DNA of 64,000 bases from positions 50 to 64,049 of the forward strand of contig JADFXX010000012.1 in the NCBI GenBank assembly GCA_015233335.1, read 5' to 3'. The position numbers were made by a program, and so were the translations under genes. The DNA comes from Candidatus Omnitrophota bacterium (GTDB lineage: Bacteria; Omnitrophota; Gorgyraeia; Zapsychrales; Fredricksoniimonadaceae). Under the pieces are notes generated by a model that saw only the letters and a program-made list of their open reading frames with translations, did not search any database and had not been told where the DNA came from. Below, in pieces: positions 1 through 64,000 of this stretch (position 1 is the stretch's first letter; each line of letters opens with the position of its first letter).

Positions 1-210
1 CACCCATGGAAATAACGGAGGAAAATGGCACAAAAACATCCCTAACATGTCTTTGTTAAGATGCGGGTTCTCAAAAAGACGGGCCATGATCAAATAGGCG
101 ACAGAATCCTCTTCTAAGTTAATCCCCCATGGGGATGTGGCTATAAGAAGCAGGCTGACGCCTGCAAGCGAGAGAATGATCAACAAAATAATAAAAAAAT
201 TCTTTCTCAT
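1..210 (-). CDS. GT-C (ArnT/PMT_2-like) membrane glycosyltransferase, first 70 codons of a further tandem copy; gene runs off the window start
   Basis: nt 1-240 repeat nt 1558-1797, i.e. the 5' end (ATG complement at 208-210) plus the 30-bp spacer of the 241..1767 gene. Confidence 0.6.
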   Translation of the reverse strand, partial: MRKNFFIILLIILSLAGVSLLLIATSPWGINLEEDSVAYLIMARLFENPHLNKDMLGMFLCHFPPLFPWV

Positions 211-240
211 GTTCGTATGAAAATGCCCCCAATCGTCTCG

Positions 241-1767
241 TTATGGCACATCAAAAATCGATGCATACTTGTCTTGAGCAATTAAACGCAGGGGAATCCT
301 TTCCTGCAAAGCCTTGATCGGCTCAACATATTCGTTCATCCAGGCCTCATTAAAATAAACCAATAGGCCTTTATTGATTTGAATGTCCCTGTGCATTTGA
401 GACAGCTGGCTTAAATACTTGTCATTCTTAACCCAAGAAAACGGATTTTTAACAACGGGGATCATGGACGATGTCTTTCCCCCAAGAATATAGATCACCG
501 GAAGTTTATTGCTATAAATAGGCCTTCCCATTGGCGTCGACTTTACCTTCCAAATGCTGTAAGAAGCCCTGCACGGATCAGTCGTGTATTCATCTCCGAA
601 ATAATATTGGTGCGCTAAGCATCTTGCTGATCCGGCCATATAAAATAAAAAGAAATACGTGACAATGATTTTTCCGATATCCCTTTTAAGTGAAGAAGGA
701 TTTTTATACAAGAGATCAGATAGGCCTTTACAAATCATCATTAAGAAAAGTATATGTACGGGCATAAGGTAGCGCTCCAGACATTTAAGGCGCTCGCTTA
801 AGAGCAGACCCGCATCATAAAATGAGGCTGCGAGCACAAAACACAAAATATACAGGCCTATAAATGCTGCCCCAAGGATGGAAAGTTTAGAAAAATTGGC
901 ACGTTTCCGGAAAAACAATCTACTCAGACAACAAGCTATCCCTATCCCGAATAAAAGTGCCTTTTCATTTGAAGAAACAGGCATCTGCGGGGCAAGAAAC
1001 CACCCACAAAACTTAGCGGCCAAATCTCTAAAAAACACCAAATCAACCGGATGAAAAGCAAAATGTCTCTGCAAGGGAGAATCTTCGATATAGCTCAAGC
1101 GGGTATAGAGTAATAAACAAAGACAAGGGGTAAAAACAAAAACAGCGGCATGAATACACCTGTTTATAATGCCCTTCCCTTGATTAAGGAATAAAATCCC
1201 GAACAGGCCCGTTGCGACCATTGGCACCCCTGCGAATCTCGTCATCACAGCTGACGCGGCAATCATGGAACTCAGTATTAAAACAGGCCATCTGGGATTC
1301 TTGAGATACTCCATGAATAACAACAGCCATATCAGCATAAAGAAGATAAACAACGGCTCGCTCATCGCTTTTAAATGGATATCCACAACATCCGGCGCCG
1401 ATAGCATCAATAATGCCGCAGACAATCCCAGCCACGCAGATCTGGTATATTTCTTTGTCAGAATGCCGAAAAGCAGGATATTAAGGCCGAAAAGTGCCGA
1501 GTTCATTAAGCGTGCCCCTTGCAGGGGGTCCACACCAATCACGTGCCACCGGGAAAGCACCCATGGAAATAACGGAGGAAAATGGCACAAAAACATCCCT
1601 AACATGTCTTTGTTAAGATGCGGGTTCTCAAAAAGACGGGCCATGATCAAATAGGCGACAGAATCCTCTTCTAAGTTAATCCCCCATGGGGATGTGGCTA
1701 TAAGAAGCAGGCTGACGCCTGCAAGCGAGAGAATGATCAACAAAATAATAAAAAAATTCTTTCTCAT
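241..1767 (-). CDS. Polytopic membrane protein, GT-C fold glycosyltransferase-like (ArnT/PMT_2-type), copy A
   Basis: 508-aa ORF with many hydrophobic segments. Acidic motif NLEEDSVAY lies after the first TM helix, as in ArnT/PMT-type enzymes. Family call is pattern recollection, not a search. Confidence 0.6.
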   Translation of the reverse strand: MRKNFFIILLIILSLAGVSLLLIATSPWGINLEEDSVAYLIMARLFENPHLNKDMLGMFLCHFPPLFPWVLSRWHVIGVDPLQGARLMNSALFGLNILLFGILTKKYTRSAWLGLSAALLMLSAPDVVDIHLKAMSEPLFIFFMLIWLLLFMEYLKNPRWPVLILSSMIAASAVMTRFAGVPMVATGLFGILFLNQGKGIINRCIHAAVFVFTPCLCLLLYTRLSYIEDSPLQRHFAFHPVDLVFFRDLAAKFCGWFLAPQMPVSSNEKALLFGIGIACCLSRLFFRKRANFSKLSILGAAFIGLYILCFVLAASFYDAGLLLSERLKCLERYLMPVHILFLMMICKGLSDLLYKNPSSLKRDIGKIIVTYFFLFYMAGSARCLAHQYYFGDEYTTDPCRASYSIWKVKSTPMGRPIYSNKLPVIYILGGKTSSMIPVVKNPFSWVKNDKYLSQLSQMHRDIQINKGLLVYFNEAWMNEYVEPIKALQERIPLRLIAQDKYASIFDVP

Positions 1768-1797
1768 GTTCGTATGAAAATGCCCCCAATCGTCTCG

Positions 1798-3324
1798 TTA
1801 TGGCACATCAAAAATCGATGCATACTTGTCTTGAGCAATTAAACGCAGGGGAATCCTTTCCTGCAAAGCCTTGATCGGCTCAACATATTCGTTCATCCAG
1901 GCCTCATTAAAATAAACCAATAGGCCTTTATTGATTTGAATGTCCCTGTGCATTTGAGACAGCTGGCTTAAATACTTGTCATTCTTAACCCAAGAAAACG
2001 GATTTTTAACAACGGGGATCATGGACGATGTCTTTCCCCCAAGAATATAGATCACCGGAAGTTTATTGCTATAAATAGGCCTTCCCATTGGCGTCGACTT
2101 TACCTTCCAAATGCTGTAAGAAGCCCTGCACGGATCAGTCGTGTATTCATCTCCGAAATAATATTGGTGCGCTAAGCATCTTGCTGATCCGGCCATATAA
2201 AATAAAAAGAAATACGTGACAATGATTTTTCCGATATCCCTTTTAAGTGAAGAAGGATTTTTATACAAGAGATCAGATAGGCCTTTACAAATCATCATTA
2301 AGAAAAGTATATGTACGGGCATAAGGTAGCGCTCCAGACATTTAAGGCGCTCGCTTAAGAGCAGACCCGCATCATAAAATGAGGCTGCGAGCACAAAACA
2401 CAAAATATACAGGCCTATAAATGCTGCCCCAAGGATGGAAAGTTTAGAAAAATTGGCACGTTTCCGGAAAAACAATCTACTCAGACAACAAGCTATCCCT
2501 ATCCCGAATAAAAGTGCCTTTTCATTTGAAGAAACAGGCATCTGCGGGGCAAGAAACCACCCACAAAACTTAGCGGCCAAATCTCTAAAAAACACCAAAT
2601 CAACCGGATGAAAAGCAAAATGTCTCTGCAAGGGAGAATCTTCGATATAGCTCAAGCGGGTATAGAGTAATAAACAAAGACAAGGGGTAAAAACAAAAAC
2701 AGCGGCATGAATACACCTGTTTATAATGCCCTTCCCCTGATTAAGGAATAAAATCCCGAACAGGCCCGTTGCGACCATTGGCACCCCTGCGAATCTCGTC
2801 ATCACAGCTGACGCGGCAATCATGGAACTCAGTATTAAAACAGGCCATCTGGGATTCTTGAGATACTCCATGAATAACAACAGCCATATCAGCATAAAGA
2901 AGATAAACAACGGCTCGCTCATCGCTTTTAAATGGATATCCACAACATCCGGCGCCGATAGCATCAATAATGCCGCAGACAATCCCAGCCACGCAGATCT
3001 GGTATATTTCTTTGTCAGAATGCCGAAAAGCAGGATATTAAGGCCGAAAAGTGCCGAGTTCATTAAGCGTGCCCCTTGCAGGGGGTCCACACCAATCACG
3101 TGCCACCGGGAAAGCACCCATGGAAATAACGGAGGAAAATGGCACAAAAACATCCCTAACATGTCTTTGTTAAGATGCGGGTTCTCAAAAAGGCGGGCCA
3201 TGAGCAGATAAAAAACTGAATCCGCATCTAAGTTAGCTCCCCATAGGGATGTGGCTATAAGAAGCAGACTGACACCTGCAAGCGACAAAATGCCCAGTAA
3301 AATAATAAAAGAATTCTTTTTCAT
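1798..3324 (-). CDS. Polytopic membrane protein, GT-C fold glycosyltransferase-like, copy B
   Basis: 508 aa. Identical to copy A from residue 42 onward, with 9 substitutions in the first 41 residues (loop motif NLDADSVFY). Confidence 0.6.
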   Translation of the reverse strand: MKKNSFIILLGILSLAGVSLLLIATSLWGANLDADSVFYLLMARLFENPHLNKDMLGMFLCHFPPLFPWVLSRWHVIGVDPLQGARLMNSALFGLNILLFGILTKKYTRSAWLGLSAALLMLSAPDVVDIHLKAMSEPLFIFFMLIWLLLFMEYLKNPRWPVLILSSMIAASAVMTRFAGVPMVATGLFGILFLNQGKGIINRCIHAAVFVFTPCLCLLLYTRLSYIEDSPLQRHFAFHPVDLVFFRDLAAKFCGWFLAPQMPVSSNEKALLFGIGIACCLSRLFFRKRANFSKLSILGAAFIGLYILCFVLAASFYDAGLLLSERLKCLERYLMPVHILFLMMICKGLSDLLYKNPSSLKRDIGKIIVTYFFLFYMAGSARCLAHQYYFGDEYTTDPCRASYSIWKVKSTPMGRPIYSNKLPVIYILGGKTSSMIPVVKNPFSWVKNDKYLSQLSQMHRDIQINKGLLVYFNEAWMNEYVEPIKALQERIPLRLIAQDKYASIFDVP

Positions 3325-4307
3325 GCCCTATCTGCCATAGAATCACGGCATCCATTGCGCCTATCTGGATTTTTTGAGAACAACCAGATGTTGCTCTTTT
3401 TCATTTCATTATAGCGACGGCATTGTGTGCAGGGAATGTCCTCCCTTGGTCCTTTTTGGCCTCGCAACATCGCTCTGGCATAATTCATCTTTTCATTATT
3501 TAACACTTCGATCAAATTCTCTTTAAGCGCATTGCCGTAGTCCCCCCAATAATTTCTGGAGCATCCCAAGACTCTGCCGTCGCAATTGATCTGGGGATTG
3601 GCCCATAACTCATAACATGTATTCTTGATAAAATAAGGCTTTTTGTATTTCTCCTGATATTCTTTCCGGCTCACAGCCCCGATTCCTGAAAGCTTCCTGA
3701 CCCGGTCTTTATTTCTGACCGATGAAAAATCACCGTATGGAAGCTTCACCTGAAATCCCATGCCGAGTTTATGGGCCATTTGACGGGCCTTTATAATTTC
3801 ATGTTCATTATGCTCAAATACGATGAACTGCCAATGCAATACCGGCAAGGTGGAGCGGTACTCGGCCTTAAATTCATTGATTTTTTTGATGTTGGCGATG
3901 ACCGTGTCAAAATCGCCGCCTTTCCTATAAATTTTATATGTTGCACGACTGGACCCGTCGATCGAGCAGCTGATAAAACCAAAACGATATTTCACGAGAG
4001 CTTCAAGCATGTCTTCCTTGACTGTGTTGAGATTAACTCCATTACCCGCATTTAAGACAATTTTCTTCTGGTAGGCATACTTTGCGATTCTAAGCAGATC
4101 GCGATTTAAAAAAATTTCACCCCAATTGCTTAATTCGATACTGCGTATCCAGGGATTAGAATCTACGATCTTCTTGAAATTTTCGAATTTAAGGATTTTA
4201 ATTCCGAGTTCCCGGGCTATGCTGCCGTCGGTATTCGGACAGGCAGGACATTTCAGTTGGCAGGCAGTAGAGGCTTCAAGCCTGATTTTAGATGGATTTA
4301 TTTTCAT
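3321..4307 (-). CDS. Radical SAM protein with Cys-rich C-terminal (SPASM/twitch-like) region
   Basis: CQLKCPAC (CX3CX2C) at residues 16-23. C-terminal NCDGRVLGC ... CTQC cysteines. 4-nt overlap with the downstream gene. Confidence 0.8.
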   Translation of the reverse strand: MKINPSKIRLEASTACQLKCPACPNTDGSIARELGIKILKFENFKKIVDSNPWIRSIELSNWGEIFLNRDLLRIAKYAYQKKIVLNAGNGVNLNTVKEDMLEALVKYRFGFISCSIDGSSRATYKIYRKGGDFDTVIANIKKINEFKAEYRSTLPVLHWQFIVFEHNEHEIIKARQMAHKLGMGFQVKLPYGDFSSVRNKDRVRKLSGIGAVSRKEYQEKYKKPYFIKNTCYELWANPQINCDGRVLGCSRNYWGDYGNALKENLIEVLNNEKMNYARAMLRGQKGPREDIPCTQCRRYNEMKKSNIWLFSKNPDRRNGCRDSMADRA

Positions 4308-4315
4308 TCTATGAT

Positions 4316-6601
4316 CTATGCTCCCGACGGTCTTTCATTTCTTAATGACTGTAAATGAAATGCTCCTGAAGGGATTTGTATCAAATAAACCTTGGTGTAC
4401 TGGTAACGGATGCTCCCATCCCGGTTTAATGCCCCAATAATATTTTCTGACAATTCTTTTTTGATAAGCCAACCCCTGCGGACAAGCTCCTCTACATAGC
4501 CGCGCTCAAGCGCTTCCTGGGCATGCATCTCAGGGTCCTCGATCAATACCGCCCCCTGCAAACCGTTCTTGTGGGCCAATATCTGCGCCACCTTAAACAT
4601 CGCTGTATAAGCCTCAAAGGTATCTGCACCCAAGTTTTTCCTAAATAAATTATTGGTAGTAACCACCAACACCTGCCATCCTTTAGGAGATCTTTTTTCC
4701 GGTAAACCCATAATGCCCGACCTTATCAGTTGAATCAAGGCTTTGCCGAGAAACCGCCCCTTTTCATCTTTCAGGGCGATGATCCCAAAATGATATCGGA
4801 TATCGGCCACCTGCCGGTCCCTGTCATGCCAAATACAACCACCGGTTCCCATACATCCCATCAAATGAAAAAAGTCATCGAAAAACCCAATATATAAATT
4901 CAGGGCGTCAATCTGCTTTTGGAGCTTATAATTGGCCTGCTCGATCTTGATGTCATCGAGAATAGGCATAAACTGTTTCTTTAATACCTGTAAAAGTCGA
5001 ATGCTGAGTAAATTCCTGCAGATGCTTTCAGGTGAGCGGCCCGGATACCGGAACATCCAATCTCGTTGTTTGTCCTTGTCATTGAAATCTCTTTTTATTT
5101 GCCCCACCGTAGGTACGCGATGATCAGCGCAGACCCTGTCTAGATCTTCATTAGATATCATTTCAACGGCCTTGCCTGCGTTAATAAAAACCTCCCTGCT
5201 CCTGACCACTTTCTGCCAGCCTCCTCCTAGCAAAACAGCCCATCTGCCCAGCCATTCCAGATTGCTACCGTCCTCCCGGGGAATGGCGATGAGATCAAAC
5301 CGTTGCGCTCCGGTTGATTGGAAGATCATCTCGAGTAATACCACTTGGTCCATCACTCTTAATTCCTGATTCCTCAAAATACGGTTAAATACTTCTTGGA
5401 TCTCGGACCGTCCGCTGTCCTCCCGTGCCATTAAAGACAATCTTTGATTAAGACGGTCCCTGTGAGCAGCCTTATCTTCAGCCCCCTCATAGACTATTGC
5501 CGTTTTCGAAAAAGATGCCCTATACAATTCACGCATCCCTTCATCCACCTCTTGTGACCAATTCTCACGCCTTTGTTCAAGCGTATGTTTTAACCTCTGG
5601 GCCATATGGCTAAAATCCCAAAGCGTTATATCTTTCACAGGAATATATCTGCTTAAGATCGCCAGGTCATCTGCAATCGGGCCGTCCGTGCCCCAAAAGT
5701 CTCCCCAGGCAATATCACCGTTCACCTGACGCTCTATGTCAATTTTAAGCCTTTCAATGGATGAAGGATCATGCTGATGCTTTAAAAAGGACTGGAATAA
5801 CTCATATTTCATCATGCCCAAACCCGCCCTATAATAACCTTCAATCCCGTCTTTAAACTCATCCCATTGCTCTATACTCCATTTTGAAAAACCGCCTTTT
5901 TGGGCCATGACCTCAAAGACAGCGTACACTTCCTGTGGAGCTAGACGATACCACTCTCGAGAGATCCATATGATCAGTGATAACAATGGATCAAATGTCC
6001 CCTGTTTGATCGTTTCCTTCACAATCATGTTAAAACCTTCTGGGGCAGGACTTCCCATAACCTTGAGGACTGAAGTCAAAGCGCCCTTAAATGGCAGGGC
6101 CTGCCTCAATGGCGCCAGATCATTCGCCGTCAGACAGATATTCTTCAAATATCCCAGAACAATGGGGGCATCCTCATGAACAGTATCCAGAAGCTTCCTT
6201 AATTGATCCGCTTCCGCCAAAAATATCCTGACGTCTGAAAATTGACATGCATGTCCATAATCCAATTGATCAAATAGGTCCTGCTTGAATCGTTTGGCCT
6301 GATTGTACCGGTTCTCGATATATATCCTTTGTCCCAGTTTTACGACAGAGCCTTCAGCGAGCAGTTCCTTGACCTTTGCTGCACCTGCCAGCGCATCCTT
6401 AAGAAGAGGTTCGTTCACACTGCCCGCGACCATCCGGCGCAATGCGCCGATCCCGATAACAAAAAATTGCCACTCCCTGTGATTAACACTGGCCGGCTTA
6501 CCCTGCTTTTTTATTAAAACGTTCAAATCTTCCAAGAATACTCCCCTATTGATAATCCATATAAAACCAATCCCGTGGGCCTTCGGCCTCTCCTGATCCA
6601 C
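4316..6601 (-). CDS. Large hypothetical protein (761 aa), no motif recognised
   Basis: Long uninterrupted ORF inside the operon. The ATG start overlaps the upstream gene by 56 nt. An alternative TTG at 6535 is preceded by AGGGGAG. Confidence 0.55.
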   Translation of the reverse strand: MDQERPKAHGIGFIWIINRGVFLEDLNVLIKKQGKPASVNHREWQFFVIGIGALRRMVAGSVNEPLLKDALAGAAKVKELLAEGSVVKLGQRIYIENRYNQAKRFKQDLFDQLDYGHACQFSDVRIFLAEADQLRKLLDTVHEDAPIVLGYLKNICLTANDLAPLRQALPFKGALTSVLKVMGSPAPEGFNMIVKETIKQGTFDPLLSLIIWISREWYRLAPQEVYAVFEVMAQKGGFSKWSIEQWDEFKDGIEGYYRAGLGMMKYELFQSFLKHQHDPSSIERLKIDIERQVNGDIAWGDFWGTDGPIADDLAILSRYIPVKDITLWDFSHMAQRLKHTLEQRRENWSQEVDEGMRELYRASFSKTAIVYEGAEDKAAHRDRLNQRLSLMAREDSGRSEIQEVFNRILRNQELRVMDQVVLLEMIFQSTGAQRFDLIAIPREDGSNLEWLGRWAVLLGGGWQKVVRSREVFINAGKAVEMISNEDLDRVCADHRVPTVGQIKRDFNDKDKQRDWMFRYPGRSPESICRNLLSIRLLQVLKKQFMPILDDIKIEQANYKLQKQIDALNLYIGFFDDFFHLMGCMGTGGCIWHDRDRQVADIRYHFGIIALKDEKGRFLGKALIQLIRSGIMGLPEKRSPKGWQVLVVTTNNLFRKNLGADTFEAYTAMFKVAQILAHKNGLQGAVLIEDPEMHAQEALERGYVEELVRRGWLIKKELSENIIGALNRDGSIRYQYTKVYLIQIPSGAFHLQSLRNERPSGA

Positions 6602-8000
6602 ATGGATCTATGGGTGTTTCACAATGAAGTATCTTTATACCGGTTCTGCCTTCAACTGCACTTTTAATTTTCTGCCATATCTTGGACGTTTTCTTAACTC
6701 TTTCGATATAGCTTCCGGCCTCTGTAAAGTCATAACATCCCTGATCCAATACATACTTTGGGCTGACTTTAATGCCTTTATTGTTTTTAATGATGTTTTT
6801 TATATTTAACTCGTGGATCTCAAATCCATTAAGAAAAATATAATCAATGTTCTCTTTGTTCCTGAGAGCGAATTTAATGATTTCTTCCTCTTCATTGGGT
6901 TTGAAGTTAATCCCGCCGGTCATAAAAGAAACATACGTTTTAATCCCATTCCTTTTTAAAAGCGCCAGGTTCCTTTCAACGTTCCTGATGTCCCTGATCT
7001 TATTTGAATTCAAATGCCCGATCTGTGGGGACTCAACGCCGCCATCGACAAATAAACACCCGGCCTCATGCAGTTTCCTCGCGACCTCATCATCAATAGC
7101 ATCAAAAAAGATATAGCTCCCCCACCGGATAGGAATACCGCTCGCTATGATCGCATCGCATAGATCCATAACATATTTTCTTGAAAAATTGACTGCCGTA
7201 CAAAGAAAATGGAAATGATAACAATTAAATTTCTTGATTAAATATTTTAGATCACGAATAACTGTTTTGATCGGCCTCACATCTAATGCCTGTCGTGAAT
7301 GCACACAATAGTCACAATGTTTGATGCACCCGCGGGACAATTCATAAAAAGTCCTTTGGACATTTTTATTTTCCAGGTGTTTGTACAAAGGCCCCGGAAG
7401 ACTCTTTAATGAAATGGGCCGAGCGGCCCTTTTATTCTTTTTTATTCGCCCATTCTCCTTATACCATATATCCTCGATTGCCCAGATGCTCTTGCCTGAA
7501 ACCAGATCAACGATATTACGTTCAAATGAATCGGCAACGACGTCGACAAATGGAAAGGATATCAGCTCTCTCACACGAACAGGGGTCGACAAATAAGAGT
7601 TCTTGATATTCCTTGCGAAAATGATCCTCTTGCCTTCCTCCTTCAAATGTTGGGCAAGATGCAGGGCTATTGATGTTTGTTTTGGAAATGCCAGAACGAA
7701 TACATACTGATCGTAGTCCTTCGGGATAAGTCTTGCGATAAAGTCCCGATCAACGCGCCCACTGATCTGTTTGCTTTTACGGCCCGGGCAATTGACCGAT
7801 CCGAAGAAAAAATGAGTTAAATCCAAAAGATCGACTTTGCCCGCGAATTTCTGAAGATATTCGTCAAATCCCAATTCGTTTAAATGCACACGGGGGATCC
7901 TTGGGTGCGGAGGATATATAATCAGCGCCCGGCTGTTTCCTTTTTTAGAATAACTTACAAAGGCCGATGTCTTTTTAATATCAAATCCGGAATTTACCAT
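6546..8000 (-). CDS. B12-binding-domain radical SAM protein (class B-like)
   Basis: YELSRGCIKHCDYC CX3CX2C motif in mid-protein, preceded by a ~200-aa Rossmann-like N-terminal domain as in cobalamin-dependent rSAM enzymes. Confidence 0.75.
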   Translation of the reverse strand: MVNSGFDIKKTSAFVSYSKKGNSRALIIYPPHPRIPRVHLNELGFDEYLQKFAGKVDLLDLTHFFFGSVNCPGRKSKQISGRVDRDFIARLIPKDYDQYVFVLAFPKQTSIALHLAQHLKEEGKRIIFARNIKNSYLSTPVRVRELISFPFVDVVADSFERNIVDLVSGKSIWAIEDIWYKENGRIKKNKRAARPISLKSLPGPLYKHLENKNVQRTFYELSRGCIKHCDYCVHSRQALDVRPIKTVIRDLKYLIKKFNCYHFHFLCTAVNFSRKYVMDLCDAIIASGIPIRWGSYIFFDAIDDEVARKLHEAGCLFVDGGVESPQIGHLNSNKIRDIRNVERNLALLKRNGIKTYVSFMTGGINFKPNEEEEIIKFALRNKENIDYIFLNGFEIHELNIKNIIKNNKGIKVSPKYVLDQGCYDFTEAGSYIERVKKTSKIWQKIKSAVEGRTGIKILHCETPIDPCGSGEAEGPRDWFYMDYQ

Positions 8001-8021
8001 GCAAAATATCCATTAACAAGG

Positions 8022-9344
8022 CTATTTGAGCCGATTGTGAAGAAATGTTTCCGAGTGACGCAACTTGCGTATTTCCTGCTCATAAAAAGAAAGCCTGTTC
8101 TGAAAGTGAACCGGATAGTACTTCTTGCAAAAATCGTACACTCCTCCACAACCGTTGAACCATACGTCATCCGATACAAGTCCCAGCTTTTTCATTTTCA
8201 TATATATCCTCGACCCCGAAACCAAGCGGAATTCCTGGACCCCATCTGGATGACCATATATGCCCAGCTCCTCGATCCGATGAAACGTTTCCGCCAGCGT
8301 GCCTTCAGTTTCTCCGGGATAACCTAGAATAATATTATAATCCGGCATAATCCCTGCTCTATGCGTTTCCCTGATCACATTCATCGCCAAACTCGAACTA
8401 AAGCCTTTATTCATTGCTTTCAGGATCGGGTCGGATAACGATTCCACCCCATAATTGATGCTCCTGCAGCCGGCCTCTTTCATGGTTTTTAAAAGATTTT
8501 TATCAACAGCATCTACTCTTGTCCCGCACTCCCACTCTATATCCACCTTATGTCTTATCAAATGTTGACAAAAAGACATCGTTCTTGAGCGATCGGCCGT
8601 AAACGTATTTTCTCTGAAAAAAAACTTTTTGGCTTTCCCATGCTCCTTAAAAAAATTGACCTCTTTGATGATCCTCTCTACGCTTTTTTGTCTTGGTTTT
8701 CTTTGCCAAACGCCGACATCATTACAAAACTGGCAAGAACTTGAACATCCCCTGCCTGTTTCCACAAAGAACAACTTTTCATCGGCTGGAGTATGCCCGT
8801 CAAAGCCCACATATCTTTGGGTCATATCTTTTTGCGGTAACGGCAAACGGTCCAGGTCCTTGATCAAAGACCGGTCATCATTGACCAGCACCTCTTGATT
8901 ATTTCGATAGCTCAAACCTTGGACCTTAGTCAGATCAACACTGCCTTCGCTGTCTTCGCAACGATCAACAATTTCTGCAAGGGTTTCTTCTCCCTCTCCC
9001 CTGATCACCGCATCGATCCATGGGATCCTCTCTAAGATCAGCCGGTCAAGAAACGTGGCCTGGGGGCCGCCCAATACTATATAAATATTCTTAGTGATTT
9101 TTTTTACGATCTTTGCTAGGGCAAAACAATAGTCCATATTCAAACAATCGCAAGTCATGCCCAGGATATCCGGCCTTGAGCTCTTGACCTGTTTGACAAA
9201 GACGTCCGTATCAAAAACTTCGCCTCGATAGACGTCAACCTTTCTTTCTTTTGACCTTAAGTACGCTTCTAAGGCAAGACACCCGCTCGAAAGGTCCATC
9301 TTCATCTTCGGTCTTATCGGCGGGCAAATAAGAAATACTTTCAT
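8022..9344 (-). CDS. B12-binding-domain radical SAM protein
   Basis: ETGRGCSSSCQFC motif. N-terminus MKVFLICPP aligns with its paralog. The ATG at 9344 gives an ATGA overlap with the upstream stop at 9341; the track ORF extends to 9371. Confidence 0.8.
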   Translation of the reverse strand: MKVFLICPPIRPKMKMDLSSGCLALEAYLRSKERKVDVYRGEVFDTDVFVKQVKSSRPDILGMTCDCLNMDYCFALAKIVKKITKNIYIVLGGPQATFLDRLILERIPWIDAVIRGEGEETLAEIVDRCEDSEGSVDLTKVQGLSYRNNQEVLVNDDRSLIKDLDRLPLPQKDMTQRYVGFDGHTPADEKLFFVETGRGCSSSCQFCNDVGVWQRKPRQKSVERIIKEVNFFKEHGKAKKFFFRENTFTADRSRTMSFCQHLIRHKVDIEWECGTRVDAVDKNLLKTMKEAGCRSINYGVESLSDPILKAMNKGFSSSLAMNVIRETHRAGIMPDYNIILGYPGETEGTLAETFHRIEELGIYGHPDGVQEFRLVSGSRIYMKMKKLGLVSDDVWFNGCGGVYDFCKKYYPVHFQNRLSFYEQEIRKLRHSETFLHNRLK

Positions 9345-10624
9345 GATCTCTCCAAACGATACAGCCTGCATATTTCCTGCTGATAGAAAGCCAATGTCAT
9401 CTGAAATTCTGCGGAATAAAACCTCTTGCGAAATAAATCCATCCCTTGAGGGTCATTAAACCACATCTCATCTGATATAAGGCCCTGTTGTTCCATTTTC
9501 TTGTATATCCGTGATCCCGGGAAGAGTTGAAATAAATCAACTCCGCTGGGATGACAATAGATCCCCAATTTCTTGATCCGGCAAAAGGTTTCCGCCAACG
9601 TTTTTTCTGTCTCGCCGGGAAGGCCCAAGACAATGCAATAATCTGTTCTGAGCCCAAGCTGCCGTGTCATCTTAAGCACATCCACGGCTAATTTCGACGA
9701 AAAGCCTTTCCCTGTCAACTCTAAGACCCTGTCAGACAATGATTCAACCCCATAAACAATACCCGTACAACCCGCCTCCTTCATGATCATAAGAAGATCA
9801 CGATCGACACAATTCAAATTCGTGTCAACCTCCCATTTTATATTAACGTTGTTTCTGATCAAACTTTGACAAAATGCAACAACCTTTGATCTGTTAACAG
9901 TAAATATCGGATCTCTGAAGAAAAACTTTCTGGCCTTGGCATGCTTCTTAAAATAAATGATCTCTTCAATGGTCCGATCAATGCTCTTTTTCCTCACCCT
10001 TCTTTTCCAAGCGTCAACAACATCACAAAAAGAACAGGAATTCGGACACCCCCTCCCTGTCTCCGGAAAGAAAACCCCCATTGAACGCTCATACCTTTTG
10101 AGCATATTCTTTGGAGGCAAAGGCAAAGAATCCAAATCCTTGATAAAGGGGCGGTTTTCATTCACCAGGATCTTCCCGCTGCTGCGATAGCTCAAACCTC
10201 TAACGTTAGCGAGATGGGCGTGTCTTTTTCTTTCTTCAAGACAATCGATTGTTTCTATAAGGGTTTCCTCCACCTCTCCTCTGATGACTGCATCGACCCA
10301 TGGAACCCTCTCTAAAATGACCTTATGAATGGCGGTCACCGGGGAACCCCCTACGACAATGTAAATATGACTGTCAATTTTCTTTACAAGTTCAGCTAAA
10401 ACAAAACAGTAGTGCATATTAGTCCAGATACAGGTCATGTATAATATATCCGGCTTTGATCTTTGGACTTGATGGGCAAAAACTGCGCTATCAAAAAATT
10501 TGCCCCGGTAAATATCCACATCCTTTCCCTTTGATCTTAAATACGCCTCTGACGCAAGATCCCAGTTTGAAAATGGCATCTCCATTTTCGTGTTCGTTGG
10601 GGGAAGAATATGAAATACCTTCAT
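9341..10624 (-). CDS. B12-binding-domain radical SAM protein, tandem paralog of 8022..9344
   Basis: ETGRGCPNSCSFC motif. Long blocks are shared with the neighbour (EAYLRSK, PDIL.MTC, ILER.PW.DAVIRGE, GVESLSD). Confidence 0.8.
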   Translation of the reverse strand: MKVFHILPPTNTKMEMPFSNWDLASEAYLRSKGKDVDIYRGKFFDSAVFAHQVQRSKPDILYMTCIWTNMHYCFVLAELVKKIDSHIYIVVGGSPVTAIHKVILERVPWVDAVIRGEVEETLIETIDCLEERKRHAHLANVRGLSYRSSGKILVNENRPFIKDLDSLPLPPKNMLKRYERSMGVFFPETGRGCPNSCSFCDVVDAWKRRVRKKSIDRTIEEIIYFKKHAKARKFFFRDPIFTVNRSKVVAFCQSLIRNNVNIKWEVDTNLNCVDRDLLMIMKEAGCTGIVYGVESLSDRVLELTGKGFSSKLAVDVLKMTRQLGLRTDYCIVLGLPGETEKTLAETFCRIKKLGIYCHPSGVDLFQLFPGSRIYKKMEQQGLISDEMWFNDPQGMDLFRKRFYSAEFQMTLAFYQQEICRLYRLERS

Positions 10625-10636
10625 GGGAACCTTTCT

Positions 10637-11512
10637 TTAATGGCGCACAACAAAACTCAAAAACGGCGTGTAACTCAAGACACACCCAACAACAAGAAAA
10701 AAAGCAAACGGCAGCCGGTCCTTAGAGGTCTTTAAATTCTTAAGTATGATATTCATAAAAACAAATACTGCGCTCCAAACAACAATCCGCCCGAAATAAT
10801 TCATCATCATCGGGGCAGACAGCATCCCGGGAGCCAGGAAAAGACGTGCCGCCAGCCCCACGAAAATCATCATGAACACCTGAAATCTAAACCTTATCTC
10901 CGGCAGCCCTTGCCCCCTGAACACGCACCATACAATAAATGTCAATATAAGCGCCACTGCTGAATCTCCTGGCATCCTCAACAAGAAATAGACCGGAAAT
11001 AACAACCATGAGAGCAAAAACGATCCTAGCAGGGCTTGTCGTAACTCCCCTAATTCTCTCCGACAGTTTTCTTTAATAAAGATTTCCTTCCAATGAAGAA
11101 CTCCATCATGAATCAACAACGGCACGACGATTATGCTTCCGGCAATAAAAGTTGAACTAAAGAAAACTATGCTTGTCAGGTAATACTTGTTCTCCTGTCC
11201 GGTGAGCGGCATCAAAAAAGAGAACAGCATGAAGAGCTTGGCATCACCGCCCCTCCATTCCTTATAGTGAAAAAAAATAAAACCTATCAGGGCCGCGGCA
11301 ATACCATTAATAAAATGGATGTTCATGTCTTCACGGCGGATAAGAGTGGCATATAAAAGGACCAAAGAACCCGCCAGAAATCCCATGGCTAAATGTATAT
11401 TATAAATACGCCGTTCTTTGAGGTCTGTTGTAACAACGATCCCCCCAATGACAGCAACGACGACAAATAATAGTAAATGGGTCAGGGGCATACAATTAAA
11501 TTTAAAGATCAT
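10637..11512 (-). CDS. Peptidase A24 (prepilin/preflagellin peptidase-like) polytopic membrane aspartyl protease
   Basis: TTD(30)LKERRIYN and WRGGD(90)AKLFML resemble the two catalytic Asp motifs of A24 peptidases. Multiple TM helices; no methyltransferase domain. Confidence 0.65.
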   Translation of the reverse strand: MIFKFNCMPLTHLLLFVVVAVIGGIVVTTDLKERRIYNIHLAMGFLAGSLVLLYATLIRREDMNIHFINGIAAALIGFIFFHYKEWRGGDAKLFMLFSFLMPLTGQENKYYLTSIVFFSSTFIAGSIIVVPLLIHDGVLHWKEIFIKENCRRELGELRQALLGSFLLSWLLFPVYFLLRMPGDSAVALILTFIVWCVFRGQGLPEIRFRFQVFMMIFVGLAARLFLAPGMLSAPMMMNYFGRIVVWSAVFVFMNIILKNLKTSKDRLPFAFFLVVGCVLSYTPFLSFVVRH

Positions 11513-12819
11513 ATGCTGTCTCGGATATCAAGAGAATTTAAATACAGCTTCTCAAAACTTTCATCAAAAGGTGTGCTGGTCGTAAAGCAGCTTAAGCCCA
11601 ATCCCTTAATAAATAAATCAAGTCCCTTGATCCTCGCTGATATTTCTGCCCGTTTCTTCCCTTGGGGCCTTCCTTTCTCATGAAATGAAAAGAACTCCCC
11701 GTCTTGGGCCCCGTCTAGGATGATCCCAAACGCATCCGGATCACGACCAATGCGGCTGTCTTTTGGAATATCCAAATTGGAAATATTGACGTTAGTTATG
11801 GCTCTTTTATTCCTGCGAATAAACTGTTTTAGTTCCCCTATATCCTCAGCCGTCTCATAAGGGAACCCCACAATAATATGTATTTGCGTCCTTATGCCGA
11901 TCTTGTGGCAGTCCTGAACGATCCTTGCAACCTCATCTATCTGTATTTTTTTCCCGATAACATCCAGTGTATTCTGATTCGCAGACTCAAGCCCCAGGCT
12001 CAACAGCCGGCACCCGGCCTTTTTCATGAGCTTGAGCATTGCTTTATCCAAGGCTCTGGGTACTGCATAGGACGTCCATCGGACATTCAATAAAATGAGC
12101 TTTGAAAGTAATTTGGCCAAATAATCGTTGTTAAAATTAATCTCCGGACCCACAAAAACAATTTTCTTGGTCTTATTTATTTTTGCCAGCCGCCTGATCT
12201 CGGATATCACCTGAGTTATTTTCTTATACTGAAAACCGGACAAGGAGTTGACACAATAATAACAGCGATTAGGGCATCCTCTGGACAGTTCATAGGTCAA
12301 AAACTTATGCCGATGCGCTGTCTTTGAGGTTTTGAGATCGCTGATGCTGATCTCAGGGGCGTTGTTCTCCGGCACTTTTTGCCCCACGGCATTCTTGATC
12401 AGAAAAGAAGCATCCCCCTGCAAATACCTTAACACAGCCATTTCTGAGCACTTTGCGGGAATGACGTAGTCAACAAACCTATGCCGGGAACAATCCAAAT
12501 AGGGTGTTGAGAATGCTCCGTAATTGATCAATCTTCCAAATATAATAACAGCCTTCTTATGGCGCTTAAGATATTGGGCGACTTTCAAACCGGAACGTAT
12601 CTGTGAAGTCCTCAGCACAGCAATGACGACACGGGCCCTTTGCGGGATCCCCTTGATGGCCCCTATCCCCGCTTGATCCCTCAGATCGATCAGTGTGGCA
12701 CCAATCGCATTTCTTTTTAAATAATAAATATAATCCAGGTATCCTTGGCTCCTTAGCATCTCATCATATTTTGAATCGTGCGGTAATCTTACAATATAAA
12801 GGTGGTTCATATCTAGCAT
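11509..12819 (-). CDS. B12-binding-domain radical SAM protein
   Basis: YELSRGCPNRCYYC motif after a ~170-aa N-terminal domain; 4-nt overlap with the A24 gene. Confidence 0.75.
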   Translation of the reverse strand: MLDMNHLYIVRLPHDSKYDEMLRSQGYLDYIYYLKRNAIGATLIDLRDQAGIGAIKGIPQRARVVIAVLRTSQIRSGLKVAQYLKRHKKAVIIFGRLINYGAFSTPYLDCSRHRFVDYVIPAKCSEMAVLRYLQGDASFLIKNAVGQKVPENNAPEISISDLKTSKTAHRHKFLTYELSRGCPNRCYYCVNSLSGFQYKKITQVISEIRRLAKINKTKKIVFVGPEINFNNDYLAKLLSKLILLNVRWTSYAVPRALDKAMLKLMKKAGCRLLSLGLESANQNTLDVIGKKIQIDEVARIVQDCHKIGIRTQIHIIVGFPYETAEDIGELKQFIRRNKRAITNVNISNLDIPKDSRIGRDPDAFGIILDGAQDGEFFSFHEKGRPQGKKRAEISARIKGLDLFIKGLGLSCFTTSTPFDESFEKLYLNSLDIRDSI

Positions 12820-12831
12820 GCGTCCGATATA

Positions 12832-14367
12832 TTATTTTTTAGTAATAAGATAATTCCCTGCGATTAAGGCATCAAGGTCCATTCTCATAAGGTCCATAAC
12901 GGCCTCCCGTGGAGAGCAAACGATCGGCTCTCCTTGATAGTTAAAAGAGGTATTCAGAACAAAGGGAGTCCCTGTTTTCTTATAAAAATGATTGATCAGC
13001 CCGTGATAAAGGGGGTTCTGGGAAAAAGAAACCGTTTGAACTCTCGTTGTCCCGTCCACATGGACAACCGCACATCCGGCCTTTTTCATGTTTGCCAGAG
13101 CAGGAAAACACGTCGTCATATACGGGCTTACTCGGCGCAGATTGACCCATCTAGAAACATGCTCTTCTAAAATGCTCGGAGCAAAAGGCCTCCAGAATTC
13201 ACGCCCTTTAACATGATTAAGTCTGATATTATTGCCCTTAATAGACGGATTGGCCAAAATACTTCTATTCCCCAAAGCGCGCGGCCCCCACTCCATCCCG
13301 CCTTGGAACCATCCGATAAAACAATTCCTCTCGAGTAAATCAGCGGCTGTTTGGGCCGGATCACTAAGCCTTTTGATGGCCACAGGAAATGGACCGGCCG
13401 CAAGCCGTATCGCCGTGTCGGAAAATGACGGTCCGCTGTAAACATCGAAATTAAATCTTTTCGTATCCCCGCAACGCGCTGCCATTTCCATCGCATATCC
13501 GATCGCAAGACCGGCATCCCCCGCGTTAGGCTGGACAAAAACATCATTAATAAAATGAAGACGGACAATTTCACCTAACAATTTGCTGTTCAGAAAAATA
13601 CCGCCGGCAAAACAAAAATCGCTTATTTTTGTTGAACGATAAATCTCCTTAATCAGGTTAATGACCGATCTTTCAAGGCATTTCTGGATCGTCGCGCTAA
13701 AATCGATCACTTCCCGCGCAGGCATTTTATAAGGATCATTTTTGACAGGCTTTAATCTGGCCTTTTTTGCGTAGGCATTATGGATCGTTTGATGGGATTC
13801 CATATAAAAAATATCTTTATAATCACACGAAGCCTTGCCGTAAGAACTTAACCCCATGAATTTGCCTTCGTGGTTCCTGCTAAATCCCGCCTTGATCGTC
13901 GCATCCCTATAAATCATCCCAAGACTGATCTGATCGAACTTAACATCCCAAATCTTATGCATCCGATCGCCATCACCTACAAAGAAAGTGATTGAATCCC
14001 TGTTGTCCCCGCAGGCGTCGATAACCAAAATGTTCGCTTTTTTAAACGAAGAGAACCTATAAGCACTGGCGGCATGTGCCTGATGATGAAAACCGTCCCC
14101 CGGGACGACCTCTCTTTGACCGCGCCTAGATAAGATGCAGTATTGTGTTTTGTTATTCCTTGCCTCAAAAGAGCTGATGCAGAAATCCAGCTGGGCTTCT
14201 TTAAGGCGGTTTTTTTCCAATAAGTATTGGATGGACTTACGGGGAAAGTTATTGTCGTATTTGATTCTTGAGAACCGCTCTTCCTGAATAAAGCCGCAAA
14301 AACGGCCGTCTTTGATCAGTGCCGCACTGCTATTTTCATTATTCGAATTCAACCCCAAAATATTCAT
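12832..14367 (-). CDS. Carbamoyltransferase, NodU/CmcH family
   Basis: N-terminal ILGLNS..SSAALIKDGR..EERFSRIKYDNNFP. C-terminal VHVDGTTRVQTV and FVLNTSFNYQGEPIVCSP blocks are typical of this family. Confidence 0.8.
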   Translation of the reverse strand: MNILGLNSNNENSSAALIKDGRFCGFIQEERFSRIKYDNNFPRKSIQYLLEKNRLKEAQLDFCISSFEARNNKTQYCILSRRGQREVVPGDGFHHQAHAASAYRFSSFKKANILVIDACGDNRDSITFFVGDGDRMHKIWDVKFDQISLGMIYRDATIKAGFSRNHEGKFMGLSSYGKASCDYKDIFYMESHQTIHNAYAKKARLKPVKNDPYKMPAREVIDFSATIQKCLERSVINLIKEIYRSTKISDFCFAGGIFLNSKLLGEIVRLHFINDVFVQPNAGDAGLAIGYAMEMAARCGDTKRFNFDVYSGPSFSDTAIRLAAGPFPVAIKRLSDPAQTAADLLERNCFIGWFQGGMEWGPRALGNRSILANPSIKGNNIRLNHVKGREFWRPFAPSILEEHVSRWVNLRRVSPYMTTCFPALANMKKAGCAVVHVDGTTRVQTVSFSQNPLYHGLINHFYKKTGTPFVLNTSFNYQGEPIVCSPREAVMDLMRMDLDALIAGNYLITKK

Positions 14368-15305
14368 TCGCCCTTATCCGTTGCAGATTTTTCACATCCT
14401 ATGACCTTCCGGAATCGCACCAAATCATCCTTACTATTGCTGTACGAAAAACAAGGGATACATTCATTACTTATGTAATGATGGCACGCAGCGCATTTCT
14501 CATACACCGGGACCTTGATCAAATGCTTCCCCGCCAAAACCGCTCCTAGATCTTCCAGGGTCCCAAATGTTTCATTATGGTAAGGACATATCTTCAATGT
14601 AAGGTCCGTATCGATATAAAAAACCCTTCTGCATCTGGAGAGATAGTTGACGCTTTTCAAAAAATCCAGCTCATCTGTTGAAAACTCGCAATAAGGCAAG
14701 AAACAGCAGTTAGATACGTCCATGCCCATTTTACAAACGATCCTAAGGAAGGTCAGCAAGCCTGTTTTGACTTGGGCGATATCACGAAGATACTCATTAT
14801 TCCGCTCAAGATTGGGCTGTGCGATCTTGACCCTTACGCCTGATATATATTTTCTGTTCTGTTCGATGAATCTGATGGCTTTTGAGAAATTATATCCCTC
14901 ATTAATCACGTCCCGGAGAATCGCCTTGGCCTTTCTTTTGTGCAAATACCTCAGGTTATTAACAGCTTTCTTTTCCGTCTTGGCATCATAAGGAAGGTGC
15001 ACGGAAACCTGCACCCCTTCAAGAGCGATTCCCTCAAGGCTCCGGACATCAAACAGCCCGTTAGAAAAAATATCATACTTAATATTGTTCCTGCGCAAAC
15101 CCTGCGTTACATATCCAAGTTCGGGATAAATTGTGGGCTCCCCGCCGATCAATGCCACCCGCTCCACCTTTGCGCGTTTCAGATGCGGGATGATCTTGTC
15201 AAAATCCTCCCGGGTTAAACTGCTCCCACGCGATTTCTCTTTGACAAAACAGCACGCGCATTGCTTATTACAACGGTTGGTTAAAAAAAGGTCTATTGAT
15301 CCCAT
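14364..15305 (-). CDS. Radical SAM protein with Cys-rich C-terminus (SPASM-like)
   Basis: LTNRCNKQCACC motif at the N-terminus; GGEP glycine motif; C-terminal CAACHHY..CIPC cysteines. Confidence 0.75.
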   Translation of the reverse strand: MGSIDLFLTNRCNKQCACCFVKEKSRGSSLTREDFDKIIPHLKRAKVERVALIGGEPTIYPELGYVTQGLRRNNIKYDIFSNGLFDVRSLEGIALEGVQVSVHLPYDAKTEKKAVNNLRYLHKRKAKAILRDVINEGYNFSKAIRFIEQNRKYISGVRVKIAQPNLERNNEYLRDIAQVKTGLLTFLRIVCKMGMDVSNCCFLPYCEFSTDELDFLKSVNYLSRCRRVFYIDTDLTLKICPYHNETFGTLEDLGAVLAGKHLIKVPVYEKCAACHHYISNECIPCFSYSNSKDDLVRFRKVIGCEKSATDKGE

Positions 15306-15325
15306 TTCGGTGTTCCCTTGCGTTA

Positions 15326-16753
15326 TTAGACAGAACCTATGACTTCGGCACCGCTCTCTTTCGCGATCGTTTGTAATAATTTAGTTTTTATACTGATGAA
15401 TTTCCTAGTTGAAGCAAAACTCTGCTGGCCATTTTCCATGTGTTCGCAATAAGGCCGATATTTAAGGACCTTGTCTGTTTCTGTCTTGACCTGTGCGATA
15501 TTAAACCGAGTGGGATTATAAAAGATTATGCAAGCCTTGTACAATTTAAAAGAATCGACTACAACGACATCCATGAGGGAGGCATTCTTTCTGACAAAAT
15601 CGCAGGTCGCTTCAAAATCCTCTCTCGTTTCAAAAGGCATGCCAGCAATAAAATTACATCGTGATATGATGCCCTGTTTATGGATCTCCTTAAGAACTTT
15701 GGGCACCGCATCGATTTGAATCATTTTCTTCATTTTTATCAACAAAGCTTGGCTTCCTGATTCTATCCCTATTTGAACCAACTCACAGCCCGCGGCCTTC
15801 ATTTTCTTGAACAAACCAGGCCTAGTTTCGTTTAAAGAAATTTGAGTCCCCCAGCGTATCTTTAATTTATTCACAAGAATAGCATCACAGAGCTCCTCCA
15901 AATATTTTGCTTGTCCGGTTAATGAATCGGCAACAAGATCAATGCGGTTGACTTTGTATTTTTCAATTAAATCTTGAAGCTCTGTAACGACCTTCTGAGG
16001 GGGCTTAGTCGTAACACTTGAGCACCCCGGCCATATAGAACAGTAGCAGCAACGGTTAAGGCATCCGGTGCTTATCAAATACGGCAAGGGGAACCTGTTA
16101 TGGTCCTTTTGTTTAAAATAAAGTTCTACCGGCAAATCAGAAAAATCCGCCATAGGACTTTCTGACAATTCGATCGCGGCTTTTTTATTCTTAAGGATCT
16201 TCTTATTCTTTCTATAAATCAACCCCGGTATATGATCAAGCTTGTTATTACGGGCTTGTAGGTGCTTAAGCAGCAATAAAAGCCCCTTTTCTCCTGCTCC
16301 CCATATAACAAAGTCTATAAAATCAAAATCATCTAAAATGACATATTGGTTCGCTGTAAGAAACCGTCCGCCTAAAATGATCTTTATATCAGGGCATTTT
16401 GCCTTTAGTGCTTTGGCTAAAACAAGCGCCGTCAGCAATTCGTCGTAACCGGTGATAGAAAAACCGACCGGGGAGGGATCTTTAAGGTCAATCGTGCGGA
16501 AAAAAAATTGAACCATTGCTCTCAGATAAGTATTTTGCTCTGAAGAAACAAGATAGGAACGGACCCCATCTTCGTCAAATTTATTAAAAATATGGTCGAA
16601 AAACTGGGCATTCTTTCGGGTTAGGATATTAAGATCTATCGTCGAAACCAAACAGCCGTGGTTTTCTAAAAAAGCTTTTATTTGGGTAATACTGATAGGG
16701 ATCGCAAAGGAGCGTGTTCTCGGAGCCGGAGGAATGATCAATCTTAATTTCAT
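15326..16753 (-). CDS. B12-binding-domain radical SAM protein
   Basis: STGCLNRCCYC motif in mid-protein; N-terminal domain with ILGG..VIWGAGE as in B12-binding rSAM proteins. Confidence 0.75.
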   Translation of the reverse strand: MKLRLIIPPAPRTRSFAIPISITQIKAFLENHGCLVSTIDLNILTRKNAQFFDHIFNKFDEDGVRSYLVSSEQNTYLRAMVQFFFRTIDLKDPSPVGFSITGYDELLTALVLAKALKAKCPDIKIILGGRFLTANQYVILDDFDFIDFVIWGAGEKGLLLLLKHLQARNNKLDHIPGLIYRKNKKILKNKKAAIELSESPMADFSDLPVELYFKQKDHNRFPLPYLISTGCLNRCCYCSIWPGCSSVTTKPPQKVVTELQDLIEKYKVNRIDLVADSLTGQAKYLEELCDAILVNKLKIRWGTQISLNETRPGLFKKMKAAGCELVQIGIESGSQALLIKMKKMIQIDAVPKVLKEIHKQGIISRCNFIAGMPFETREDFEATCDFVRKNASLMDVVVVDSFKLYKACIIFYNPTRFNIAQVKTETDKVLKYRPYCEHMENGQQSFASTRKFISIKTKLLQTIAKESGAEVIGSV

Positions 16754-16873
16754 AAGACCCTTAACTTCTCATAAAATTGGACGGCGAAAACATATATTTT
16801 ACATGATAGAAGCATTAAATGCGTCCAAAATATTTGTATTGCGTATTCTTTAAAACCTTGCTTAAATATCCCC

Positions 16874-18166
16874 ATGCATGCACCTGCAAGCGCCATAAAT
16901 AAAAAAGCACTGGCTTATTATTTGACCTATCAATTTGTTCCCAAGCCATTTTCCTTAAACCATGCAGGCCCCCCGCGGACTGAGGACTATAAATTCCCCA
17001 GAACGTTAGACCCCAAAAAGACTTTTCGGCATGATGAAACCAGGTTAGCCGAGAACCTATATGCCCTCCTCACCGACATCATCAAAACCTCACTGAAACA
17101 AACAACCGGCCCCATCGGGCTTTTACTCTCCGGCGGGCTGGATTCGACAATATTACTACATCTGCTAAGAAAAAACACACGGAGAAATATTTGTACTATT
17201 TCCGCAGCTTACGATTCAGATCGATCACATCTTAAACTCTGCGCTTCCTTAGCAAAGAAATACAATGCTATTCATCAGGAGCTCATTATCACACCTGCCC
17301 ACCTGCGTCAACTAGCCCGCATTTACTCTCCCGGCTTGGATAACCCCATCGGAGATAACGGTTTATTGGCAAACTATCTCATGTTTAATATGCTGTCTTC
17401 CCGCACAAAATTGATCTATGCCGGTGACGGAGCTGACTGCCTTTTTCACGGCCTTAATATTCATTACTTGGATTTTCTTGATAAGAATTACCTCCATCGC
17501 TTAAAAAAAACAACGGACTTCCCGGATGCGGTCCATCGAAGAATCCTTTTACCGAAGGCTCATTACCCGGACTTTGAACATTACAAATTTGATGAAATAT
17601 TCTTAACAAAAAATGAGGCCCATCAATACCTCGGCATGGACTTTGATCTGAGTGCGCCACTGAGATCCATTACAAAAACGATTAAAACAAATGATCCGAT
17701 CAAGAAAACGATTCTCCTGGATCTAAATTTCCTGGTGAACAATCGCGTAGACTACATCCTTAAATCGGCAGCCGCGAATAAAATCAAAATCATACTCCCC
17801 TATCTCGATTCGGCTTTAATAGATTATGCCCTGCGGATCCCCAGTTCATATTTCATCAAAGATTTGGAACAAAAATACATCCTAAAAAAAGCATTTGAAA
17901 ACGCACTGCCCAAGGAAGTTATCTCTCAAAAAAAAAGAGGGATGACCCCTCCGTTTTTGGATTGGTATCTTAAAAATCGATCTTTTGTATTAAAAACTAT
18001 GCTTAAAGCGACGAAATTAGGCGTAGCCCCCGAATATATCCGTTATCTGACGGATAATATCAACCGCAGCAATCAATACGCTTACGGAATGCGGATCTGG
18101 TTAGTCCTTAACCTGGTCTTATGGTCTGCGGGACAACAAACCCCGGACAAAACCCACTCGATTTAA
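16874..18166 (+). CDS. Asparagine synthetase-like adenylating enzyme (synthetase domain only)
   Basis: PP-loop LLLSGGLDST. There is no N-terminal Cys2 glutaminase domain (starts MHAPAS). It is the only plus-strand gene in the cluster. Confidence 0.7.
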   Translation: MHAPASAINKKALAYYLTYQFVPKPFSLNHAGPPRTEDYKFPRTLDPKKTFRHDETRLAENLYALLTDIIKTSLKQTTGPIGLLLSGGLDSTILLHLLRKNTRRNICTISAAYDSDRSHLKLCASLAKKYNAIHQELIITPAHLRQLARIYSPGLDNPIGDNGLLANYLMFNMLSSRTKLIYAGDGADCLFHGLNIHYLDFLDKNYLHRLKKTTDFPDAVHRRILLPKAHYPDFEHYKFDEIFLTKNEAHQYLGMDFDLSAPLRSITKTIKTNDPIKKTILLDLNFLVNNRVDYILKSAAANKIKIILPYLDSALIDYALRIPSSYFIKDLEQKYILKKAFENALPKEVISQKKRGMTPPFLDWYLKNRSFVLKTMLKATKLGVAPEYIRYLTDNINRSNQYAYGMRIWLVLNLVLWSAGQQTPDKTHSI

Positions 18167-18789
18167 GAACCAATAACAGTGTTTTCTTTGATCAAGAACT
18201 TCTTTGCGATCGAAGTGCTCAAAGCTACGACCTTTTTATTCAAACACTCTTTACGGCAAGGAACAAACCTGTCGCGGGATTGCTTTGATGAGTTAAAAAT
18301 ACAGCTCCTGCTAACAGCAAAAATAAGGGGACGGTCGCAATGACGTATTTTTATTTTTTTGCTGATGAAAGCCGGCACCCAATCGACATTGACGGCATCG
18401 ACTTCGATACCCACCGTCTTAGGGCCGAGAATAAAGGGAAGATCTTTGAGGAGACCTTTATCATGATTGATATCATTTGAAAAAGGGAACAATGTTCTGG
18501 CAAGAAGACGGCCAATAATTAAATGAATGCTAAAGTCACGGTTCAACATAGCCAACACGCCAAGATCATTGACAATGATTTCATCCTTACTATTCAATAA
18601 AGAGGCCAACTTGCGGACACACGCTAAACCGTACTCAGTAACAGGAGGAGTTAACAAAGAAATTCTGCAATGGGGAATTTTTTGCCTTTCTACAGCAATC
18701 CTCCCAGGCAAAGGCAATAGCCGTTCACACGATTCATGACCCATCAAAACGATCAAGTCATTTTTTTTAAGACCTCTACTCTGAACCAT
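18163..18789 (-). CDS. Hypothetical protein, possibly a U32-family-related fragment or partner
   Basis: IIVNDLGVLAMLNRDFSIHL resembles the U32 block V.V.D.G...L......L.LH; Cys-containing C-terminus. Weak call. Confidence 0.35.
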   Translation of the reverse strand: MVQSRGLKKNDLIVLMGHESCERLLPLPGRIAVERQKIPHCRISLLTPPVTEYGLACVRKLASLLNSKDEIIVNDLGVLAMLNRDFSIHLIIGRLLARTLFPFSNDINHDKGLLKDLPFILGPKTVGIEVDAVNVDWVPAFISKKIKIRHCDRPLIFAVSRSCIFNSSKQSRDRFVPCRKECLNKKVVALSTSIAKKFLIKENTVIGS

Positions 18790-18819
18790 CGGAACACTCC
18801 ATTGATCCTCAAAGAAGAC

Positions 18820-19713
18820 CTAAAACCGGCAAAACTCAGACACACACGGATATCCTTGCCCCTTTTCAAAAATGCCTTTACAACGCCGGATTAGATCACT
18901 CTCACATATGGACTTGTTTATCAAATGAATTCCCTCTTTGACCATGACAATTTGGGAATATTTTGTTTCGAGGGAATTGCTTCGCCCCGCTATCTTCAAG
19001 GAATGGACCCCGGCTTGATTTAAACTCCTTATCGCACACAAACCGCAGCTGACCTGTGGTCTATTTAATTTCTTATCAAATACTCCCAATGCCTCCTTCT
19101 TATCTGCGATAACTCCGAGCGTCCGGAAAATGCAACCGGTCGAGGGCTCTTTATGAACACCATGTAAAGCGCCACAACATATGGACGGGATAAACCTGCA
19201 TCTCATATCCAGCACAAAAACACTAAACTTAACACCTTCTGTATTTTGGAAAAGCTTTTTGATCTCCCAAACACTCATTTGTCCTAACAGGTGAATATGA
19301 GTGACTCCCATCCCTTTAAGGAACATCATGGTCTCACTATTAAAAGTCGCGATCAAACAACTGGCCTGCAACTCAAGACCAAGCTTAAGGTCCCTGATCT
19401 TCTTGATCAAAAAAAGGTTGGCTAAAATAACCCCATCCATCCCGATCTCACGCGCGATCAAGGCTTGGTCGACTGACCTTTTTAATGATGGCCTCGGACT
19501 ATTGATCGCTAAGAATACCCGTTTTCCCCTGCGGTGGATCGCCTGCACACTTTTGCGTAATTCTCCAAGACTTTTAAAACAAAACCGCCAGTTGAGGGGC
19601 CTTTCATTGATCGGGGCTTTTTCATCAACAAGTCCGCAATAAAAATCATCCGCCCCAGCATCACAAAGCGGCTCAACTTCATTAAAATTAAGTAAGGGAG
19701 AAAGAATTCTCAT
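18820..19713 (-). CDS. Peptidase U32 family-like protein (UbiU/UbiV/RlhA-type fold suspected)
   Basis: N-terminus MRILSPLLNFNEVEPLCDAGADDFYCGL matches the U32 start pattern. Conserved Cys cluster (CRFIPSICC, SCGLCAIRS). The ATG at 19713 forms an ATGA overlap with the upstream stop. Confidence 0.5.
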   Translation of the reverse strand: MRILSPLLNFNEVEPLCDAGADDFYCGLVDEKAPINERPLNWRFCFKSLGELRKSVQAIHRRGKRVFLAINSPRPSLKRSVDQALIAREIGMDGVILANLFLIKKIRDLKLGLELQASCLIATFNSETMMFLKGMGVTHIHLLGQMSVWEIKKLFQNTEGVKFSVFVLDMRCRFIPSICCGALHGVHKEPSTGCIFRTLGVIADKKEALGVFDKKLNRPQVSCGLCAIRSLNQAGVHSLKIAGRSNSLETKYSQIVMVKEGIHLINKSICESDLIRRCKGIFEKGQGYPCVSEFCRF

Positions 19714-20645
19714 AAGCTCACCCGTGCGCCATGATAGGAAATGCAGCCCCCGCACCCATCCTGCTTGATGATGTTGCGGTGTTTTTCTGCAATGGCAGAG
19801 GCCCAGATCCTGTCAAGACTGTTATTGTGCAAATTGCCGATTCTGGGGAAATGGATACACGTGAAAACATCTGCGTTAGACATTAAAAAAACCCTTTGAG
19901 AAGGAACATCGCAAATACCTTGCCGTACATTCCCTTTTAAGAAACGCACCATTTCGGCAACAAACGCAGCATTTTGATCCCGCAATCGGTACTTTTCCTT
20001 TCCCAACTTTAGAAGATCACGAATAATGGATTTTTTTACTGCGTCATCAAAGGTGAAACTCCGTTGATTGATCCTGTTGGTATAATTTCCTGCATACTCT
20101 GCGAGCTTTGCCCTAAAATCCAGACCATTCTTTTGACAAAACCTGAAAGTAGGGATGATATCCGTGCAATTCACGTGGGTTATGGTAAATTTGATCTTGA
20201 TTTTTACAGACGGATGGGCTTCCCTGACAGCATGGATCGTATTGAGGATCTTATCGCGTGATCGTCCTCTTTGGTGATCATGACAATTGATGCCATCCAT
20301 GCTGATATGAAGTGTGAAATCCGAAGGCAATCTGTTCGAAAAATCATCAAGGTAATGTGCCACGTCCTTGGTCCTAGTCCCATTCGTTGAAATCCCCTTA
20401 AACCAACGGGGATTCTTTGAAAGCAGCGCATCGGTCAGCAGCCACAATTCTTTATGCAAAAACGGCTCTCCGCCGGTCAAGGTAATATCCAGCTTCTCGT
20501 GAAGGCATTTTGCCTCAAGCGCCTTATTGATGATCCCTATAAATAAATCACTTTTGCTCTTTTCTTTCCAGATATCACACATGACACATTTGAGATTGCA
20601 TCTGTTGGTCAATGCGATATTCATATATTTTATTTTATTTTTCAT
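19710..20645 (-). CDS. Radical SAM protein with SPASM-like C-terminus
   Basis: LTNRCNLKCVMC motif at residues 13-24; LTGGEP; C-terminal CIHF...GCGGCISY cysteines. Confidence 0.8.
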   Translation of the reverse strand: MKNKIKYMNIALTNRCNLKCVMCDIWKEKSKSDLFIGIINKALEAKCLHEKLDITLTGGEPFLHKELWLLTDALLSKNPRWFKGISTNGTRTKDVAHYLDDFSNRLPSDFTLHISMDGINCHDHQRGRSRDKILNTIHAVREAHPSVKIKIKFTITHVNCTDIIPTFRFCQKNGLDFRAKLAEYAGNYTNRINQRSFTFDDAVKKSIIRDLLKLGKEKYRLRDQNAAFVAEMVRFLKGNVRQGICDVPSQRVFLMSNADVFTCIHFPRIGNLHNNSLDRIWASAIAEKHRNIIKQDGCGGCISYHGARVSL

Positions 20646-20661
20646 GTGATTTGCTAGATCT

Positions 20662-21924
20662 TCACTCTATAAATACAGTCTTAAACTTCCCTGATTTCTC
20701 TGGCTCTATATGATCTACAAAAACCACCGATAAATGCCCGGTTCCCAATTGTCCGAACCTGTTCTTTATTTCCTGCCCTATTTTATTCCGCTTGCCATTT
20801 GCCGCATAACCCTTTTCCGGCAGTATATTGAAGGTAAAGTCCCCGCTTTCACGGGAATGGCAAGGGCTTTGAATTAACTGATATAAAAGGACACCGGGGA
20901 TATCCATAAGCCGGGCAATATCACGTTCGGAATACAAAATGCCTTTAAAAGAAATGCACTGGCCCTTCCGCCCATAGATTTCGATCTTTTTAGCCGTTCT
21001 CCCGCATCCGCAAGGTTTTGTGATCCATTTGCCAAGGTCCCCTGTCCTGTATCTGATAAGAGGCATCGCAGGATTTTCTAAAGCAGTCACGACGATCTCT
21101 CCGACATCACCATCAAGATACCGGCCTTGATCCACGATCTCAACAAAAACGGAATCTTCAAAAACATGCTTTCCATCTTTCTCACAGCCAAATGCAATGG
21201 GCCCAAATTCTGAGCAGCCATAACAGTCAAAGACTCTGCATTGAAAAATCCTTTCTAAGTATCTTTGAACAGGCAAAGTCAAAAGCTCATAAGTCGAACT
21301 TATCCCCTTCAATGAAAGCCGTTTTTTGTTCATATCCAGATAATACGCCACCGCACATAGATAAAAAGGGTCAGCGTGAACGATCGTCTTCTGGTTATCA
21401 TTTAAGACTGAAGCTGCTTTTTCTAGGACCTCCTGATCCGTAAAAATATGATCAGAAGTCGGTATTTTAACCTGATCAACATAGGCAGGCAGATCACTGG
21501 TGGAGCAGCGGTCCCTGGAACAATGCACCGTTGATAACACGCAATATCTCTGTCCCCATTTCCATTGTGTGTTGATCATGAAGGGAAGGACCATCCTGGC
21601 ATAACGTTCAAATCCCCGCAAATACGCAAAAGGCACTGAATCTGCCAAGGAACCGGACGTCCTATCAAGAACTAAACATGGATGCCCTATATGTTTATTG
21701 CTGATAAGACCGGTATCAATGTTGCCCCTTACTTCTTCCTTGGTCAAGAAGGGGAAAGGAATTGGCGTATTTTTATAAAAGTCACAATTTTCACTCGCAT
21801 CCTTTAGGACCTGGTTGAATTTGCGTTCAACGATGATATCAATTTCTCTTCTTGGCTTAAAAGAGAATTGAACATGGTTCTTAATATACGCTAGCGCTGC
21901 GCTCTCATCGGTCATGTCTGGCAT
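20662..21924 (-). CDS. Adenylate-forming ligase, PaaK/CapK/F390-synthetase-like
   Basis: RTSGS P-loop-like motif, YGCSEFG and RYRTGDLG motifs of ANL enzymes. The track ORF runs to 22113, inside the upstream gene; a start at MPDMTDES (21924) leaves a 20-nt overlap. Confidence 0.7.
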   Translation of the reverse strand: MPDMTDESAALAYIKNHVQFSFKPRREIDIIVERKFNQVLKDASENCDFYKNTPIPFPFLTKEEVRGNIDTGLISNKHIGHPCLVLDRTSGSLADSVPFAYLRGFERYARMVLPFMINTQWKWGQRYCVLSTVHCSRDRCSTSDLPAYVDQVKIPTSDHIFTDQEVLEKAASVLNDNQKTIVHADPFYLCAVAYYLDMNKKRLSLKGISSTYELLTLPVQRYLERIFQCRVFDCYGCSEFGPIAFGCEKDGKHVFEDSVFVEIVDQGRYLDGDVGEIVVTALENPAMPLIRYRTGDLGKWITKPCGCGRTAKKIEIYGRKGQCISFKGILYSERDIARLMDIPGVLLYQLIQSPCHSRESGDFTFNILPEKGYAANGKRNKIGQEIKNRFGQLGTGHLSVVFVDHIEPEKSGKFKTVFIE

Positions 21925-24900
21925 CCTTGGGAATCGATAGAATTTTCTGGGAAAGATATTTTCGTGAACTGAAATTGCTTGCGCAGAATTTCGCATGGCC
22001 GCAACATTTTCCCAAACTCCGTAGAGTTTTTTTCCTGATTCCGGTATATTTTTCCGAGTTCCAAATCTGCCCAAAAGAATCCTTCTGGATATTCCCGACA
22101 GCAAAGCTTTCATTCCTTTCTACAACGCAACAGGGAAACACATTCCCGTCATAATTGATCGAAGCATGGTCGATCGTCCCCAGACAGCCATATCTCTGAT
22201 AAAATGTTTTCCCATAATCCATGGCCAGATAGTTCTTGATCTCCTCTTCAAATTTTTCGGGATGGGCCTGCAATTCCTTAACCACCTTTAAAGGTTCCTC
22301 CAGAACAAGATCCGTAAAAAAGGGACTAAAATCAAAAGCAATGCATTGGTGCATACAATCGCTGATGATCCCGGGAACGATCTTAAAGAAAAACTCCTCC
22401 ATCTGACTACGCGTTAACAATAAAGGCGAAATATCTTTCTTATTTTTGCTGTTCGGCAGGACAAAACTGATCTTAGAAATACCCTGCTGATGGGCAAAGG
22501 AGGGCATCTGCAGCAATGACTTATAGTTAAATTTTGTAACGACAGAATTAGACTCAACGGGAATCGAAGGGTTTTCTGCTTTAATCCATGCAATAACCCG
22601 AACATTACCTGCCCATGAACCCGGTTTCCCCCGGAGTTTGTCATGGATCAATACATCCGGAGAATCGATAGAAACATATAATTTATCTAATCGCGAAAGG
22701 CGCTTGCAATAATCCGCATTCAGGCCGACACAATTGGTTTTAAGACCAACGAAAAAACCGAGGTCCTTGGCATAATCAATGAGGTCCGGTAAATCCTTAC
22801 GCAATGTCGGCTCCTGGCCGTGAAACCGGATTTCCCGGGCCCCGATACTCTTAAGTTCTTTAATGGACTCCAGTATCTGTTTTTTGGAAAGAATCTCTGA
22901 CTTCTTGCGCTTCCAGTTATCACACATGATGCAAAAAGAGTTGCAACCTCCGACCGGATGGATATCCGCCCTAAAAAAACTGGGGTTCCCGTTATTTAAT
23001 ACGGCTTGATAGTTGGAATAATACCGTTCAAATTGACTCATCTCTTTGCCGCTCAGAACAAAATCATATACAGCTTCCAACTTTGCGGTCTCATGAATGA
23101 TGTTAAAGGAGCTCTTGACCTTCTTCAACGCCTGATTCTTCATAGAATCCAGACGTCTGATATTTCTTATCGCAAAACTTGTCTGTTCAACCGCATCGTT
23201 GATATCCGCCTCTTTGAAAAGAATACCCGTCTTTTTGTCTTCTACGATCTCCGGAATACTGCCATGATCGCTTGCGACGACCAAAAGCCCATTGGCCATA
23301 GCCTCCATAATAACACCGGGAACTCCTTCTCGATCCCCATCAGGGGCCGTTAAACTAGGATGCACTAACAGATGGCTTCTTCTCATAAGTTCCAGCACCC
23401 GATCATTAGGCAATTCCCCTAAAAAAGAGATCTTGTCTGCAAAAGGGCTTAAACGAACTGCCTTAAGGACCGCGTCCCTTTGGGGGCCATCACCGACAAT
23501 ATACAATTTTAAATTCTCAAATCTTGTGCAAAGCTTATTAAAAATCTTTATCCCAAATACCGTCCCTTTCTTTTCCACCAACCTCCCCACCATCATAATC
23601 CGCGTCTCTTGTGACACACGCCTTTTTAAAGGGCCCTGTGTCGACAGCCTTATTCCGGAGTGCTGAACAAAAACCTTTTGGGGCAAACAGCCCAGCTTTA
23701 ACAAATCCTTCCGCATAATCTCTGACCTGACCAGAAACATATTCGCCTCGGTGAAAATGGGGCCAAGATTAAATTGTTTCCTTGCATATAGGTCATATCC
23801 TCTAACAGAGACAATCAAGGGCAGGCCCGAAAGGCGCTTTAGGTCTATGAAAAAAATCGCATCTGAGATAAATTCGGCATGTAATATTTTAATGCCTCTG
23901 GCTTTGATCTCGGCTAAGGCCCATTGGAGCATCCGGCCATGCAAATGAGTTTGTTGGAAAGATATGAACGGGTATTCCCGGCCCCATAAACCGGAGAACT
24001 TTTCATTAAACATAAGTTCAAATTTATTCTCAAAGCGGTTGTTATGATCTAAACACAAGACAACGGGTTGATGGCTTTTTAAAAAAGACAGTTCGTCGTA
24101 TATGAATCTTTCTGATAGCGCCAGCCATTGGGCCCGTAAGAATAAAACCTTCGTTTTTCCCTCTGCAAGCTCAATAAGCCGCTTGGCGGCAACAATGTTT
24201 CCTTGGGTCATATCAGGGAAGGCCCTGCGCATTCTTTCTAACTTATGATCCGCGATCAGAGATTTAAGACAGTCCCATATCCCGTCTTTTACGATCACAG
24301 CACAACCCTTATCTTCCAAAGACCTGGCACGGGCGTACTGGTCGTCCTCTTTTCTGTCGACAGGGACCAGCAGTGCCGGTGTCTTTGTAGAAATTATTTC
24401 ATTGATCAAATTGTATCCGGCTGGTGATACGACCAAATCATGCCCGGCCATAATGCCCGGCAGATCAACCTCAAACTTTTTGTAATCAAATCCATGCAAG
24501 TCACACGACCCTTTCTTAAAATAAGGGCCCGTTACGATCGCGACCTGTATCTTTGTATCATCGATACACATTTCTTGCTTTTTAAGCTCTGCAAGAAAAT
24601 CAGATACTTTTGAAAAAAGCTTTGCATGCTGGGGGATATCCGCCCCTGTGGAAAACGTGATAAGGATCCTGAGTGTCCCATCCTTAGTCGCTCTTTTAAT
24701 TTTACCGACAGACCTTACGATGGGCCCGACAAAATGAGTATTCCGGTTCTTTAAAAGAATAGTTCTCTGACGAGGGCTGACCTCCTCCTCACTATGGGGG
24801 ACCAAGACCAAGTCAACCTTATCCAAAAAACCTTTTTGACTTAAATAGTCAAGATTTTGATCCGTGGTATTTCTTAAAACAAAACAAGTTTTGAGCTTGC

Positions 24901-25231
24901 TCTCAAAACAAAAATCAACCAATGGGCGGTTAAACTCGCTATCCATCAGGATCATTTCAGGCTGCTCCCTGCTGATGATCGCCCTTATTCTTAAATAATT
25001 GATCCGCAAATACGATTCATGCGATACCTTCCCGTCTAAAACCATTTTCGTATTAAGAGTAAGTTTATAAACTTTAAATCCTGCCCGGAGGAGAGGCTCA
25101 GGGAATGCGGAATTCGTCACAAAAATAATTTGAGCATCCTTGATCTGAGACAACAGGGCTTTAGCTATCTCCAGAGTCCGGACCAGATGTCCTAACCCCA
25201 CCCCGTCAATGGCATGTATCAATAATTTCAT
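21905..25231 (-). CDS. Tri-domain fusion: MurG/GT28-like glycosyltransferase + GT4 glycosyltransferase + radical SAM/SPASM-like domain
   Basis: Residues 1-355 carry GVGLGHLVRT. Residues 360-725 carry GDGPQR and EGVPGVIME (EX7E). Residues 745-1108 carry GGCNSFCIMC plus C-terminal Cys motifs. Confidence 0.75.
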   Translation of the reverse strand: MKLLIHAIDGVGLGHLVRTLEIAKALLSQIKDAQIIFVTNSAFPEPLLRAGFKVYKLTLNTKMVLDGKVSHESYLRINYLRIRAIISREQPEMILMDSEFNRPLVDFCFESKLKTCFVLRNTTDQNLDYLSQKGFLDKVDLVLVPHSEEEVSPRQRTILLKNRNTHFVGPIVRSVGKIKRATKDGTLRILITFSTGADIPQHAKLFSKVSDFLAELKKQEMCIDDTKIQVAIVTGPYFKKGSCDLHGFDYKKFEVDLPGIMAGHDLVVSPAGYNLINEIISTKTPALLVPVDRKEDDQYARARSLEDKGCAVIVKDGIWDCLKSLIADHKLERMRRAFPDMTQGNIVAAKRLIELAEGKTKVLFLRAQWLALSERFIYDELSFLKSHQPVVLCLDHNNRFENKFELMFNEKFSGLWGREYPFISFQQTHLHGRMLQWALAEIKARGIKILHAEFISDAIFFIDLKRLSGLPLIVSVRGYDLYARKQFNLGPIFTEANMFLVRSEIMRKDLLKLGCLPQKVFVQHSGIRLSTQGPLKRRVSQETRIMMVGRLVEKKGTVFGIKIFNKLCTRFENLKLYIVGDGPQRDAVLKAVRLSPFADKISFLGELPNDRVLELMRRSHLLVHPSLTAPDGDREGVPGVIMEAMANGLLVVASDHGSIPEIVEDKKTGILFKEADINDAVEQTSFAIRNIRRLDSMKNQALKKVKSSFNIIHETAKLEAVYDFVLSGKEMSQFERYYSNYQAVLNNGNPSFFRADIHPVGGCNSFCIMCDNWKRKKSEILSKKQILESIKELKSIGAREIRFHGQEPTLRKDLPDLIDYAKDLGFFVGLKTNCVGLNADYCKRLSRLDKLYVSIDSPDVLIHDKLRGKPGSWAGNVRVIAWIKAENPSIPVESNSVVTKFNYKSLLQMPSFAHQQGISKISFVLPNSKNKKDISPLLLTRSQMEEFFFKIVPGIISDCMHQCIAFDFSPFFTDLVLEEPLKVVKELQAHPEKFEEEIKNYLAMDYGKTFYQRYGCLGTIDHASINYDGNVFPCCVVERNESFAVGNIQKDSFGQIWNSEKYTGIRKKTLRSLGKCCGHAKFCASNFSSRKYLSQKILSIPKDARHDR

Positions 25232-25252
25232 AATGACACCCGAAAATGTATT

Positions 25253-27109
25253 TCAAATAGACTTAAGCTTACAACACTTCTCACAAATAGGCAGAAGCTG
25301 TTGTCTTAAAGAGTTTGCTGTCCTCAAATCGTAGCGATTCCTGATAAACTCGCAGATAATCCTCTCCCCTTTGGCATTAAAACGAAACTGCCCTAACTGC
25401 GCGCAGGTAACCCGTCTTTTTTGGGCCAAATCTTCTGCCAAAAACAGTTTCGTCTGACTTCTGAACAATTCAGGAACATAAGTAATCTTCATCCCATTCC
25501 TCAAATCAGCCCGTTCCAATGACTGGAAGAATTTCATAATGCCTTGATCATCACCGGCTTGCTCTTCAAATTGGGGCCCCTGAAAAATCAGTCGAGGAGC
25601 CGCTATTGAACTCTGCTTTCGAGCTTCCCCTGAAAGAGACATGCCATAAATGATCCGGTGGTCCCGTATGCCGAGATCTGATAAAAGTCCGGAAAGTTTA
25701 ATAATATCTTCCTGATTATCCGCCTTTAGAACAGAGCCTACCCCGACTGAAAAAAAGTCCTTCATCAAATTGAGGGCCCGCATACATTTGTTAAACGTCC
25801 CGCGGCCTCTTTCTTTGTCATGGTAAGTTTCAAGCCCATCCAATGAGAACAAAACGCCTTTAAGCCCGATGCAGCTTTTAAGCCGTTCAACTATGCCGGC
25901 ATTGATCAATGTCCCATTCGTGGTTATCTCGTAAGTTATTGCCTTCTTGTCTAAATGATTCATCATTGCAAAAAACGACTTATTTAAAAAAGGTTCCCCT
26001 CCTATAAAAGAAACATGTGAAGTGTCCGGAAGTCTTCTGATCAGTTTCCGGAAACGGTTTAAATCCATTTCCTCAGGCTTGTGGGACCTTAATCCTTTTT
26101 GAGTGCAGATAGAACAACGCAAGTTACAGCGGTTGATCGTCTCTATATTGGCTATGGTCTTTTCAAAAGGGGCATTCGTATAATCTTTATATACCCCGCA
26201 TAAAAGCATGCAAGACCGGCATTTAAACCGGCCCACGCCGGGAACTTTTTTGGTTTTGATCAAAGGCCTTTGGGGAACACTATTCACAGAAGGTTCTTTA
26301 AGGCAAAAGTAACACTCCCCGGCGGGCATAATGGTCAGGCATTCATTTAAGACCGAACAAGAAGTGGGCATCTTCTTTTTTGCCAGATAAAAGGGAATAT
26401 CCTGATAAAATCTGGCCTTTTTGAAATTCCCCTGTCTGTACATAAGATCCGCCAGCCTGAAACATTGATTTCTGATCACACAAAGCTGTTGTGGCGTGAA
26501 AGATAGATCCAAAGTCTTTCGTGAATTTGTGTAGTTTTTCAAGTTTTCGAAAGGCTTAAAAGAAAACTGACATCCCAATTTCGATGCCAGCGTATAGACC
26601 TTGACTATTTGGTCATAATTATGCGGACTTAACGTCAATTTGATCTCAATCGCCTGATCAGGGAAGCGCCTTTTTACCGCTCGAATCGTATGCACTGTTT
26701 TACGAAAAGACCTCGCCCCTCGCAAGGCATCATTGGTTTCTTCCAATCCATCCAAGCTGATATTTAATTTAAAGTGCAAATGACTGTTTTGTTCAACAAA
26801 CCGTAGTATCCTCTCTTCAAGAAGTCCATTGCTGGTAATACATTTGAAACTTCCCGGATACATCTTCTCGACAAGATTGACGATCGCCTGCAAATCATCC
26901 CGAAGAAACGGTTCGCCTCCGGCAAAAGATATATCGTAATCCCTGCCATACCGCTTATACCCCTGCCTGATCACTTTATCCGAAAGGATCCGGCCGATAT
27001 CATCAAGACAAAGATCCCCACGACGCCCCGCTTTGTTCCACATATCGCAATGGACACAGCGGCCATTACATCGATCAGTAATGATCCAGTTAACAGATTT
27101 TAAGTTCAT
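25253..27109 (-). CDS. Double radical SAM fusion protein
   Basis: Two complete CX3CX2C motifs, TDRCNGRCVHC (residues 11-21) and INRCNLRCSIC (residues 325-335), each followed by a GGEPF glycine motif. Confidence 0.8.
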   Translation of the reverse strand: MNLKSVNWIITDRCNGRCVHCDMWNKAGRRGDLCLDDIGRILSDKVIRQGYKRYGRDYDISFAGGEPFLRDDLQAIVNLVEKMYPGSFKCITSNGLLEERILRFVEQNSHLHFKLNISLDGLEETNDALRGARSFRKTVHTIRAVKRRFPDQAIEIKLTLSPHNYDQIVKVYTLASKLGCQFSFKPFENLKNYTNSRKTLDLSFTPQQLCVIRNQCFRLADLMYRQGNFKKARFYQDIPFYLAKKKMPTSCSVLNECLTIMPAGECYFCLKEPSVNSVPQRPLIKTKKVPGVGRFKCRSCMLLCGVYKDYTNAPFEKTIANIETINRCNLRCSICTQKGLRSHKPEEMDLNRFRKLIRRLPDTSHVSFIGGEPFLNKSFFAMMNHLDKKAITYEITTNGTLINAGIVERLKSCIGLKGVLFSLDGLETYHDKERGRGTFNKCMRALNLMKDFFSVGVGSVLKADNQEDIIKLSGLLSDLGIRDHRIIYGMSLSGEARKQSSIAAPRLIFQGPQFEEQAGDDQGIMKFFQSLERADLRNGMKITYVPELFRSQTKLFLAEDLAQKRRVTCAQLGQFRFNAKGERIICEFIRNRYDLRTANSLRQQLLPICEKCCKLKSI

Positions 27110-27141
27110 CCGAATCCCCCGCCGATGATATTGCAGGAATC

Positions 27142-27172
27142 ACAAACAAAAAAGGCTCCCTTTCGGGAACCT
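27142..27172 (-). terminator. Rho-independent terminator-like hairpin after the 27219..27986 gene
   Basis: Minus strand reads AGGTTCCC-GAAA-GGGAGCCT followed by TTTTTTGTTTGTG. Confidence 0.55.
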
Positions 27173-27218
27173 CTTTATAAAAATCTCGCCCACCACCGCT
27201 TCAATAGTGACACAAATT

Positions 27219-27986
27219 TTACTGCCCATTGGGCTTGGGCGACGGCACCGGGGATGCCGCTTCCGGAGCACTGCATGCTTCGCGCATCTCGCCATTTTCG
27301 ATATCGGCGCAACTGCCGATCCCCTTGATAACTCCAAACCAAGTATAAAAATCTTTTTCTTCCTGCTGTCGCGTCCTTTCTCCCGCAAGAATACGACACC
27401 CGGACAAAGCCAGATACCAATCACTATTCCATTGGGCGCCATATGCACCCACGAAATCTTTTATATAATGGCCACATGAACCCGCGTCTCCCTTTAAAGC
27501 TAAAAGGTATGCCCCCCTTTTGACCAGAATATCTTCCTTGATCTCCGGATTGGACATATGCCCCAGTAATGCCTGCCTTGTGATAGTGCTGGGGGATTTT
27601 ATCAATGAACATAATGACGCCTCTATTTGAGCCTGAACGTCTTTAGTGTATCCCCCACCCAATCCCTCAAAACAGTCCATCGGTTTTTTGCTTGTGTCTG
27701 TTCCTGCACATACCTCCTGGGCACACCGCCAGGATTTAATACCTTTCGCCTCTTTTACACAGATCATATCGTTTTGGCACAGGGACAAATCCCCGTTCAC
27801 CACTTCATACGTCTTAAGGTCCAATTGATCAACGGCCAATTTTCTTGAGACGTCTGCCCCATTGGCAGCGGACATGGCCGGAGTCTGATTTTTAGCAACC
27901 TGTTGGGCCGAACTCACAGCGTTGACACTAGTCATGAACAACACAACAAGAAAAAAATTAAGCACTACGGAAGATCGGAAGCTCAT
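27219..27986 (-). CDS. Secreted Cys-containing hypothetical protein
   Basis: N-terminal signal-like MSFRSSVVLNFFLVVLFMTSVNAVSSAQQ; AGGTG Shine-Dalgarno sequence 7 nt upstream; Pro-rich tail. Confidence 0.6.
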   Translation of the reverse strand: MSFRSSVVLNFFLVVLFMTSVNAVSSAQQVAKNQTPAMSAANGADVSRKLAVDQLDLKTYEVVNGDLSLCQNDMICVKEAKGIKSWRCAQEVCAGTDTSKKPMDCFEGLGGGYTKDVQAQIEASLCSLIKSPSTITRQALLGHMSNPEIKEDILVKRGAYLLALKGDAGSCGHYIKDFVGAYGAQWNSDWYLALSGCRILAGERTRQQEEKDFYTWFGVIKGIGSCADIENGEMREACSAPEAASPVPSPKPNGQ

Positions 27987-28010
27987 AGTTTTACACCTAG
28001 AAGAATAATG

Positions 28011-28277
28011 TTAATAAGATGTATGGGTCGTGATATTGGTATGCTGGGCACAAGTCGTGTTAGTGGCAATAACCGTATTTGAATGTGATGTTGAGTCTGC
28101 TCCGTTAGAAACATTTGTCAGAGCACCGGCTACCCCCAGCGCTGCGACTGTTGACAGGCCAACCTTTAAAATGGTCTCCTTGCTGACAAATCCATCCTCG
28201 TCTTTCATCAACTCACCAAGTGACTTAGTCAGCCCAACCTTTTTCTTTATGGCCTTGCTTTTAATTTTCTTTTTCAT
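28011..28277 (-). CDS. 88-aa candidate modified-peptide precursor (Lys-rich N-terminus, hydrophobic core, His/Thr/Ser/Asn-rich C-terminus)
   Basis: GGAGG 9 nt upstream of the ATG. The start overlaps the 3' end of the rSAM/SPASM gene by 17 nt. C-terminus is SHSNTVIATNTTCAQHTNITTHTSY. Confidence 0.6.
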   Translation of the reverse strand: MKKKIKSKAIKKKVGLTKSLGELMKDEDGFVSKETILKVGLSTVAALGVAGALTNVSNGADSTSHSNTVIATNTTCAQHTNITTHTSY

Positions 28278-29676
28278 CAGGAGCCCCTCCTAGTGTCCAG
28301 CGTTGAAAAATCTCCCCGTATTTATGGCCGCTCAACAGATAAGAAAAAACCGTTCTAAATTGATGTGTCAAAATTTGCTGCAAACGCGAGCCTCCCTTAA
28401 TTATAACATTTTTTTCAACGGCATAATTCACCACAGGATCAACTCCGCGCCAAGGGCTGAAAACAGACCGGTAGTTCCACAAATCAGAACAACCGGAGCT
28501 TAAAAGAAAAAAGAGATTTTCCTTATTAAGCATATCGTCATAGCCTTCTTTCATGATATTCCCCAGCCGGAAAATATCATCCTCGATCATCCTGGCCTCA
28601 TCGGTCGGATAACAGCCCCCGTCCGGCGCATAGACCATGACCGCCCGCCCGGCCCCGCAGGGATTCATCATATCCACATAACCCGGATCCCGCTTATGCA
28701 AAACCTTGGTCAAAATGGTCCTGGCCATGCGTTCGCTGATATGGGTGCCTTCTGTATTGACTTTCATTATATGGGCCATCGCTTTGGTATAAAACACATT
28801 AAACTCTTCTGCCGAATACCCAACATCCTCCCAACTCTGACACGCATATCCTATCTTATTAACCGGCCTTAAGGCGATCTCAGTTTGCCCTAAACGCAGG
28901 TATTCATCAACGATTCTTTCAGGGTGCGCTAGGGAATGCTTTGTGATCGTTGGCAGCATATGAACCTTTCGGCCGAATTTCTTCGAAAAACGCATGATCT
29001 TCTCCACCACCTGAGCATGTGTTCCCCCCCCGCCCGCATCGATCTTGTTTTTATCATGGATATCTGCCGGACCATCCAAAGACGTACAGACATCAACATT
29101 ATGCTCTGCCAAAAAACGCATTTTCTCATCATCCATGAGCAACAAGTTGGTCACAAGGACAATGTTTAGTTTCTTTCCCAGGGTGTTAAACTTGTGCGCA
29201 TGCTCGGTCAAAAATTCAATCGCCGGCCAGTTAAGCAGCGGCTCTCCCCCCTGAAACTCAAGCGTCACGGACTTATTTTGAACATCAAAAAGGTATTGTA
29301 ATACCCGGCTGGCCGTCTGAGTAGACATGTCCTCAGATGAAGACCCTCCCTTGGCATGGCAATAATTACAACGCAAATTACACCTTTTGGTGACAACCGC
29401 GATATGAAGCCCTGTGTCTGAAAATAAATTTGCGTTTAAATTCCTGTACCCTTCCATAACACTGCGAATATTGTCTTCATTAACGATCAGACCCCGTCCT
29501 AACAAACGATTAAATAAAGCCCCTCCCTCCATCACGCGCAGGCTATGCAGCTGCCGGAACTCTTTTTCACTCAAAGCGTCCCAGCAACCCATCATATTAG
29601 TCACTAAATATTTGTTATTGATCTTTTCAGTATTAAACGGAAGAATGGAGGACTGCGCGGTTGTTGTCATATACAA
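28261..29676 (-). CDS. Radical SAM/SPASM peptide-maturase-like protein (anSME/HxsB-like architecture)
   Basis: ~95-aa N-terminal extension (ILPFNTEKINNKYLVTN..LSEKEF), then VTKRCNLRCNYC, FQGGEP, and a C-terminal CGAG...GGCYPTDE Cys region. Confidence 0.75.
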   Translation of the reverse strand: MYMTTTAQSSILPFNTEKINNKYLVTNMMGCWDALSEKEFRQLHSLRVMEGGALFNRLLGRGLIVNEDNIRSVMEGYRNLNANLFSDTGLHIAVVTKRCNLRCNYCHAKGGSSSEDMSTQTASRVLQYLFDVQNKSVTLEFQGGEPLLNWPAIEFLTEHAHKFNTLGKKLNIVLVTNLLLMDDEKMRFLAEHNVDVCTSLDGPADIHDKNKIDAGGGGTHAQVVEKIMRFSKKFGRKVHMLPTITKHSLAHPERIVDEYLRLGQTEIALRPVNKIGYACQSWEDVGYSAEEFNVFYTKAMAHIMKVNTEGTHISERMARTILTKVLHKRDPGYVDMMNPCGAGRAVMVYAPDGGCYPTDEARMIEDDIFRLGNIMKEGYDDMLNKENLFFLLSSGCSDLWNYRSVFSPWRGVDPVVNYAVEKNVIIKGGSRLQQILTHQFRTVFSYLLSGHKYGEIFQRWTLGGAPDEKEN

Positions 29677-29684
29677 AAGGTCTG

Positions 29685-30131
29685 TTATTTCTTATGTCTA
29701 GATGCTGTCTTGGGCTTCGCGGCCCCCTGCTTGTCCTCTGCCTCAAGCTCCTTGATCAAATTCTCGATCTCTTTTTCTTCGGCTTCTTTGACAATGGACG
29801 GCGATGCTGAAAAAAGGGCCCGCTGCAGCAAGGTTTTCATGTTATCTGCGTTGGTCTTCAAACTGCTAAAATAATGAGCATAATTAAGCAATTCATCACA
29901 AAATTCCAGCGCCAGCTTCTCTATGTCTTGATCTTTACTTTTAGGCTTAAGCCACGCCGCGACTAAATCCTTCTTCTCCTCTTCTAACCTGACATGCGCC
30001 CGGTCCATAAAAGCATAACCGGCAGAATGGACCGACTGTAATGGATATACTTTCAAATCAACCGCAACCTTGATCCAGTCATTAGCTTTTTCAAATTGGG
30101 CTTTCATATGAACCTCTAAATTTCCTCTCAA
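29685..30131 (-). CDS. Small helical protein, possibly HxsD-like
   Basis: First gene of the operon. IKVAVDLKVYPLQSVHSAGYAF and FCDELLNYAHY faintly recall the HxsD (LLNDYxLRE) family; memory-based only. Confidence 0.3.
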   Translation of the reverse strand: MRGNLEVHMKAQFEKANDWIKVAVDLKVYPLQSVHSAGYAFMDRAHVRLEEEKKDLVAAWLKPKSKDQDIEKLALEFCDELLNYAHYFSSLKTNADNMKTLLQRALFSASPSIVKEAEEKEIENLIKELEAEDKQGAAKPKTASRHKK

Positions 30132-30183
30132 TAGATTTAAATCTTCCCCCTGTTACTTTCTAAATTATACACATTCTCAAATA

Positions 30184-31260
30184 CTATACAACGGTTTTCT
30201 CTCCTTGGTTTCCCGACAAAAAATCCAGATGCCCCAATGGCCTGTTCTTTTGGGTAAATTTGGCAATTCTGGCCATCATGCGCACCGCCTCCAGGGGATA
30301 TTCCCCTATAGCTGTTTCTTCGGATAGCATGACGGCATCTGTTCCATCTAGAATGGCGTTCGCCACATCCGTGACCTCTGCGCGTGTGGGACGCACATTC
30401 TGGACCATTGATTCGAGCATTTGGGTGGCGGTAATAACCGGCTTCCCCATGATATTAGCCTTCTGAATAAGTTTTTTTTGAATAATAGGAACCTCTTCAA
30501 TGGGGACTTCGACGCCCAGGTCTCCCCGGGCGATCATGATCGCATCCGCCGCTTTAAGTATTTTATCAAAATTCTCAACTGCCCCCTGTCGCTCGATCTT
30601 GGCGACCAAATAAACAGTCTTGCCCCTTTTTTTAGCAAATTGCCGCACTTGATCGATATCTTTAGCACTCTCTATAAAAGAAAGACCAAAGATATTGACC
30701 CCTTGCTTTAGGGCAAAATCAACTATTTGTAAATCTCTCTCTGTGATCGGATTGATACGCAGTTTTGCTCCGGGCAAATTAAGCCCTTTATGCGAGAGAA
30801 GTTTCCCTCCTGTAATGACCTTGCAAAACACGTCATGATCATCTGTTTTGATCACTTTTAGCTGGATAAATCCATCATTAAGATAAATGATACTGCCCCG
30901 GGAAACCGCCCTTGAAAGCCGTTTATATTCAACAGGAATCAGGGTATCTGTGCCTACGACATTTCTTGTCGTAAGTACAATGTCCTCATGTTTTTTAAGG
31001 ATAACCGCATCATTGAGAAGACTCCCGACGCGTATTTTGACACCGGGCAAATCAACGATAATACTGACCGGACGGCCTATTTTGCCCGCGGCCGCACGGA
31101 TATTGCGGATGTTTTCGGCATGCTCCCCAAAGTCACCATGGGAAAAATTAAGACGGGCCACATTCATTCCGCTTTTGATCAAGCCTTCAAGCTTGAAAGG
31201 CGCCCGGCAAGCAGGGCCGATCGTACAGACAACTCTTGTTTTATGGGGAGATTGTTTCAT
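30184..31260 (-). CDS. pyk: Pyruvate kinase, short form lacking the C-terminal regulatory domain
   Basis: [38 protein letters not shown] motifs. Only 358 aa, ending soon after the A-domain. Confidence 0.9.
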
Positions 31261-31407
31261 ATATTTTCTTAACGCAATATCCGCTTAAATGGCAAACCGG
31301 CAAGTTCCTTTCTTATATATACTATAATGAATTTAAAACCTATAACAAGAAAATTTAGCCCCTCTACGCCACACCTTGAACTTCCCCCAACATAGGATAT
31401 ACTTGAA

Positions 31408-31938
31408 TTGATGAAGCTGTACGTTATTATTCTTTCATTGTTGTTGCAGGGTTGGTTGTTAGTACCTTGTGTGAAGGCCTCGGAAGCAGACTTTGAATGG
31501 AACGATGCTGTACGGTCTGCCCAACAGGGTGAGCCTGATTTTGCTTTTATGGGCTTTCAAACAATCACACAAGCATACCCTAATTCGAAATACGCCCTTG
31601 CCGCAGAATTTGCCCAGGCAGAATACTTCTTTCTCCAGAACAATTTCGATCTAGCCGCCAGTGCCTTCAAAAATTTCTTTACCAAATATCCCCAGCGTAA
31701 GGAAGCTCTGGCAGCCTTAGGTTATCTTTTTAAAATAGCACAGATCCAAAAAACCCCGAATGAGGCCAAACAATACCGCCACAGAGCGGCATCCTTTCAA
31801 CAGCTTGCGTTTATCTTTAATGAAAAAAAATCATTTGAGTTTCTCTCCGGGTTTGGACACAAGCACAAACTGGTATTAACCATAGATAAAATGGAACTTT
31901 ATGTTAACGGCAAACTATTTTCAGAGGTCCCCTTCTAA
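31408..31938 (+). CDS. Exported TPR-like repeat protein (YbgF/CpoB- or BamD-like)
   Basis: Signal-like N-terminus. Two ..YP.S.YA..A......F......A...F......YP... repeats typical of TPR-type envelope proteins. Confidence 0.4.
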   Translation: MMKLYVIILSLLLQGWLLVPCVKASEADFEWNDAVRSAQQGEPDFAFMGFQTITQAYPNSKYALAAEFAQAEYFFLQNNFDLAASAFKNFFTKYPQRKEALAALGYLFKIAQIQKTPNEAKQYRHRAASFQQLAFIFNEKKSFEFLSGFGHKHKLVLTIDKMELYVNGKLFSEVPF

Positions 31939-33778
31939 ATGGAAACTCGCGATCATTTTCATTTTGGTTATTTCCGCGATGATCACGGCCTTTTCTTTTT
32001 CCATCAACCGCTATCTTCCCAAGTATGCGCTCGCCTTTTGCGATATCTTAAACCAGCAGTTGGCGCTTAAAGTATCTTTTAGCTCTATCCATTACCGTTT
32101 TCCCATCTACCTGATCCTAAAAAATGTCAAAGTTTGCGTCAACTCTGAAAACGCCCCAATGCTTGCGGCCCATCGGATAGTCATGAGTTTGAGCATTCCC
32201 TTTTCTGCATCAGGGCCTTCTTTTAATAATGCGGTATTGGATCATACGACGATGGACTTGGAGTCTTTAAAGAATTATTGGAGAAAGTATCGCACCCCTT
32301 TAAGTGCATGGACCCATACTCTTCCCAGAGAAAATTCTGGAATTATTATACACAACGGAGAGCTTTACCTGAAGGGGCTCGACAGCAAGCCGTTTCCTTT
32401 TGAAGTTGATTTCAGCCGTAAACAGGATCATGTCAGCGCTCAAGGATTCTGGATCAATAAAGACAAATTCAATTTCCAATTATACGGGGATCTGGCGCAA
32501 ACGAGTTTCAATTTGAGCAAACTTTTCATAGAAGGCGGGCCATCTTCCATCAATCTCTGGGGCAAATGGCAGGAAAACACCATCGATTGGAAAGGATTTA
32601 TTCTTTATAAACAATTCTATATCCTGGATATCCATGGGCATTTAAATATAGCCGATACGGACATTGTCCTTAAAAGTCTGTCCTTTTCTGTCAATGGGAA
32701 TGATATGACGGCACAAGGGAGTTGTTCAAAATTAAAACTCTTTTCATGTGAAGGGGACATGACGCTCGCAAGGCAAAAACAACATCCTAGTTATGATGAC
32801 CCTTTGAAAAAGATTAGTTTGCACCTAAGCTCACAAAATACCCCCAAAGACATTTTATTTAACGGACAGGCTGACCTGTACTTTCTTTTTGACCCCCATT
32901 ACCCTTGGCCTCTAAAAAGCATGCATGTTAATTTTAAAAACTTAAAAACGCGTCTACTCAATACGAATTTCCTAAAATTAAAAATCGACCATATAGACGC
33001 CTCTTGGATGAGTCCGGATGAGCATAAAATACCCGTGGAAAATCTTTTAGCCAGTGTCCATTTAGACCAGCCGCATAACGCCATCATTGGTTTGTCAGCA
33101 CGGATGTATCAGGGGCGTTACCGCGGCCGGGTTTTTATTGATACGGCGACTACGCCTTGGATCATCAAAGGACAGGGGAAAATCGACGGAACAGATATCA
33201 GCCGTTTGGGCCGCACCTTTTTTGTGTTAGAGCAATACCGCGGCATTTTAAACAGCCGCTTTGATTTTCAGTCATCAAAAAGTATTCAGCTTAACGGGAC
33301 TATGGTCATCCGTCACGGTGATTTTAATGACCTTCATTTCTTGCCGTGGTTGGCCAATCTGCTGCAAATGCCGGCTCTAGGGCACCTTCAAAACGCAGAA
33401 TTGTCCTGCCGTTTCAAAATCGATGAGGATTCAAAAAATTTGGATGATTTTAAACTGCACACGGATGATCTTGATTTGAGCGGATTTTTTTATCTTGATG
33501 CCCAGGATCTGGTTTCAAGCCGGATTTCTGTGCGCTTCTCGAAAACACTTCTTGGCCAATCCCCCATCGGACGCAATCTCATGGGCTTAGTCCGGGAGGC
33601 ATGGGCTCTGCCTTTTGAATTTAAGCTTTCCGGCAATATCTATAAAATGAATTTCCAATGGGACAAATCCCCATTGAAAGACAAAGTACGCCAGCACATA
33701 TTCCCTTTTATGGAAAAAATAATTGATCAGCAGGTAGAGTCTCCCCCGTCGGTAATCAACGAGCGTCCCGGCTTTTAA
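31901..33778 (+). CDS. Membrane-anchored large hypothetical protein
   Basis: 625-aa ORF with a single N-terminal TM segment (WKLAIIFILVISAMITAF); no catalytic motif recognised. Confidence 0.5.
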   Translation: MLTANYFQRSPSKWKLAIIFILVISAMITAFSFSINRYLPKYALAFCDILNQQLALKVSFSSIHYRFPIYLILKNVKVCVNSENAPMLAAHRIVMSLSIPFSASGPSFNNAVLDHTTMDLESLKNYWRKYRTPLSAWTHTLPRENSGIIIHNGELYLKGLDSKPFPFEVDFSRKQDHVSAQGFWINKDKFNFQLYGDLAQTSFNLSKLFIEGGPSSINLWGKWQENTIDWKGFILYKQFYILDIHGHLNIADTDIVLKSLSFSVNGNDMTAQGSCSKLKLFSCEGDMTLARQKQHPSYDDPLKKISLHLSSQNTPKDILFNGQADLYFLFDPHYPWPLKSMHVNFKNLKTRLLNTNFLKLKIDHIDASWMSPDEHKIPVENLLASVHLDQPHNAIIGLSARMYQGRYRGRVFIDTATTPWIIKGQGKIDGTDISRLGRTFFVLEQYRGILNSRFDFQSSKSIQLNGTMVIRHGDFNDLHFLPWLANLLQMPALGHLQNAELSCRFKIDEDSKNLDDFKLHTDDLDLSGFFYLDAQDLVSSRISVRFSKTLLGQSPIGRNLMGLVREAWALPFEFKLSGNIYKMNFQWDKSPLKDKVRQHIFPFMEKIIDQQVESPPSVINERPGF

Positions 33779-33787
33779 TGACCGGTT

Positions 33788-35266
33788 TTATTTGACCACC
33801 GCCGCCACCGTCAGCGGAGCTGAAGCACTATTGATGGTATTAGATACAGGAAGAATGATACGAAGCAATTTAGTCAGGACTGTTGAAGGCACATAGAGAT
33901 AATCACCGGGTTTTAAAACCAGATTTTCGCTTAAGTTGCCCTGATAAAGCAAGGCGTACAAATTCACGTGTCTGATGACCCTGGCATATACGCCCGGTGT
34001 GATGATCTGTGTCTTGCGCATAGCAGCACCCGTGGTCGGCAAACCTGCCAGCATAACAGCTTCCGTCACAGTGATCGTGTCAGAACGCATAAAATATTTG
34101 CCGGGATTCGCCACCTCTCCGACAATATAAATCGCCTTGCTTTTAAACTCTGTAATCGTGACACTGACCTCCGGAGCGCTAACGTAGGCAGAGATAATAT
34201 TCTTAAGCTTGTCCTCCAATTGCCCCTTGGTCATGCCGGTCACCTTGATGTCCCCGACGAATTTATATTGCACTTTTCCCTCAAGGCTTATGGGATAAAC
34301 CCCGCTGAATTCCGGATGACCGGCCACGTTAATATCAATCACATCATCGGGCCCCAAGGTATACTTAAGGGCATCAAAATTCCTGCTAATTTTGTTTTTA
34401 CTCTCCTGTATCTCGGACACCAGCGCCGGCACATACAAGCTGTCTCCGGGATATAACAATACCTCTTCTTTCACCTCTGTGGAATAAAGCAGTGTGTAGA
34501 GATTAATTTCCTGGGTCGTTTTGTCCTTCCTTAAGATCTTGGCTTTGTTCAGCGCGGCCGCCTTGGTAGGCAGGCCTGAAAGCATCAAAGCTTCTTTCAC
34601 GGAAATACTTTCAGAACTCATGTTGTACTTGCCGGGCTTTAATACTTCACCTAAAACATAATAAACTTTTATTGCATCAGGCACATATAAGGTGTCCCCG
34701 GAACTTAGGACCATATTTTGGGAAGTATCCCCCTGATAAAGAAGCGCAAAGAGATCAACTTCCTTAACGCTCTTCTTATCTGTCCCCGCGGTAAAAATCA
34801 GCACCCTATGCAATGCCGCAGTTTGTTTGGGTAAGCCTGCCAACATGACTGCCTCTTTAACCGTGATCGTTTCGGATTGAATGGAATACCTGCCGGGCCG
34901 GGCCACCTCTCCTAAAATATATACGTTCTTACTTTGAAACTGTGTAATGATAACATTAATTTCTGGTGACACCACATACTTAGCAATGCTTGTTTTGATC
35001 TTTTCTTCCAGTTGCTCCTTATTTAAACCCGTGACATCAATATCTCCTACATAGGTATATTGGATCTTCCCATCCTGTCCCACGTGATAGGTACCGCTAA
35101 ACTCCGGATGCTTCGAAACATCAATCTCAATCGCATCGCCGGGGCCAATAGTATATTTTGACTGAGGGTCCTGTGCATGGGCCAAAGATAAAAAACCAGC
35201 CATGCCAAGACTCAACAAAGATAATACAAAAACTCTCATATATCTGTACTTAAAAACCCTTCCCAC
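33788..35266 (-). CDS. Polysaccharide export protein (Wza-like), internally duplicated Poly_export/SLBB modules
   Basis: Two copies of Y.(I/L)GP.D.I.I.V..HPEFSG.Y....(D/E)GK.QY..VGDI.VTG....QLE.K and three (I/V)(L/V)GEV..PG.Y soluble-ligand-binding-like blocks. Signal peptide starts from M10. Confidence 0.75.
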   Translation of the reverse strand: MGRVFKYRYMRVFVLSLLSLGMAGFLSLAHAQDPQSKYTIGPGDAIEIDVSKHPEFSGTYHVGQDGKIQYTYVGDIDVTGLNKEQLEEKIKTSIAKYVVSPEINVIITQFQSKNVYILGEVARPGRYSIQSETITVKEAVMLAGLPKQTAALHRVLIFTAGTDKKSVKEVDLFALLYQGDTSQNMVLSSGDTLYVPDAIKVYYVLGEVLKPGKYNMSSESISVKEALMLSGLPTKAAALNKAKILRKDKTTQEINLYTLLYSTEVKEEVLLYPGDSLYVPALVSEIQESKNKISRNFDALKYTLGPDDVIDINVAGHPEFSGVYPISLEGKVQYKFVGDIKVTGMTKGQLEDKLKNIISAYVSAPEVSVTITEFKSKAIYIVGEVANPGKYFMRSDTITVTEAVMLAGLPTTGAAMRKTQIITPGVYARVIRHVNLYALLYQGNLSENLVLKPGDYLYVPSTVLTKLLRIILPVSNTINSASAPLTVAAVVK

Positions 35267-35436
35267 CTTAATTTCTCCAGGAAATAGTTGATTATAAAAT
35301 CGTTCGATATTGCATGCCTAGAATCCCTATATTTTATATCTAGCAATTTTCATACCAATCCATGACAAAAAATATTATGCCCACCGCAAAGCTATGTTTC
35401 TCAGACGTTTAGATATTAATTATATTAGGATTGAAT

Positions 35437-36084
35437 TTATATTAAAGTGAAGGATTGTTGACTTTTCTCAACAACAAGAAAGCCATCCAGCGGTTCTACT
35501 TTTAGAGAGTACTGTGACAAATTAAAAAGCACCCAATCTTTCGACTGAGTGCTTTTTAATTTGGTTGCGGGGACAGGATTTGAACCTATGACCTCCAGGT
35601 TATGAGCCTGGCGAGCTACCGGGCAACGCTCAAGAGCGCTGAATTTAAATGACTTGCAACAAATATTGCCACTATTTGCCACTACCTTCTTGATTTTACG
35701 AACACATTTCCCAATATTTTCCTTTATTTGAAAATCCCAAAACCGCAGAACTATCCATCCCTCTTTGTTTAATTGTTTTGTGCATATCTTATCCCTCTGG
35801 ATGTTCCTTTTTATTTTAGGAATCCAATAATCTGTGTTACTCTTAATCTTCGTGGTTAATTTTCTAAATTCATAGCCATGCCAAAAACTAGAATCACAAA
35901 AAACGATCACTTTTCTCCTAGGCCATACAAAATCTGGTCTCCCAATGATAGTCTTTACATTCCTTCTATACCCTCTAATACCACATTTCCATAATTCTTT
36001 GGACATCCCCTCTTCCATTTTTGTTTTAGATGAAGGAATGCATGACATTATATGCGATGTAACCCTAGCGGATCTCTTCTTCAT
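35437..36084 (-). CDS. vsr: Very-short-patch repair endonuclease (Vsr) with a read-through C-terminal extension
   Basis: GRPDFVWPRRKVIVFCDSSFWHG ... YWIPKIKRNIQRD ... GWIVLRFWD motifs. The Vsr-like part ends near residue 135. The ORF then continues through attR into flanking DNA. Confidence 0.8.
   Translation of the reverse strand: MKKRSARVTSHIMSCIPSSKTKMEEGMSKELWKCGIRGYRRNVKTIIGRPDFVWPRRKVIVFCDSSFWHGYEFRKLTTKIKSNTDYWIPKIKRNIQRDKICTKQLNKEGWIVLRFWDFQIKENIGKCVRKIKKVVANSGNICCKSFKFSALERCPVARQAHNLEVIGSNPVPATKLKSTQSKDWVLFNLSQYSLKVEPLDGFLVVEKSQQSFTLI
35562..35624 (-). repeat. attR: duplicated 3' 63 nt of tRNA-Met (not a functional tRNA)
   Basis: Identical to 51883-51945. The sequence diverges where the D-arm/5' half of the tRNA should be. 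Confidence 0.9.
35666..35684 (+). repeat. Two TTGCCACTA direct repeats, candidate arm-type recombinase binding sites (attR side)
   Basis: TTGCCACTA at 35666-35674 and 35676-35684. The same doublet occurs at 51699-51718. Confidence 0.5.
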
Positions 36085-36139
36085 AAAATATTATTAAAGA
36101 CCTTTTGCATTCATAAACTTTATGTATTAAATTAAACCT

Positions 36140-36844
36140 ATGCCTGACATGCTATCTCAAATAGAAAAAGATCGTCTAATCAAAGGATTGACATCAGTTT
36201 TTGCAGTCCCTTTTATAGATGATATAGAAGATTTTATTTGGGAAGCTGTTTTTGCTTATGTAAAAAGTATCCCCATAGCAAAATTTAGAAATAAAAAATT
36301 ATTTGATGTCATTGACCCTATCCAAAAAAATGGCTGGTCAGTGAAAGCTTTGCAGTGGCGCGTGCATCCAGGAGTAGAATTTGAGTTGGTTGTGCAGCGT
36401 GCAGACATTATAAAAAAAGCTAAAGAACTGGGGTTCTCCCGCTTATCCTTAAAATCTCCTGAAAAAGACCTCGGCGCGGCTCTGCTTAAACATTGGCATA
36501 AAAAAATCGAAGAAGACGTTGTAAGTCAAAACGTTATTAATAAAAAAATATGCGTTCTTTTGAAGTCAGAACACAGAGACAAATTTGCATTTTACGAAGA
36601 CGATGTTCTCATCTACCAGCCCAACGATTTATCCTGGAAATGGACAGACAAGTCAAAAACCGGACTTCAAGGCTTAAGAAAAAGCGACGGTTTCTGTATT
36701 TACCGTTGGTATCCTAATCAAAAACAATTCTTTGAAAGATTCGTCCTTCCGCAAAATGCTTTTATATTTGAACTTAACCTAAAGAAAATTACCATAGAAG
36801 AAATCATCGACTTACTAGAGACCCACCTAAACAGCATTCCATAA
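36140..36844 (+). CDS. Putative type II restriction endonuclease (assigned by position only)
   Basis: 234-aa ORF lying between vsr and a C5-MTase, convergent with the MTase and overlapping it by 41 nt. No catalytic motif confidently recognised. Confidence 0.4.
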   Translation: MPDMLSQIEKDRLIKGLTSVFAVPFIDDIEDFIWEAVFAYVKSIPIAKFRNKKLFDVIDPIQKNGWSVKALQWRVHPGVEFELVVQRADIIKKAKELGFSRLSLKSPEKDLGAALLKHWHKKIEEDVVSQNVINKKICVLLKSEHRDKFAFYEDDVLIYQPNDLSWKWTDKSKTGLQGLRKSDGFCIYRWYPNQKQFFERFVLPQNAFIFELNLKKITIEEIIDLLETHLNSIP

Positions 36845-37946
36845 TTCTTTCAGACAAAACCGTCATTAAAAGTGGCGGAACCGCATTTCCTATCTGGCCA
36901 GCTTTCTGCGTAAACGTTCCTGTAAATCTAAAATCATCCGAGAAGGACTGTATGCGAGCGGCCTCTCGCATAGTTAATGTTCTAACTTCTCTTGGGTGAG
37001 AATATCTGCCAGACCCTGGATGAAAAACCCATCGAGTTATTGTTGGAGACACCATTTCAAAATCTAATCTTCCATAGGCTCCGCTATAACCACCAAGGGG
37101 CCTAATTCTTGCTGGTAAGTCTTTAATGCCTTGTCCTGGTTTTAAAGATTTGATTCTTTGATACTGCAAACTTTTCAATTTTCTAGTAGCGTGATCCCAT
37201 AAAATATGTGAATCTCGACGCATAAATTCCTGATATTCATTCTGAGGAGTTTTATCATAATCCATTGATTCAGCCCCCTCTCCGTTTTCTAAAACAGGCA
37301 GATCAGATATTGCATCCCAAGCCGAAACATATTTCTTTTGTTCTCCAAAAAACGTATCTCTTTCTTCCTCTCCATGGGTCTTTTCTGGGAAATGCGGATC
37401 AATCCCCGTATTTGAAGCAAAAAACACGCACCGCCTTCTCTTTTGAGGCACTCCATACTCATGCGTTTGAATAACCTTCACGGCAACTTTATATCCCATT
37501 TTGGACAATACACTTATTATTTCTTCCCTAACTTCTCCATTATAGGCATTATTTATTTCTGCAACATTCTCCATAATTACCACTTTGGGACGAAACCAAT
37601 CAACAAATAACAAATATTCTTTAAATAAAAGATTCCTCGGGTCTTCCATAAAACGATATGCAGCGGGAACATTCTTAGAAAACCCCTGACAAGGAGGCCC
37701 TCCAATTATGCAATCTAAATCTGTTTTCTTAAGAATAGGAATCTTTTTTAATAAATCCCCAGGCTTTAATTCTGTCAAATTTGCGTTAATAGCTATCGCT
37801 TCAGGGTGATTTAATTGGAAGGTATTTAAAGCGGGTTCCCAAGTATCTATACCCGCCACAACATTGAAGCCGTTTTTATGCAGCCCCCAAGACATCCCAC
37901 CACAACCGCAAAAAAGATCTAAAACGGTAAATTTTTTCATATGCAA
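36804..37946 (-). CDS. DNA (cytosine-5)-methyltransferase
   Basis: Motif I DLFCGCGG, motif IV GGPPCQGFS, motif VI MENV, motif VIII QKRRR, motif X GNAVPP. Confidence 0.95.
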   Translation of the reverse strand: MHMKKFTVLDLFCGCGGMSWGLHKNGFNVVAGIDTWEPALNTFQLNHPEAIAINANLTELKPGDLLKKIPILKKTDLDCIIGGPPCQGFSKNVPAAYRFMEDPRNLLFKEYLLFVDWFRPKVVIMENVAEINNAYNGEVREEIISVLSKMGYKVAVKVIQTHEYGVPQKRRRCVFFASNTGIDPHFPEKTHGEEERDTFFGEQKKYVSAWDAISDLPVLENGEGAESMDYDKTPQNEYQEFMRRDSHILWDHATRKLKSLQYQRIKSLKPGQGIKDLPARIRPLGGYSGAYGRLDFEMVSPTITRWVFHPGSGRYSHPREVRTLTMREAARIQSFSDDFRFTGTFTQKAGQIGNAVPPLLMTVLSERIMECCLGGSLVSR

Positions 37947-38195
37947 TGCCCCATTCTTTTTTAATTTTATAGTTACTTCACTGTTCTAACAAGCAGTATT
38001 TTGCCTACATTTTTTTAATCCTTCCAGCCTCCTTTCCTCCGCAGCTTTAAAATGTGCATGGATCTCCCAATGATCACATTTCGAATCACGGTCATTGTTA
38101 TAATTTTGAGATTTCTAACTGTGAGGCAAAGGCCTTCCCTAAGGGGATAAAATATGGAGTTGATACACACATGGTTGGGGAAACCAGCGTTTGAA

Positions 38196-39287
38196 TTATA
38201 ACACCGCCAATTTTGTAATAGCAAGGGCTTTTTGCCTCCCTTCTTCTGTCGTCTTGACGTAAGACATAAAACTTTCGATGTCCACATGGCCAGTCACGGC
38301 CATTGCATCCTTAAGATTAATCCCTGAATTTAGAAGCCGATTTACAACGAAGTATCTAAAGCAATGCGGAGAGATTTCACTTAAATTATATCGCTCGCAA
38401 ACCCGCTTTAAGAAATCCCGATAGGTATTGGAACAAATCTTCCGCTGTGCAAAATTGGTGAATAGGCATTTCTGCTCCGGGTGCTTGTTTAAAGCTCTTT
38501 TAACAATCCCGGCCAGTTCATCATCCATTGGGACTTCTCCCATGTCCTTTGTCTTGGTAATCTCTGGCCGCACGACAATCTTTATCGGCATTTTTTTATC
38601 GTCAAGAAGCACATCACTCTTTTCATATAGTGTCGCCTCTTCAATACGACGGCCAACCCTAACCAGAAACATTGTCAATTCTTCATAGCTTGGGTCTCCG
38701 ACGACCGCATTTAAAATCGTTTTAATTTCATAATCCGTCGGCAAATGTTTCTTCTCAGGTCTGGCCAACCTTTGCGGTATCTTCTCAACCTTCTTAAAGG
38801 GATTTTCACTGATGAAGCCGTACTCTTTAAACAGCTTAAAAATTGCCCTTAACTTTGAAATATCGGTATTAATCCCCGAAGGGGATTTGTCCTTTAAAGA
38901 CAACAAATATTCCTTGTACCGATTGCCTATATCGGCTGTCACCTGATTAACCAATGTTACAGTCGAATACTTCTGTCTTAAAAAATCTGCCAGATGATTA
39001 AAAATGCACTTCGACCTCTGTCTGGTTTTGGCCTGAAGGATTTTCTCAGTCTGACTCAGGTAATAATCAATGGCGGCCTTAAGTGAAACCCCGGCAGCTA
39101 TGCGTTCGATTGAGCGTAGCCCGGCAGTGGCCATACGCTGCAAACGTATTGCATAGGCCTCCGCCTCGGTGTTCGCTTTTATGGTTTCACTATACCTTTT
39201 ACCATTTACGTAATAGTTAATCTCAAACGAACATTCCCCACGCTGACGAACACCGGCATACCTCTTATATCTGCGCTTGTTTGTCAT
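38196..39287 (-). CDS. int: Tyrosine recombinase/integrase
   Basis: VGRRIEE (box I Arg), HCFRYF (HxxR), TGHVDIESFMSYV (His...Tyr). N-terminus RYKRYAGVRQR is typical of phage integrases. Start taken at MTNKRR (ATG at 39287). Confidence 0.9.
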   Translation of the reverse strand: MTNKRRYKRYAGVRQRGECSFEINYYVNGKRYSETIKANTEAEAYAIRLQRMATAGLRSIERIAAGVSLKAAIDYYLSQTEKILQAKTRQRSKCIFNHLADFLRQKYSTVTLVNQVTADIGNRYKEYLLSLKDKSPSGINTDISKLRAIFKLFKEYGFISENPFKKVEKIPQRLARPEKKHLPTDYEIKTILNAVVGDPSYEELTMFLVRVGRRIEEATLYEKSDVLLDDKKMPIKIVVRPEITKTKDMGEVPMDDELAGIVKRALNKHPEQKCLFTNFAQRKICSNTYRDFLKRVCERYNLSEISPHCFRYFVVNRLLNSGINLKDAMAVTGHVDIESFMSYVKTTEEGRQKALAITKLAVL

Positions 39288-39459
39288 CCTTGAGATGTTT
39301 CCGTTCAAATTCCACCCTAGCATCATGTGGAATACGGTAATGGCGACCGATTTTAAGGGCCCCTTTGAACTGGTTTTCCCGAATCATTTTCCAAACCGTG
39401 GTCTTGGGAATCTGGTAAAGCTGTGATAAAACCTCTGGCGTATAAAACGTGCTTGTCAT
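39265..39459 (-). CDS. xis: Excisionase/AlpA-like helix-turn-helix DNA-binding protein
   Basis: YTPEVLSQLYQIPKTTVWKMIRENQFKGALKIGRHYRI matches the excisionase-family HTH pattern; lies directly upstream of int and overlaps it. Confidence 0.7.
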   Translation of the reverse strand: MTSTFYTPEVLSQLYQIPKTTVWKMIRENQFKGALKIGRHYRIPHDARVEFERKHLKDDKQAQI

Positions 39460-39695
39460 GGCATTTCCTCCAAATTTATAGAACTTTTTTGATACCAATC
39501 ACGGTCAAGGACATTTTCCCCTTCGCTACAATAATCTATTAACCCAAGATGCCTTAGGCAATCAATGCACCAAACACGATAATCATATAAAAACACTTCT
39601 TTTACTACTACGCCCCTTTTATTAACTAACAAAACTTCACATTCACCGCATGATCGTTCTAAATGATGTCTTACTCTGCCGCTATTCATAAACAT
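39456..39695 (-). CDS. Small Cys-rich hypothetical protein (zinc-finger-like)
   Basis: CGEC ... CIDC cysteine pairs; 4-nt overlap with xis. Confidence 0.4.
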   Translation of the reverse strand: MFMNSGRVRHHLERSCGECEVLLVNKRGVVVKEVFLYDYRVWCIDCLRHLGLIDYCSEGENVLDRDWYQKSSINLEEMP

Positions 39696-39704
39696 GCCCC
39701 CTTT

Positions 39705-40013
39705 TTAGATTGTTCCTTCCATTGCCTCAGCGAGCGTATGGTCGCCGAAATAGAGATCCCGCTCAATGCCAAGACCTAAACGACCTTTAACAGCTTCTAA
39801 CTCATCCAAACTAAAATAACCCATCTCTACCTCATGGCCCCGAACAAGCCCAAAGAAAATACGCTCAACCGGGTCATACTCTGTCGCGTACCATGTCCAA
39901 CTGCCGCATGGGTCAAAAAATTTTGCGATAATTTTTACCTCCTTTGGTTTTTTGTCCTCCATCGCATAAAGCGGTGGGAACCGCGCTTCAAGCTCTTTTG
40001 TTATTAATTCCAT
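39705..40013 (-). CDS. DUF2958-like protein
   Basis: PPLYAMEDKKPKEVKIIAKFFDPCGSWTWYATEYDP..FFGLV.G.E.E.GYFSLDEL matches my recollection of the DUF2958 consensus. Confidence 0.5.
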   Translation of the reverse strand: MELITKELEARFPPLYAMEDKKPKEVKIIAKFFDPCGSWTWYATEYDPVERIFFGLVRGHEVEMGYFSLDELEAVKGRLGLGIERDLYFGDHTLAEAMEGTI

Positions 40014-40116
40014 TTCGTCCTCCCGTTTAGATACCCCTTACAATTAGGCCAAAAACGATAGTAGTGGCCCCTACATTGCGACCAAATATGCCCCACCCCC
40101 TTCCCCCCTTTGTTCA

Positions 40117-40344
40117 CTAACTGGAACCTTGTTTAAACCGAGAGAACTCCTCAAGGGTGTACTCCTTTTCTAATTCAAAATCGTTAAGCTCATCGCTCTT
40201 TATAATTGCCCTACATCTCGGGACATAAAACTCAAATAATATAATTTTCCCTTCTTCCGGCCCTGCCGCCATGGCCCGGAAAAGAATCTCCCACTCCTCG
40301 ATGGTACATTTTAAATTGTCACAATCCATCCCAAACAGTTCCAT
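40117..40344 (-). CDS. Hypothetical small protein
   Basis: 75-aa ORF co-oriented with the island genes; no motif. Confidence 0.35.
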   Translation of the reverse strand: MELFGMDCDNLKCTIEEWEILFRAMAAGPEEGKIILFEFYVPRCRAIIKSDELNDFELEKEYTLEEFSRFKQGSS

Positions 40345-40460
40345 ACATCCCCCCTTTTTGATCTAACCCGTATAACTGCATTACGTTAAAAGGCTTCACT
40401 ATCTTAATTTGACTGTTCCCTTCCTTTTTTTAATCCGTTTCAGGCAACCGGATGTTTAGT

Positions 40461-40640
40461 ACAACAGGGGCAAAACAAAATGGCATATAAAGGCAAAACA
40501 GCAAAACAAACAGCGACATGTAGCTAAAAACAACAAAAAATGCGACCTGAAACAACAAACAGCCACGAAAAGCCACAATAAGGAAAAACAGTAAAACAAA
40601 CAGACACACACAGGCAAAAAGATAGCAACAGGCAAAACAA
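40461..40640. repeat. A/C-rich, T-poor iteron-like repeat region (candidate island origin or regulatory region)
   Basis: Only 11 T in 180 nt (hand count). GGCAAAAC at 40469, 40492 and 40631, with variant GGCAAAAA at 40613. AAAACAAACAG at 40503 and 40593. Confidence 0.45.
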
Positions 40641-40786
40641 AACGCTATTTAACGCTACAAATTTTTCCTTTTCTTGGATCTTTGTCCTCCATTCCTAATC
40701 GGGACTTTGGGACGTTCGGGACGTTTTGTAACAAGTTTTCAGCACAGCATCACTTAATTTCACCACTTCAACTTAGACGGCTTTAA

Positions 40787-43105
40787 TCAACCTCCCGAAC
40801 CTCCAGACCTCCCTTTAACTTTTACTTTTATTGTTTTGATTTTTTCAACCATCTTTTGATCCGATGAAGCAACCCCCGTGTCACAGACTTCCAAAAAATA
40901 CGCAGTCGTATGATTGATTGCTCTGCCAGCTTTTCTGACCTTTAAAGTTAAAAGCAGCTCTTTGTGCCTGATTTCAAAGGTGCGATCTTTGAGCCTCGAT
41001 AAAAAGAATCCAAACCGTGTGCGTTGACTGCGTTCATTTGTTGAGGGCCCCAAATCGATATCAATTTCCTCATTGTCCTGAATTAGGTCGTACAAATTAC
41101 CAGTCATAACCTCGTCCGTTTTATAAAGGTCGTACCAAAAATAAACAAAAGCCTTCAGATTCTCTTTTTCAGAATTCACTTCCGAGTAGAAATCCTTTAA
41201 ATTTTCTAGAAATCCGTCAACCTTGACTGTTTCGAGCAAACCTCCACCCTTCGCAGACCAATCTTCAAACATGCCGAGAGATTTTTTTGATCTCGGCATC
41301 CCCCTGCTAATCCAAAATTGAACGATTGTGCATATGGCCCAAATCAACTGGGCCCTATTTTTACTGACCCATTCCAGTAAATTGGGATGTTTGAATGTAT
41401 TTGGATTCCGTAAATGAGGGTTCTCCATTCGTGCGTCCATTCTCAATCTGATTGATCGCCGGGTAATTTCATCTGACAATTGAGGATTGTTGGCGGTAGC
41501 AATGAAGATCGCCCTGACTAAAATCTGAATGTGCTCAGACTTTCCAAGCAATCGATCGCCCCACTGGGTTTCAGTCAACAATGACGCAAGAAGCCCTGAG
41601 CGTAATTCTTTGCTTAAGTTATCGATGACCACAATTTGCGGGTAGTTGCGAAGGACAGATGTAACGCGCTTTCTAAATTCTTCCTCATTGTGGCTCTCCG
41701 TCAAAGAACTGTAATTGTGGGTTCCTGTACAGATAGTTGCTATGCTCTGTACCAAGAGTGTTGCACCTGTTCCCGGTGTACTTTTTTCGATTAAGAAGAG
41801 CGGGCAAGGTCCTTTTATCATCTCTCTAATAAAAGGAAGCATCAGTAGCAAGAATGCATGTGCTAAATCCGAATGACTGATGAAGGGAAAATCAACAAAC
41901 AGGTTTTCCAAAATAAATTGCTTAGCCTTTTCAACCTCTTGCCACGACGGACTTTGACTGACTGGAACGATTTGAAGAAGGTCAGGATAACAATGGTATA
42001 GACCGCTTCGCCTGCTATATCCCTGCTGGATTTCTAAAATACCGTCTTTGGTGAATAGTGGCCCCTGACAAATTCCGTTTAATAGAGGGAATTCCAGTTG
42101 TGGGGTGGCCAAAAGATCGCGAATGTGATTCAAAGAAGGAATTGCAAGGGTCAATTCACCAAATTTGTCATAGGCCATCCAAGCGGTCAGTCTACAAAGA
42201 TGGTATCGAAGCCGGTATTCATCTAACGGTGTAACCAAGGGCCTACCTTCAGGGCCAAGTTCTACCCTGACAGGTTGATTGCCTTGTAAAAAAATGAACG
42301 GGGCCTGACTGTTAGCCTTGGCTATCGATTCCAACGCCTTTTGAGAAAAATAAACCAAATCATTCTTGGGCAGGACAATTTCCGGTATTCTTTCAAACTC
42401 AAACTTTTTGGCGTTCTTGACAAGTTCATCAAAGGCTTTAATATCATTCTTAACAACAAACTCATCTGGCTTTTCCCCCACAGGCATATCAATTACATAA
42501 ACCTCTGCGCCAAGTTCAACCAATGTTTGAGCAAGACGATCTTGAGCGAGAAGAACTTGGGGATTAAGCGTCTTATCGCCGTCGTAGCAAATGAACGCTT
42601 TGCGTCCTTTAAATTTAATCCTTTTAAGTTCTCTTGCGGGTCTTTTTTGATTAAGGAAACCCCAAACTCCGCTGAATCCAATCGCGAAACGCTCATTCTG
42701 CGTTAACGCCAAGGCTTTCTTTTCGCCCTCGACGAAAAATAGTGGAATGTTTGCATCATCTATGATTTCAAAAGTTCTCTTGGGAATGTACGGCATTACC
42801 CTGACATTTCTGGGCCGCATGTAACGCTTCTTCTTGCCGTCCTTCCCTGTCAGAGGAACGTCCAAACGGATGTTAAAAACTTCCTGTGAGTATTTGCCTA
42901 TCTCCTCAAGGTATGGAAAACGTAAACCACTGCCAATCGGGGCTCGAAGCCCCAAACAGTTCATCACCTCTTTTTCATTTACATAACGTACATCATTTTC
43001 AACGATTGTCTGACATATCAACCCCGACACTTTGTTCAAATCATAAAATTGTTGCGGATTTACAATACCTTTTAATTCAGCTGGAACAGACCCATATATT
43101 TTCAT
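40787..43105 (-). CDS. Toprim (DUF3854-like) + P-loop NTPase replication protein (primase/helicase-like)
   Basis: FFVEGEKKALAL and ICYDGDK (Toprim Glu and DxD). Downstream EKSTPGTGATLL (Walker A-like) and IVVIDNL (Walker B-like). Confidence 0.6.
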   Translation of the reverse strand: MKIYGSVPAELKGIVNPQQFYDLNKVSGLICQTIVENDVRYVNEKEVMNCLGLRAPIGSGLRFPYLEEIGKYSQEVFNIRLDVPLTGKDGKKKRYMRPRNVRVMPYIPKRTFEIIDDANIPLFFVEGEKKALALTQNERFAIGFSGVWGFLNQKRPARELKRIKFKGRKAFICYDGDKTLNPQVLLAQDRLAQTLVELGAEVYVIDMPVGEKPDEFVVKNDIKAFDELVKNAKKFEFERIPEIVLPKNDLVYFSQKALESIAKANSQAPFIFLQGNQPVRVELGPEGRPLVTPLDEYRLRYHLCRLTAWMAYDKFGELTLAIPSLNHIRDLLATPQLEFPLLNGICQGPLFTKDGILEIQQGYSRRSGLYHCYPDLLQIVPVSQSPSWQEVEKAKQFILENLFVDFPFISHSDLAHAFLLLMLPFIREMIKGPCPLFLIEKSTPGTGATLLVQSIATICTGTHNYSSLTESHNEEEFRKRVTSVLRNYPQIVVIDNLSKELRSGLLASLLTETQWGDRLLGKSEHIQILVRAIFIATANNPQLSDEITRRSIRLRMDARMENPHLRNPNTFKHPNLLEWVSKNRAQLIWAICTIVQFWISRGMPRSKKSLGMFEDWSAKGGGLLETVKVDGFLENLKDFYSEVNSEKENLKAFVYFWYDLYKTDEVMTGNLYDLIQDNEEIDIDLGPSTNERSQRTRFGFFLSRLKDRTFEIRHKELLLTLKVRKAGRAINHTTAYFLEVCDTGVASSDQKMVEKIKTIKVKVKGRSGGSGG

Positions 43106-43202
43106 CCTCTCTCCCCCTGTTATCTAATTGACTTTGATGCTTTAATTTGATACAAATAAATAGGCTCTTGGGCATACAAATTGACTCGAGCATTTTTACC
43201 TT

Positions 43203-43242
43203 AGCCCCTCTGCGACCCTAGGAAGTTCGGAGGGGCTTTTTC
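43203..43242 (+). terminator. Plus-strand intrinsic terminator-like hairpin 1
   Basis: AGCCCCTC-N19-GAGGGGCT, followed by a 5-T run that begins with the last T of the stem. Confidence 0.45.
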
Positions 43243-43248
43243 GTTATT

Positions 43249-43274
43249 GCCCCCCAGTCACCCAGGGGGCTTTT
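43249..43274 (+). terminator. Plus-strand terminator-like hairpin 2
   Basis: GCCCCC-N10-GGGGGC followed by TTTT. Confidence 0.35.
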
Positions 43275-43451
43275 AAAAAACTGAGTCGTCGTTTTAGCTC
43301 CCTCGGGCATTCACCCTCAGCAAACATAGGAAGCTCCAACCTCAGCAGCTCTAAGTATTTCATACTTTTTGTTACCAGACAATCTATGTACTATTGTCTG
43401 GCAACATTAAGCACAAAAAAATTTATTATTTATCCATCTCTGGCAACCTCC

Positions 43452-44231
43452 CTAAAGCTTCCTGATCTCTTTCATCGCGTTAGCCCGCAACTTATTGCCT
43501 CCCCGTGCTTTTCTCCAATATGGTTCATAACAACTATCGGAACTGCAAGTCAAATTGTTTTGCTTTACTGATAAAAACCATTTATTACACTCCGGGTTTT
43601 GACAACGCATTATTCTTTCTTTTTTCCCAAAGACTATGCCTTGAACATATTTAAACAATCCATTTGCAAAGACAGGCCCTGCTGTTTCATCATCAACTGG
43701 ATAGGAGGGGCTACCTACACAAAAACGATTAGAGAATGATGCTAGTTGCAAATGTGGCAATGCCTGTTTATTTCTTTTTTTGATCTTTCCCATTATTTCC
43801 TTATAAAGATCCGCAATAGTCGACCGTTCTTTTTCAATCGCTTTGGTTTTTAAACCTAATTTCGTATCAGCAGCAAACTCAACCTGTACATAAAATGGAT
43901 AATGTTTAAGCACCTTATTTAATTTTTCGATTAATTGAATAGGATAGGCCTTTCGACTGAGCACAAGTCTCGTTGGCACCGTCTTACCTTTATGGTTGGG
44001 GATACTAACAATGTCTACAAATTGCTCTAAAATCTGGAAACATTCTTCAATGTCAGCCTTAAGTTTGGGGTTTTTTAATCTTAATTTTTGACTCTCAAAA
44101 TCATTTAACATATCCACAAACAAATATGGCAAAATTTCAGATCGAAAACATTTAATCGCTTTTAGCCGTCCCTTCAATTCACTTTCGGACAATGGCTGCC
44201 CCCCTTTAATTAACCCATCTCTTTTTTTCAT
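43452..44231 (-). CDS. Hypothetical protein with C-terminal zinc-ribbon-like motif
   Basis: 259-aa ORF; C-terminus CQNPECNKWF...CSSDSC. Confidence 0.45.
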   Translation of the reverse strand: MKKRDGLIKGGQPLSESELKGRLKAIKCFRSEILPYLFVDMLNDFESQKLRLKNPKLKADIEECFQILEQFVDIVSIPNHKGKTVPTRLVLSRKAYPIQLIEKLNKVLKHYPFYVQVEFAADTKLGLKTKAIEKERSTIADLYKEIMGKIKKRNKQALPHLQLASFSNRFCVGSPSYPVDDETAGPVFANGLFKYVQGIVFGKKERIMRCQNPECNKWFLSVKQNNLTCSSDSCYEPYWRKARGGNKLRANAMKEIRKL

Positions 44232-44302
44232 ACTAAATTTCCTTTCTTACCTCCTACCCACAACAAACAATCGAACGTTTTTTTGTTCCTAATGTTCCCC
44301 TT

Positions 44303-44851
44303 TTAGAATACCCCTAATTTCCGGGGGGAGGATTTTTTGGTCTTAGTATAGCGCAAAAAGTAACCTGATTTGCTTCTTTGGCCCCGGTCTTTGCTCCCTG
44401 CGGGCCTTCCCAGCGTCTTTCCTTGCCGTAGCGCCCTCGCTAAGCCGTCCTTTGTCCTTGCTACAATGAGCTCTCGCTCATACTCTGCCAAAACCATTAG
44501 CATTTTTAAAAACATCCGTCCTTCTGGCGTGCTGGTGTTGATGTTCTGGGAAAGGGAAATAAAGTTGACGCCCCGGTTCTGAAATTCTTCAAACAGATTA
44601 AGAAGATGTTTTAAGCTGCGGCCCACGCGGTCAAGTTTGTAGCAAACAACACAGTCAATTATCCCTGCGCGCATGTCGGCCAGTAATTCTTCAAAGGCGG
44701 GGCGGCTATTGTCTTTACCGCTGAATCCATGGTCGATGTACTCCCGGTGCACTTCATAATTCAGCCGGGAACAGTAATCCTTTAGTGGAATGGTTTGCGT
44801 TTCTGTTTTTTGGTCTTGGCTACTGACCCTTGCATAAATTCCGACGCGCAT
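44303..44851 (-). CDS. Small serine recombinase (resolvase/invertase catalytic domain)
   Basis: MRVGIYARVSSQDQ (catalytic Ser), KLDRVGRS, AEYERELI, GRPAG. The C-terminal 30 aa are basic, with no obvious HTH. Confidence 0.85.
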   Translation of the reverse strand: MRVGIYARVSSQDQKTETQTIPLKDYCSRLNYEVHREYIDHGFSGKDNSRPAFEELLADMRAGIIDCVVCYKLDRVGRSLKHLLNLFEEFQNRGVNFISLSQNINTSTPEGRMFLKMLMVLAEYERELIVARTKDGLARALRQGKTLGRPAGSKDRGQRSKSGYFLRYTKTKKSSPRKLGVF

Positions 44852-44861
44852 TTTCTCCCCC

Positions 44862-44918
44862 CACAAAATAAAACGGGCGAAGCCACAAACTCTGGGGGGA
44901 GTTTAAAACGGCTTCGCC
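44862..44918 (-). terminator. Rho-independent terminator after the 45047..45721 gene
   Basis: Perfect 10-bp stem GGGCGAAGCC/GGCTTCGCCC (44874-44883 and 44909-44918), followed on the minus strand by GTTTTATTTTGTG. Confidence 0.55.
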
Positions 44919-45046
44919 CTAACAAACACAAATCAACAAATCTATCGGCACTCCCCCCAAAATTACCTGCTTAACAACACTTGTTATGACTGATTTTGGG
45001 TTAAATTGCAAAAGAAATTTTATACGATTTAGGAACAACTGCAACC

Positions 45047-45721
45047 CTATGAGGCCGTATCGGTTAAAATACCATTTTTATACACCGTCGAGACAGCCTG
45101 TTTTAACTGACAATATATCTTGCTTCCCGCCGCCCTTGCTGGATGCCGAAAAGGAACAACCCACGCTCCCCTTGCTGTGTCTTTTACAGGCGAATCCTTC
45201 GGGTCCTCAGGGTTTACCTTCAAATCCAAAAGCCAGATCAAATGCTCCATGACCCCGCAAGCAATTATCAAATCCGGCTTGACAGTCTGAATCTGTTCCA
45301 GCAAAAGGTCACGATCTTGATGTGCGTAAGCAGCTATTACCTTAGAATCAACTCTTGCCCCACCACAAGCCTTCTTTAAATTAATCGCGGCAACTTTGGT
45401 TAAAGCTCCCTTTACTACATCCTTATTTAGCGTCTTATACGGCGGAAATTCGTTGAAAATACCCGCAGACCACCGGGCGATGGTATGCCATAATTGATGC
45501 CTGGGGCCGTCTTTTAACCATTCCGGCAAATCCCGAACGCCATGAGAATGATCTTCTACACCACGATTATTTATATCCTTCATAACGAAGAGAATTTTCG
45601 GTTTTGAATTGCAAAAAGCCTCATAACAAATAATGCCGTCTTTACAAATACGCCCGGTATCAATGCCAACTTCTTTATAAAGCTCCCGCCATTTATCCCA
45701 GATAGCATCCATACCAGCCAT
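45047..45721 (-). CDS. Hypothetical protein (224 aa), second gene of a two-gene module
   Basis: ORF 19 nt downstream of the nuclease-like gene. ILFVMKDIN and FRHPARA are faintly reminiscent of uracil-DNA-glycosylase-superfamily motifs (speculative). Confidence 0.4.
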   Translation of the reverse strand: MAGMDAIWDKWRELYKEVGIDTGRICKDGIICYEAFCNSKPKILFVMKDINNRGVEDHSHGVRDLPEWLKDGPRHQLWHTIARWSAGIFNEFPPYKTLNKDVVKGALTKVAAINLKKACGGARVDSKVIAAYAHQDRDLLLEQIQTVKPDLIIACGVMEHLIWLLDLKVNPEDPKDSPVKDTARGAWVVPFRHPARAAGSKIYCQLKQAVSTVYKNGILTDTAS

Positions 45722-45740
45722 TTCTTAATTTAATCAACTC

Positions 45741-46643
45741 TTATAAGCATGGAGCAAAATCTACTCTCATGCGGTAGCTTACGATTTCAACCTGTGGTTT
45801 CTTTTTGGCCAAAGAAATCACATCCTTTGTTAATTTTTGTGCTCCGCCGTGAACAAGAATGCCGCGTATATTCTGATTGGCATTAGGATCTCTCTGCTTC
45901 AAATTTTTGATGTAGCCCCGCAACTGTATTATATCTTCTTCGACGGGACTGTTTTGCTTGCATTCAACAATGACTGGCTGTTTGTTGCGGTCCATAAGCA
46001 AGACATCGAGCCGTGTTTTATCCTTAAATACAAACTCCCTGATTCGGGGAGAGTTGGGATGAGGACACAGCCCGTCTTCTAAATAATTCGGATAACTAGA
46101 AATATAATCTGACAGCGCTTGCTCTTCGCTGAATTTTCCCAATAATCCTATCCAATTTTTAGGATCATTCATCGCCTTCTTTATCTGATCAAGGGAATGG
46201 GATTTAACTCTTGCTGCTGTCGGACGAAACTCACTGCTTGTGAATCGACAATCTTTAGGAAGCTTAATGATCAAGTCATTGTCATATGGCCCTGTCGTCA
46301 AATCCCAACGGACAAAAATTCTTCTCCCCTTTTCTCCAAACGGATGTTTGAGATCTTTTGGGACAAGAGGGTCCCATTCATTATCTTCAATCGCTATGCC
46401 TGTTATTTCTCCTATTCTGCCGACACAATTACCTCGAAGGGCAACGATAACCATATCACCAACAGCCATGTCTTTAACGGCTTTCCTTGCCCTGCTCCAT
46501 CCAAACGACTTTTTAGTCTTATCATGAAGTTTATATCCATTGCCCGGCGGCCAACCTACAGCGACGCATTGGTGTTTAAACCAAAGTTGCCATAGCCCAG
46601 GATAAACCACCTCTTCACAAGTAACTTTCCAAACAGTTCCCAT
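45741..46643 (-). CDS. Two-domain protein: N-terminal beta-rich sensor-like domain + C-terminal NucS/DUF91-like PD-(D/E)xK nuclease
   Basis: C-terminus RLDVLLMDRNKQPVIVECKQN...DIIQLRGYI fits the D...E.K nuclease core. N-terminus is VWKV....LWQLWFKHQCVAVGW...VGDMVIVA. Confidence 0.5.
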   Translation of the reverse strand: MGTVWKVTCEEVVYPGLWQLWFKHQCVAVGWPPGNGYKLHDKTKKSFGWSRARKAVKDMAVGDMVIVALRGNCVGRIGEITGIAIEDNEWDPLVPKDLKHPFGEKGRRIFVRWDLTTGPYDNDLIIKLPKDCRFTSSEFRPTAARVKSHSLDQIKKAMNDPKNWIGLLGKFSEEQALSDYISSYPNYLEDGLCPHPNSPRIREFVFKDKTRLDVLLMDRNKQPVIVECKQNSPVEEDIIQLRGYIKNLKQRDPNANQNIRGILVHGGAQKLTKDVISLAKKKPQVEIVSYRMRVDFAPCL

Positions 46644-46742
46644 ATGCCCCCCTTCGTATTGGCTTAACCTGTCCCAAAATTAAAAATAACGAACATTCTT
46701 AACCCGTTTCTTAATACCTTTTATTTGATTGTATTGAAGCAT

Positions 46743-46797
46743 ACACCATCATATATGGGGGTGTCAAAGATTAAAACACCATACGATAATAGGGTGT
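46743..46797. promoter_or_regulatory. Two 22-bp operator-like palindromic units ACACCAT-N9-GGGTGT, 33 bp apart, abutting the XRE gene start
   Basis: ACACC 46743-47 pairs with GGTGT 46760-64, and ACACC 46776-80 pairs with GGTGT 46793-97. The ATG is at 46798. Confidence 0.5.
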
Positions 46798-47013
46798 ATG
46801 CAACAAGCGATAAATCTAAAAGTTGGACAGGCGATTAAAAACTTGCGGAAGAAACGCAGACTTACCCAAGAACAGTTAGCGGAAACGATTAAAACCAGCT
46901 ACAAATACATGCAACGCATCGAGGGCAAGACGCCCCCTGACCTACGGTTAAGCACTCTCAAGAAAATTGCGGATAGCCTCAAAACAACACCGTCAAAGCT
47001 GCTCAATTTTTAA
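46798..47013 (+). CDS. XRE-family helix-turn-helix transcriptional regulator
   Basis: VGQAIKNLRKKRRLTQEQLAE..KTSYKYMQRIE is a classic HTH_3 pattern. Confidence 0.85.
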   Translation: MQQAINLKVGQAIKNLRKKRRLTQEQLAETIKTSYKYMQRIEGKTPPDLRLSTLKKIADSLKTTPSKLLNF

Positions 47014-47030
47014 AAAGGCCATCTGGCTTA

Positions 47031-48332
47031 TCATACCGGCACTTCCCACGGCTCCTCATCTTCCAAGAGCTTCACATTGTCAAACAGCTCTCCGTACCGT
47101 TCAGAATGGAATGTGTGGATGGGGACGAGGCTTCTGGGATTCAATGCTTTTGCGAATGCAGTCAAATCCTTCGGGATTGCATGCCCGCTTGTGTGAATCT
47201 GTTTAATCGATATACCTTTCTCACGACAGTACCCCTTAAACTTATCGGTAAGATATCCTTCCCACATAGAATATATGATGGTCGCGCCACCAACAGGATG
47301 AATATGGGCGATGACCTTGGGGAACAAAGAATTGTCTCTTAAAATCATGAGAACATTTTCTTTTGTCCGGTTAATCTCTTCCATTTCAATCTTTTGCTGA
47401 TTAAATAAATATAAAAGCTTCTCATGCCCCGCCTCCGCTATCTTGTCCGCATGATACTTAAAGAATTTCACGCGAACATTCGGCCAGTTAAACTGCGGCA
47501 GGCTTTTTGTCTTGGCCCCGAGCCGGTGCAATATGAACGCTGTATAAAGATCAATCACAAAGGTTGTCCCTGTTTTACGGCAAGCCTTGTACGCGGAAAC
47601 CAAACGATCTATATTCTGCGAGGAAGCAAATAGAAAAGCAATATTACTTTTACTTTCCAAGACCTCCCTGATTCCCCGCTCAACCGCCACTTCATCCTTG
47701 TAAATTTGTTCGCCCCTGCCAATCATGGAGCCTTCCATAAGGAGGCAATCTATATCCCTTGGCGGATCAGCAACCATCTTTTTAAAGAGCGCACTCTTTC
47801 GTCCATGGCCTCGAAAATCGCCAGAATAAAACACCCTTGTTCCGTTGGCTTCGATTAGGAACGCCAATGCATCAAAGGCCGAATGGTCAACAAGAAACGC
47901 AGTAATCTCAAACTCAGCCACCTTGAACTTCTTGCCACAGCCCACAATACGGGCGTTCAACGCACCTGTCCGGTGCGGTGTAAAAATATCGGAAACCCCG
48001 ATCATCTCCCTCGCGCCCTCGCTAATAAATATGGAAATATCAGGATGGACATACCGAAGCAACCCATAATGATCGAGATGTGAATGGGAAATCAAAACGG
48101 CGTCAACGCACGGGGCATCACCACGGTACAGACCATTTACTGCGGGAAGTACGCCTAAATCCAACAATTGCTTAACCGTCTTACCCTCTATCACCTTGCT
48201 GTCAAATGGCTGGTCTTTTCTGGCGGATACTAGAGGAATCCCTAAATCAACAATGATCCGGGACTTGCCTGTCATCAATTCGACGCAAATTCCGCCGATC
48301 TCTTTAGTGCCCCGATGAATTAATAATTGCAT
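47031..48332 (-). CDS. Metallo-beta-lactamase fold, beta-CASP-type nuclease (RNase J/Artemis-like)
   Basis: ISHSHLDHYG (HxHxDH), VDHSAFD, YSGDFRG, LLMEGS and IHTSGHA motifs in the expected order. Confidence 0.75.
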   Translation of the reverse strand: MQLLIHRGTKEIGGICVELMTGKSRIIVDLGIPLVSARKDQPFDSKVIEGKTVKQLLDLGVLPAVNGLYRGDAPCVDAVLISHSHLDHYGLLRYVHPDISIFISEGAREMIGVSDIFTPHRTGALNARIVGCGKKFKVAEFEITAFLVDHSAFDALAFLIEANGTRVFYSGDFRGHGRKSALFKKMVADPPRDIDCLLMEGSMIGRGEQIYKDEVAVERGIREVLESKSNIAFLFASSQNIDRLVSAYKACRKTGTTFVIDLYTAFILHRLGAKTKSLPQFNWPNVRVKFFKYHADKIAEAGHEKLLYLFNQQKIEMEEINRTKENVLMILRDNSLFPKVIAHIHPVGGATIIYSMWEGYLTDKFKGYCREKGISIKQIHTSGHAIPKDLTAFAKALNPRSLVPIHTFHSERYGELFDNVKLLEDEEPWEVPV

Positions 48333-49174
48333 TATTTAACCTTGTCGAAATCAATCTCATTTTTGATATGTAAAACTCTTATGTCCGGATGCTGCGCCTT
48401 GAGTTCTCTTATGCTCTGTTCAGCCAGCCCCGAATATCCCCCGACAACAACAACCCCCAAAACACCCTCAACAATATCAATCTTGAGCCCTTCTGGCAAA
48501 AGTCCAAGCCCTTGCTTCTGAAAAACATTAATTTCGTAACACTCTTTATACTGCTGGAAATTATTTTTAATACGCTCAATATAGCCGCCAAGTTGTGTAA
48601 AAACCTCCCCCTTCAATTCCAGATTATTGCCTAATTTAACTTCCAAGACACAAAACTGATATTTTCCCGAATTATTCCTCTTAATCGCCAGAAGATCCAT
48701 CTTGGTAGAACTATTCCGATCAACAACCTGTCGGTCGATTATTATCAAATCGTCCCTATTGGCATTGTCAGTCAGGAGCATCTGTTCAAAAACAATTTCC
48801 TCTTGAAACTGAACATCTTTAACCTTCTGCCCCATCAATAATAAATTTCTAGTGCTAAAAAAAGGATGCAGCTGCCCGCGCTCAATGGTAAATAAATAAT
48901 ACTCCTTCTCCTGAACATTCCTGAAGCGCTTAACCATAACGCCCATGCCCTCGACAAATTTACGATGAATTCTAATCTTGTAAAGATTGTTTGATCTGCG
49001 GTAGGATATTTTTCCAAGACTGTTACCTTTATAATAAAGATTCAGATAGTCGTCGCGTATCTGCAAGCCATACTCAAACCCGGACTGTTTAATCTTCTCA
49101 ATCAAGAACCCAAAATCCCGCCTCACGGCCTCGTATGTTTCTTGGGACAGATATCTACTTATGACCCTTTTCAT
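48332..49174 (-). CDS. Hypothetical protein with PD-(D/E)xK-like core
   Basis: STKMDLLAIKRNNSGKYQFCVLEVKLGNN resembles a D...E.K nuclease core. Its stop overlaps the MBL start (TAATG). Confidence 0.45.
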   Translation of the reverse strand: MKRVISRYLSQETYEAVRRDFGFLIEKIKQSGFEYGLQIRDDYLNLYYKGNSLGKISYRRSNNLYKIRIHRKFVEGMGVMVKRFRNVQEKEYYLFTIERGQLHPFFSTRNLLLMGQKVKDVQFQEEIVFEQMLLTDNANRDDLIIIDRQVVDRNSSTKMDLLAIKRNNSGKYQFCVLEVKLGNNLELKGEVFTQLGGYIERIKNNFQQYKECYEINVFQKQGLGLLPEGLKIDIVEGVLGVVVVGGYSGLAEQSIRELKAQHPDIRVLHIKNEIDFDKVK

Positions 49175-49220
49175 GCTTCTCCCACCTTGTAGTTAATTTT
49201 AACCAACCACATTAACCCGT

Positions 49221-49775
49221 TCATTTCTGTATTTGTAGCTCATACTGCCGCAACAACGATAATGTCCTAAGGACCTCGTCCTCGTAATTGCTAGTAGAAA
49301 TCTTTTTCAACAATTCAGGAAGAACCTGATCGCGGAAACTCAAGACACTTACCCGAATACCATGCTTCTTATTATAACTTATTAAAAAGTTATCCAAATC
49401 AGCCTTATCTGTAATGGCCCATGTAACAAACACTCTATTAATCTTCGATAAATTAAAACCCGCCCCTTGATAAGTATTTTTAATTTTATCAATATACGTT
49501 TTACCTTTAGCGAGATCTGTATTCTTCCCTTCCCGCTTCGGGGGCAGTCCAAGAAACTTTTTATCAAAAATCTCACACAAATCATTCGTAGACGGAGACC
49601 ATTCCTTACAATGAGTGACCGAACTCTCAACGTGGTATTGCGCCTTAGTGACTAAATTGTACGCAAGCAGGTCTACCTGCCGGTTGTTTCCCGACTGAAT
49701 CTTTACATCAGTCATCGTAAAACAACCTTTACAATAACGAAAATAACATTCAACAATATGTTCCACTGCGTTCAT
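49221..49775 (-). CDS. Hypothetical protein downstream of the RT (degenerate PD-(D/E)xK-like fold?)
   Basis: The ATG at 49775 lies 1 nt after the RT stop. EHIVECYFR...RQVDLLAYN...YHVESSV resembles a NucS/YraN-type core but lacks the Lys. Confidence 0.45.
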   Translation of the reverse strand: MNAVEHIVECYFRYCKGCFTMTDVKIQSGNNRQVDLLAYNLVTKAQYHVESSVTHCKEWSPSTNDLCEIFDKKFLGLPPKREGKNTDLAKGKTYIDKIKNTYQGAGFNLSKINRVFVTWAITDKADLDNFLISYNKKHGIRVSVLSFRDQVLPELLKKISTSNYEDEVLRTLSLLRQYELQIQK

Positions 49776-49776
49776 A

Positions 49777-50703
49777 TTATCCGCCAATCTCTTGCAAAAA
49801 TTTTTCTGCAACTTGAGGATAAAACTTCCTTATGCTTATAACTCGACCTTTTACACTGGCCAATCTTTTTCCATATAATGGATCATTCTTTGGCGTATTC
49901 TTAAGTTCGTTGACAGCACTTCTTATTCTGTTCATCTCTTTCCTTGGTATCCCGGGCGTCTGGTTTACTATTCTTTTTGTGACCGTTTGGGAATCACTTT
50001 TTGGCATTACTAAAGTCTTCTTATGGCTAATAGTAAAACCTGCCCTAGCCATCATTTTACAAACTTCTGAAACCAGCTCCACAGGCAACCTTTTACCAGA
50101 GAAGGCTGAATCATCAATAAATTGTGACATTTCAAAGCCATGACTATTGACCAACTTTTTAATTTCAATGAGGACTGGTAGCAAAACCAAGTTTGCTAAT
50201 AAAGGACTTGTTGGGGCCCCGACAGGCAACTGCCCTTTATACGCCGTTAATAAAGTTGCAAGCCTTGCCGTATCGGACAATGCTCCTAATTTATCTTTAA
50301 AAACATCATATATATGTTTATTAGTAATGCTTGGAAAGCAATTTTTGATATCTAATGTCACAACAATATCTTTTCTTAAATGCAATTTAAAATGATCTTC
50401 CAGCGCCTTACCTTTAATCCCTCCCACTATAAAATCTGGGAATGGATATTTTTGTAGAATCCAAGTGTTTATCTTTTTTTGAATTATCTTCAGCCTGTCA
50501 GAAGGATTGTGTATTAGCCTTGGTTTTTTGCCTTTCTTTTTTTCAAAATAAGGATTATATAAGCTTTCCGCTACGGCTGCCACTTCTTGTAATTCATGGG
50601 GCTTAACTCTTATTATCCAAGCAAATTTGTTTGGGGATTCCAACGGAAAAGGATTCGGGCTAGATTTTTGCTGTTCTGAGGATGTCATCGATGGCAGAGG
50701 CAA
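49777..50703 (-). CDS. Reverse transcriptase, retron-like/defence-associated type
   Basis: VVTLDIKNCFPSI, LPVGAPTSPLLANL, SQFIDDSAFS (xxDD box), GFTISHKKT. 308 aa. VTK replaces the retron VTG. Confidence 0.8.
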   Translation of the reverse strand: MPLPSMTSSEQQKSSPNPFPLESPNKFAWIIRVKPHELQEVAAVAESLYNPYFEKKKGKKPRLIHNPSDRLKIIQKKINTWILQKYPFPDFIVGGIKGKALEDHFKLHLRKDIVVTLDIKNCFPSITNKHIYDVFKDKLGALSDTARLATLLTAYKGQLPVGAPTSPLLANLVLLPVLIEIKKLVNSHGFEMSQFIDDSAFSGKRLPVELVSEVCKMMARAGFTISHKKTLVMPKSDSQTVTKRIVNQTPGIPRKEMNRIRSAVNELKNTPKNDPLYGKRLASVKGRVISIRKFYPQVAEKFLQEIGG

Positions 50704-50947
50704 TTTTTTTAAGGGGTTTTGAAAAGCGCTTCATATCTGGCTTCGGTTCACAAGCCAAAAGAAAAATGAGCTGTTCGGGAATGTCAAAACAATGGGCAGT
50801 TTTATTTATCAAATCAATTCCAGGCTCTCTCCCGCCTTTTTCTATTAAAGAGAGATACCCCTGCGTAATCCCTAACATTTTTGAAAGTTTCTGTTGGGAA
50901 ATTTTACGCTTTTGCCTTAACCTCTTTATAACCTGACCAATATCCAT
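50660..50947 (-). CDS. XRE-family helix-turn-helix protein upstream of the RT and overlapping it
   Basis: MDIGQVIKRLRQKRKISQQKLSKMLGITQGYLSLIEKG. Start taken at the ATG at 50947. The 3' end overlaps the RT start by 44 nt. Confidence 0.8.
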   Translation of the reverse strand: MDIGQVIKRLRQKRKISQQKLSKMLGITQGYLSLIEKGGREPGIDLINKTAHCFDIPEQLIFLLACEPKPDMKRFSKPLKKIASAIDDILRTAKI

Positions 50948-51024
50948 ATTATTAAACGCAATGAAGATTGCGTACCAATTACTCTGTAAAGGAGATGTGT
51001 TCGCCGCCAGAGCCAATTCTTAGT

Positions 51025-51255
51025 TTAGTTTGATAGGAAAGAATGAAGGAAGGTAACAATTTCCCTTAAAAGGGCAACGATCATGGGCCAATCAACGCTC
51101 CAGCCACTATCTACCCTCTCAATCAGTTCTTCCAGCTCATTTCTAAACCGAATCAACTCCTTTTGCTCACGCGTTTGTTCACTTTCGTTTGAGATCATCA
51201 ACTCAAGAGAGCTGACCATCCCTGCCAACTTTGACCGCAACTTCTTGTTGTTCAT
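51025..51255 (-). CDS. Small helical hypothetical protein, first gene of the RT operon
   Basis: The ATG at 51255 is preceded by TAGGAGGTTTT. The track ORF's longer N-terminus lacks a Shine-Dalgarno sequence. Confidence 0.5.
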   Translation of the reverse strand: MNNKKLRSKLAGMVSSLELMISNESEQTREQKELIRFRNELEELIERVDSGWSVDWPMIVALLREIVTFLHSFLSN

Positions 51256-51535
51256 AAAACCTCCTACTATGGGTTGGTTGTTATCAGAACGCACCATGCG
51301 TCCTGCAGGCCCAAAGAACACATCTGCCGTTCTGATAAGTGAACAAACCATCCCAGTACAGAACCCTCACAAGTCAACTGCAGGCCCCTACCCCTAATCT
51401 TCATTGTTGAATCTTAGCTGTACAGTGATTGGTATTCTGTTCAGTGGTAGATAGTCTTGCAGACTGTGCTTGCGGGATAAAACTACAACGGTCAAATTGA
51501 CGTTGCTGCCCTTGTTTACACAAGCGCATTAAACT

Positions 51536-51676
51536 AATGATTGGAACAATCATTCATGGCAAGATGTCATCGGAGGCAGTCAAAGAGCGTACGCCCAATG
51601 GAACATTGGGTCATAGATTAATATAGCAGAATTTCTATGAGAGTCAAGCATAATTATTACAAATAGTAATAATTAT
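51536..51676. promoter_or_regulatory. Three perfect palindromes in the noncoding leader of the RT operon
   Basis: AATGATTG-GAA-CAATCATT (51536-54), CCCAATG-GAA-CATTGGG (51594-610) and ATAATTATTAC-AAATA-GTAATAATTAT (51650-76). Confidence 0.5.
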
Positions 51677-51698
51677 TCCAAGTTGACGTTAAGAAAAG

Positions 51699-51718
51699 TT
51701 GCCACTATTTTGCCACTA
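51699..51718 (+). repeat. Two TTGCCACTA direct repeats, candidate arm-type sites (attL side)
   Basis: TTGCCACTA at 51699-51707 and 51710-51718, in the same orientation as the doublet at 35666-35684. Confidence 0.5.
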
Positions 51719-51846
51719 TTTTTCAATTTTTAGAGCCAAATTAGGTGAAATTAAGAGAAATTAGGTGGGATTAATTAAAAGGGTTTTAGTCTTAAAAAAT
51801 CTACATTGTTAAAGACATAAAATCATATTTTACCGTCGATAAATTG

Positions 51847-51882
51847 AAAAAGCACCCGACATTACTATCGAGTGCTTTTCAA
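51847..51882 (-). terminator. tRNA-Met terminator hairpin (island-borne copy)
   Basis: Minus strand reads AAAAGCAC-loop-GTGCTTTTT directly after the CCA end. A homologous hairpin with a different loop sits at 35524-35560. Confidence 0.55.
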
Positions 51883-51959
51883 TGGTTGCGGGGACAGGAT
51901 TTGAACCTATGACCTCCAGGTTATGAGCCTGGCGAGCTACCGGGCTGCTCCACCCCGCG
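51883..51959 (-). tRNA. tRNA-Met (anticodon CAT), initiator-like
   Basis: 77-nt cloverleaf CGCGGGGTGGAGCAGCCCGGTAGCTCGCCAGGCTCATAACCTGGAGGTCATAGGTTCAAATCCTGTCCCCGCAACCA. It is very close to E. coli tRNA-fMet and has the C1xA72 mismatch and an encoded CCA. Confidence 0.92.
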
Positions 51960-51966
51960 ATATTTC

Positions 51967-53567
<1,601 letters not shown>

Positions 53568-53627
53568 CTAACATAGATTAGATTGGTAGTCAAGAACAAC
53601 CGACAAGGGTGTTAATGATATTTTAAT

Positions 53628-54398
53628 TTATTGTATAGTTGAATTTCCGCCTATAGTGGATTTGCCGCCAAGCACGGAAGTAGAAACAGGCCCGCTTTGT
53701 GGTATTTCAACGGCAATCACGCCCCAATTGCCACTAGAAGTGCTACTGGCATCAACCGTTGATACCCCTGTGTTCTGCCATTCTGTCCTTAGATTACAAT
53801 AATTAGTTTGGGCCGTCCCCGTTTGTGCATTTGTAGATCCGGTATAACCAGCACCCGCACTTATGGCAGTTAAGTTTGAACCCGTAGCAAAACCCCCTAC
53901 CGTAGCGCTGGTTGCAGCTGGACTTGTCAGACTTAATGAGGGAGATTTCCCTGAATATGATGACGAAGTGGCTATAGATTGTGCTACGGGGGTTGAAGTG
54001 TTGTATCCGGTTACATTCAAAACATCATACGCAAGCCTGCCACTACCTGCTGTCGGTGTTACCGTTATGGTTAATGTTCCCAGACTCCCTCCTGTACAGG
54101 TTGATGTCCCGGTTCCTTCCAATAAGTAAAGATAAGAATGGTATCCCAAAAGCGCTGTAAAAGTGGCGGAGGTTGCAACAGTTGACCACGTTAATCCACA
54201 GCCAGATACCGATGCAGTTGCCGTATTAGTTGATAAAAGATGCGTATCAACAAACACTACGGCCATTCCTGTAATAGAAATACTTGCAGTCGTTACACTA
54301 AGGGCAGCTGCTGCATTAGAATCTAATTCACTTACAACAGGAACAGCCAACGCCTGTCCTGACCAGAGGATCAAAAATAATGTTAGTCCCGCCCTCAT
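53628..54398 (-). CDS. Secreted Thr/Ser/Gly-rich hypothetical protein
   Basis: A start at M31 (ATG at 54398) gives the signal peptide MRAGLTLFLILWSGQALAVP and removes the overlap with the antitoxin gene. Confidence 0.55.
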   Translation of the reverse strand: MRAGLTLFLILWSGQALAVPVVSELDSNAAAALSVTTASISITGMAVVFVDTHLLSTNTATASVSGCGLTWSTVATSATFTALLGYHSYLYLLEGTGTSTCTGGSLGTLTITVTPTAGSGRLAYDVLNVTGYNTSTPVAQSIATSSSYSGKSPSLSLTSPAATSATVGGFATGSNLTAISAGAGYTGSTNAQTGTAQTNYCNLRTEWQNTGVSTVDASSTSSGNWGVIAVEIPQSGPVSTSVLGGKSTIGGNSTIQ

Positions 54399-54417
54399 CG
54401 GATATCCATCACCTTTG

Positions 54418-54690
54418 TTACGCCATCTGTCCACTAACAAATTTATGAATAATACTAGCGACCAATGTCTGATATGGAATCCCCTCATGCGCTGCCTTAG
54501 CTTTTAAACTGACCAAATCATACTGAGTCAACCGCACATTAATACGCTGGTCTTTTTTCATAGTCTCCCGCGCAATCAATCGATGCCGGGCTATTTCTTT
54601 TTCCATATCTTTAACCGGTCTCCATTCGCCTCGCTCAATGGATGCGATAAGTTCCTGTTCTTGTTTTTTAGTAATCGCTGTTTTCATCAC
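54418..54690 (-). CDS. Ribbon-helix-helix antitoxin (BrnA/CopG-antitoxin-like)
   Basis: INVRLTQYDLVSLKAKAAHEGIPYQTLVASIIHKFVSG matches the BrnA-type antitoxin pattern. Its start overlaps the upstream toxin-like frame in GTGATG. Confidence 0.7.
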   Translation of the reverse strand: MMKTAITKKQEQELIASIERGEWRPVKDMEKEIARHRLIARETMKKDQRINVRLTQYDLVSLKAKAAHEGIPYQTLVASIIHKFVSGQMA

Positions 54691-54956
54691 TGGCCTCTCA
54701 AATAAATTTTAGTATACCCTCTGCTTGGAAAAATTGTTATGAACCTCACCGATTCTTCATTTTCTATACACGGCACACAATAGGCATAACTATTGACGTT
54801 AATCACATAAATCTTTTGATTTGGATACTTCCCTTTGTTTGGATGCTCTATCAAGGCTAAGAGAAACCCTCCTTCAACAAGAATAACGATATCCTCAAAA
54901 TCAACACCTCTTTCTTTTCTAAGCTTCCTGCTTTTTTCATTATCCCAAATGTATGC
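54687..54956 (-). pseudogene. BrnT/DUF497-like toxin frame without a canonical start codon
   Basis: 89-codon open frame AYIWDNEKSRKLRKERGVDFEDIV...RFITIFPSRGYTKIYL, bounded 5' by TAG (54957-59). There is no ATG/GTG/TTG near its beginning. Confidence 0.5.
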
Positions 54957-55214
54957 CTATTGTCAACAGACGAAAAGGTGACGAACACATTAAATATTCT
55001 CATCCCTTAAAACGCAAAACCTTTTGAATATGGCCCCTCCGACAAAACGACACGCGCTTTTCTTGGCATATTAATGATTAATTTGTAGGGGAAAAATTGT
55101 AACTATTTTCGCGTTTAGGGAAAACGCATTGATTGCTGCTATTTTAATTTGAAAAAAGCTTATGTCAAATTAACTTTTTGATTAAGGGAAGAATAAATGT
55201 GTCCGTCACCTTTA

Positions 55215-58200
55215 TCAAAAATCGGCGCCATAAAGAATGGCGTTGACAGCTGCGGCGCTTGAGGTGAATTTCCAAAGCGTGCCGCCTCCAACGTTGTTGC
55301 CAGTGCCATTGGTACAGCCGGTAGCGCAAGTAATGTCATGGCCAGAAGCATTGGCCCGGTTGACATTCACATAGCTTAAAGAAGGAGCGCTTGTGGTCAT
55401 GTTAAAGGTAAAGTTGGGTGCTGTCCCGTCTGTTGTGTTGATGGTGACCTGATGGCCTGAGGTCCCTCCCAGACTTAGTGTCCCGGAAATTGCATACGAT
55501 GTGTTTTTAGCAAATTTAAGTGAACTGTCTGCAGTGGTATCCGTAAAATTAGTGGTTGAGAATGCGTCATCAAAAGTGATGATCTTGCCGGAGCCGGTGT
55601 TGGCCGCAACCAAGGTGTAAAACGTTTGGCTGCCCGACTGCACGGTCTGGTCTGCTGACGAACTGTTAAGCGTAACAGACCCGCTTGTGAAAGTATGCAA
55701 ACCGCCGTAATTGTACCAATTGCCGCTTACTGTAATATCCTGGCCGCCGTTAGCAAAGGTCCCTGATGCCACGGTCACGTTGCCCCCTATCGTCAGCGGC
55801 CCGCCGGATAGCGTGTAAGTACCTACACCGGTCTGCGGCTGATTGCCGGCGCCCAAACGCCCGATCTCGGTTGCCGTTAACGCACGATTATAAACACGAA
55901 CATCATCAAGCCAACCGTTATAATAAAAATACGATCCGTTAGTATTGCCCCACGCACCTGTTTGGCACATCCCCAATCGATACCGATAACTTGACCCATA
56001 ACTAGACTCGTTTCCCCCGTTAGACTGGTTGACGTAGGTGCCGTCGATATACAATTTCGTATAACCTGATGCATAAGTGATGGCGACATGATGCCAGGCA
56101 TTATCGTTAACTGTCGCTGTTGATGCTAAGCTGTCTCCGCCGGGATGCCAAAATAAGCTGACATGCATTTTATTATCGGTGCCTACGTAAAGTGCGGGGA
56201 CATATCCGAAATAATTACTGGAATCTTGCCCCAGAATAACCCCATTTGAATTAGTTTTAAACCAAGTAGCAAAAGTCAGCGCATACGTGCTCGATGTCCC
56301 GGACGTCGGGTAGTTGCCAAAGGCTGATGCCGGCAGATCTACGATACTGCTTGAACCGTCAAAGGCGATACTTCTGAGATTGATAAAATTGACCGGCGCT
56401 ATGGGACCCGCGCCGGGATAGGCAGTCAAAGTGCTAAGGGTATTGCCATTTCCGCTGGAATCCAGGGCGAGATAGGGCGCGCCGGAAGCCTCATCAAACT
56501 TCCAGTAGCCTGTCAGACCGTCATTTAAGGTTAAATTATTAATAGTTTTGCCGCCGGGAGTCAGGGTTTTGCTTCCGGTGCTGTTCATGATTAAGGTGCC
56601 GCTATGCGTGAACGTGCATCCGCTTAAGCTAAAATTCCCGCCCACTTGCAGTTTCGAATTAGTAACATCAGCATAAGTACCGCCGGTCATGGTAAAATTC
56701 CCGGTCACCGGCATAACATTGGGAGAAGAGTTAGAGAAATAACCGCCTGACTGGGAATAATTTCCGCCTACAGAGATCCTATAGCTGTCCGTTTGGATCG
56801 TCCCAGCTGACAGCGTGAAATCATTGTTTATGTGCAGATCATCATTAAGATCAGTTGTATAACCGCTGCCGGTAAACGTCACATTATAAAATGGATACCC
56901 TACGGTTGATATGGTTTCATTAGACGAAGTAAAATTAAAGGTCACTAAGCTAGTATCAGGGAGGAACGCTCCACCATTTGCGTCCCAAGATCCATCATCC
57001 TCGATGCTCTCTGATCCGGTAGCGGTCCAGGCGCTTCCACCTTTGATCTTGATTCCGCCGGTGGAGGCCACTGTATTCCCCCCGGGAGCATAATGACCCC
57101 CTCCTTCAACGACAAAAGCCTTACCGCTTTTTATTGTCAATGTTGAACCTGACGTGTTATACATGTCGGTTGTGATCTCTGGGATACCTGATCCCTTGGC
57201 TGTGGCGAGATCGCTGTTAGTGATATTCGTTCCGGAGTCATCCTGAACATTGAGCGTATTTTGATACAAAAACCTGCCGGCAACACTTCCGGAATTGGTT
57301 ACTTTAACGACCAGAACGCCGCGTTCCGATTGGCCGCTGCTATTATCAAGATAGACCGTGATTATATCCCCATAGGATGCGGCCACGGTTGGAAAGCTGA
57401 AATTGCCAGAGCCGTCAGTAGTCTGCTCTCCGACACCCGCGTCAGCCCCATTGACAAGGATTTTAATTGTTTTACCGTTAAGAGTACCCGACCCGTCTGC
57501 AGTTTTTACAGTACCTGAACAATTAGTACCGCTCCAGGAACATCCCGCATGCGCACCGCAGGAACCGGAATCCGCGTAAGACGGGCACGCCGCATCCCCC
57601 GACCAGGTGCATGCCCCATTGTTCCCGCAAGATGTCGCGTCATTATTGTAATCACTACAGTTTGTTCCGCCTCCCCAGGAACAGGGCGGCGCGTTGTTAT
57701 TGCAATCCGTCGAATTTCCGAGACTACTACAGTCAATCGGTGTCCATACGCATCCTGTGACAGTGCAATCCCAGGCATCATTATTAAAATCGCTGCAATC
57801 TCCGCCTGAAGAATAGCTGCATCCTATATCCCCGCAAGTTGTCGTATCAGAGGAATAGGAAGAACAGTCCCCCGGTGTTCCACCGCAAAATGACATAAAA
57901 TTACATGATCCATCACAGTACTGAGGATAGTAGCTACACTGGCCCGTCCAACCTGCGCAAACGGTATCTTCGTATATGCCAAAATCGCAGAAGCTGCACC
58001 ATGGTGAGGGGTTACTGCCGCAACCGTCAGTGACACCATTCCCATCATAGCAATTAGAACCGTCTATCCAGGTGCAGCCGGCCCAAGAACAACCATATGA
58101 GCTACCATTAAAAGAACTGCAGGAATTTGGATTAGGAGTGCCATAACAAGCTGATGAGTACGACCCTCCGCTACAGAGACCGCTCCCCGAACAGGCTTCT

Positions 58201-58358
58201 CCAAACGAGCCGCTGCAAGTACCGCTGGTCACTGTACCGGAACATCCTACTGCATAGGCCAAAGAAGGTGAAAAAGCTAGAATAAAAAACAAGGGCAAAA
58301 ACAGCCGAATCAGGACGATATTCTTGGAAACATTTCTTTTAGACATAGACGTAACCAA
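55215..58358 (-). CDS. Secreted protein: Cys-rich repeat region + beta-rich middle + LamG (concanavalin-like lectin) domain
   Basis: Signal peptide. Residues 39-281 are dense in Cys with recurring C(S/T)W motifs. Residues ~612-835 read GYWKFDE..DSSGNGN...FDG...WHHVAITY..KLYIDG...GWLDDVRVYNRAL. Confidence 0.75.
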   Translation of the reverse strand: MVTSMSKRNVSKNIVLIRLFLPLFFILAFSPSLAYAVGCSGTVTSGTCSGSFGEACSGSGLCSGGSYSSACYGTPNPNSCSSFNGSSYGCSWAGCTWIDGSNCYDGNGVTDGCGSNPSPWCSFCDFGIYEDTVCAGWTGQCSYYPQYCDGSCNFMSFCGGTPGDCSSYSSDTTTCGDIGCSYSSGGDCSDFNNDAWDCTVTGCVWTPIDCSSLGNSTDCNNNAPPCSWGGGTNCSDYNNDATSCGNNGACTWSGDAACPSYADSGSCGAHAGCSWSGTNCSGTVKTADGSGTLNGKTIKILVNGADAGVGEQTTDGSGNFSFPTVAASYGDIITVYLDNSSGQSERGVLVVKVTNSGSVAGRFLYQNTLNVQDDSGTNITNSDLATAKGSGIPEITTDMYNTSGSTLTIKSGKAFVVEGGGHYAPGGNTVASTGGIKIKGGSAWTATGSESIEDDGSWDANGGAFLPDTSLVTFNFTSSNETISTVGYPFYNVTFTGSGYTTDLNDDLHINNDFTLSAGTIQTDSYRISVGGNYSQSGGYFSNSSPNVMPVTGNFTMTGGTYADVTNSKLQVGGNFSLSGCTFTHSGTLIMNSTGSKTLTPGGKTINNLTLNDGLTGYWKFDEASGAPYLALDSSGNGNTLSTLTAYPGAGPIAPVNFINLRSIAFDGSSSIVDLPASAFGNYPTSGTSSTYALTFATWFKTNSNGVILGQDSSNYFGYVPALYVGTDNKMHVSLFWHPGGDSLASTATVNDNAWHHVAITYASGYTKLYIDGTYVNQSNGGNESSYGSSYRYRLGMCQTGAWGNTNGSYFYYNGWLDDVRVYNRALTATEIGRLGAGNQPQTGVGTYTLSGGPLTIGGNVTVASGTFANGGQDITVSGNWYNYGGLHTFTSGSVTLNSSSADQTVQSGSQTFYTLVAANTGSGKIITFDDAFSTTNFTDTTADSSLKFAKNTSYAISGTLSLGGTSGHQVTINTTDGTAPNFTFNMTTSAPSLSYVNVNRANASGHDITCATGCTNGTGNNVGGGTLWKFTSSAAAVNAILYGADF

Positions 58359-61300
58359 CTACGAGAAATTAAGCGACGAGGCACAATAGTAGTTTGTGCC
58401 GTCCCAATAACAAGACACTATATCTACTGCAGCGTTTGTTGCTGTTAACGTGGGTGCAGCACCCCCGGCCCATTTGACCGAACCAGACGCCGCCGCCCAA
58501 GTGGCCAGACTTGTTCCAGCGCTACCTTGGATCAATTTCAATAGAAAATTTCCCACTCCGCCGGTGGGTGCTGTAAAAGTAATCGCGCAGGTATTCCCGT
58601 TAGTTAATGTTACTTTTTGCTTGTTGCCGTTATTCCAATTAAGAGCCAAAGATGTTGTGCACGTGTTGGCGTATTCGCTTGATAAAGTAATTGTGTTCTT
58701 AACCTGCAAGGCCACCCCGGGTGTCGTGGTGCCGATGCCAACATTGCCGTTGAGATACACCGAACCTTGTACCTCCAGAACATGACTGGGCGTGGATGAG
58801 CTAATCCCTACATTAGCCGCAATTAATGTCCCTGTCACATTCCCCGCCGTCCCGTTACCTATACCTAGTGCGCCTGCTGAAATACGGGATATTCCCGTAT
58901 CATATCCGCCTCCAGAACCATTAGCAAATTCCCAGCCCCCTCCTGCGGCACCATTTATACTCTCAAGGATTCCTGACCCGCCACCTGTAAGATTCTGGAA
59001 ATAACTATTGGAATTAATTACGCCAGCCCCAATGGCACCGGCGGCTGTAATTGAGTATCCTGACCCGCCACTGGTAGCTATATTTAACGGTACGGTCGGA
59101 TTTGCTGCGCCAATGCCGACGAAGCCATTCACATATAGGGAACCTTGTACATCCAGCTTGGCCGCAGGTGACGCTGAACCGATGCCGACGTTGCCGCTTA
59201 CTATTAATCCATTAGTAGGCGCAGCATTGCTGCCTCCATAACTGCCAATAGCCGCTGATCCATTCACATCTAGTTTATTAACAGATGAGTTCGCGCCGAT
59301 GCTGATATTCCCCCCGACCAAAAGACCATCTGTAGGTCCTGCGTGATTTCCCGCTACAGATGTGCTGCCTATGGTTGCATTCCCGGAAACATTAAATAAT
59401 GATGGGGTACCCCCATCAGTACCCACTGATATTTTGCCGCCCCCTTGCATAAGAAACAATTTCCCGGAAGACTTATATTGCATATACATATCCTTGTTCC
59501 ATGCTGTAGGAGCTCCTGTGGCGTCAACCGTCACTGCTTCTATTTCATATGGGTCAATTAAATAACCCTGCCCAGCGGATCCCTCACTTACGACTAGTCC
59601 CTTAGTCAGGTCAGCGTCTGCGGTGTTCAGAATTAATTGTACTTTGTGACTAGGGGTCCCAATACGGACACTCCCGTTGACATCAAGCATTTGTGCAGGA
59701 GACACCGACCCGATTCCGACGTTGGTCCCATTATCATAAAGAATAGAAGAACCGCTGACCCCTGTCCCGGTTGAGGCATAACGGGCCACCTGATTGATCG
59801 TCCCGTTGTTAACGGTGCCGCTGCCCCCGCCGCTGCTGGCAGCCGGAGACCACGTGCCGTTGCCGTTATTGTCCGAGGTCAACACATACCCACTCGAAGG
59901 AGACTTGGTCATCACAAAGCCGGTCATTCGCACCGTGCCGTTGACGTCCAATATCTGCGCCGGCAAAGTCGAGCCGATACCGACATTGCCAATTGAATTA
60001 ATATAAAGCCGGTCGGCCCCGGCAGTAACCAATGAAAGCGAGCTTGCGGCAGGGTGATAAAAACCGGTCGACTGATCATTAGTAAAAGTAAAAGTCGGGC
60101 CTCCTGCAGAGCCATTGCTCGTCGCAAAAGCAGTGCTGAACATCCAGTTATATAAAAACAAATTCCCGGCATCTGTCAGATAAAGCATATTGGTCGACCC
60201 ATCACTCTTAATATAGTCAAAAACATGCGAGGTCTGTGTGCCGTTCGACTGGACCCTCATCTGGACGATATCCGATGAACCCTTTATGTCCAATAAAGCC
60301 CCCGGGCTGGCGGACGCGATCCCCACGTTGCCTCCGCCTACATTTAACGTAGTATTCCCTGACCCTAACGAAGTTATCCCGCCATTGACCGTTAATTTGG
60401 CGTTTAGGGCCGTCGAAGTCCCGATACCAACATTAGTCCCATTATCAGTGATCACCCCAGACCCTAATGCTGTAGATCCTGTATAAATAGCCTCTTGACC
60501 GGCTGTGCCGCTGGCGATAGTCCCACTGCCGCCACCCGGTGACCAACTGCCGTTACCGCTGGCGTCAGACGTCAGCACATACCCACTTGAAGGCGACTTG
60601 GTCATCACAAACCCGGTCATGCGTACAGTGCCTTTAACATCCAGCGTCGCTCCCGGCGAAGCCGAATCGATGCCCACATTTCCGCCCCCTAACATATTCA
60701 ACCCGTTAGTATCTAAATTATCACCATAATGCCCTATGGCTATCCTCGAAGCACTTGCGGTGCCCTCACCGTCATAATACCGGAAAGTTGCGGTCTTATA
60801 ATTACTAGCGCTTTTCCCTAAGTCAAATTGAACGTTCTGCCCTGAAGTCATCCCACTGGCGAATATATGGACTACATCCTGGTTCCCGGTAATATTGTCA
60901 ATGTCAAGTTTGACTGCGGGAGACGCATTGCCGATGCCGACGTTGCCGGCGTTACTGCCATTCCATTTTAAATAAAGCGTTGAATTTGGACTGGTACCTC
61001 CTCCAAAACCCATACCAACGACAGAACTGCCGAAATTTTTAAAAATAGCGGCACCTGCGGGAGCATCAGTTAGAAATTGCCCGGAAGCACCGGCAATGCC
61101 CAGTTCAAACGCAGAACCGGCTGCAGATTGATCAACCCGTAACCAAACCGGCGCACTTGCGGTCGTCTCCACGATCCCTAAACTCGGATTTGCCCCAGCT
61201 GTTCCGTTAATCTCAAGAGGGAATACAGGCGAAGACAAGCCAATACCTACAGTGCTCCCCGTCTCGTAGATCGTACCAGAGCCTGTACTCCAGGCGCCAG

Positions 61301-63347
61301 CTCCTCCGCTGATCGGGCTTCCGTTGCTATAATAATTTCCGGTAATATCCACATCGCCGTTAACCTGCAAAGCAGAGGTAGTATCGTCGCCGCCTATGGC
61401 CCCGGAGCGAGAACCGATACGTACACCTACTCCATCGTTAGCTTGCACATACGTCTTGAAATTTACCCCATCTGTAGTGAACGCGTCCCCGGGTGTAGCT
61501 CCTGTAAATGTACTTAAACTTATACTGCCGTCATCCCCCATCCCCAAATATGAGCCTGCCGAACTTGTTGAGACCCAGCCTGAGCCATAAGATTGATAAT
61601 AAGCGCCCATGGCAAGCCCGCCGCCATAAGGGACATTATCAAAAAAGGCGAAGTCAGTGCCTCTGATTTGACTCTGCCCATAGTTATTAGGATTGACATA
61701 CAATTGCGCAAAATCGATAGAAGATGAACTCCCCACCTTAGCGACCCCATTCACCTGCAAAGCCGAAGTGGTATCGTCAGATGAATTATTAACCAAAACT
61801 CTCCCGGTTATTTCTGTTAATCCACTGGTATCAAGACGTAATTGATAATTCTCCGCCGCACCTAACCATAACGACTGTCCGCCATTTTGGTCAATACCAG
61901 TAGGATTGTCTGTTCTTGAACCATAAATGTTCCCCGAGGAGTCAAAAAGTAATTTGCTGGCCACATCCAAGGCATACTGCGGTTGGGCCGACCCAATGCC
62001 GACATTGCCGGTAAAATTGGAAACCGCGGAATTAAATATCGTTTTTGCCATTTGGGCAGCGCCAAATCCTTGAAAAGCCATTCCTGATGATGTCGGCATA
62101 TTGAAAGAAAGATTGGTAGTTCCGGGATCATAATCGATCAGCAATTGGTTGCTACCATACGATGACCAGCCAAGCCCTCGCCCGGAAAAATAAACATAAT
62201 TGGCATCATCCGACAGCGTTTGGTGAGCTAATTCAATATTCCCGTTAACCTGTAATTTTTGTCCAGGAACCAGCGTCCCAATCCCCACGTTGCCGTTAGA
62301 TAAAATATTGAACTTGCGATTAACATCAAAAAGAGATGCCGGGACGGATGTCCCAATGCCAACATTGGTCCCTGTGCTTGTCACATTGGTGTTCACCTCC
62401 GTCCAGCCGTTGCCACTCCCGCCTCCGGGGGCCCATGTGCCGTTGCCGTTGTTGTCAGAAGTCAGCACATAGCCGCTGGAAGGCGATTTGGTCATCACAA
62501 AGCCCACCATACGTACAGTACCGTTGACGTCTAGCAATTGGCTTGGGGATATTGAGCCAATGCCTACGTTGCTACCAAATGTCCCTGTGCCTGTGGTAGT
62601 AAAATTCCCGCCGTTAAGGTTAAGCGGAGTTGCGCCTCCGGTTGTATAAAACCCCAGGTTGATAAGCGCCTGTCTCAAGTCTGTAGTTGCCCCTTGTTGG
62701 GCAACGGGAGTCGCCCCAAAAAAACCCATCATCTTTTCATTGCCAACACCGCTGTAATTTCCTATTTGGATCATTGTTGCACTGGTCGCATCACCTGCTT
62801 TTAATACAATCTGCCCACCGGTATGCAGCCCTGAAACGGCAGTGGCCTGTCCTGCGGTAAGAGTGATCGAACCGCCGACCGTGGGGTTACTCGCAGGAGA
62901 GCCTGTTTCATTACCGGCTGTGATCGCTATGGATCCTCCAAAAACAACGTTCCCCCCGTTCGCATTCATACTGTTATTGCCCGCGATAATGTTAACGCCT
63001 CCAACCGTTGCATTATTCCCAACAAAAAAACTGCCGGGGGTTAAGTTAATATTTCCGGATCCAGCGCTTGCATTGGCAGGAGTCGTCAATACCAGATTTG
63101 CCGTAGTCGATCTGCTGGCAAGACCTGTCGTTGTAATTGTTCCATTGACATCCAGAATATTCTGCGGCACGATCGACCCGATGCCCACGTTGCCTGCGGT
63201 TGTGATACGAACGCTTTCTGAACCTCCAGAATAAAGAGATAAGAAGTAACTTGACCACATGGCGCCTAAATTGACCTGCCCCGTTCCCCCGTTGGCCGTG
63301 AATTTAAAAATATCCACATACCCGCCGGAATTTCCTCTAAATTTCAA
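58359..63347 (-). CDS. Giant Gly/Ser/Thr/Asn-rich repeat protein (tail-fibre-like surface protein), 5'-truncated
   Basis: Recurrent GNVGIG(S/T)..P...L(D/Q)V.G motifs. The frame stays open upstream to 63515 with no start codon and no signal peptide. The listed start is a TTG. Confidence 0.7.
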   Translation of the reverse strand: MKFRGNSGGYVDIFKFTANGGTGQVNLGAMWSSYFLSLYSGGSESVRITTAGNVGIGSIVPQNILDVNGTITTTGLASRSTTANLVLTTPANASAGSGNINLTPGSFFVGNNATVGGVNIIAGNNSMNANGGNVVFGGSIAITAGNETGSPASNPTVGGSITLTAGQATAVSGLHTGGQIVLKAGDATSATMIQIGNYSGVGNEKMMGFFGATPVAQQGATTDLRQALINLGFYTTGGATPLNLNGGNFTTTGTGTFGSNVGIGSISPSQLLDVNGTVRMVGFVMTKSPSSGYVLTSDNNGNGTWAPGGGSGNGWTEVNTNVTSTGTNVGIGTSVPASLFDVNRKFNILSNGNVGIGTLVPGQKLQVNGNIELAHQTLSDDANYVYFSGRGLGWSSYGSNQLLIDYDPGTTNLSFNMPTSSGMAFQGFGAAQMAKTIFNSAVSNFTGNVGIGSAQPQYALDVASKLLFDSSGNIYGSRTDNPTGIDQNGGQSLWLGAAENYQLRLDTSGLTEITGRVLVNNSSDDTTSALQVNGVAKVGSSSSIDFAQLYVNPNNYGQSQIRGTDFAFFDNVPYGGGLAMGAYYQSYGSGWVSTSSAGSYLGMGDDGSISLSTFTGATPGDAFTTDGVNFKTYVQANDGVGVRIGSRSGAIGGDDTTSALQVNGDVDITGNYYSNGSPISGGAGAWSTGSGTIYETGSTVGIGLSSPVFPLEINGTAGANPSLGIVETTASAPVWLRVDQSAAGSAFELGIAGASGQFLTDAPAGAAIFKNFGSSVVGMGFGGGTSPNSTLYLKWNGSNAGNVGIGNASPAVKLDIDNITGNQDVVHIFASGMTSGQNVQFDLGKSASNYKTATFRYYDGEGTASASRIAIGHYGDNLDTNGLNMLGGGNVGIDSASPGATLDVKGTVRMTGFVMTKSPSSGYVLTSDASGNGSWSPGGGSGTIASGTAGQEAIYTGSTALGSGVITDNGTNVGIGTSTALNAKLTVNGGITSLGSGNTTLNVGGGNVGIASASPGALLDIKGSSDIVQMRVQSNGTQTSHVFDYIKSDGSTNMLYLTDAGNLFLYNWMFSTAFATSNGSAGGPTFTFTNDQSTGFYHPAASSLSLVTAGADRLYINSIGNVGIGSTLPAQILDVNGTVRMTGFVMTKSPSSGYVLTSDNNGNGTWSPAASSGGGSGTVNNGTINQVARYASTGTGVSGSSILYDNGTNVGIGSVSPAQMLDVNGSVRIGTPSHKVQLILNTADADLTKGLVVSEGSAGQGYLIDPYEIEAVTVDATGAPTAWNKDMYMQYKSSGKLFLMQGGGKISVGTDGGTPSLFNVSGNATIGSTSVAGNHAGPTDGLLVGGNISIGANSSVNKLDVNGSAAIGSYGGSNAAPTNGLIVSGNVGIGSASPAAKLDVQGSLYVNGFVGIGAANPTVPLNIATSGGSGYSITAAGAIGAGVINSNSYFQNLTGGGSGILESINGAAGGGWEFANGSGGGYDTGISRISAGALGIGNGTAGNVTGTLIAANVGISSSTPSHVLEVQGSVYLNGNVGIGTTTPGVALQVKNTITLSSEYANTCTTSLALNWNNGNKQKVTLTNGNTCAITFTAPTGGVGNFLLKLIQGSAGTSLATWAAASGSVKWAGGAAPTLTATNAAVDIVSCYWDGTNYYCASSLNFS
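59817..62573 (-). repeat. Three near-identical ~55-aa intragenic modules
   Basis: NVGIGS..P...LDV(N/K)GTVRM.GFVMTKSPSSGYVLTSD..GNG(T/S)W.P at 62412-62573, 60522-60683 and 59817-59990. Confidence 0.85.
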
Positions 63348-63485
63348 CCCCCATTCATTGGCAGTGTCTGAATCAATATAAATAAATTTATCAGGAGCAT
63401 AAATATCTAAAACAGAAGTAGTTGGATTAAAATTGCCAACAGAAGTCCCGCCGATAACTTGCTGACCATTAATTTGAAAACTTGC

Positions 63486-64000
63486 GTAAATGTTTAGCGG
63501 GTTGAGAGAACCGTGTCATTGCGAGGAGCCCGCAGGGCGACGAAGCAATCCCTGTCAGAATTACTAAGAACTCAGCGAGAGAAGCGGCGTTAAGTTGCCT
63601 TGTCTATGATGGATGAAAGATGTCCGTAGGAACTTGGCAGCATCTTGCTTGCGTAGGGTCAACGTTTGAATCAGTGACATCAAAGTTGCATGCGCTTCAG
63701 CGCTGCGTAAGGATCTGTTGCCGAATGACCGATTACGATAGATTACATTCGGCCTTATCATCCGTTCAGCCAAGTTATTATTCCAGGCAATCTTTGGATC
63801 CTGCAGGAACGTAAACATATCCAGCCAGAATTTTGAGAACCTCTTCGATAACCGGTTTAGATTTTTATTCCTGTAGGGATACGTCATGAAGTCAAACAGT
63901 CGCTGCTTGATAGCAGCCACTCGTCTCAAGTAATCGATTTTATTCATATGACCGTTCTGTTCACGCAATCGCAATGCGTCATTGATTAAGCGCTTGATCT
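63486..64000 (-). mobile_element. IS66-family insertion sequence, partial (continues past the window end)
   Basis: Transposase C-terminus plus a possible terminal GTAA at 63486; the boundary is approximate. Confidence 0.6.
63564..64000 (-). CDS. IS66-family transposase, C-terminal part (N-terminus outside the window)
   Basis: WNNNLAERMIRPNVIYRNRSFGNRS..GAEAHATLMSLIQT matches the conserved IS66 TnpC C-terminal block (DNN.aEr.iR...RKN). Confidence 0.75.
   Translation of the reverse strand, partial: IKRLINDALRLREQNGHMNKIDYLRRVAAIKQRLFDFMTYPYRNKNLNRLSKRFSKFWLDMFTFLQDPKIAWNNNLAERMIRPNVIYRNRSFGNRSLRSAEAHATLMSLIQTLTLRKQDAAKFLRTSFIHHRQGNLTPLLSLSS

Follow-up and report, generated by a model that had tools for sequence, protein, structure and literature searches.

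At one end of the 64,000-nucleotide window analyzed in this study, part of a contig of 64,188 bases in a Candidatus Omnitrophica MAG, two complete genes of GT-C glycosyltransferase type and the beginning of a third are arranged head to tail on the minus strand. Copy B (MBF0504801, 1798–3324) is the first gene of the array; it is 508 residues in length, and its ATG overlaps the stop codon of the upstream radical SAM/SPASM gene (3321–4307, minus strand) by 4 bases. A 30-base spacer (1768–1797, minus strand) runs from the B stop to the start of copy A (MBF0504800, 241–1767), the second GT-C gene as deposited, which is also a complete ORF of 508 residues. Copy A is followed by a second copy of the spacer (211–240, minus strand), base-identical to 1768–1797, and by the first 70 codons (1–210, minus strand) of copy 0, which was deposited as an 86-residue partial protein (MBF0504799). 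Copy 0 is of A-type and matches A exactly, spacer included. The initial annotation had noticed a further A-type copy that runs off the window start; this is confirmed, and copy 0 also runs off the contig itself, which ends 48–50 bases past the window start, inside the gene. No promoter-like or terminator-like site was found in the 30-base spacer at 1768–1797. Terminator-like hairpins at 1722–1707, 165–150 and 3279–3264 were dismissed; all are located inside the coding sequence of TM1, and their number does not exceed the shuffled expectation.

Tandem Repeats Finder, whose period limit is 500, is silent on the 1557-base repeat, and a shift comparison was used instead. It confirmed the proposed head-to-tail unit of 1557 bp (gene plus 30-bp spacer): positions 1–1635 of the window are the same as positions 1558–3192, except for one base (1180 versus 2737). 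This sole A/B mismatch beyond the 5′ segment is silent; it belongs to the codon of Gln196, which reads CAA in A but CAG in B, and the two genes are otherwise the same from codon 45 to the stop. The A-type (1636–1767) and B-type (3193–3324) 5′ segments, both on the minus strand and comprising codons 1–44, differ at 25 of 132 bases, corresponding to 81% base identity. Nine codons (2, 5, 11, 27, 30, 33, 34, 38 and 41) carry non-synonymous changes and 10 codons carry synonymous changes; the final mismatch of the segment falls at the third position of codon 44. The single silent base over the body, the nine amino-acid changes in the first 41 residues and the peptides quoted in the initial annotation were all correct. 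Differences between A and B are thus very uneven in distribution (25/132 versus 1/1395, Fisher p = 7e-27). The dS value is 0.46 for codons 1–44 and 0.003 for codons 45–508; for the 5′ segment, dN is 0.14 and dN/dS is 0.31.

Both copies match the Pfam families PMT_2 (31.4 bits, gathering cut-off 26.1) and PMT (25.3–25.4 bits, cut-off 22.7); NCBIfam gave no match for the GT-C proteins. In the AlphaFold2 model (pLDDT 89.4, pTM 0.90), TM1 (residues 3–24) is connected through a linker to the first juxtamembrane helix (residues 34–45) of the first periplasmic loop, and one soluble α/β domain is located at the C-terminus. Asp35 sits at the N-terminus of helix 34–45, directly past TM1. Foldseek comparison of the model with the PDB returned GT-C enzymes for all of the best 22 matches (E ≤ 1e-3), among them STT3, ArnT, PglB, DPY19, Pmt4 and ALG9/12. 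A family-profile search of the PDB sequences gave only one marginal match, to Pmt4 (E = 0.0011, ∼110 residues). The GenBank annotation names the proteins as protein O-mannosyltransferase (CAZy GT39); in the fold comparison, ArnT and STT3 outscore the PMTs. Judged by Pfam, the AlphaFold2 model and Foldseek, A and B are genuine GT-C glycosyltransferases, and the original assignment is upheld.

The overall fold is like that of ArnT (CAZy GT83; PDB 5ezm/5f15) and STT3/PglB, with Foldseek E values of 6e-8 to 1e-5 and a TM-score of 0.58–0.59 between ArnT and the model. The likeness includes TM1, the two short juxtamembrane helices that come after it and the family-invariant Asp35, which opens the first periplasmic loop, and it extends to the C-terminal soluble α/β domain. 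However, the sequence identity is just 10–13% and, different from ArnT, the context here is a radical-SAM-rich glycan operon. GtlB/YfhO-type enzymes and three-component extracytoplasmic glycosylation systems (PMC5836110, PMC11127046) are comparable: they too involve a small bacterial GT-C protein whose first extracellular loop carries essential acidic residues, and it decorates an envelope glycan outside the cytoplasm. The motif here is D-S-x-x-Y rather than DxxD. The partners of three-component extracytoplasmic glycosylation, a GT2 polyprenyl-phosphate sugar synthase and a GtrA-like flippase, were not found among the scanned ORFs of the window.

The array closes the glycan operon, the rest of which (4316–29676) is almost all on the minus strand. 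Eleven radical SAM genes are distributed across 3321–4307 and 4316–29676; the latter region also holds one carbamoyltransferase gene, one plus-strand asparagine-synthase-like gene and one GT28/GT1/radical-SAM fusion. No arn-type genes (the ArnA/B/C/D/E/F context of ArnT) were found among the scanned ORFs of at least 150 residues.

To place the A/B differences in the family, 38 sequences were aligned. Within segment 1–44, T25, G29, D35, S36, Y39 and A43 are each conserved at 90% or more, and all six are the same in the two copies; 35 of the 38 family members have D35, and so do both A and B. All nine A/B substitutions sit on family-variable columns. Columns 33 and 34 rank among the most variable of the family, and column 34 can be P, N, D, S, A, L, Y or E. 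Helical periodicity suggests that, in helix 34–45, the changed residues 34, 38 and 41 lie on one face and the conserved residues 35, 39 and 43 on another. The variable segment had been described as including the acidic loop motif. The model does place it at TM1, the linker and the loop start, with D35 heading helix 34–45, but the conserved loop residues are unchanged.

It had also been proposed that the body was homogenised while a segment likely to set specificity was spared. In such a scenario, gene conversion would homogenise the body and selection would keep the TM1/first-loop heads distinct, these setting donor or acceptor specificity in an array of isoenzymes. The mosaic itself is real, and the divergent segment takes in the beginning of the first periplasmic loop; moreover, E33D and E34A are immediately N-terminal to the invariant Asp35, and other GT-C enzymes depend on Asp residues in this loop (PMC5836110). 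However, the family-conserved residues of the segment are the same in both genes, the changes at 33 and 34 fall on highly variable columns, and three of the nine changes (positions 2, 5 and 11) are located in TM1, far from the loop. The dN/dS of 0.31 indicates purifying selection on segment 1–44 and, together with the synonymous changes in 10 codons, it points to old divergence under such selection. In addition, there is a single tract boundary in one genome, whose position needs no selection; a recombination tract that started by chance at codon 45 is enough to account for the pattern. As far as the sequences tell, nothing points to a specificity change between the A-type and B-type, and we regard selection for distinct specificities as very unlikely. 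A tandem set of GT-C isoenzymes, with the body held identical through recombination and alternative TM1/first-loop heads maintained by selection, is quite improbable. If it were true, the cell or the population could vary the sugar or acceptor of its surface glycan by expanding, contracting and reshuffling the array.

The finding that tandem units vary in a single short segment and are identical elsewhere could, in principle, also reflect programmed N-terminal diversification through a diversity-generating retroelement or cassette recombination. Different from what such a retroelement would produce, the substitutions are of all kinds rather than adenine-specific, and half of them are synonymous. 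Neither a reverse transcriptase nor an invertase was found in the 41 Pfam-scanned ORFs of at least 150 residues, three ORFs of 187–224 residues being outside the scan, and the sole integrase is 35 kb away. Our search for other copies detected no further copy or silent cassette elsewhere in the window. Programmed diversification is already effectively refuted, and we consider it hardly credible.

The initial annotation had mentioned an assembly artefact as the alternative. At its simplest, there would be one gene, whose two 5′ ends are alleles of co-assembled strains, and the tandem repeat would result from mis-assembly. The repeat indeed reaches the contig end in a short-read MAG, and metaSPAdes is generally known to merge strain variants. 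However, the two starts differ in context. Because the radical SAM/SPASM gene precedes B, the upstream context of B is different from that of A, whose start comes after a GT-C stop and the 30-base spacer, not after the radical SAM gene; therefore, a read-derived k-mer path must link the end of a GT-C gene to the A-type start. Furthermore, a dS of 0.46 over 132 bases beside 1.4 kb of identity is unlike strain variation, and the same MAG contains a third, different 3′ end (see below). Taken together, a single gene is very unlikely. The suspicion of an artefact gains weight as regards the copy number, since the repeat lies at the contig end, but it gains none against the reality of two separate tandem genes with differing start contexts.

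The third 3′ end belongs to MBF0504798, a 5′-partial gene that ends a contig of 66,331 bases, deposited under the preceding accession (locus tag HQL14_06820 versus 06825). As the gene is 5′-partial at a contig end, it is on the same strand as the array. MBF0504798 matches residues 200–242 of A/B at 42 of 43 positions and then drops to ∼63% identity, marking a second divergence boundary near residue 243. It contains one 11-residue insert, which is found in all relatives and absent from A/B. Residues 1–199 of A plus the MBF0504798 fragment give 520 residues, and the closest relatives are 515–524 residues in length. The contigs could be listed by size, 66,331 bases before 64,188, and their neighbouring places in the deposit would then be coincidental.

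The likely source study (PMC7602337) sequenced with Illumina short reads, assembled them with metaSPAdes at what it states to be default settings and re-assembled with MetaWRAP. The contig end lies 126–128 bases beyond the last base that discriminates A from B. The largest k-mer of SPAdes is 127; the distance fits k = 127 numerically, though the k used in the assembly may differ. For k = 127, the reads that entered re-assembly would have to be at least 250 bases long, and the default metaSPAdes of the likely source study reportedly runs with k up to 55. One difference between MBF0504798 and A/B, Thr222Ala, falls within the would-be shared 127-mer at the neighbouring contig start; under k = 127, it would need a collapsed bubble or base correction after assembly. 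Short-read data cannot span an exact repeat of 0.6–1.4 kb. Short-read assemblers usually collapse tandem copies and seldom add any, which argues for at least the deposited copy number. Look-ups with the exact proteins A, B and MBF0504798 gave no contig. Two scans of GTDB returned nothing, or just a C-terminal remnant in another MAG, and scans of the JGI metagenomes with the protein profile and with the exact junction sequence gave no match.

Copy 0 is the same as A for 126 bases past codon 44, 78 of them seen as window DNA and 48 as protein alone. Plain unequal crossing-over of fully diverged paralogues, with the breakpoint at codon 45, was rejected on this basis (p ∼3e-12, the chance of 126 identical bases at 19% divergence). 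The pattern therefore requires either a stretch that the paralogues already shared or a loop made by the assembler. In the adjacent, same-strand paralogues A and B, divergence shifts abruptly at codon 44/45. Genes such as tufA/tufB and the rRNA operons undergo concerted evolution via gene conversion or unequal crossing-over. The locus is like them in that near-identity gives way sharply to old divergence (dS 0.003 versus 0.46) and in its direct-repeat copies, a substrate for RecA-dependent exchange; different from them, it is seen at one contig end of a short-read MAG, and the tract is either ∼0.6 kb or 1.4 kb in length.

GT-C paralogues that are encoded next to one another or work in pairs are also known from the mycobacterial embC-embA-embB genes and from Pmt1-Pmt2; structures 7bvc and 6p25 are present in the Foldseek matches. 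The likeness lies in the adjacent or paired arrangement, and the related clusters of the present family also contain two diverged paralogues apiece. However, the emb and Pmt paralogues diverge over their full length, whereas a long base-identical stretch is present here, and nothing in the data shows that the copies form a complex.

Our preferred explanation, which we consider likely, is that old head-to-tail GT-C paralogues were partly homogenised by recombination and lie in a repeat that the assembly left unresolved. These paralogues of the ArnT/PMT/STT3 fold close the radical-SAM-rich glycan operon of this uncultured Omnitrophota bacterium. Adjacent copies may have exchanged sequence by homologous recombination, through gene conversion and possibly subsequent unequal crossing-over, and so acquired the long identical internal stretch; codons 1–44 would have stayed outside the recombination tract and retained the old divergence. 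Because both N-terminal variants keep the conserved residues of the catalytic loop, the same chemistry is expected for both, predicted to be transfer of a sugar at the periplasmic face, with polyprenyl-phosphate sugar as the putative donor.

The number of copies in the deposit is not trustworthy. The near-perfect amplification of 2.08 units probably represents the path of the assembler through the repeat at the contig end, and the array probably does not finish with a further A. Its last gene is most likely a composite, in which an A-type 5′ end leads into the shared stretch and then into an MBF0504798-type 3′ two-thirds, provided that the two contigs are adjacent as we infer. Two genes and three or more genes are about equally likely. 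With two, the array would consist of B and the composite, and the full-length A would be one extra turn of the assembly loop; with three or more, A would be a real hybrid, generated by unequal crossing-over within the shared stretch.

For the GenBank record of this Omnitrophota MAG, it follows that the copy number of the glycosyltransferase, and perhaps the gene structure, is probably misreported. As an example of recombination between adjacent paralogues, the locus is a textbook one, and the biology is ordinary. If the copy number of the array truly varies, it could add heterogeneity to the surface glycan in an uncultured and possibly magnetotactic lineage, though nothing requires that. Of greater interest is the operon to which the GT-C genes belong, a radical-SAM-rich glycan operon that is uncharacterised.

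The complete GT-C gene B (1798–3324, minus strand; 508 aa, MBF0504801) is followed by the complete copy A (241–1767, minus strand; 508 aa, MBF0504800) and by the partial copy 0 (1–210; MBF0504799, 86 aa), whose first 70 codons, identical to those of A, lie within the window. One 30-base spacer occurs twice, at 1768–1797 and 211–240. On a direct shift of 1557 bases, positions 1–1635 are identical to 1558–3192 save at 1180/2737, and a repeat finder returned the same period; owing to its period limit of 500, Tandem Repeats Finder was silent on this repeat. No further paralogue of the gene occurs elsewhere in the window. A and B differ at 9 non-synonymous and 10 synonymous codons within codons 1–44, referred to as A-type and B-type; beyond codon 44, the sole difference is silent (Gln196, CAA/CAG). 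These comparisons confirmed the head-to-tail repeat, the single silent difference, the nine amino-acid changes and the further A-type copy at the window start, all proposed in the initial annotation.

The differences are very unevenly spread (Fisher p = 7e-27). By the Nei–Gojobori method, dS is 0.46 and dN 0.14 (ratio 0.31) in codons 1–44, versus a dS of 0.003 in the rest of the gene; therefore, the gene is a mosaic of one very old and one very young part. It is unlikely that the two 5' ends are strain alleles of a single gene, as what precedes the A-type start is the stop codon of a GT-C gene plus the spacer, not the radical SAM gene, and a dS of 0.46 beside 1.4 kb of identity is unlike strain variation. 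A diversity-generating retroelement or cassette system for N-terminal variation was rejected: half of the codon changes are synonymous, and Pfam scans of 41 ORFs of at least 150 aa showed no reverse transcriptase or invertase. One simple crossover at codon 45 between fully diverged paralogues was also excluded: past that point copy 0 and A agree over another 126 bases, 78 of them read as DNA and 48 deduced from the protein; at 19% divergence, the probability of this is ∼3e-12.

All three proteins come from one contig, 64,188 bases long, in a MAG labelled 'Candidatus Omnitrophica bacterium'. Since the copy 0 protein is a partial one of 86 aa, this contig ends 48–50 bases beyond the window start, 126–128 bases past the last A/B-discriminating base (codon 44). 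Immediately before copy 0 in accession and locus-tag order comes MBF0504798 (HQL14_06820), a 5'-partial paralogue of 321 aa on a 66,331-base contig; because it ends that contig and has no N-terminus, it must lie on the minus strand, facing copy 0. It is identical to A/B at 42 of the 43 residues 200–242 (Thr222Ala), then falls to ∼63% identity, and it carries one 11-residue insert that is present in all relatives and absent from A/B. Joined in deposit order, the two contigs would rebuild one gene with ∼112 codons missing; A(1–199) plus the MBF0504798 fragment gives 520 aa, versus 515–524 aa in the closest relatives. We infer that both contigs belong to a single scaffold that was split within the repeat; if contigs were merely ordered by length, the chance of such a match would be about 1 in 100 at most.

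The MAG probably stems from the study of Lin et al. 2020 (PMC7602337), in which Illumina HiSeq reads were assembled with metaSPAdes 3.13 and the scaffolds re-assembled with MetaWRAP. The 126–128-base distance from codon 44 to the contig end equals the largest SPAdes k-mer, 127. The 66,331-base contig, which starts at CDS base 596–598, would fit k = 127 only if its start is base 596, if the next base to differ is the third, silent one of the Val241 codon, and if the Thr222Ala base inside the k-mer arose when a bubble was collapsed or bases were corrected afterwards. This reading is a testable lead only, because default settings with reads up to 150 bases give k = 55 or 77.

These sequences define a cycle, entered through the B-type 5' end and continuing into one shared stretch (about CDS bases 133–722). 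From there, one route runs back through the A/B-type 3' part, then the spacer, then the A-type 5' end, and the MBF0504798-type 3' part leads out. Three features are robust: two distinct gene starts, each with its own upstream context; the head-to-tail junction; and at least two different 3' parts. The number of loop turns is not. One turn would give two genes with a common ∼0.6 kb conversion patch, full-length A being an assembler product. Two turns would give B, a hybrid A and a composite third gene, the hybrid arising from an unequal crossover in the shared stretch, which Gln196 and Thr222 would place between bases 589 and 663. The two cases appear about equally likely: two genes are favoured because relatives carry two paralogues per cluster and tandem duplications are unstable; three or more, because short-read assemblers tend more to collapse repeats than to expand them. 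Recent amplification or gene conversion, as first suggested, holds in part. The genes are real tandem paralogues, most likely made uniform over part of their length by homologous recombination; the 'amplification' is an unresolved contig-end repeat, behind which stand two, or three, true mosaic paralogues.

The GT-C assignment was borne out by Pfam, where both A and B scored above the gathering cut-offs of PMT_2 and PMT, and by one confident AlphaFold2 model (38 homologues as input; pLDDT 89.4, pTM 0.90). The fold search of the PDB gave 22 matches at E ≤ 1e-3, every one a GT-C enzyme, including STT3/OST, PglB, DPY19, Pmt4 and ALG9/12; ArnT (5ezm/5f15) matched with a TM-score of 0.58–0.59. Judged by sequence, the family is remote. 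The GenBank name 'family 39' is not secure, because a profile search of PDB sequences matched Pmt4 alone (E = 0.0011) and the NCBIfam search gave no match.

In the model, TM1 (residues 3–24) is followed by one linker (25–33) and two helices (34–45 and 53–60), an arrangement that matches ArnT, whose first periplasmic loop has two juxtamembrane helices (PMC7801869). The variable segment, covering TM1, the linker and helix 34–45, was therefore correctly placed in the first-loop region. In GtlB, another bacterial GT-C enzyme, acidic residues of the first extracytoplasmic loop are essential (PMC5836110). The proposal that this segment sets specificity, with selection keeping the 5' ends different, is unsupported: T25, G29, D35, S36, Y39 and A43, each at least 90% conserved across 38 family members, are the same in A and B, whereas all nine substitutions (2, 5, 11, 27, 30, 33, 34, 38 and 41) fall in freely varying columns of that alignment. 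Helical periodicity would place the changed residues 34, 38 and 41 on one face of helix 34–45, and 35, 39 and 43 on another. With a dN/dS of 0.31, the divergence of codons 1–44 is old and constrained, and gives no evidence for a specificity switch.

The GT-C genes close one mostly minus-strand glycan operon of ∼26 kb (3321–29676), which is unusually rich in radical SAM genes: it contains 11, several with SPASM or B12-binding domains (two of the latter pass the Pfam cut-off and one narrowly misses it). It also encodes a carbamoyltransferase, an asparagine-synthase-like protein, a U32 peptidase, an A24-like prepilin peptidase homologue, an adenylate-forming ligase-like protein and an 1108-aa GT28/GT1/radical-SAM-SPASM fusion; in its vicinity is a Wza-like exporter. 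A 761-aa ORF (4316–6601, minus strand), immediately upstream of the GT-C array and flanked by two radical SAM genes, has no Pfam or NCBIfam match, and neither has a 255-aa ORF (27219–27986, minus strand). A 625-aa ORF (31901–33778, plus strand) has no Pfam match. A mobile element has probably integrated at 36000–43105, where GC falls to 37% (36–38 kb) and this dip coincides with genes for a C-5 cytosine DNA methylase (36804–37946), a tyrosine integrase (38196–39326) and a DUF3854/AAA protein (40787–43105). Two very large adjacent minus-strand ORFs at 55215–63347, one of 1047 aa that contains a Laminin_G_3 domain and one of 1662 aa without a Pfam match, lie where GC rises to about 50%, versus about 43% elsewhere.

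Clusters of the same kind occur in related Omnitrophota contigs (L001 and L002), each with two GT-C paralogues of 50–68% mutual identity and other genes between them. In each, one paralogue lacks the family-invariant Asp35-Ser36, with Gln-Ser in P0005 (L001, 13159–14718) and Glu-Gln in P0006 (L002, 10001–11560). Other assemblies likewise break at or beside genes of this family: one contig end (CAIOPG010000019.1, 1–259) holds only a C-terminal remnant with stop codons upstream, and both contigs carrying the family protein P0004 begin in a truncated ORF, only a few hundred bases ahead of the P0004 gene. This GT-C family may often have repeated paralogues. By analogy with heteromeric GT-C enzymes, the P0005/P0006-type paralogue may serve as a partner subunit that is altered or lacks catalytic activity.

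Follow-up and report, generated by a model that had tools for sequence, protein, structure and literature searches.

A radical SAM enzyme, to our knowledge, nearly always has a single SAM-cleaving site in its chain, with FbiC as the textbook exception. In a 64,000-nucleotide stretch of a Candidatus Omnitrophota bacterium contig, hereafter the window, an initial annotation pointed to a protein of 618 residues at positions 25253–27109 in which two radical-SAM domains are fused in tandem. Does one polypeptide here hold two complete radical sites, and what might it use them for?

Two radical-SAM modules in one chain

The open reading frame list and the translation place the gene and its parts as follows.

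25253–27109, minus strand: complete gene for the two-module radical SAM protein of 618 aa, with its stop codon at 25253–25255
26360–27109, minus strand: module 1 radical-SAM core and helical bridge, residues 1–250 (PF04055, AF2 model)
27047–27070, minus strand: CX3CX2C motif 1 (C14, C18, C21), predicted [4Fe-4S] site of module 1 (29/29 homologues)
26174–26359, minus strand: module 1 auxiliary-cluster domain, twitch/SPASM-type, residues 251–312 (Cys conservation, AF2 model, SPASM match in a homologue)
25610–26173, minus strand: module 2 radical-SAM core, residues 313–500 (PF04055)
26105–26128, minus strand: CX3CX2C motif 2 (C328, C332, C335), predicted [4Fe-4S] site of module 2 (conservation)
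25256–25414, minus strand: module 2 auxiliary-cluster domain, twitch-type, residues 566–618 (Cys conservation, AF2 model)

The annotated coordinates and length stand, but the strand had to be corrected: the plus-strand frame is riddled with stops and was rejected, and the uninterrupted 618-residue frame runs on the minus strand from 27109 to 25253. Its product is 100% identical to the NCBI entry 'radical SAM protein [Candidatus Omnitrophica bacterium]' (P0001 in our set).

Each half taken alone (residues 1–312 and 313–618) lies well above the gathering score of 29.5 bits for Pfam Radical_SAM (PF04055), at 59.2 bits (E=7e-16) for the N half and 70.7 bits (E=2e-19) for the C half, and a pairwise alignment of the halves spans 174 residues with 29% identity (E=9e-12), a similarity far beyond chance. 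The Cys motifs CNGRCVHC (residues 14–21) and CNLRCSIC (residues 328–335) are present in the translation where they had been annotated, each followed by GGEPFL (from residues 64 and 370, with GGE at 64–66 and 370–372) and by SLDGLE (118–123 and 422–427, with SLDG at 118–121 in module 1 and 422–425 in module 2). Alignment and an AF2 model (pLDDT 91, pTM 0.89) combine the GGE motif with a partial TIM-barrel core of alternating beta/alpha elements in both halves. The pairwise alignment and domain parsing that the initial annotation had proposed as checks thus uphold its view that both halves are full AdoMet radical cores, with the second motif inside a radical-SAM fold.

In the model each core is followed by a hairpin-plus-helix Cys domain. 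The pattern is C251-X12-G264-X4-C269 ... C297-X2-C300-X3-C304 in module 1, with a beta-hairpin at 257–267 between C251 and C269, and C569-X11-G581-X4-C586 ... C609-X2-C612-C613 in module 2, with strands at 567–569 and 575–577 and then a helix at 595–603 ahead of CxxCC. Both modules therefore show the SPASM/twitch signature of CX9-15GX4C around a beta-hairpin followed by CX2C. A search of both domains for the full seven-Cys SPASM motif (CX9-15GX4C-gap-CX2CX5CX3C-gap-C; two auxiliary clusters) did not recover it; only five Cys are conserved per domain, and CX2CX3C and CX2CC take the place of CX2CX5CX3C. Such five-Cys domains fit a single-cluster, twitch-like auxiliary domain, with ligation and cluster type uncertain. 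Pfam SPASM (PF13186) scores a sub-threshold 9.8 bits on the 618-aa protein against a cut-off of 21.5, and 26.9 bits against the same cut-off on the stretch of homologue P0022 equivalent to the module 1 domain; homologues P0021, P0023, P0024 and P0039 carry precomputed PF13186 annotations. What had been described as a Cys-rich linker between the cores is thus no linker: it is the twitch/SPASM-type domain of module 1. Its counterpart at the end of module 2 (C569 ... C613) had gone unnoticed.

Judged from its sequence, the gene encodes one polypeptide with two complete radical-SAM modules, each with its own putative auxiliary Fe-S domain. Since there are two SAM-site motifs and two auxiliary domains, we predict four [4Fe-4S] clusters per chain.

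We considered whether two neighbouring radical-SAM genes had been joined by a frameshift introduced in sequencing or assembly, or by the loss of a stop codon, as homologues of the modules are encoded separately side by side elsewhere (loci L023 and L019). The same two-module protein, however, is found full-length in about 40 independent clusters (33–78% identity, 99–100% coverage) drawn from four assembly sources, NCBI, ENA, JGI and Logan, which argues that the fusion is not an artefact. The fused frame is identical in these clusters, the junction residues K308, Y310, N321 and E323 are invariant in the homologue alignment, and the pTM points to a single compact two-module fold. An artefact has almost no chance of being correct and is effectively refuted already, and the frameshift-split gene that the initial annotation had named as its own refutation is not borne out.

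Conservation, rarity and fusion variants

Both sites are conserved across the family. Among 29 full-length homologues (36–78% identity), C14, C18, C21, GGE64–66, C251, G264, C297, C300 and C304 in module 1 and C332, C335, GGE370–372, C569, G581, C586, C609, C612 and C613 in module 2 are invariant, while C269 and C328 are kept in 28 of 29, the single deviants being C269Y in P0003 and C328S in P0005. Both SxDG blocks are kept in at least 28 of the 29, in bacteria and archaeal-labelled MAGs. Mean pairwise identity is 51% for the N half and 45% for the C half, and the identities of the two halves are correlated (r=0.93), suggesting that the halves co-evolve and that neither is degenerate.

The initial annotation had offered two readings, sequential radical steps or a catalytic half joined to a degenerate scaffolding half. 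On the latter, one module would be catalytic and the other a degenerate scaffold, a substrate-binding domain or an electron relay; NCBIfam has a family for pseudo-SAM/SPASM proteins (TIGR04347, one of the weak matches), and the two single-sequence deviants point the same way. We regard this reading as very improbable: in each half the cluster and SAM motifs (CX3CX2C Cys, GGE, SxDG) are kept in at least 28 of 29 homologues, conservation is nearly the same in the two halves, and both score far over the Pfam threshold. The evidence favours two radical steps, whether sequential or parallel.

The architecture had been called unusual, and it is: the whole two-module profile is matched by only about 9 of 1.84 billion (1.84e9) representative proteins, the representatives being 50%-identity clusters. 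The family occurs in 11 of about 185,000 GTDB species, 7 of them Omnitrophota and 4 DPANN-labelled MAGs. A tRNA scan of the flanks of the DPANN-labelled contigs, run to check archaeal origin, found no tRNAs and was uninformative.

Some members are longer still. P0012 and P0029 contain three PF04055 stretches, and in P0012, P0013 and P0016 the third radical-SAM/SPASM module is a fused orthologue of a protein that the window encodes separately.

3321–4307, minus strand: 328-aa radical SAM/SPASM protein, best match of the third modules of the triple relatives

The third modules match this protein at 30–32% identity (E=1e-28 to 1e-32), compared with at most 1e-11 for other radical-SAM proteins of the window. 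P0022 and P0030 instead have a tail of about 330 residues; the two tails are homologous (E=1e-13) and tentatively kinase-like. An APH match is given by the P0030 tail only and is sub-threshold (19.1 bits versus 23.2), and BLAST found no similarity between the tails and the separate APH-like gene of locus L001.

Candidate split forms were also examined. P0041–P0043 were rejected as truncated gene calls that start within the module 1 auxiliary domain, and L019/L020 and L021/L022 as lone homologues of the C or N module, each alongside an unrelated radical-SAM/SPASM gene; in L019 the C-module is placed after an in-frame stop. L023, where 2 nt separate the N gene from the C gene, looks like the sole candidate for a true split, and a frameshift is possible there given that the two genes lie in different frames on a 1.7-kb contig.

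Gene neighbourhood and a possible radical pathway

To the downstream side, the gene is followed by a run of further radical-SAM genes, including glycosyltransferase fusions, that had been missed in the initial annotation, as had an Hxs-like trio upstream. The conserved partners in the window are these.

21905–25231, minus strand: 1108-aa GT28–GT4–radical SAM–SPASM fusion, next gene downstream after a 21-nt gap (Pfam)
20662–22113, minus strand: CapK/PaaK-like adenylate-forming ligase (NCBIfam DVU_1553-family and PaaK models, sub-threshold)
19710–20645, minus strand: 311-aa radical SAM/SPASM protein (Pfam Radical_SAM and SPASM)
16874–18166, plus strand: AsnB-like amidotransferase, synthetase domain only (Pfam Asn_synthase, 152 bits)

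The 1108-aa protein contains the Pfam domains Glyco_tran_28_C, Glycos_transf_1, Radical_SAM and SPASM, and the true start of the ligase probably lies downstream of its overlap with this frame. Across 18 loci carrying the two-module family, homologues of the glycosyltransferase–radical-SAM/SPASM fusion flank the gene in 17, a radical-SAM/SPASM homologue of about 310 residues occurs in all 18 and is mostly the next gene after the two-module homologue, the CapK-like ligase is found in 14 and the AsnB-like gene in 11. The same strand run in the window also encodes ArnT/PMT_2-like GT-C enzymes and a NodU-like carbamoyltransferase, and loci of the family are exceptionally dense in radical-SAM domains, with at least 12 in 30 kb here. 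Our literature search found no published chemistry for glycosyltransferase–radical-SAM fusions; searched for the family, for multi-radical-SAM proteins and for such fusions in Omnitrophota, it returned only a statement on FbiC and a general survey of Omnitrophota genomes.

We think it reasonably probable that two competent modules of the SPASM/twitch branch carry out two radical steps in a conserved glycoconjugate pathway. Each module would use its own CX3CX2C motif to hold the SAM-cleaving [4Fe-4S] cluster, its own GGE and ribose motifs to bind SAM and its own auxiliary domain, so that, we infer, the protein binds four [4Fe-4S] clusters and makes two separate 5'-deoxyadenosyl radicals. The two steps could follow one another on a single intermediate or repeat one reaction at two positions, and the partners would be the glycosyltransferase–radical-SAM/SPASM fusions, the protein of about 310 residues, the CapK-like carboxylate-adenylating ligase and the AsnB-like amidotransferase. 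The pathway most likely tailors a sugar or glycoconjugate (a surface glycan or glycolipid) rather than a peptide. Were both sites to act on a sugar-linked substrate, the family would make radical tailoring of carbohydrates a new field of study and offer a tractable model of how two radical sites and four Fe-S clusters are coordinated in one protein. That the family is confined to Omnitrophota and DPANN-labelled genomes is a hint of a surface structure with a bearing on their episymbiotic lifestyle, and of cross-domain gene exchange.

A bolder reading, which we consider rather unlikely, puts the gene at the centre of a hitherto undescribed 'radical glycan' pathway shared by exchange between Omnitrophota bacteria and DPANN archaea. 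The obligately fused enzyme, with two or three active sites, would form a quasi-assembly line with the glycosyltransferase fusions, yielding a glycoconjugate heavily altered by radical chemistry, with C-C/C-O cross-linked, epimerised, decarboxylated or methylated sugars, for the surface of ultra-small, host-dependent cells.

The upstream block could point to a different substrate.

28011–30131, minus strand: accessory block of HxsD-like, HxsB and peptide genes (NCBIfam models)
29685–30131, minus strand: HxsD-like (HxsD model, 29.3 bits against a cut-off of 50)
28261–29676, minus strand: HxsB (TIGR03978, 372 bits against a cut-off of 370)
28011–28277, minus strand: 88-aa HxS/HxT-tailed peptide (HxsA3, 20.5 against a cut-off of 65)
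27149–27176, minus strand: terminator-like hairpin, 12-bp stem and T run, within the 109-nt gap that precedes the gene (best-scoring site in 25000–31500)

The local order is HxsD-like, HxsB, 88-aa peptide, a 255-aa secreted protein, hairpin, two-module gene; in the closest relatives, too, an HxsB/HxsD/HxsA-like set without HxsC sits just upstream. In canonical HXS systems HxsB always comes with another radical-SAM protein, HxsC, and the gene order is HxsD-HxsB-HxsC-HxsA, with HxsB and HxsC as neighbours (PMC13128918). A search of the window found no HxsC, and the two-module protein might replace it, maturing the 88-aa peptide with HxsB and HxsD into a RiPP-like or HXS-defence-like effector with one modification per module. 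The HxsB score, the presence of the trio 0.9–3 kb upstream on the same strand, its recurrence near homologues in L001/L010, L003 and L008, and peptide maturases among the nearest NCBIfam matches are all consistent with this idea. Nevertheless we judge it improbable. Counting the window, just 4 independent places have the Hxs block near a family gene; the majority of the 18 loci show no HxsB or HxsD homologue within ±10 kb and yet keep their glycosyltransferase–radical-SAM partners, and in L001 the block sits on the opposite strand. The hairpin suggests that the two-module gene starts a transcription unit apart from the Hxs/secreted-protein block, the hairpin being a consensus match alone. The protein has no RRE or N-terminal extension, and its first CX3CX2C begins already at residue 14, leaving no room for a leader-binding domain. 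No NCBIfam model scores more than 124.4 bits on the 618-aa protein, which therefore falls short of the HxsC (TIGR03977) cut-off of 267.9. On score, gene order and co-occurrence we rejected HxsC identity; the Hxs trio is accessory to the family loci.

Comparison with known radical-SAM systems

No NCBIfam equivalog model reaches its cut-off on the 618-aa protein, the best scoring 124 bits against 650, and the top matches of the whole protein and of its halves are SPASM/twitch families. Enzymes of this branch (BtrN, BlsE, MoaA, anSME, SkfB, SuiB), the top Foldseek and hmmsearch matches, share with it the core, the CX9-15GX4C hairpin and the CX2C Cys domain, and its five conserved Cys per domain would fit one auxiliary cluster, as in twitch enzymes. 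The ligand pattern of BtrN is reported by Goldman et al. (2013) and by Grell et al. (2015). Solved examples differ in being single-module and covering at most about half of the AF2 model, at 13–21% identity with no named family threshold reached; in Foldseek, SkfB, SuiB, BlsE, anSME, viperin, DesII and MoaA each match one module, and no TMq exceeds 0.37. Among solved structures, the one closest to module 2 by sequence is BlsE (7vob, E=2e-16, positions 322–486), followed by MoaA (1e-9) and viperins (5e-8), relatives that use nucleoside, nucleotide or sugar substrates. Other near structural or sequence neighbours, SkfB, SuiB, WgkB and StsB, are peptide maturases, so a peptide substrate may yet be involved.

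Like HxsC, the two-module gene is a radical-SAM gene near HxsB, HxsD and an HxS-type peptide; it differs in being separated from HxsB by two genes and the hairpin, in having two modules with auxiliary domains, and in that most family members lack nearby Hxs genes.

Could the protein instead be a viperin-like or nucleotide-modifying defence enzyme whose two radical-SAM modules make modified nucleotides, with a kinase partner like that of pVip-kinase systems? PADLOC pVip models match both modules (1.4e-31), viperin structures are among the PDB matches, some members carry or adjoin an APH/kinase-like domain, and the HXS-like defence trio adjoins the gene. The pVip matches, however, span only profile positions 3–125 of 257, a generic core similarity that every other radical-SAM protein of the cluster also gives; the NCBIfam model viperin_w_prok scores 91.1 bits against a cut-off of 180; and the conserved partners are glycosyltransferases, ligase and amidotransferase rather than defence genes. 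We rejected viperin/pVip membership and give a defence role only a very slim chance.

Two CX3CX2C motifs in one chain are also said to occur in the MJ0619-type methanopterin methylase of Allen et al. 2014, a different family that methylates a cofactor in methanogens.

FbiC (FO synthase) joins in one chain CofG and CofH, which other organisms make as two polypeptides; each of its two radical-SAM domains generates a 5'-deoxyadenosyl radical of its own, and the two steps act on a single pathway intermediate (PMC11917521). The present family resembles it in having two radical-SAM domains per chain and in the existence of standalone or split homologues of both modules. Unlike FbiC, it has an auxiliary domain in each module and a glycosyltransferase context in place of F420 genes, and it bears no specific sequence relationship to FbiC: the best PDB matches of both modules are SPASM/twitch enzymes and not CofG or CofH, and CofG, CofH and FbiC models are absent from the best 25 NCBIfam matches of the whole protein and of either half. 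FbiC is a functional precedent for a two-radical-SAM enzyme, not a relative, and the family described here represents a second, unrelated lineage in which two, sometimes three, radical-SAM-plus-auxiliary modules are fused and appear to co-evolve.

Two radical SAM-twitch modules in one reading frame

The radical SAM (rSAM) protein at 25253-27109 is encoded by an uninterrupted 618-codon reading frame on the minus strand, with its ATG at 27109 and its stop at 25253-25255 in the ORF list and translation; a plus-strand reading contains many in-frame stops and was rejected. The translation carries two CX3CX2C motifs (CNGRCVHC, residues 14-21, and CNLRCSIC, residues 328-335), GGEPFL at residues 64 and 370, SLDGLE at 118 and 422, and a Cys-rich stretch spanning residues 251-304. 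Scanned separately, residues 1-310 and 311-618 score 59.2 and 70.7 bits against Pfam Radical_SAM (gathering score 29.5), and a pairwise alignment of the halves spans 174 residues with 29% identity (E=9e-12). The initial annotation had claimed two full radical SAM domains in one protein and named pairwise alignment and domain parsing as checks; both confirm the claim far beyond chance. The feature was real and rightly seen, its coordinates, length and motifs included, and what changes is the strand and the reading of the Cys-rich stretch as a linker. An NCBI entry with no more specific title than 'radical SAM protein [Candidatus Omnitrophica bacterium]' matches the protein at 100% identity. Assemblies in NCBI, ENA, JGI and Logan supply ~40 more clusters, which align over 99-100% of the protein (33-78% identity, 596-678 aa). 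The fused reading frame is no artefact.

The sequence of the supposed linker, C251-X12-G264-X4-C269 ... C297-X2-C300-X3-C304, is that of a SPASM/twitch auxiliary-cluster domain, with the CX9-15GX4C motif that begins such domains and a CX2C after it. The same pattern recurs at the C-terminal end of module 2 (C569-X11-G581-X4-C586 ... C609-X2-C612-C613). Pfam SPASM is sub-threshold on the target (9.8 bits, cut-off 21.5) and passes on the equivalent stretch of the homologue P0022 (26.9 bits); the domain is also precomputed for several other family members. A confident AF2 model (pLDDT 91.0, pTM 0.89), built from our alignment of 29 full-length members that are 36-78% identical to the target, contains two beta/alpha cores; after each core come short strands, placed between the first two cysteines, and a helix preceding the CX2C. 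Because five conserved cysteines cannot ligate two cubanes, we read each auxiliary domain as single-cluster and twitch-like; motifs and predicted topology would thus give four [4Fe-4S] clusters per chain, two radical SAM and two auxiliary.

Two alternatives had been offered for the tandem arrangement, namely two sequential radical steps or a catalytic half with a degenerate scaffolding half. In the 29-member alignment, C14, C18, C21, G64-G65-E66, S118/D120/G121, C251, G264, C297, C300 and C304 of module 1 are invariant, as are C332, C335, G370-G371-E372, S422/D424/G425, C569, G581, C586, C609, C612 and C613 of module 2. C269 and C328 are each kept in 28 of the 29 members, the sole deviations occurring in single sequences (C269Y in P0003, C328S in P0005). 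Pairwise identity averages 51% in module 1 and 45% in module 2, with a tight correlation between the modules (r=0.93), and 34 and 36 positions respectively are invariant. This near-equal conservation argues against a degenerate scaffold and favours two predicted SAM-cleaving sites, whose steps may be consecutive, as first proposed, or parallel.

A radical SAM-rich gene train

The minus-strand gene train around the target extends from 29676 down to 241 and is exceptionally dense in rSAM domains, with at least 12 in ~30 kb.

Genes of the train
28261-29676, minus: HxsB, counted among the rSAM domains
25253-27109, minus: target, two rSAM domains
21905-25231, minus: 1108-aa GT28-GT4-rSAM-SPASM fusion
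20662-22113, minus: CapK/PaaK-like ligase
19710-20645, minus: 311-aa rSAM/SPASM
within 18163-19755, minus: U32-family UbiU-like protein (UbiU/TrhP weak, 53.8 bits vs 440)
16874-18166, plus: AsnB-like amidotransferase, inside the run and opposite to it
15326-16753, 9341-10624 and 8022-9371, minus: three B12-binding rSAM proteins
14364-15305, minus: 313-aa rSAM
12832-14367, minus: NodU-like carbamoyltransferase
11509-12819 and 6546-8000, minus: two related B12-class-like rSAM proteins
10637-11512, minus: A24 peptidase-like
3321-4307, minus: 328-aa rSAM/SPASM
1798-3324 and 241-1767, minus: two ArnT/PMT_2-like GT-C enzymes

Across 18 loci with a family member (seven from exact-protein look-ups and 11 from a GTDB scan), a ~310-aa rSAM/SPASM homologue is present in all 18, a homologue of the rSAM part of the glycosyltransferase fusion in 17, a CapK-like ligase in 14 and an AsnB-like protein in 11. 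At L002, L005 and L007 the first ~20 nt of the family member overlap a GT28-rSAM/SPASM gene, an arrangement that suggests translational coupling.

No gene of the cluster other than HxsB reaches an NCBIfam equivalog threshold. The CapK-like frame (483 aa from its first ATG) overlaps the fusion gene by 209 nt; since its orthologue at L003 has only 407 aa, translation probably begins at an internal codon. Following the U32-family gene within 18163-19755 is a 208-aa Cys-containing protein without a family match, a pair reminiscent of the UbiU/UbiV O2-independent hydroxylase. The ArnT/PMT_2-like enzymes (508 aa each) share 98% identity and differ only within their first ~40 residues; the pair is either the product of a very recent tandem duplication or an artefact of assembly. 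Two large neighbouring frames of 1047 and 1662 aa lie at 55215-63347 (minus); very long proteins have been reported from Omnitrophota (bioRxiv 10.64898/2026.06.07.730766).

Upstream of the target, 28011-30131 (minus) gives this Omnitrophota genome an HXS-like trio without HxsC: an HxsD-like protein, HxsB scoring at threshold, and a peptide of 88 aa with HxS/HxT repeats ending ...STSHSNTVIATNTTCAQHTNITTHTSY. Among the 18 loci the trio occurs only in the closest relatives, L003 and L008, and on a single Nanoarchaeia-labelled contig (L001/L010), there on the opposite strand. A strong terminator-like hairpin at 27149-27176 (minus; 12-bp stem and T run) lies in the 109-nt gap that separates the target's start codon from a 255-aa secreted-protein gene, suggesting that the Hxs/secreted-protein block and the target form separate transcription units. 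Published HXS antiphage systems are 99.7% from Pseudomonadota and have the order D-B-C-A with B and C adjacent (PMC13128918). That order is absent here, and the target's best score against any NCBIfam model is 124 bits, compared with an HxsC cut-off of 267.9; we therefore rejected the target as HxsC.

A rare family with variable architecture

The target belongs to a rare family of fused double, sometimes triple, rSAM-twitch enzymes. When 1.84 billion 50%-identity representatives were searched with a profile, only ~9 proteins matched the whole two-module profile (P0023, P0025, P0016, P0022, P0031, P0121, P0039, P0030 and P0040). With one genome per GTDB species, the pattern and tblastn scan found the family in 11 genomes, labelled Omnitrophota (7), Nanoarchaeota (3) and Aenigmatarchaeota (1), a lower bound as the scan relies on two peptide patterns. 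Besides Omnitrophota contigs, the family and its GT-rSAM neighbours occur on contigs deposited as Nanoarchaeota/Aenigmatarchaeota MAGs (L001/L010, JANQNH010000004.1; L009; L011; L016), possibly through cross-domain transfer between ultra-small organisms or through mis-binning.

Four relatives, associated with loci L005 and L009, are extended by a third rSAM module (P0012, P0013, P0016 and P0029). Three PF04055 stretches each occur in P0012 and P0029, and P0012 also has a full SPASM domain. The third module of P0012, P0013 and P0016 is closest to the separate 328-aa gene at 3321-4307 (E=1e-28 to 1e-32), by sequence a Rosetta-stone link across the 30-kb train. P0022 and P0030 bear mutually homologous ~330-aa tails, with a sub-threshold APH match in P0030 and a catalytic-loop-like motif, HSDFQSEN, in P0022. 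Among relatives further removed, such as P0162, P0187, P0208 and P0239, chains with two to as many as four CX3CX2C motifs are frequent, and at L007 a 1468-aa multi-rSAM/SPASM protein lies immediately upstream of the family member. Standalone homologues exist for the N-module (L021/L022, 46% identity, where an unrelated rSAM/SPASM gene overlaps it) and the C-module (L019/L020, 40% identity, preceded by another rSAM/SPASM gene), and the short contig L023 holds one possible true N/C split, with genes in different frames. P0018 (960 aa, 18.7-kb Logan contig) has a ~340-aa SNF2/helicase-like segment inside module 2, whose C-terminal part resumes afterwards; the insertion could be a chimeric assembly or genuine.

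Proposed mechanism and comparison with known systems

Two complete rSAM-twitch modules, both conserved, are obligately fused in most members and encoded among GT-rSAM fusions, a carboxylate-adenylating ligase and an amidotransferase. Each module would bind SAM at its own cluster and abstract a hydrogen atom; the auxiliary clusters would transfer electrons or ligate the substrate, by analogy with BtrN, anSME or MoaA. These reactions, consecutive or parallel, may take place on an intermediate linked to a sugar, which the adjacent glycosyltransferase-rSAM proteins would make or hold. A peptide substrate is possible, as the peptide maturases SkfB, SuiB, WgkB and StsB are equally near in fold. We favour a small molecule or glycan because the target has no N-terminal RRE (CX3CX2C begins at residue 14), glycosyltransferases, a ligase and an amidotransferase accompany it, a kinase-like domain is linked, and the best solved-structure sequence relatives of module 2 (BlsE 2e-16, MoaA 1e-9, viperins 5e-8) use nucleosides or nucleotides.

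Foldseek against the PDB returned SkfB, SuiB, BlsE, anSME, viperins, DesII and MoaA, each spanning one module only (TMq <=0.37), and no solved structure there matched the two-module arrangement. The target was rejected as a viperin (91 bits vs 180). Our literature search found nothing on the double-rSAM family or on GT-rSAM fusions in Omnitrophota. The closest functional precedent for two rSAM domains per chain is the FO synthase FbiC, a CofG-CofH fusion, split in archaea, that generates two separate 5'-dA radicals (PMC11917521). However, FbiC is no relative of the target, as the family-level matches of both modules are all SPASM/twitch enzymes. Multi-rSAM enzymes and twitch/SPASM enzymes each have precedents, and what has not been described is their fused combination, with four predicted clusters, GT-rSAM partners and an Omnitrophota/DPANN distribution.
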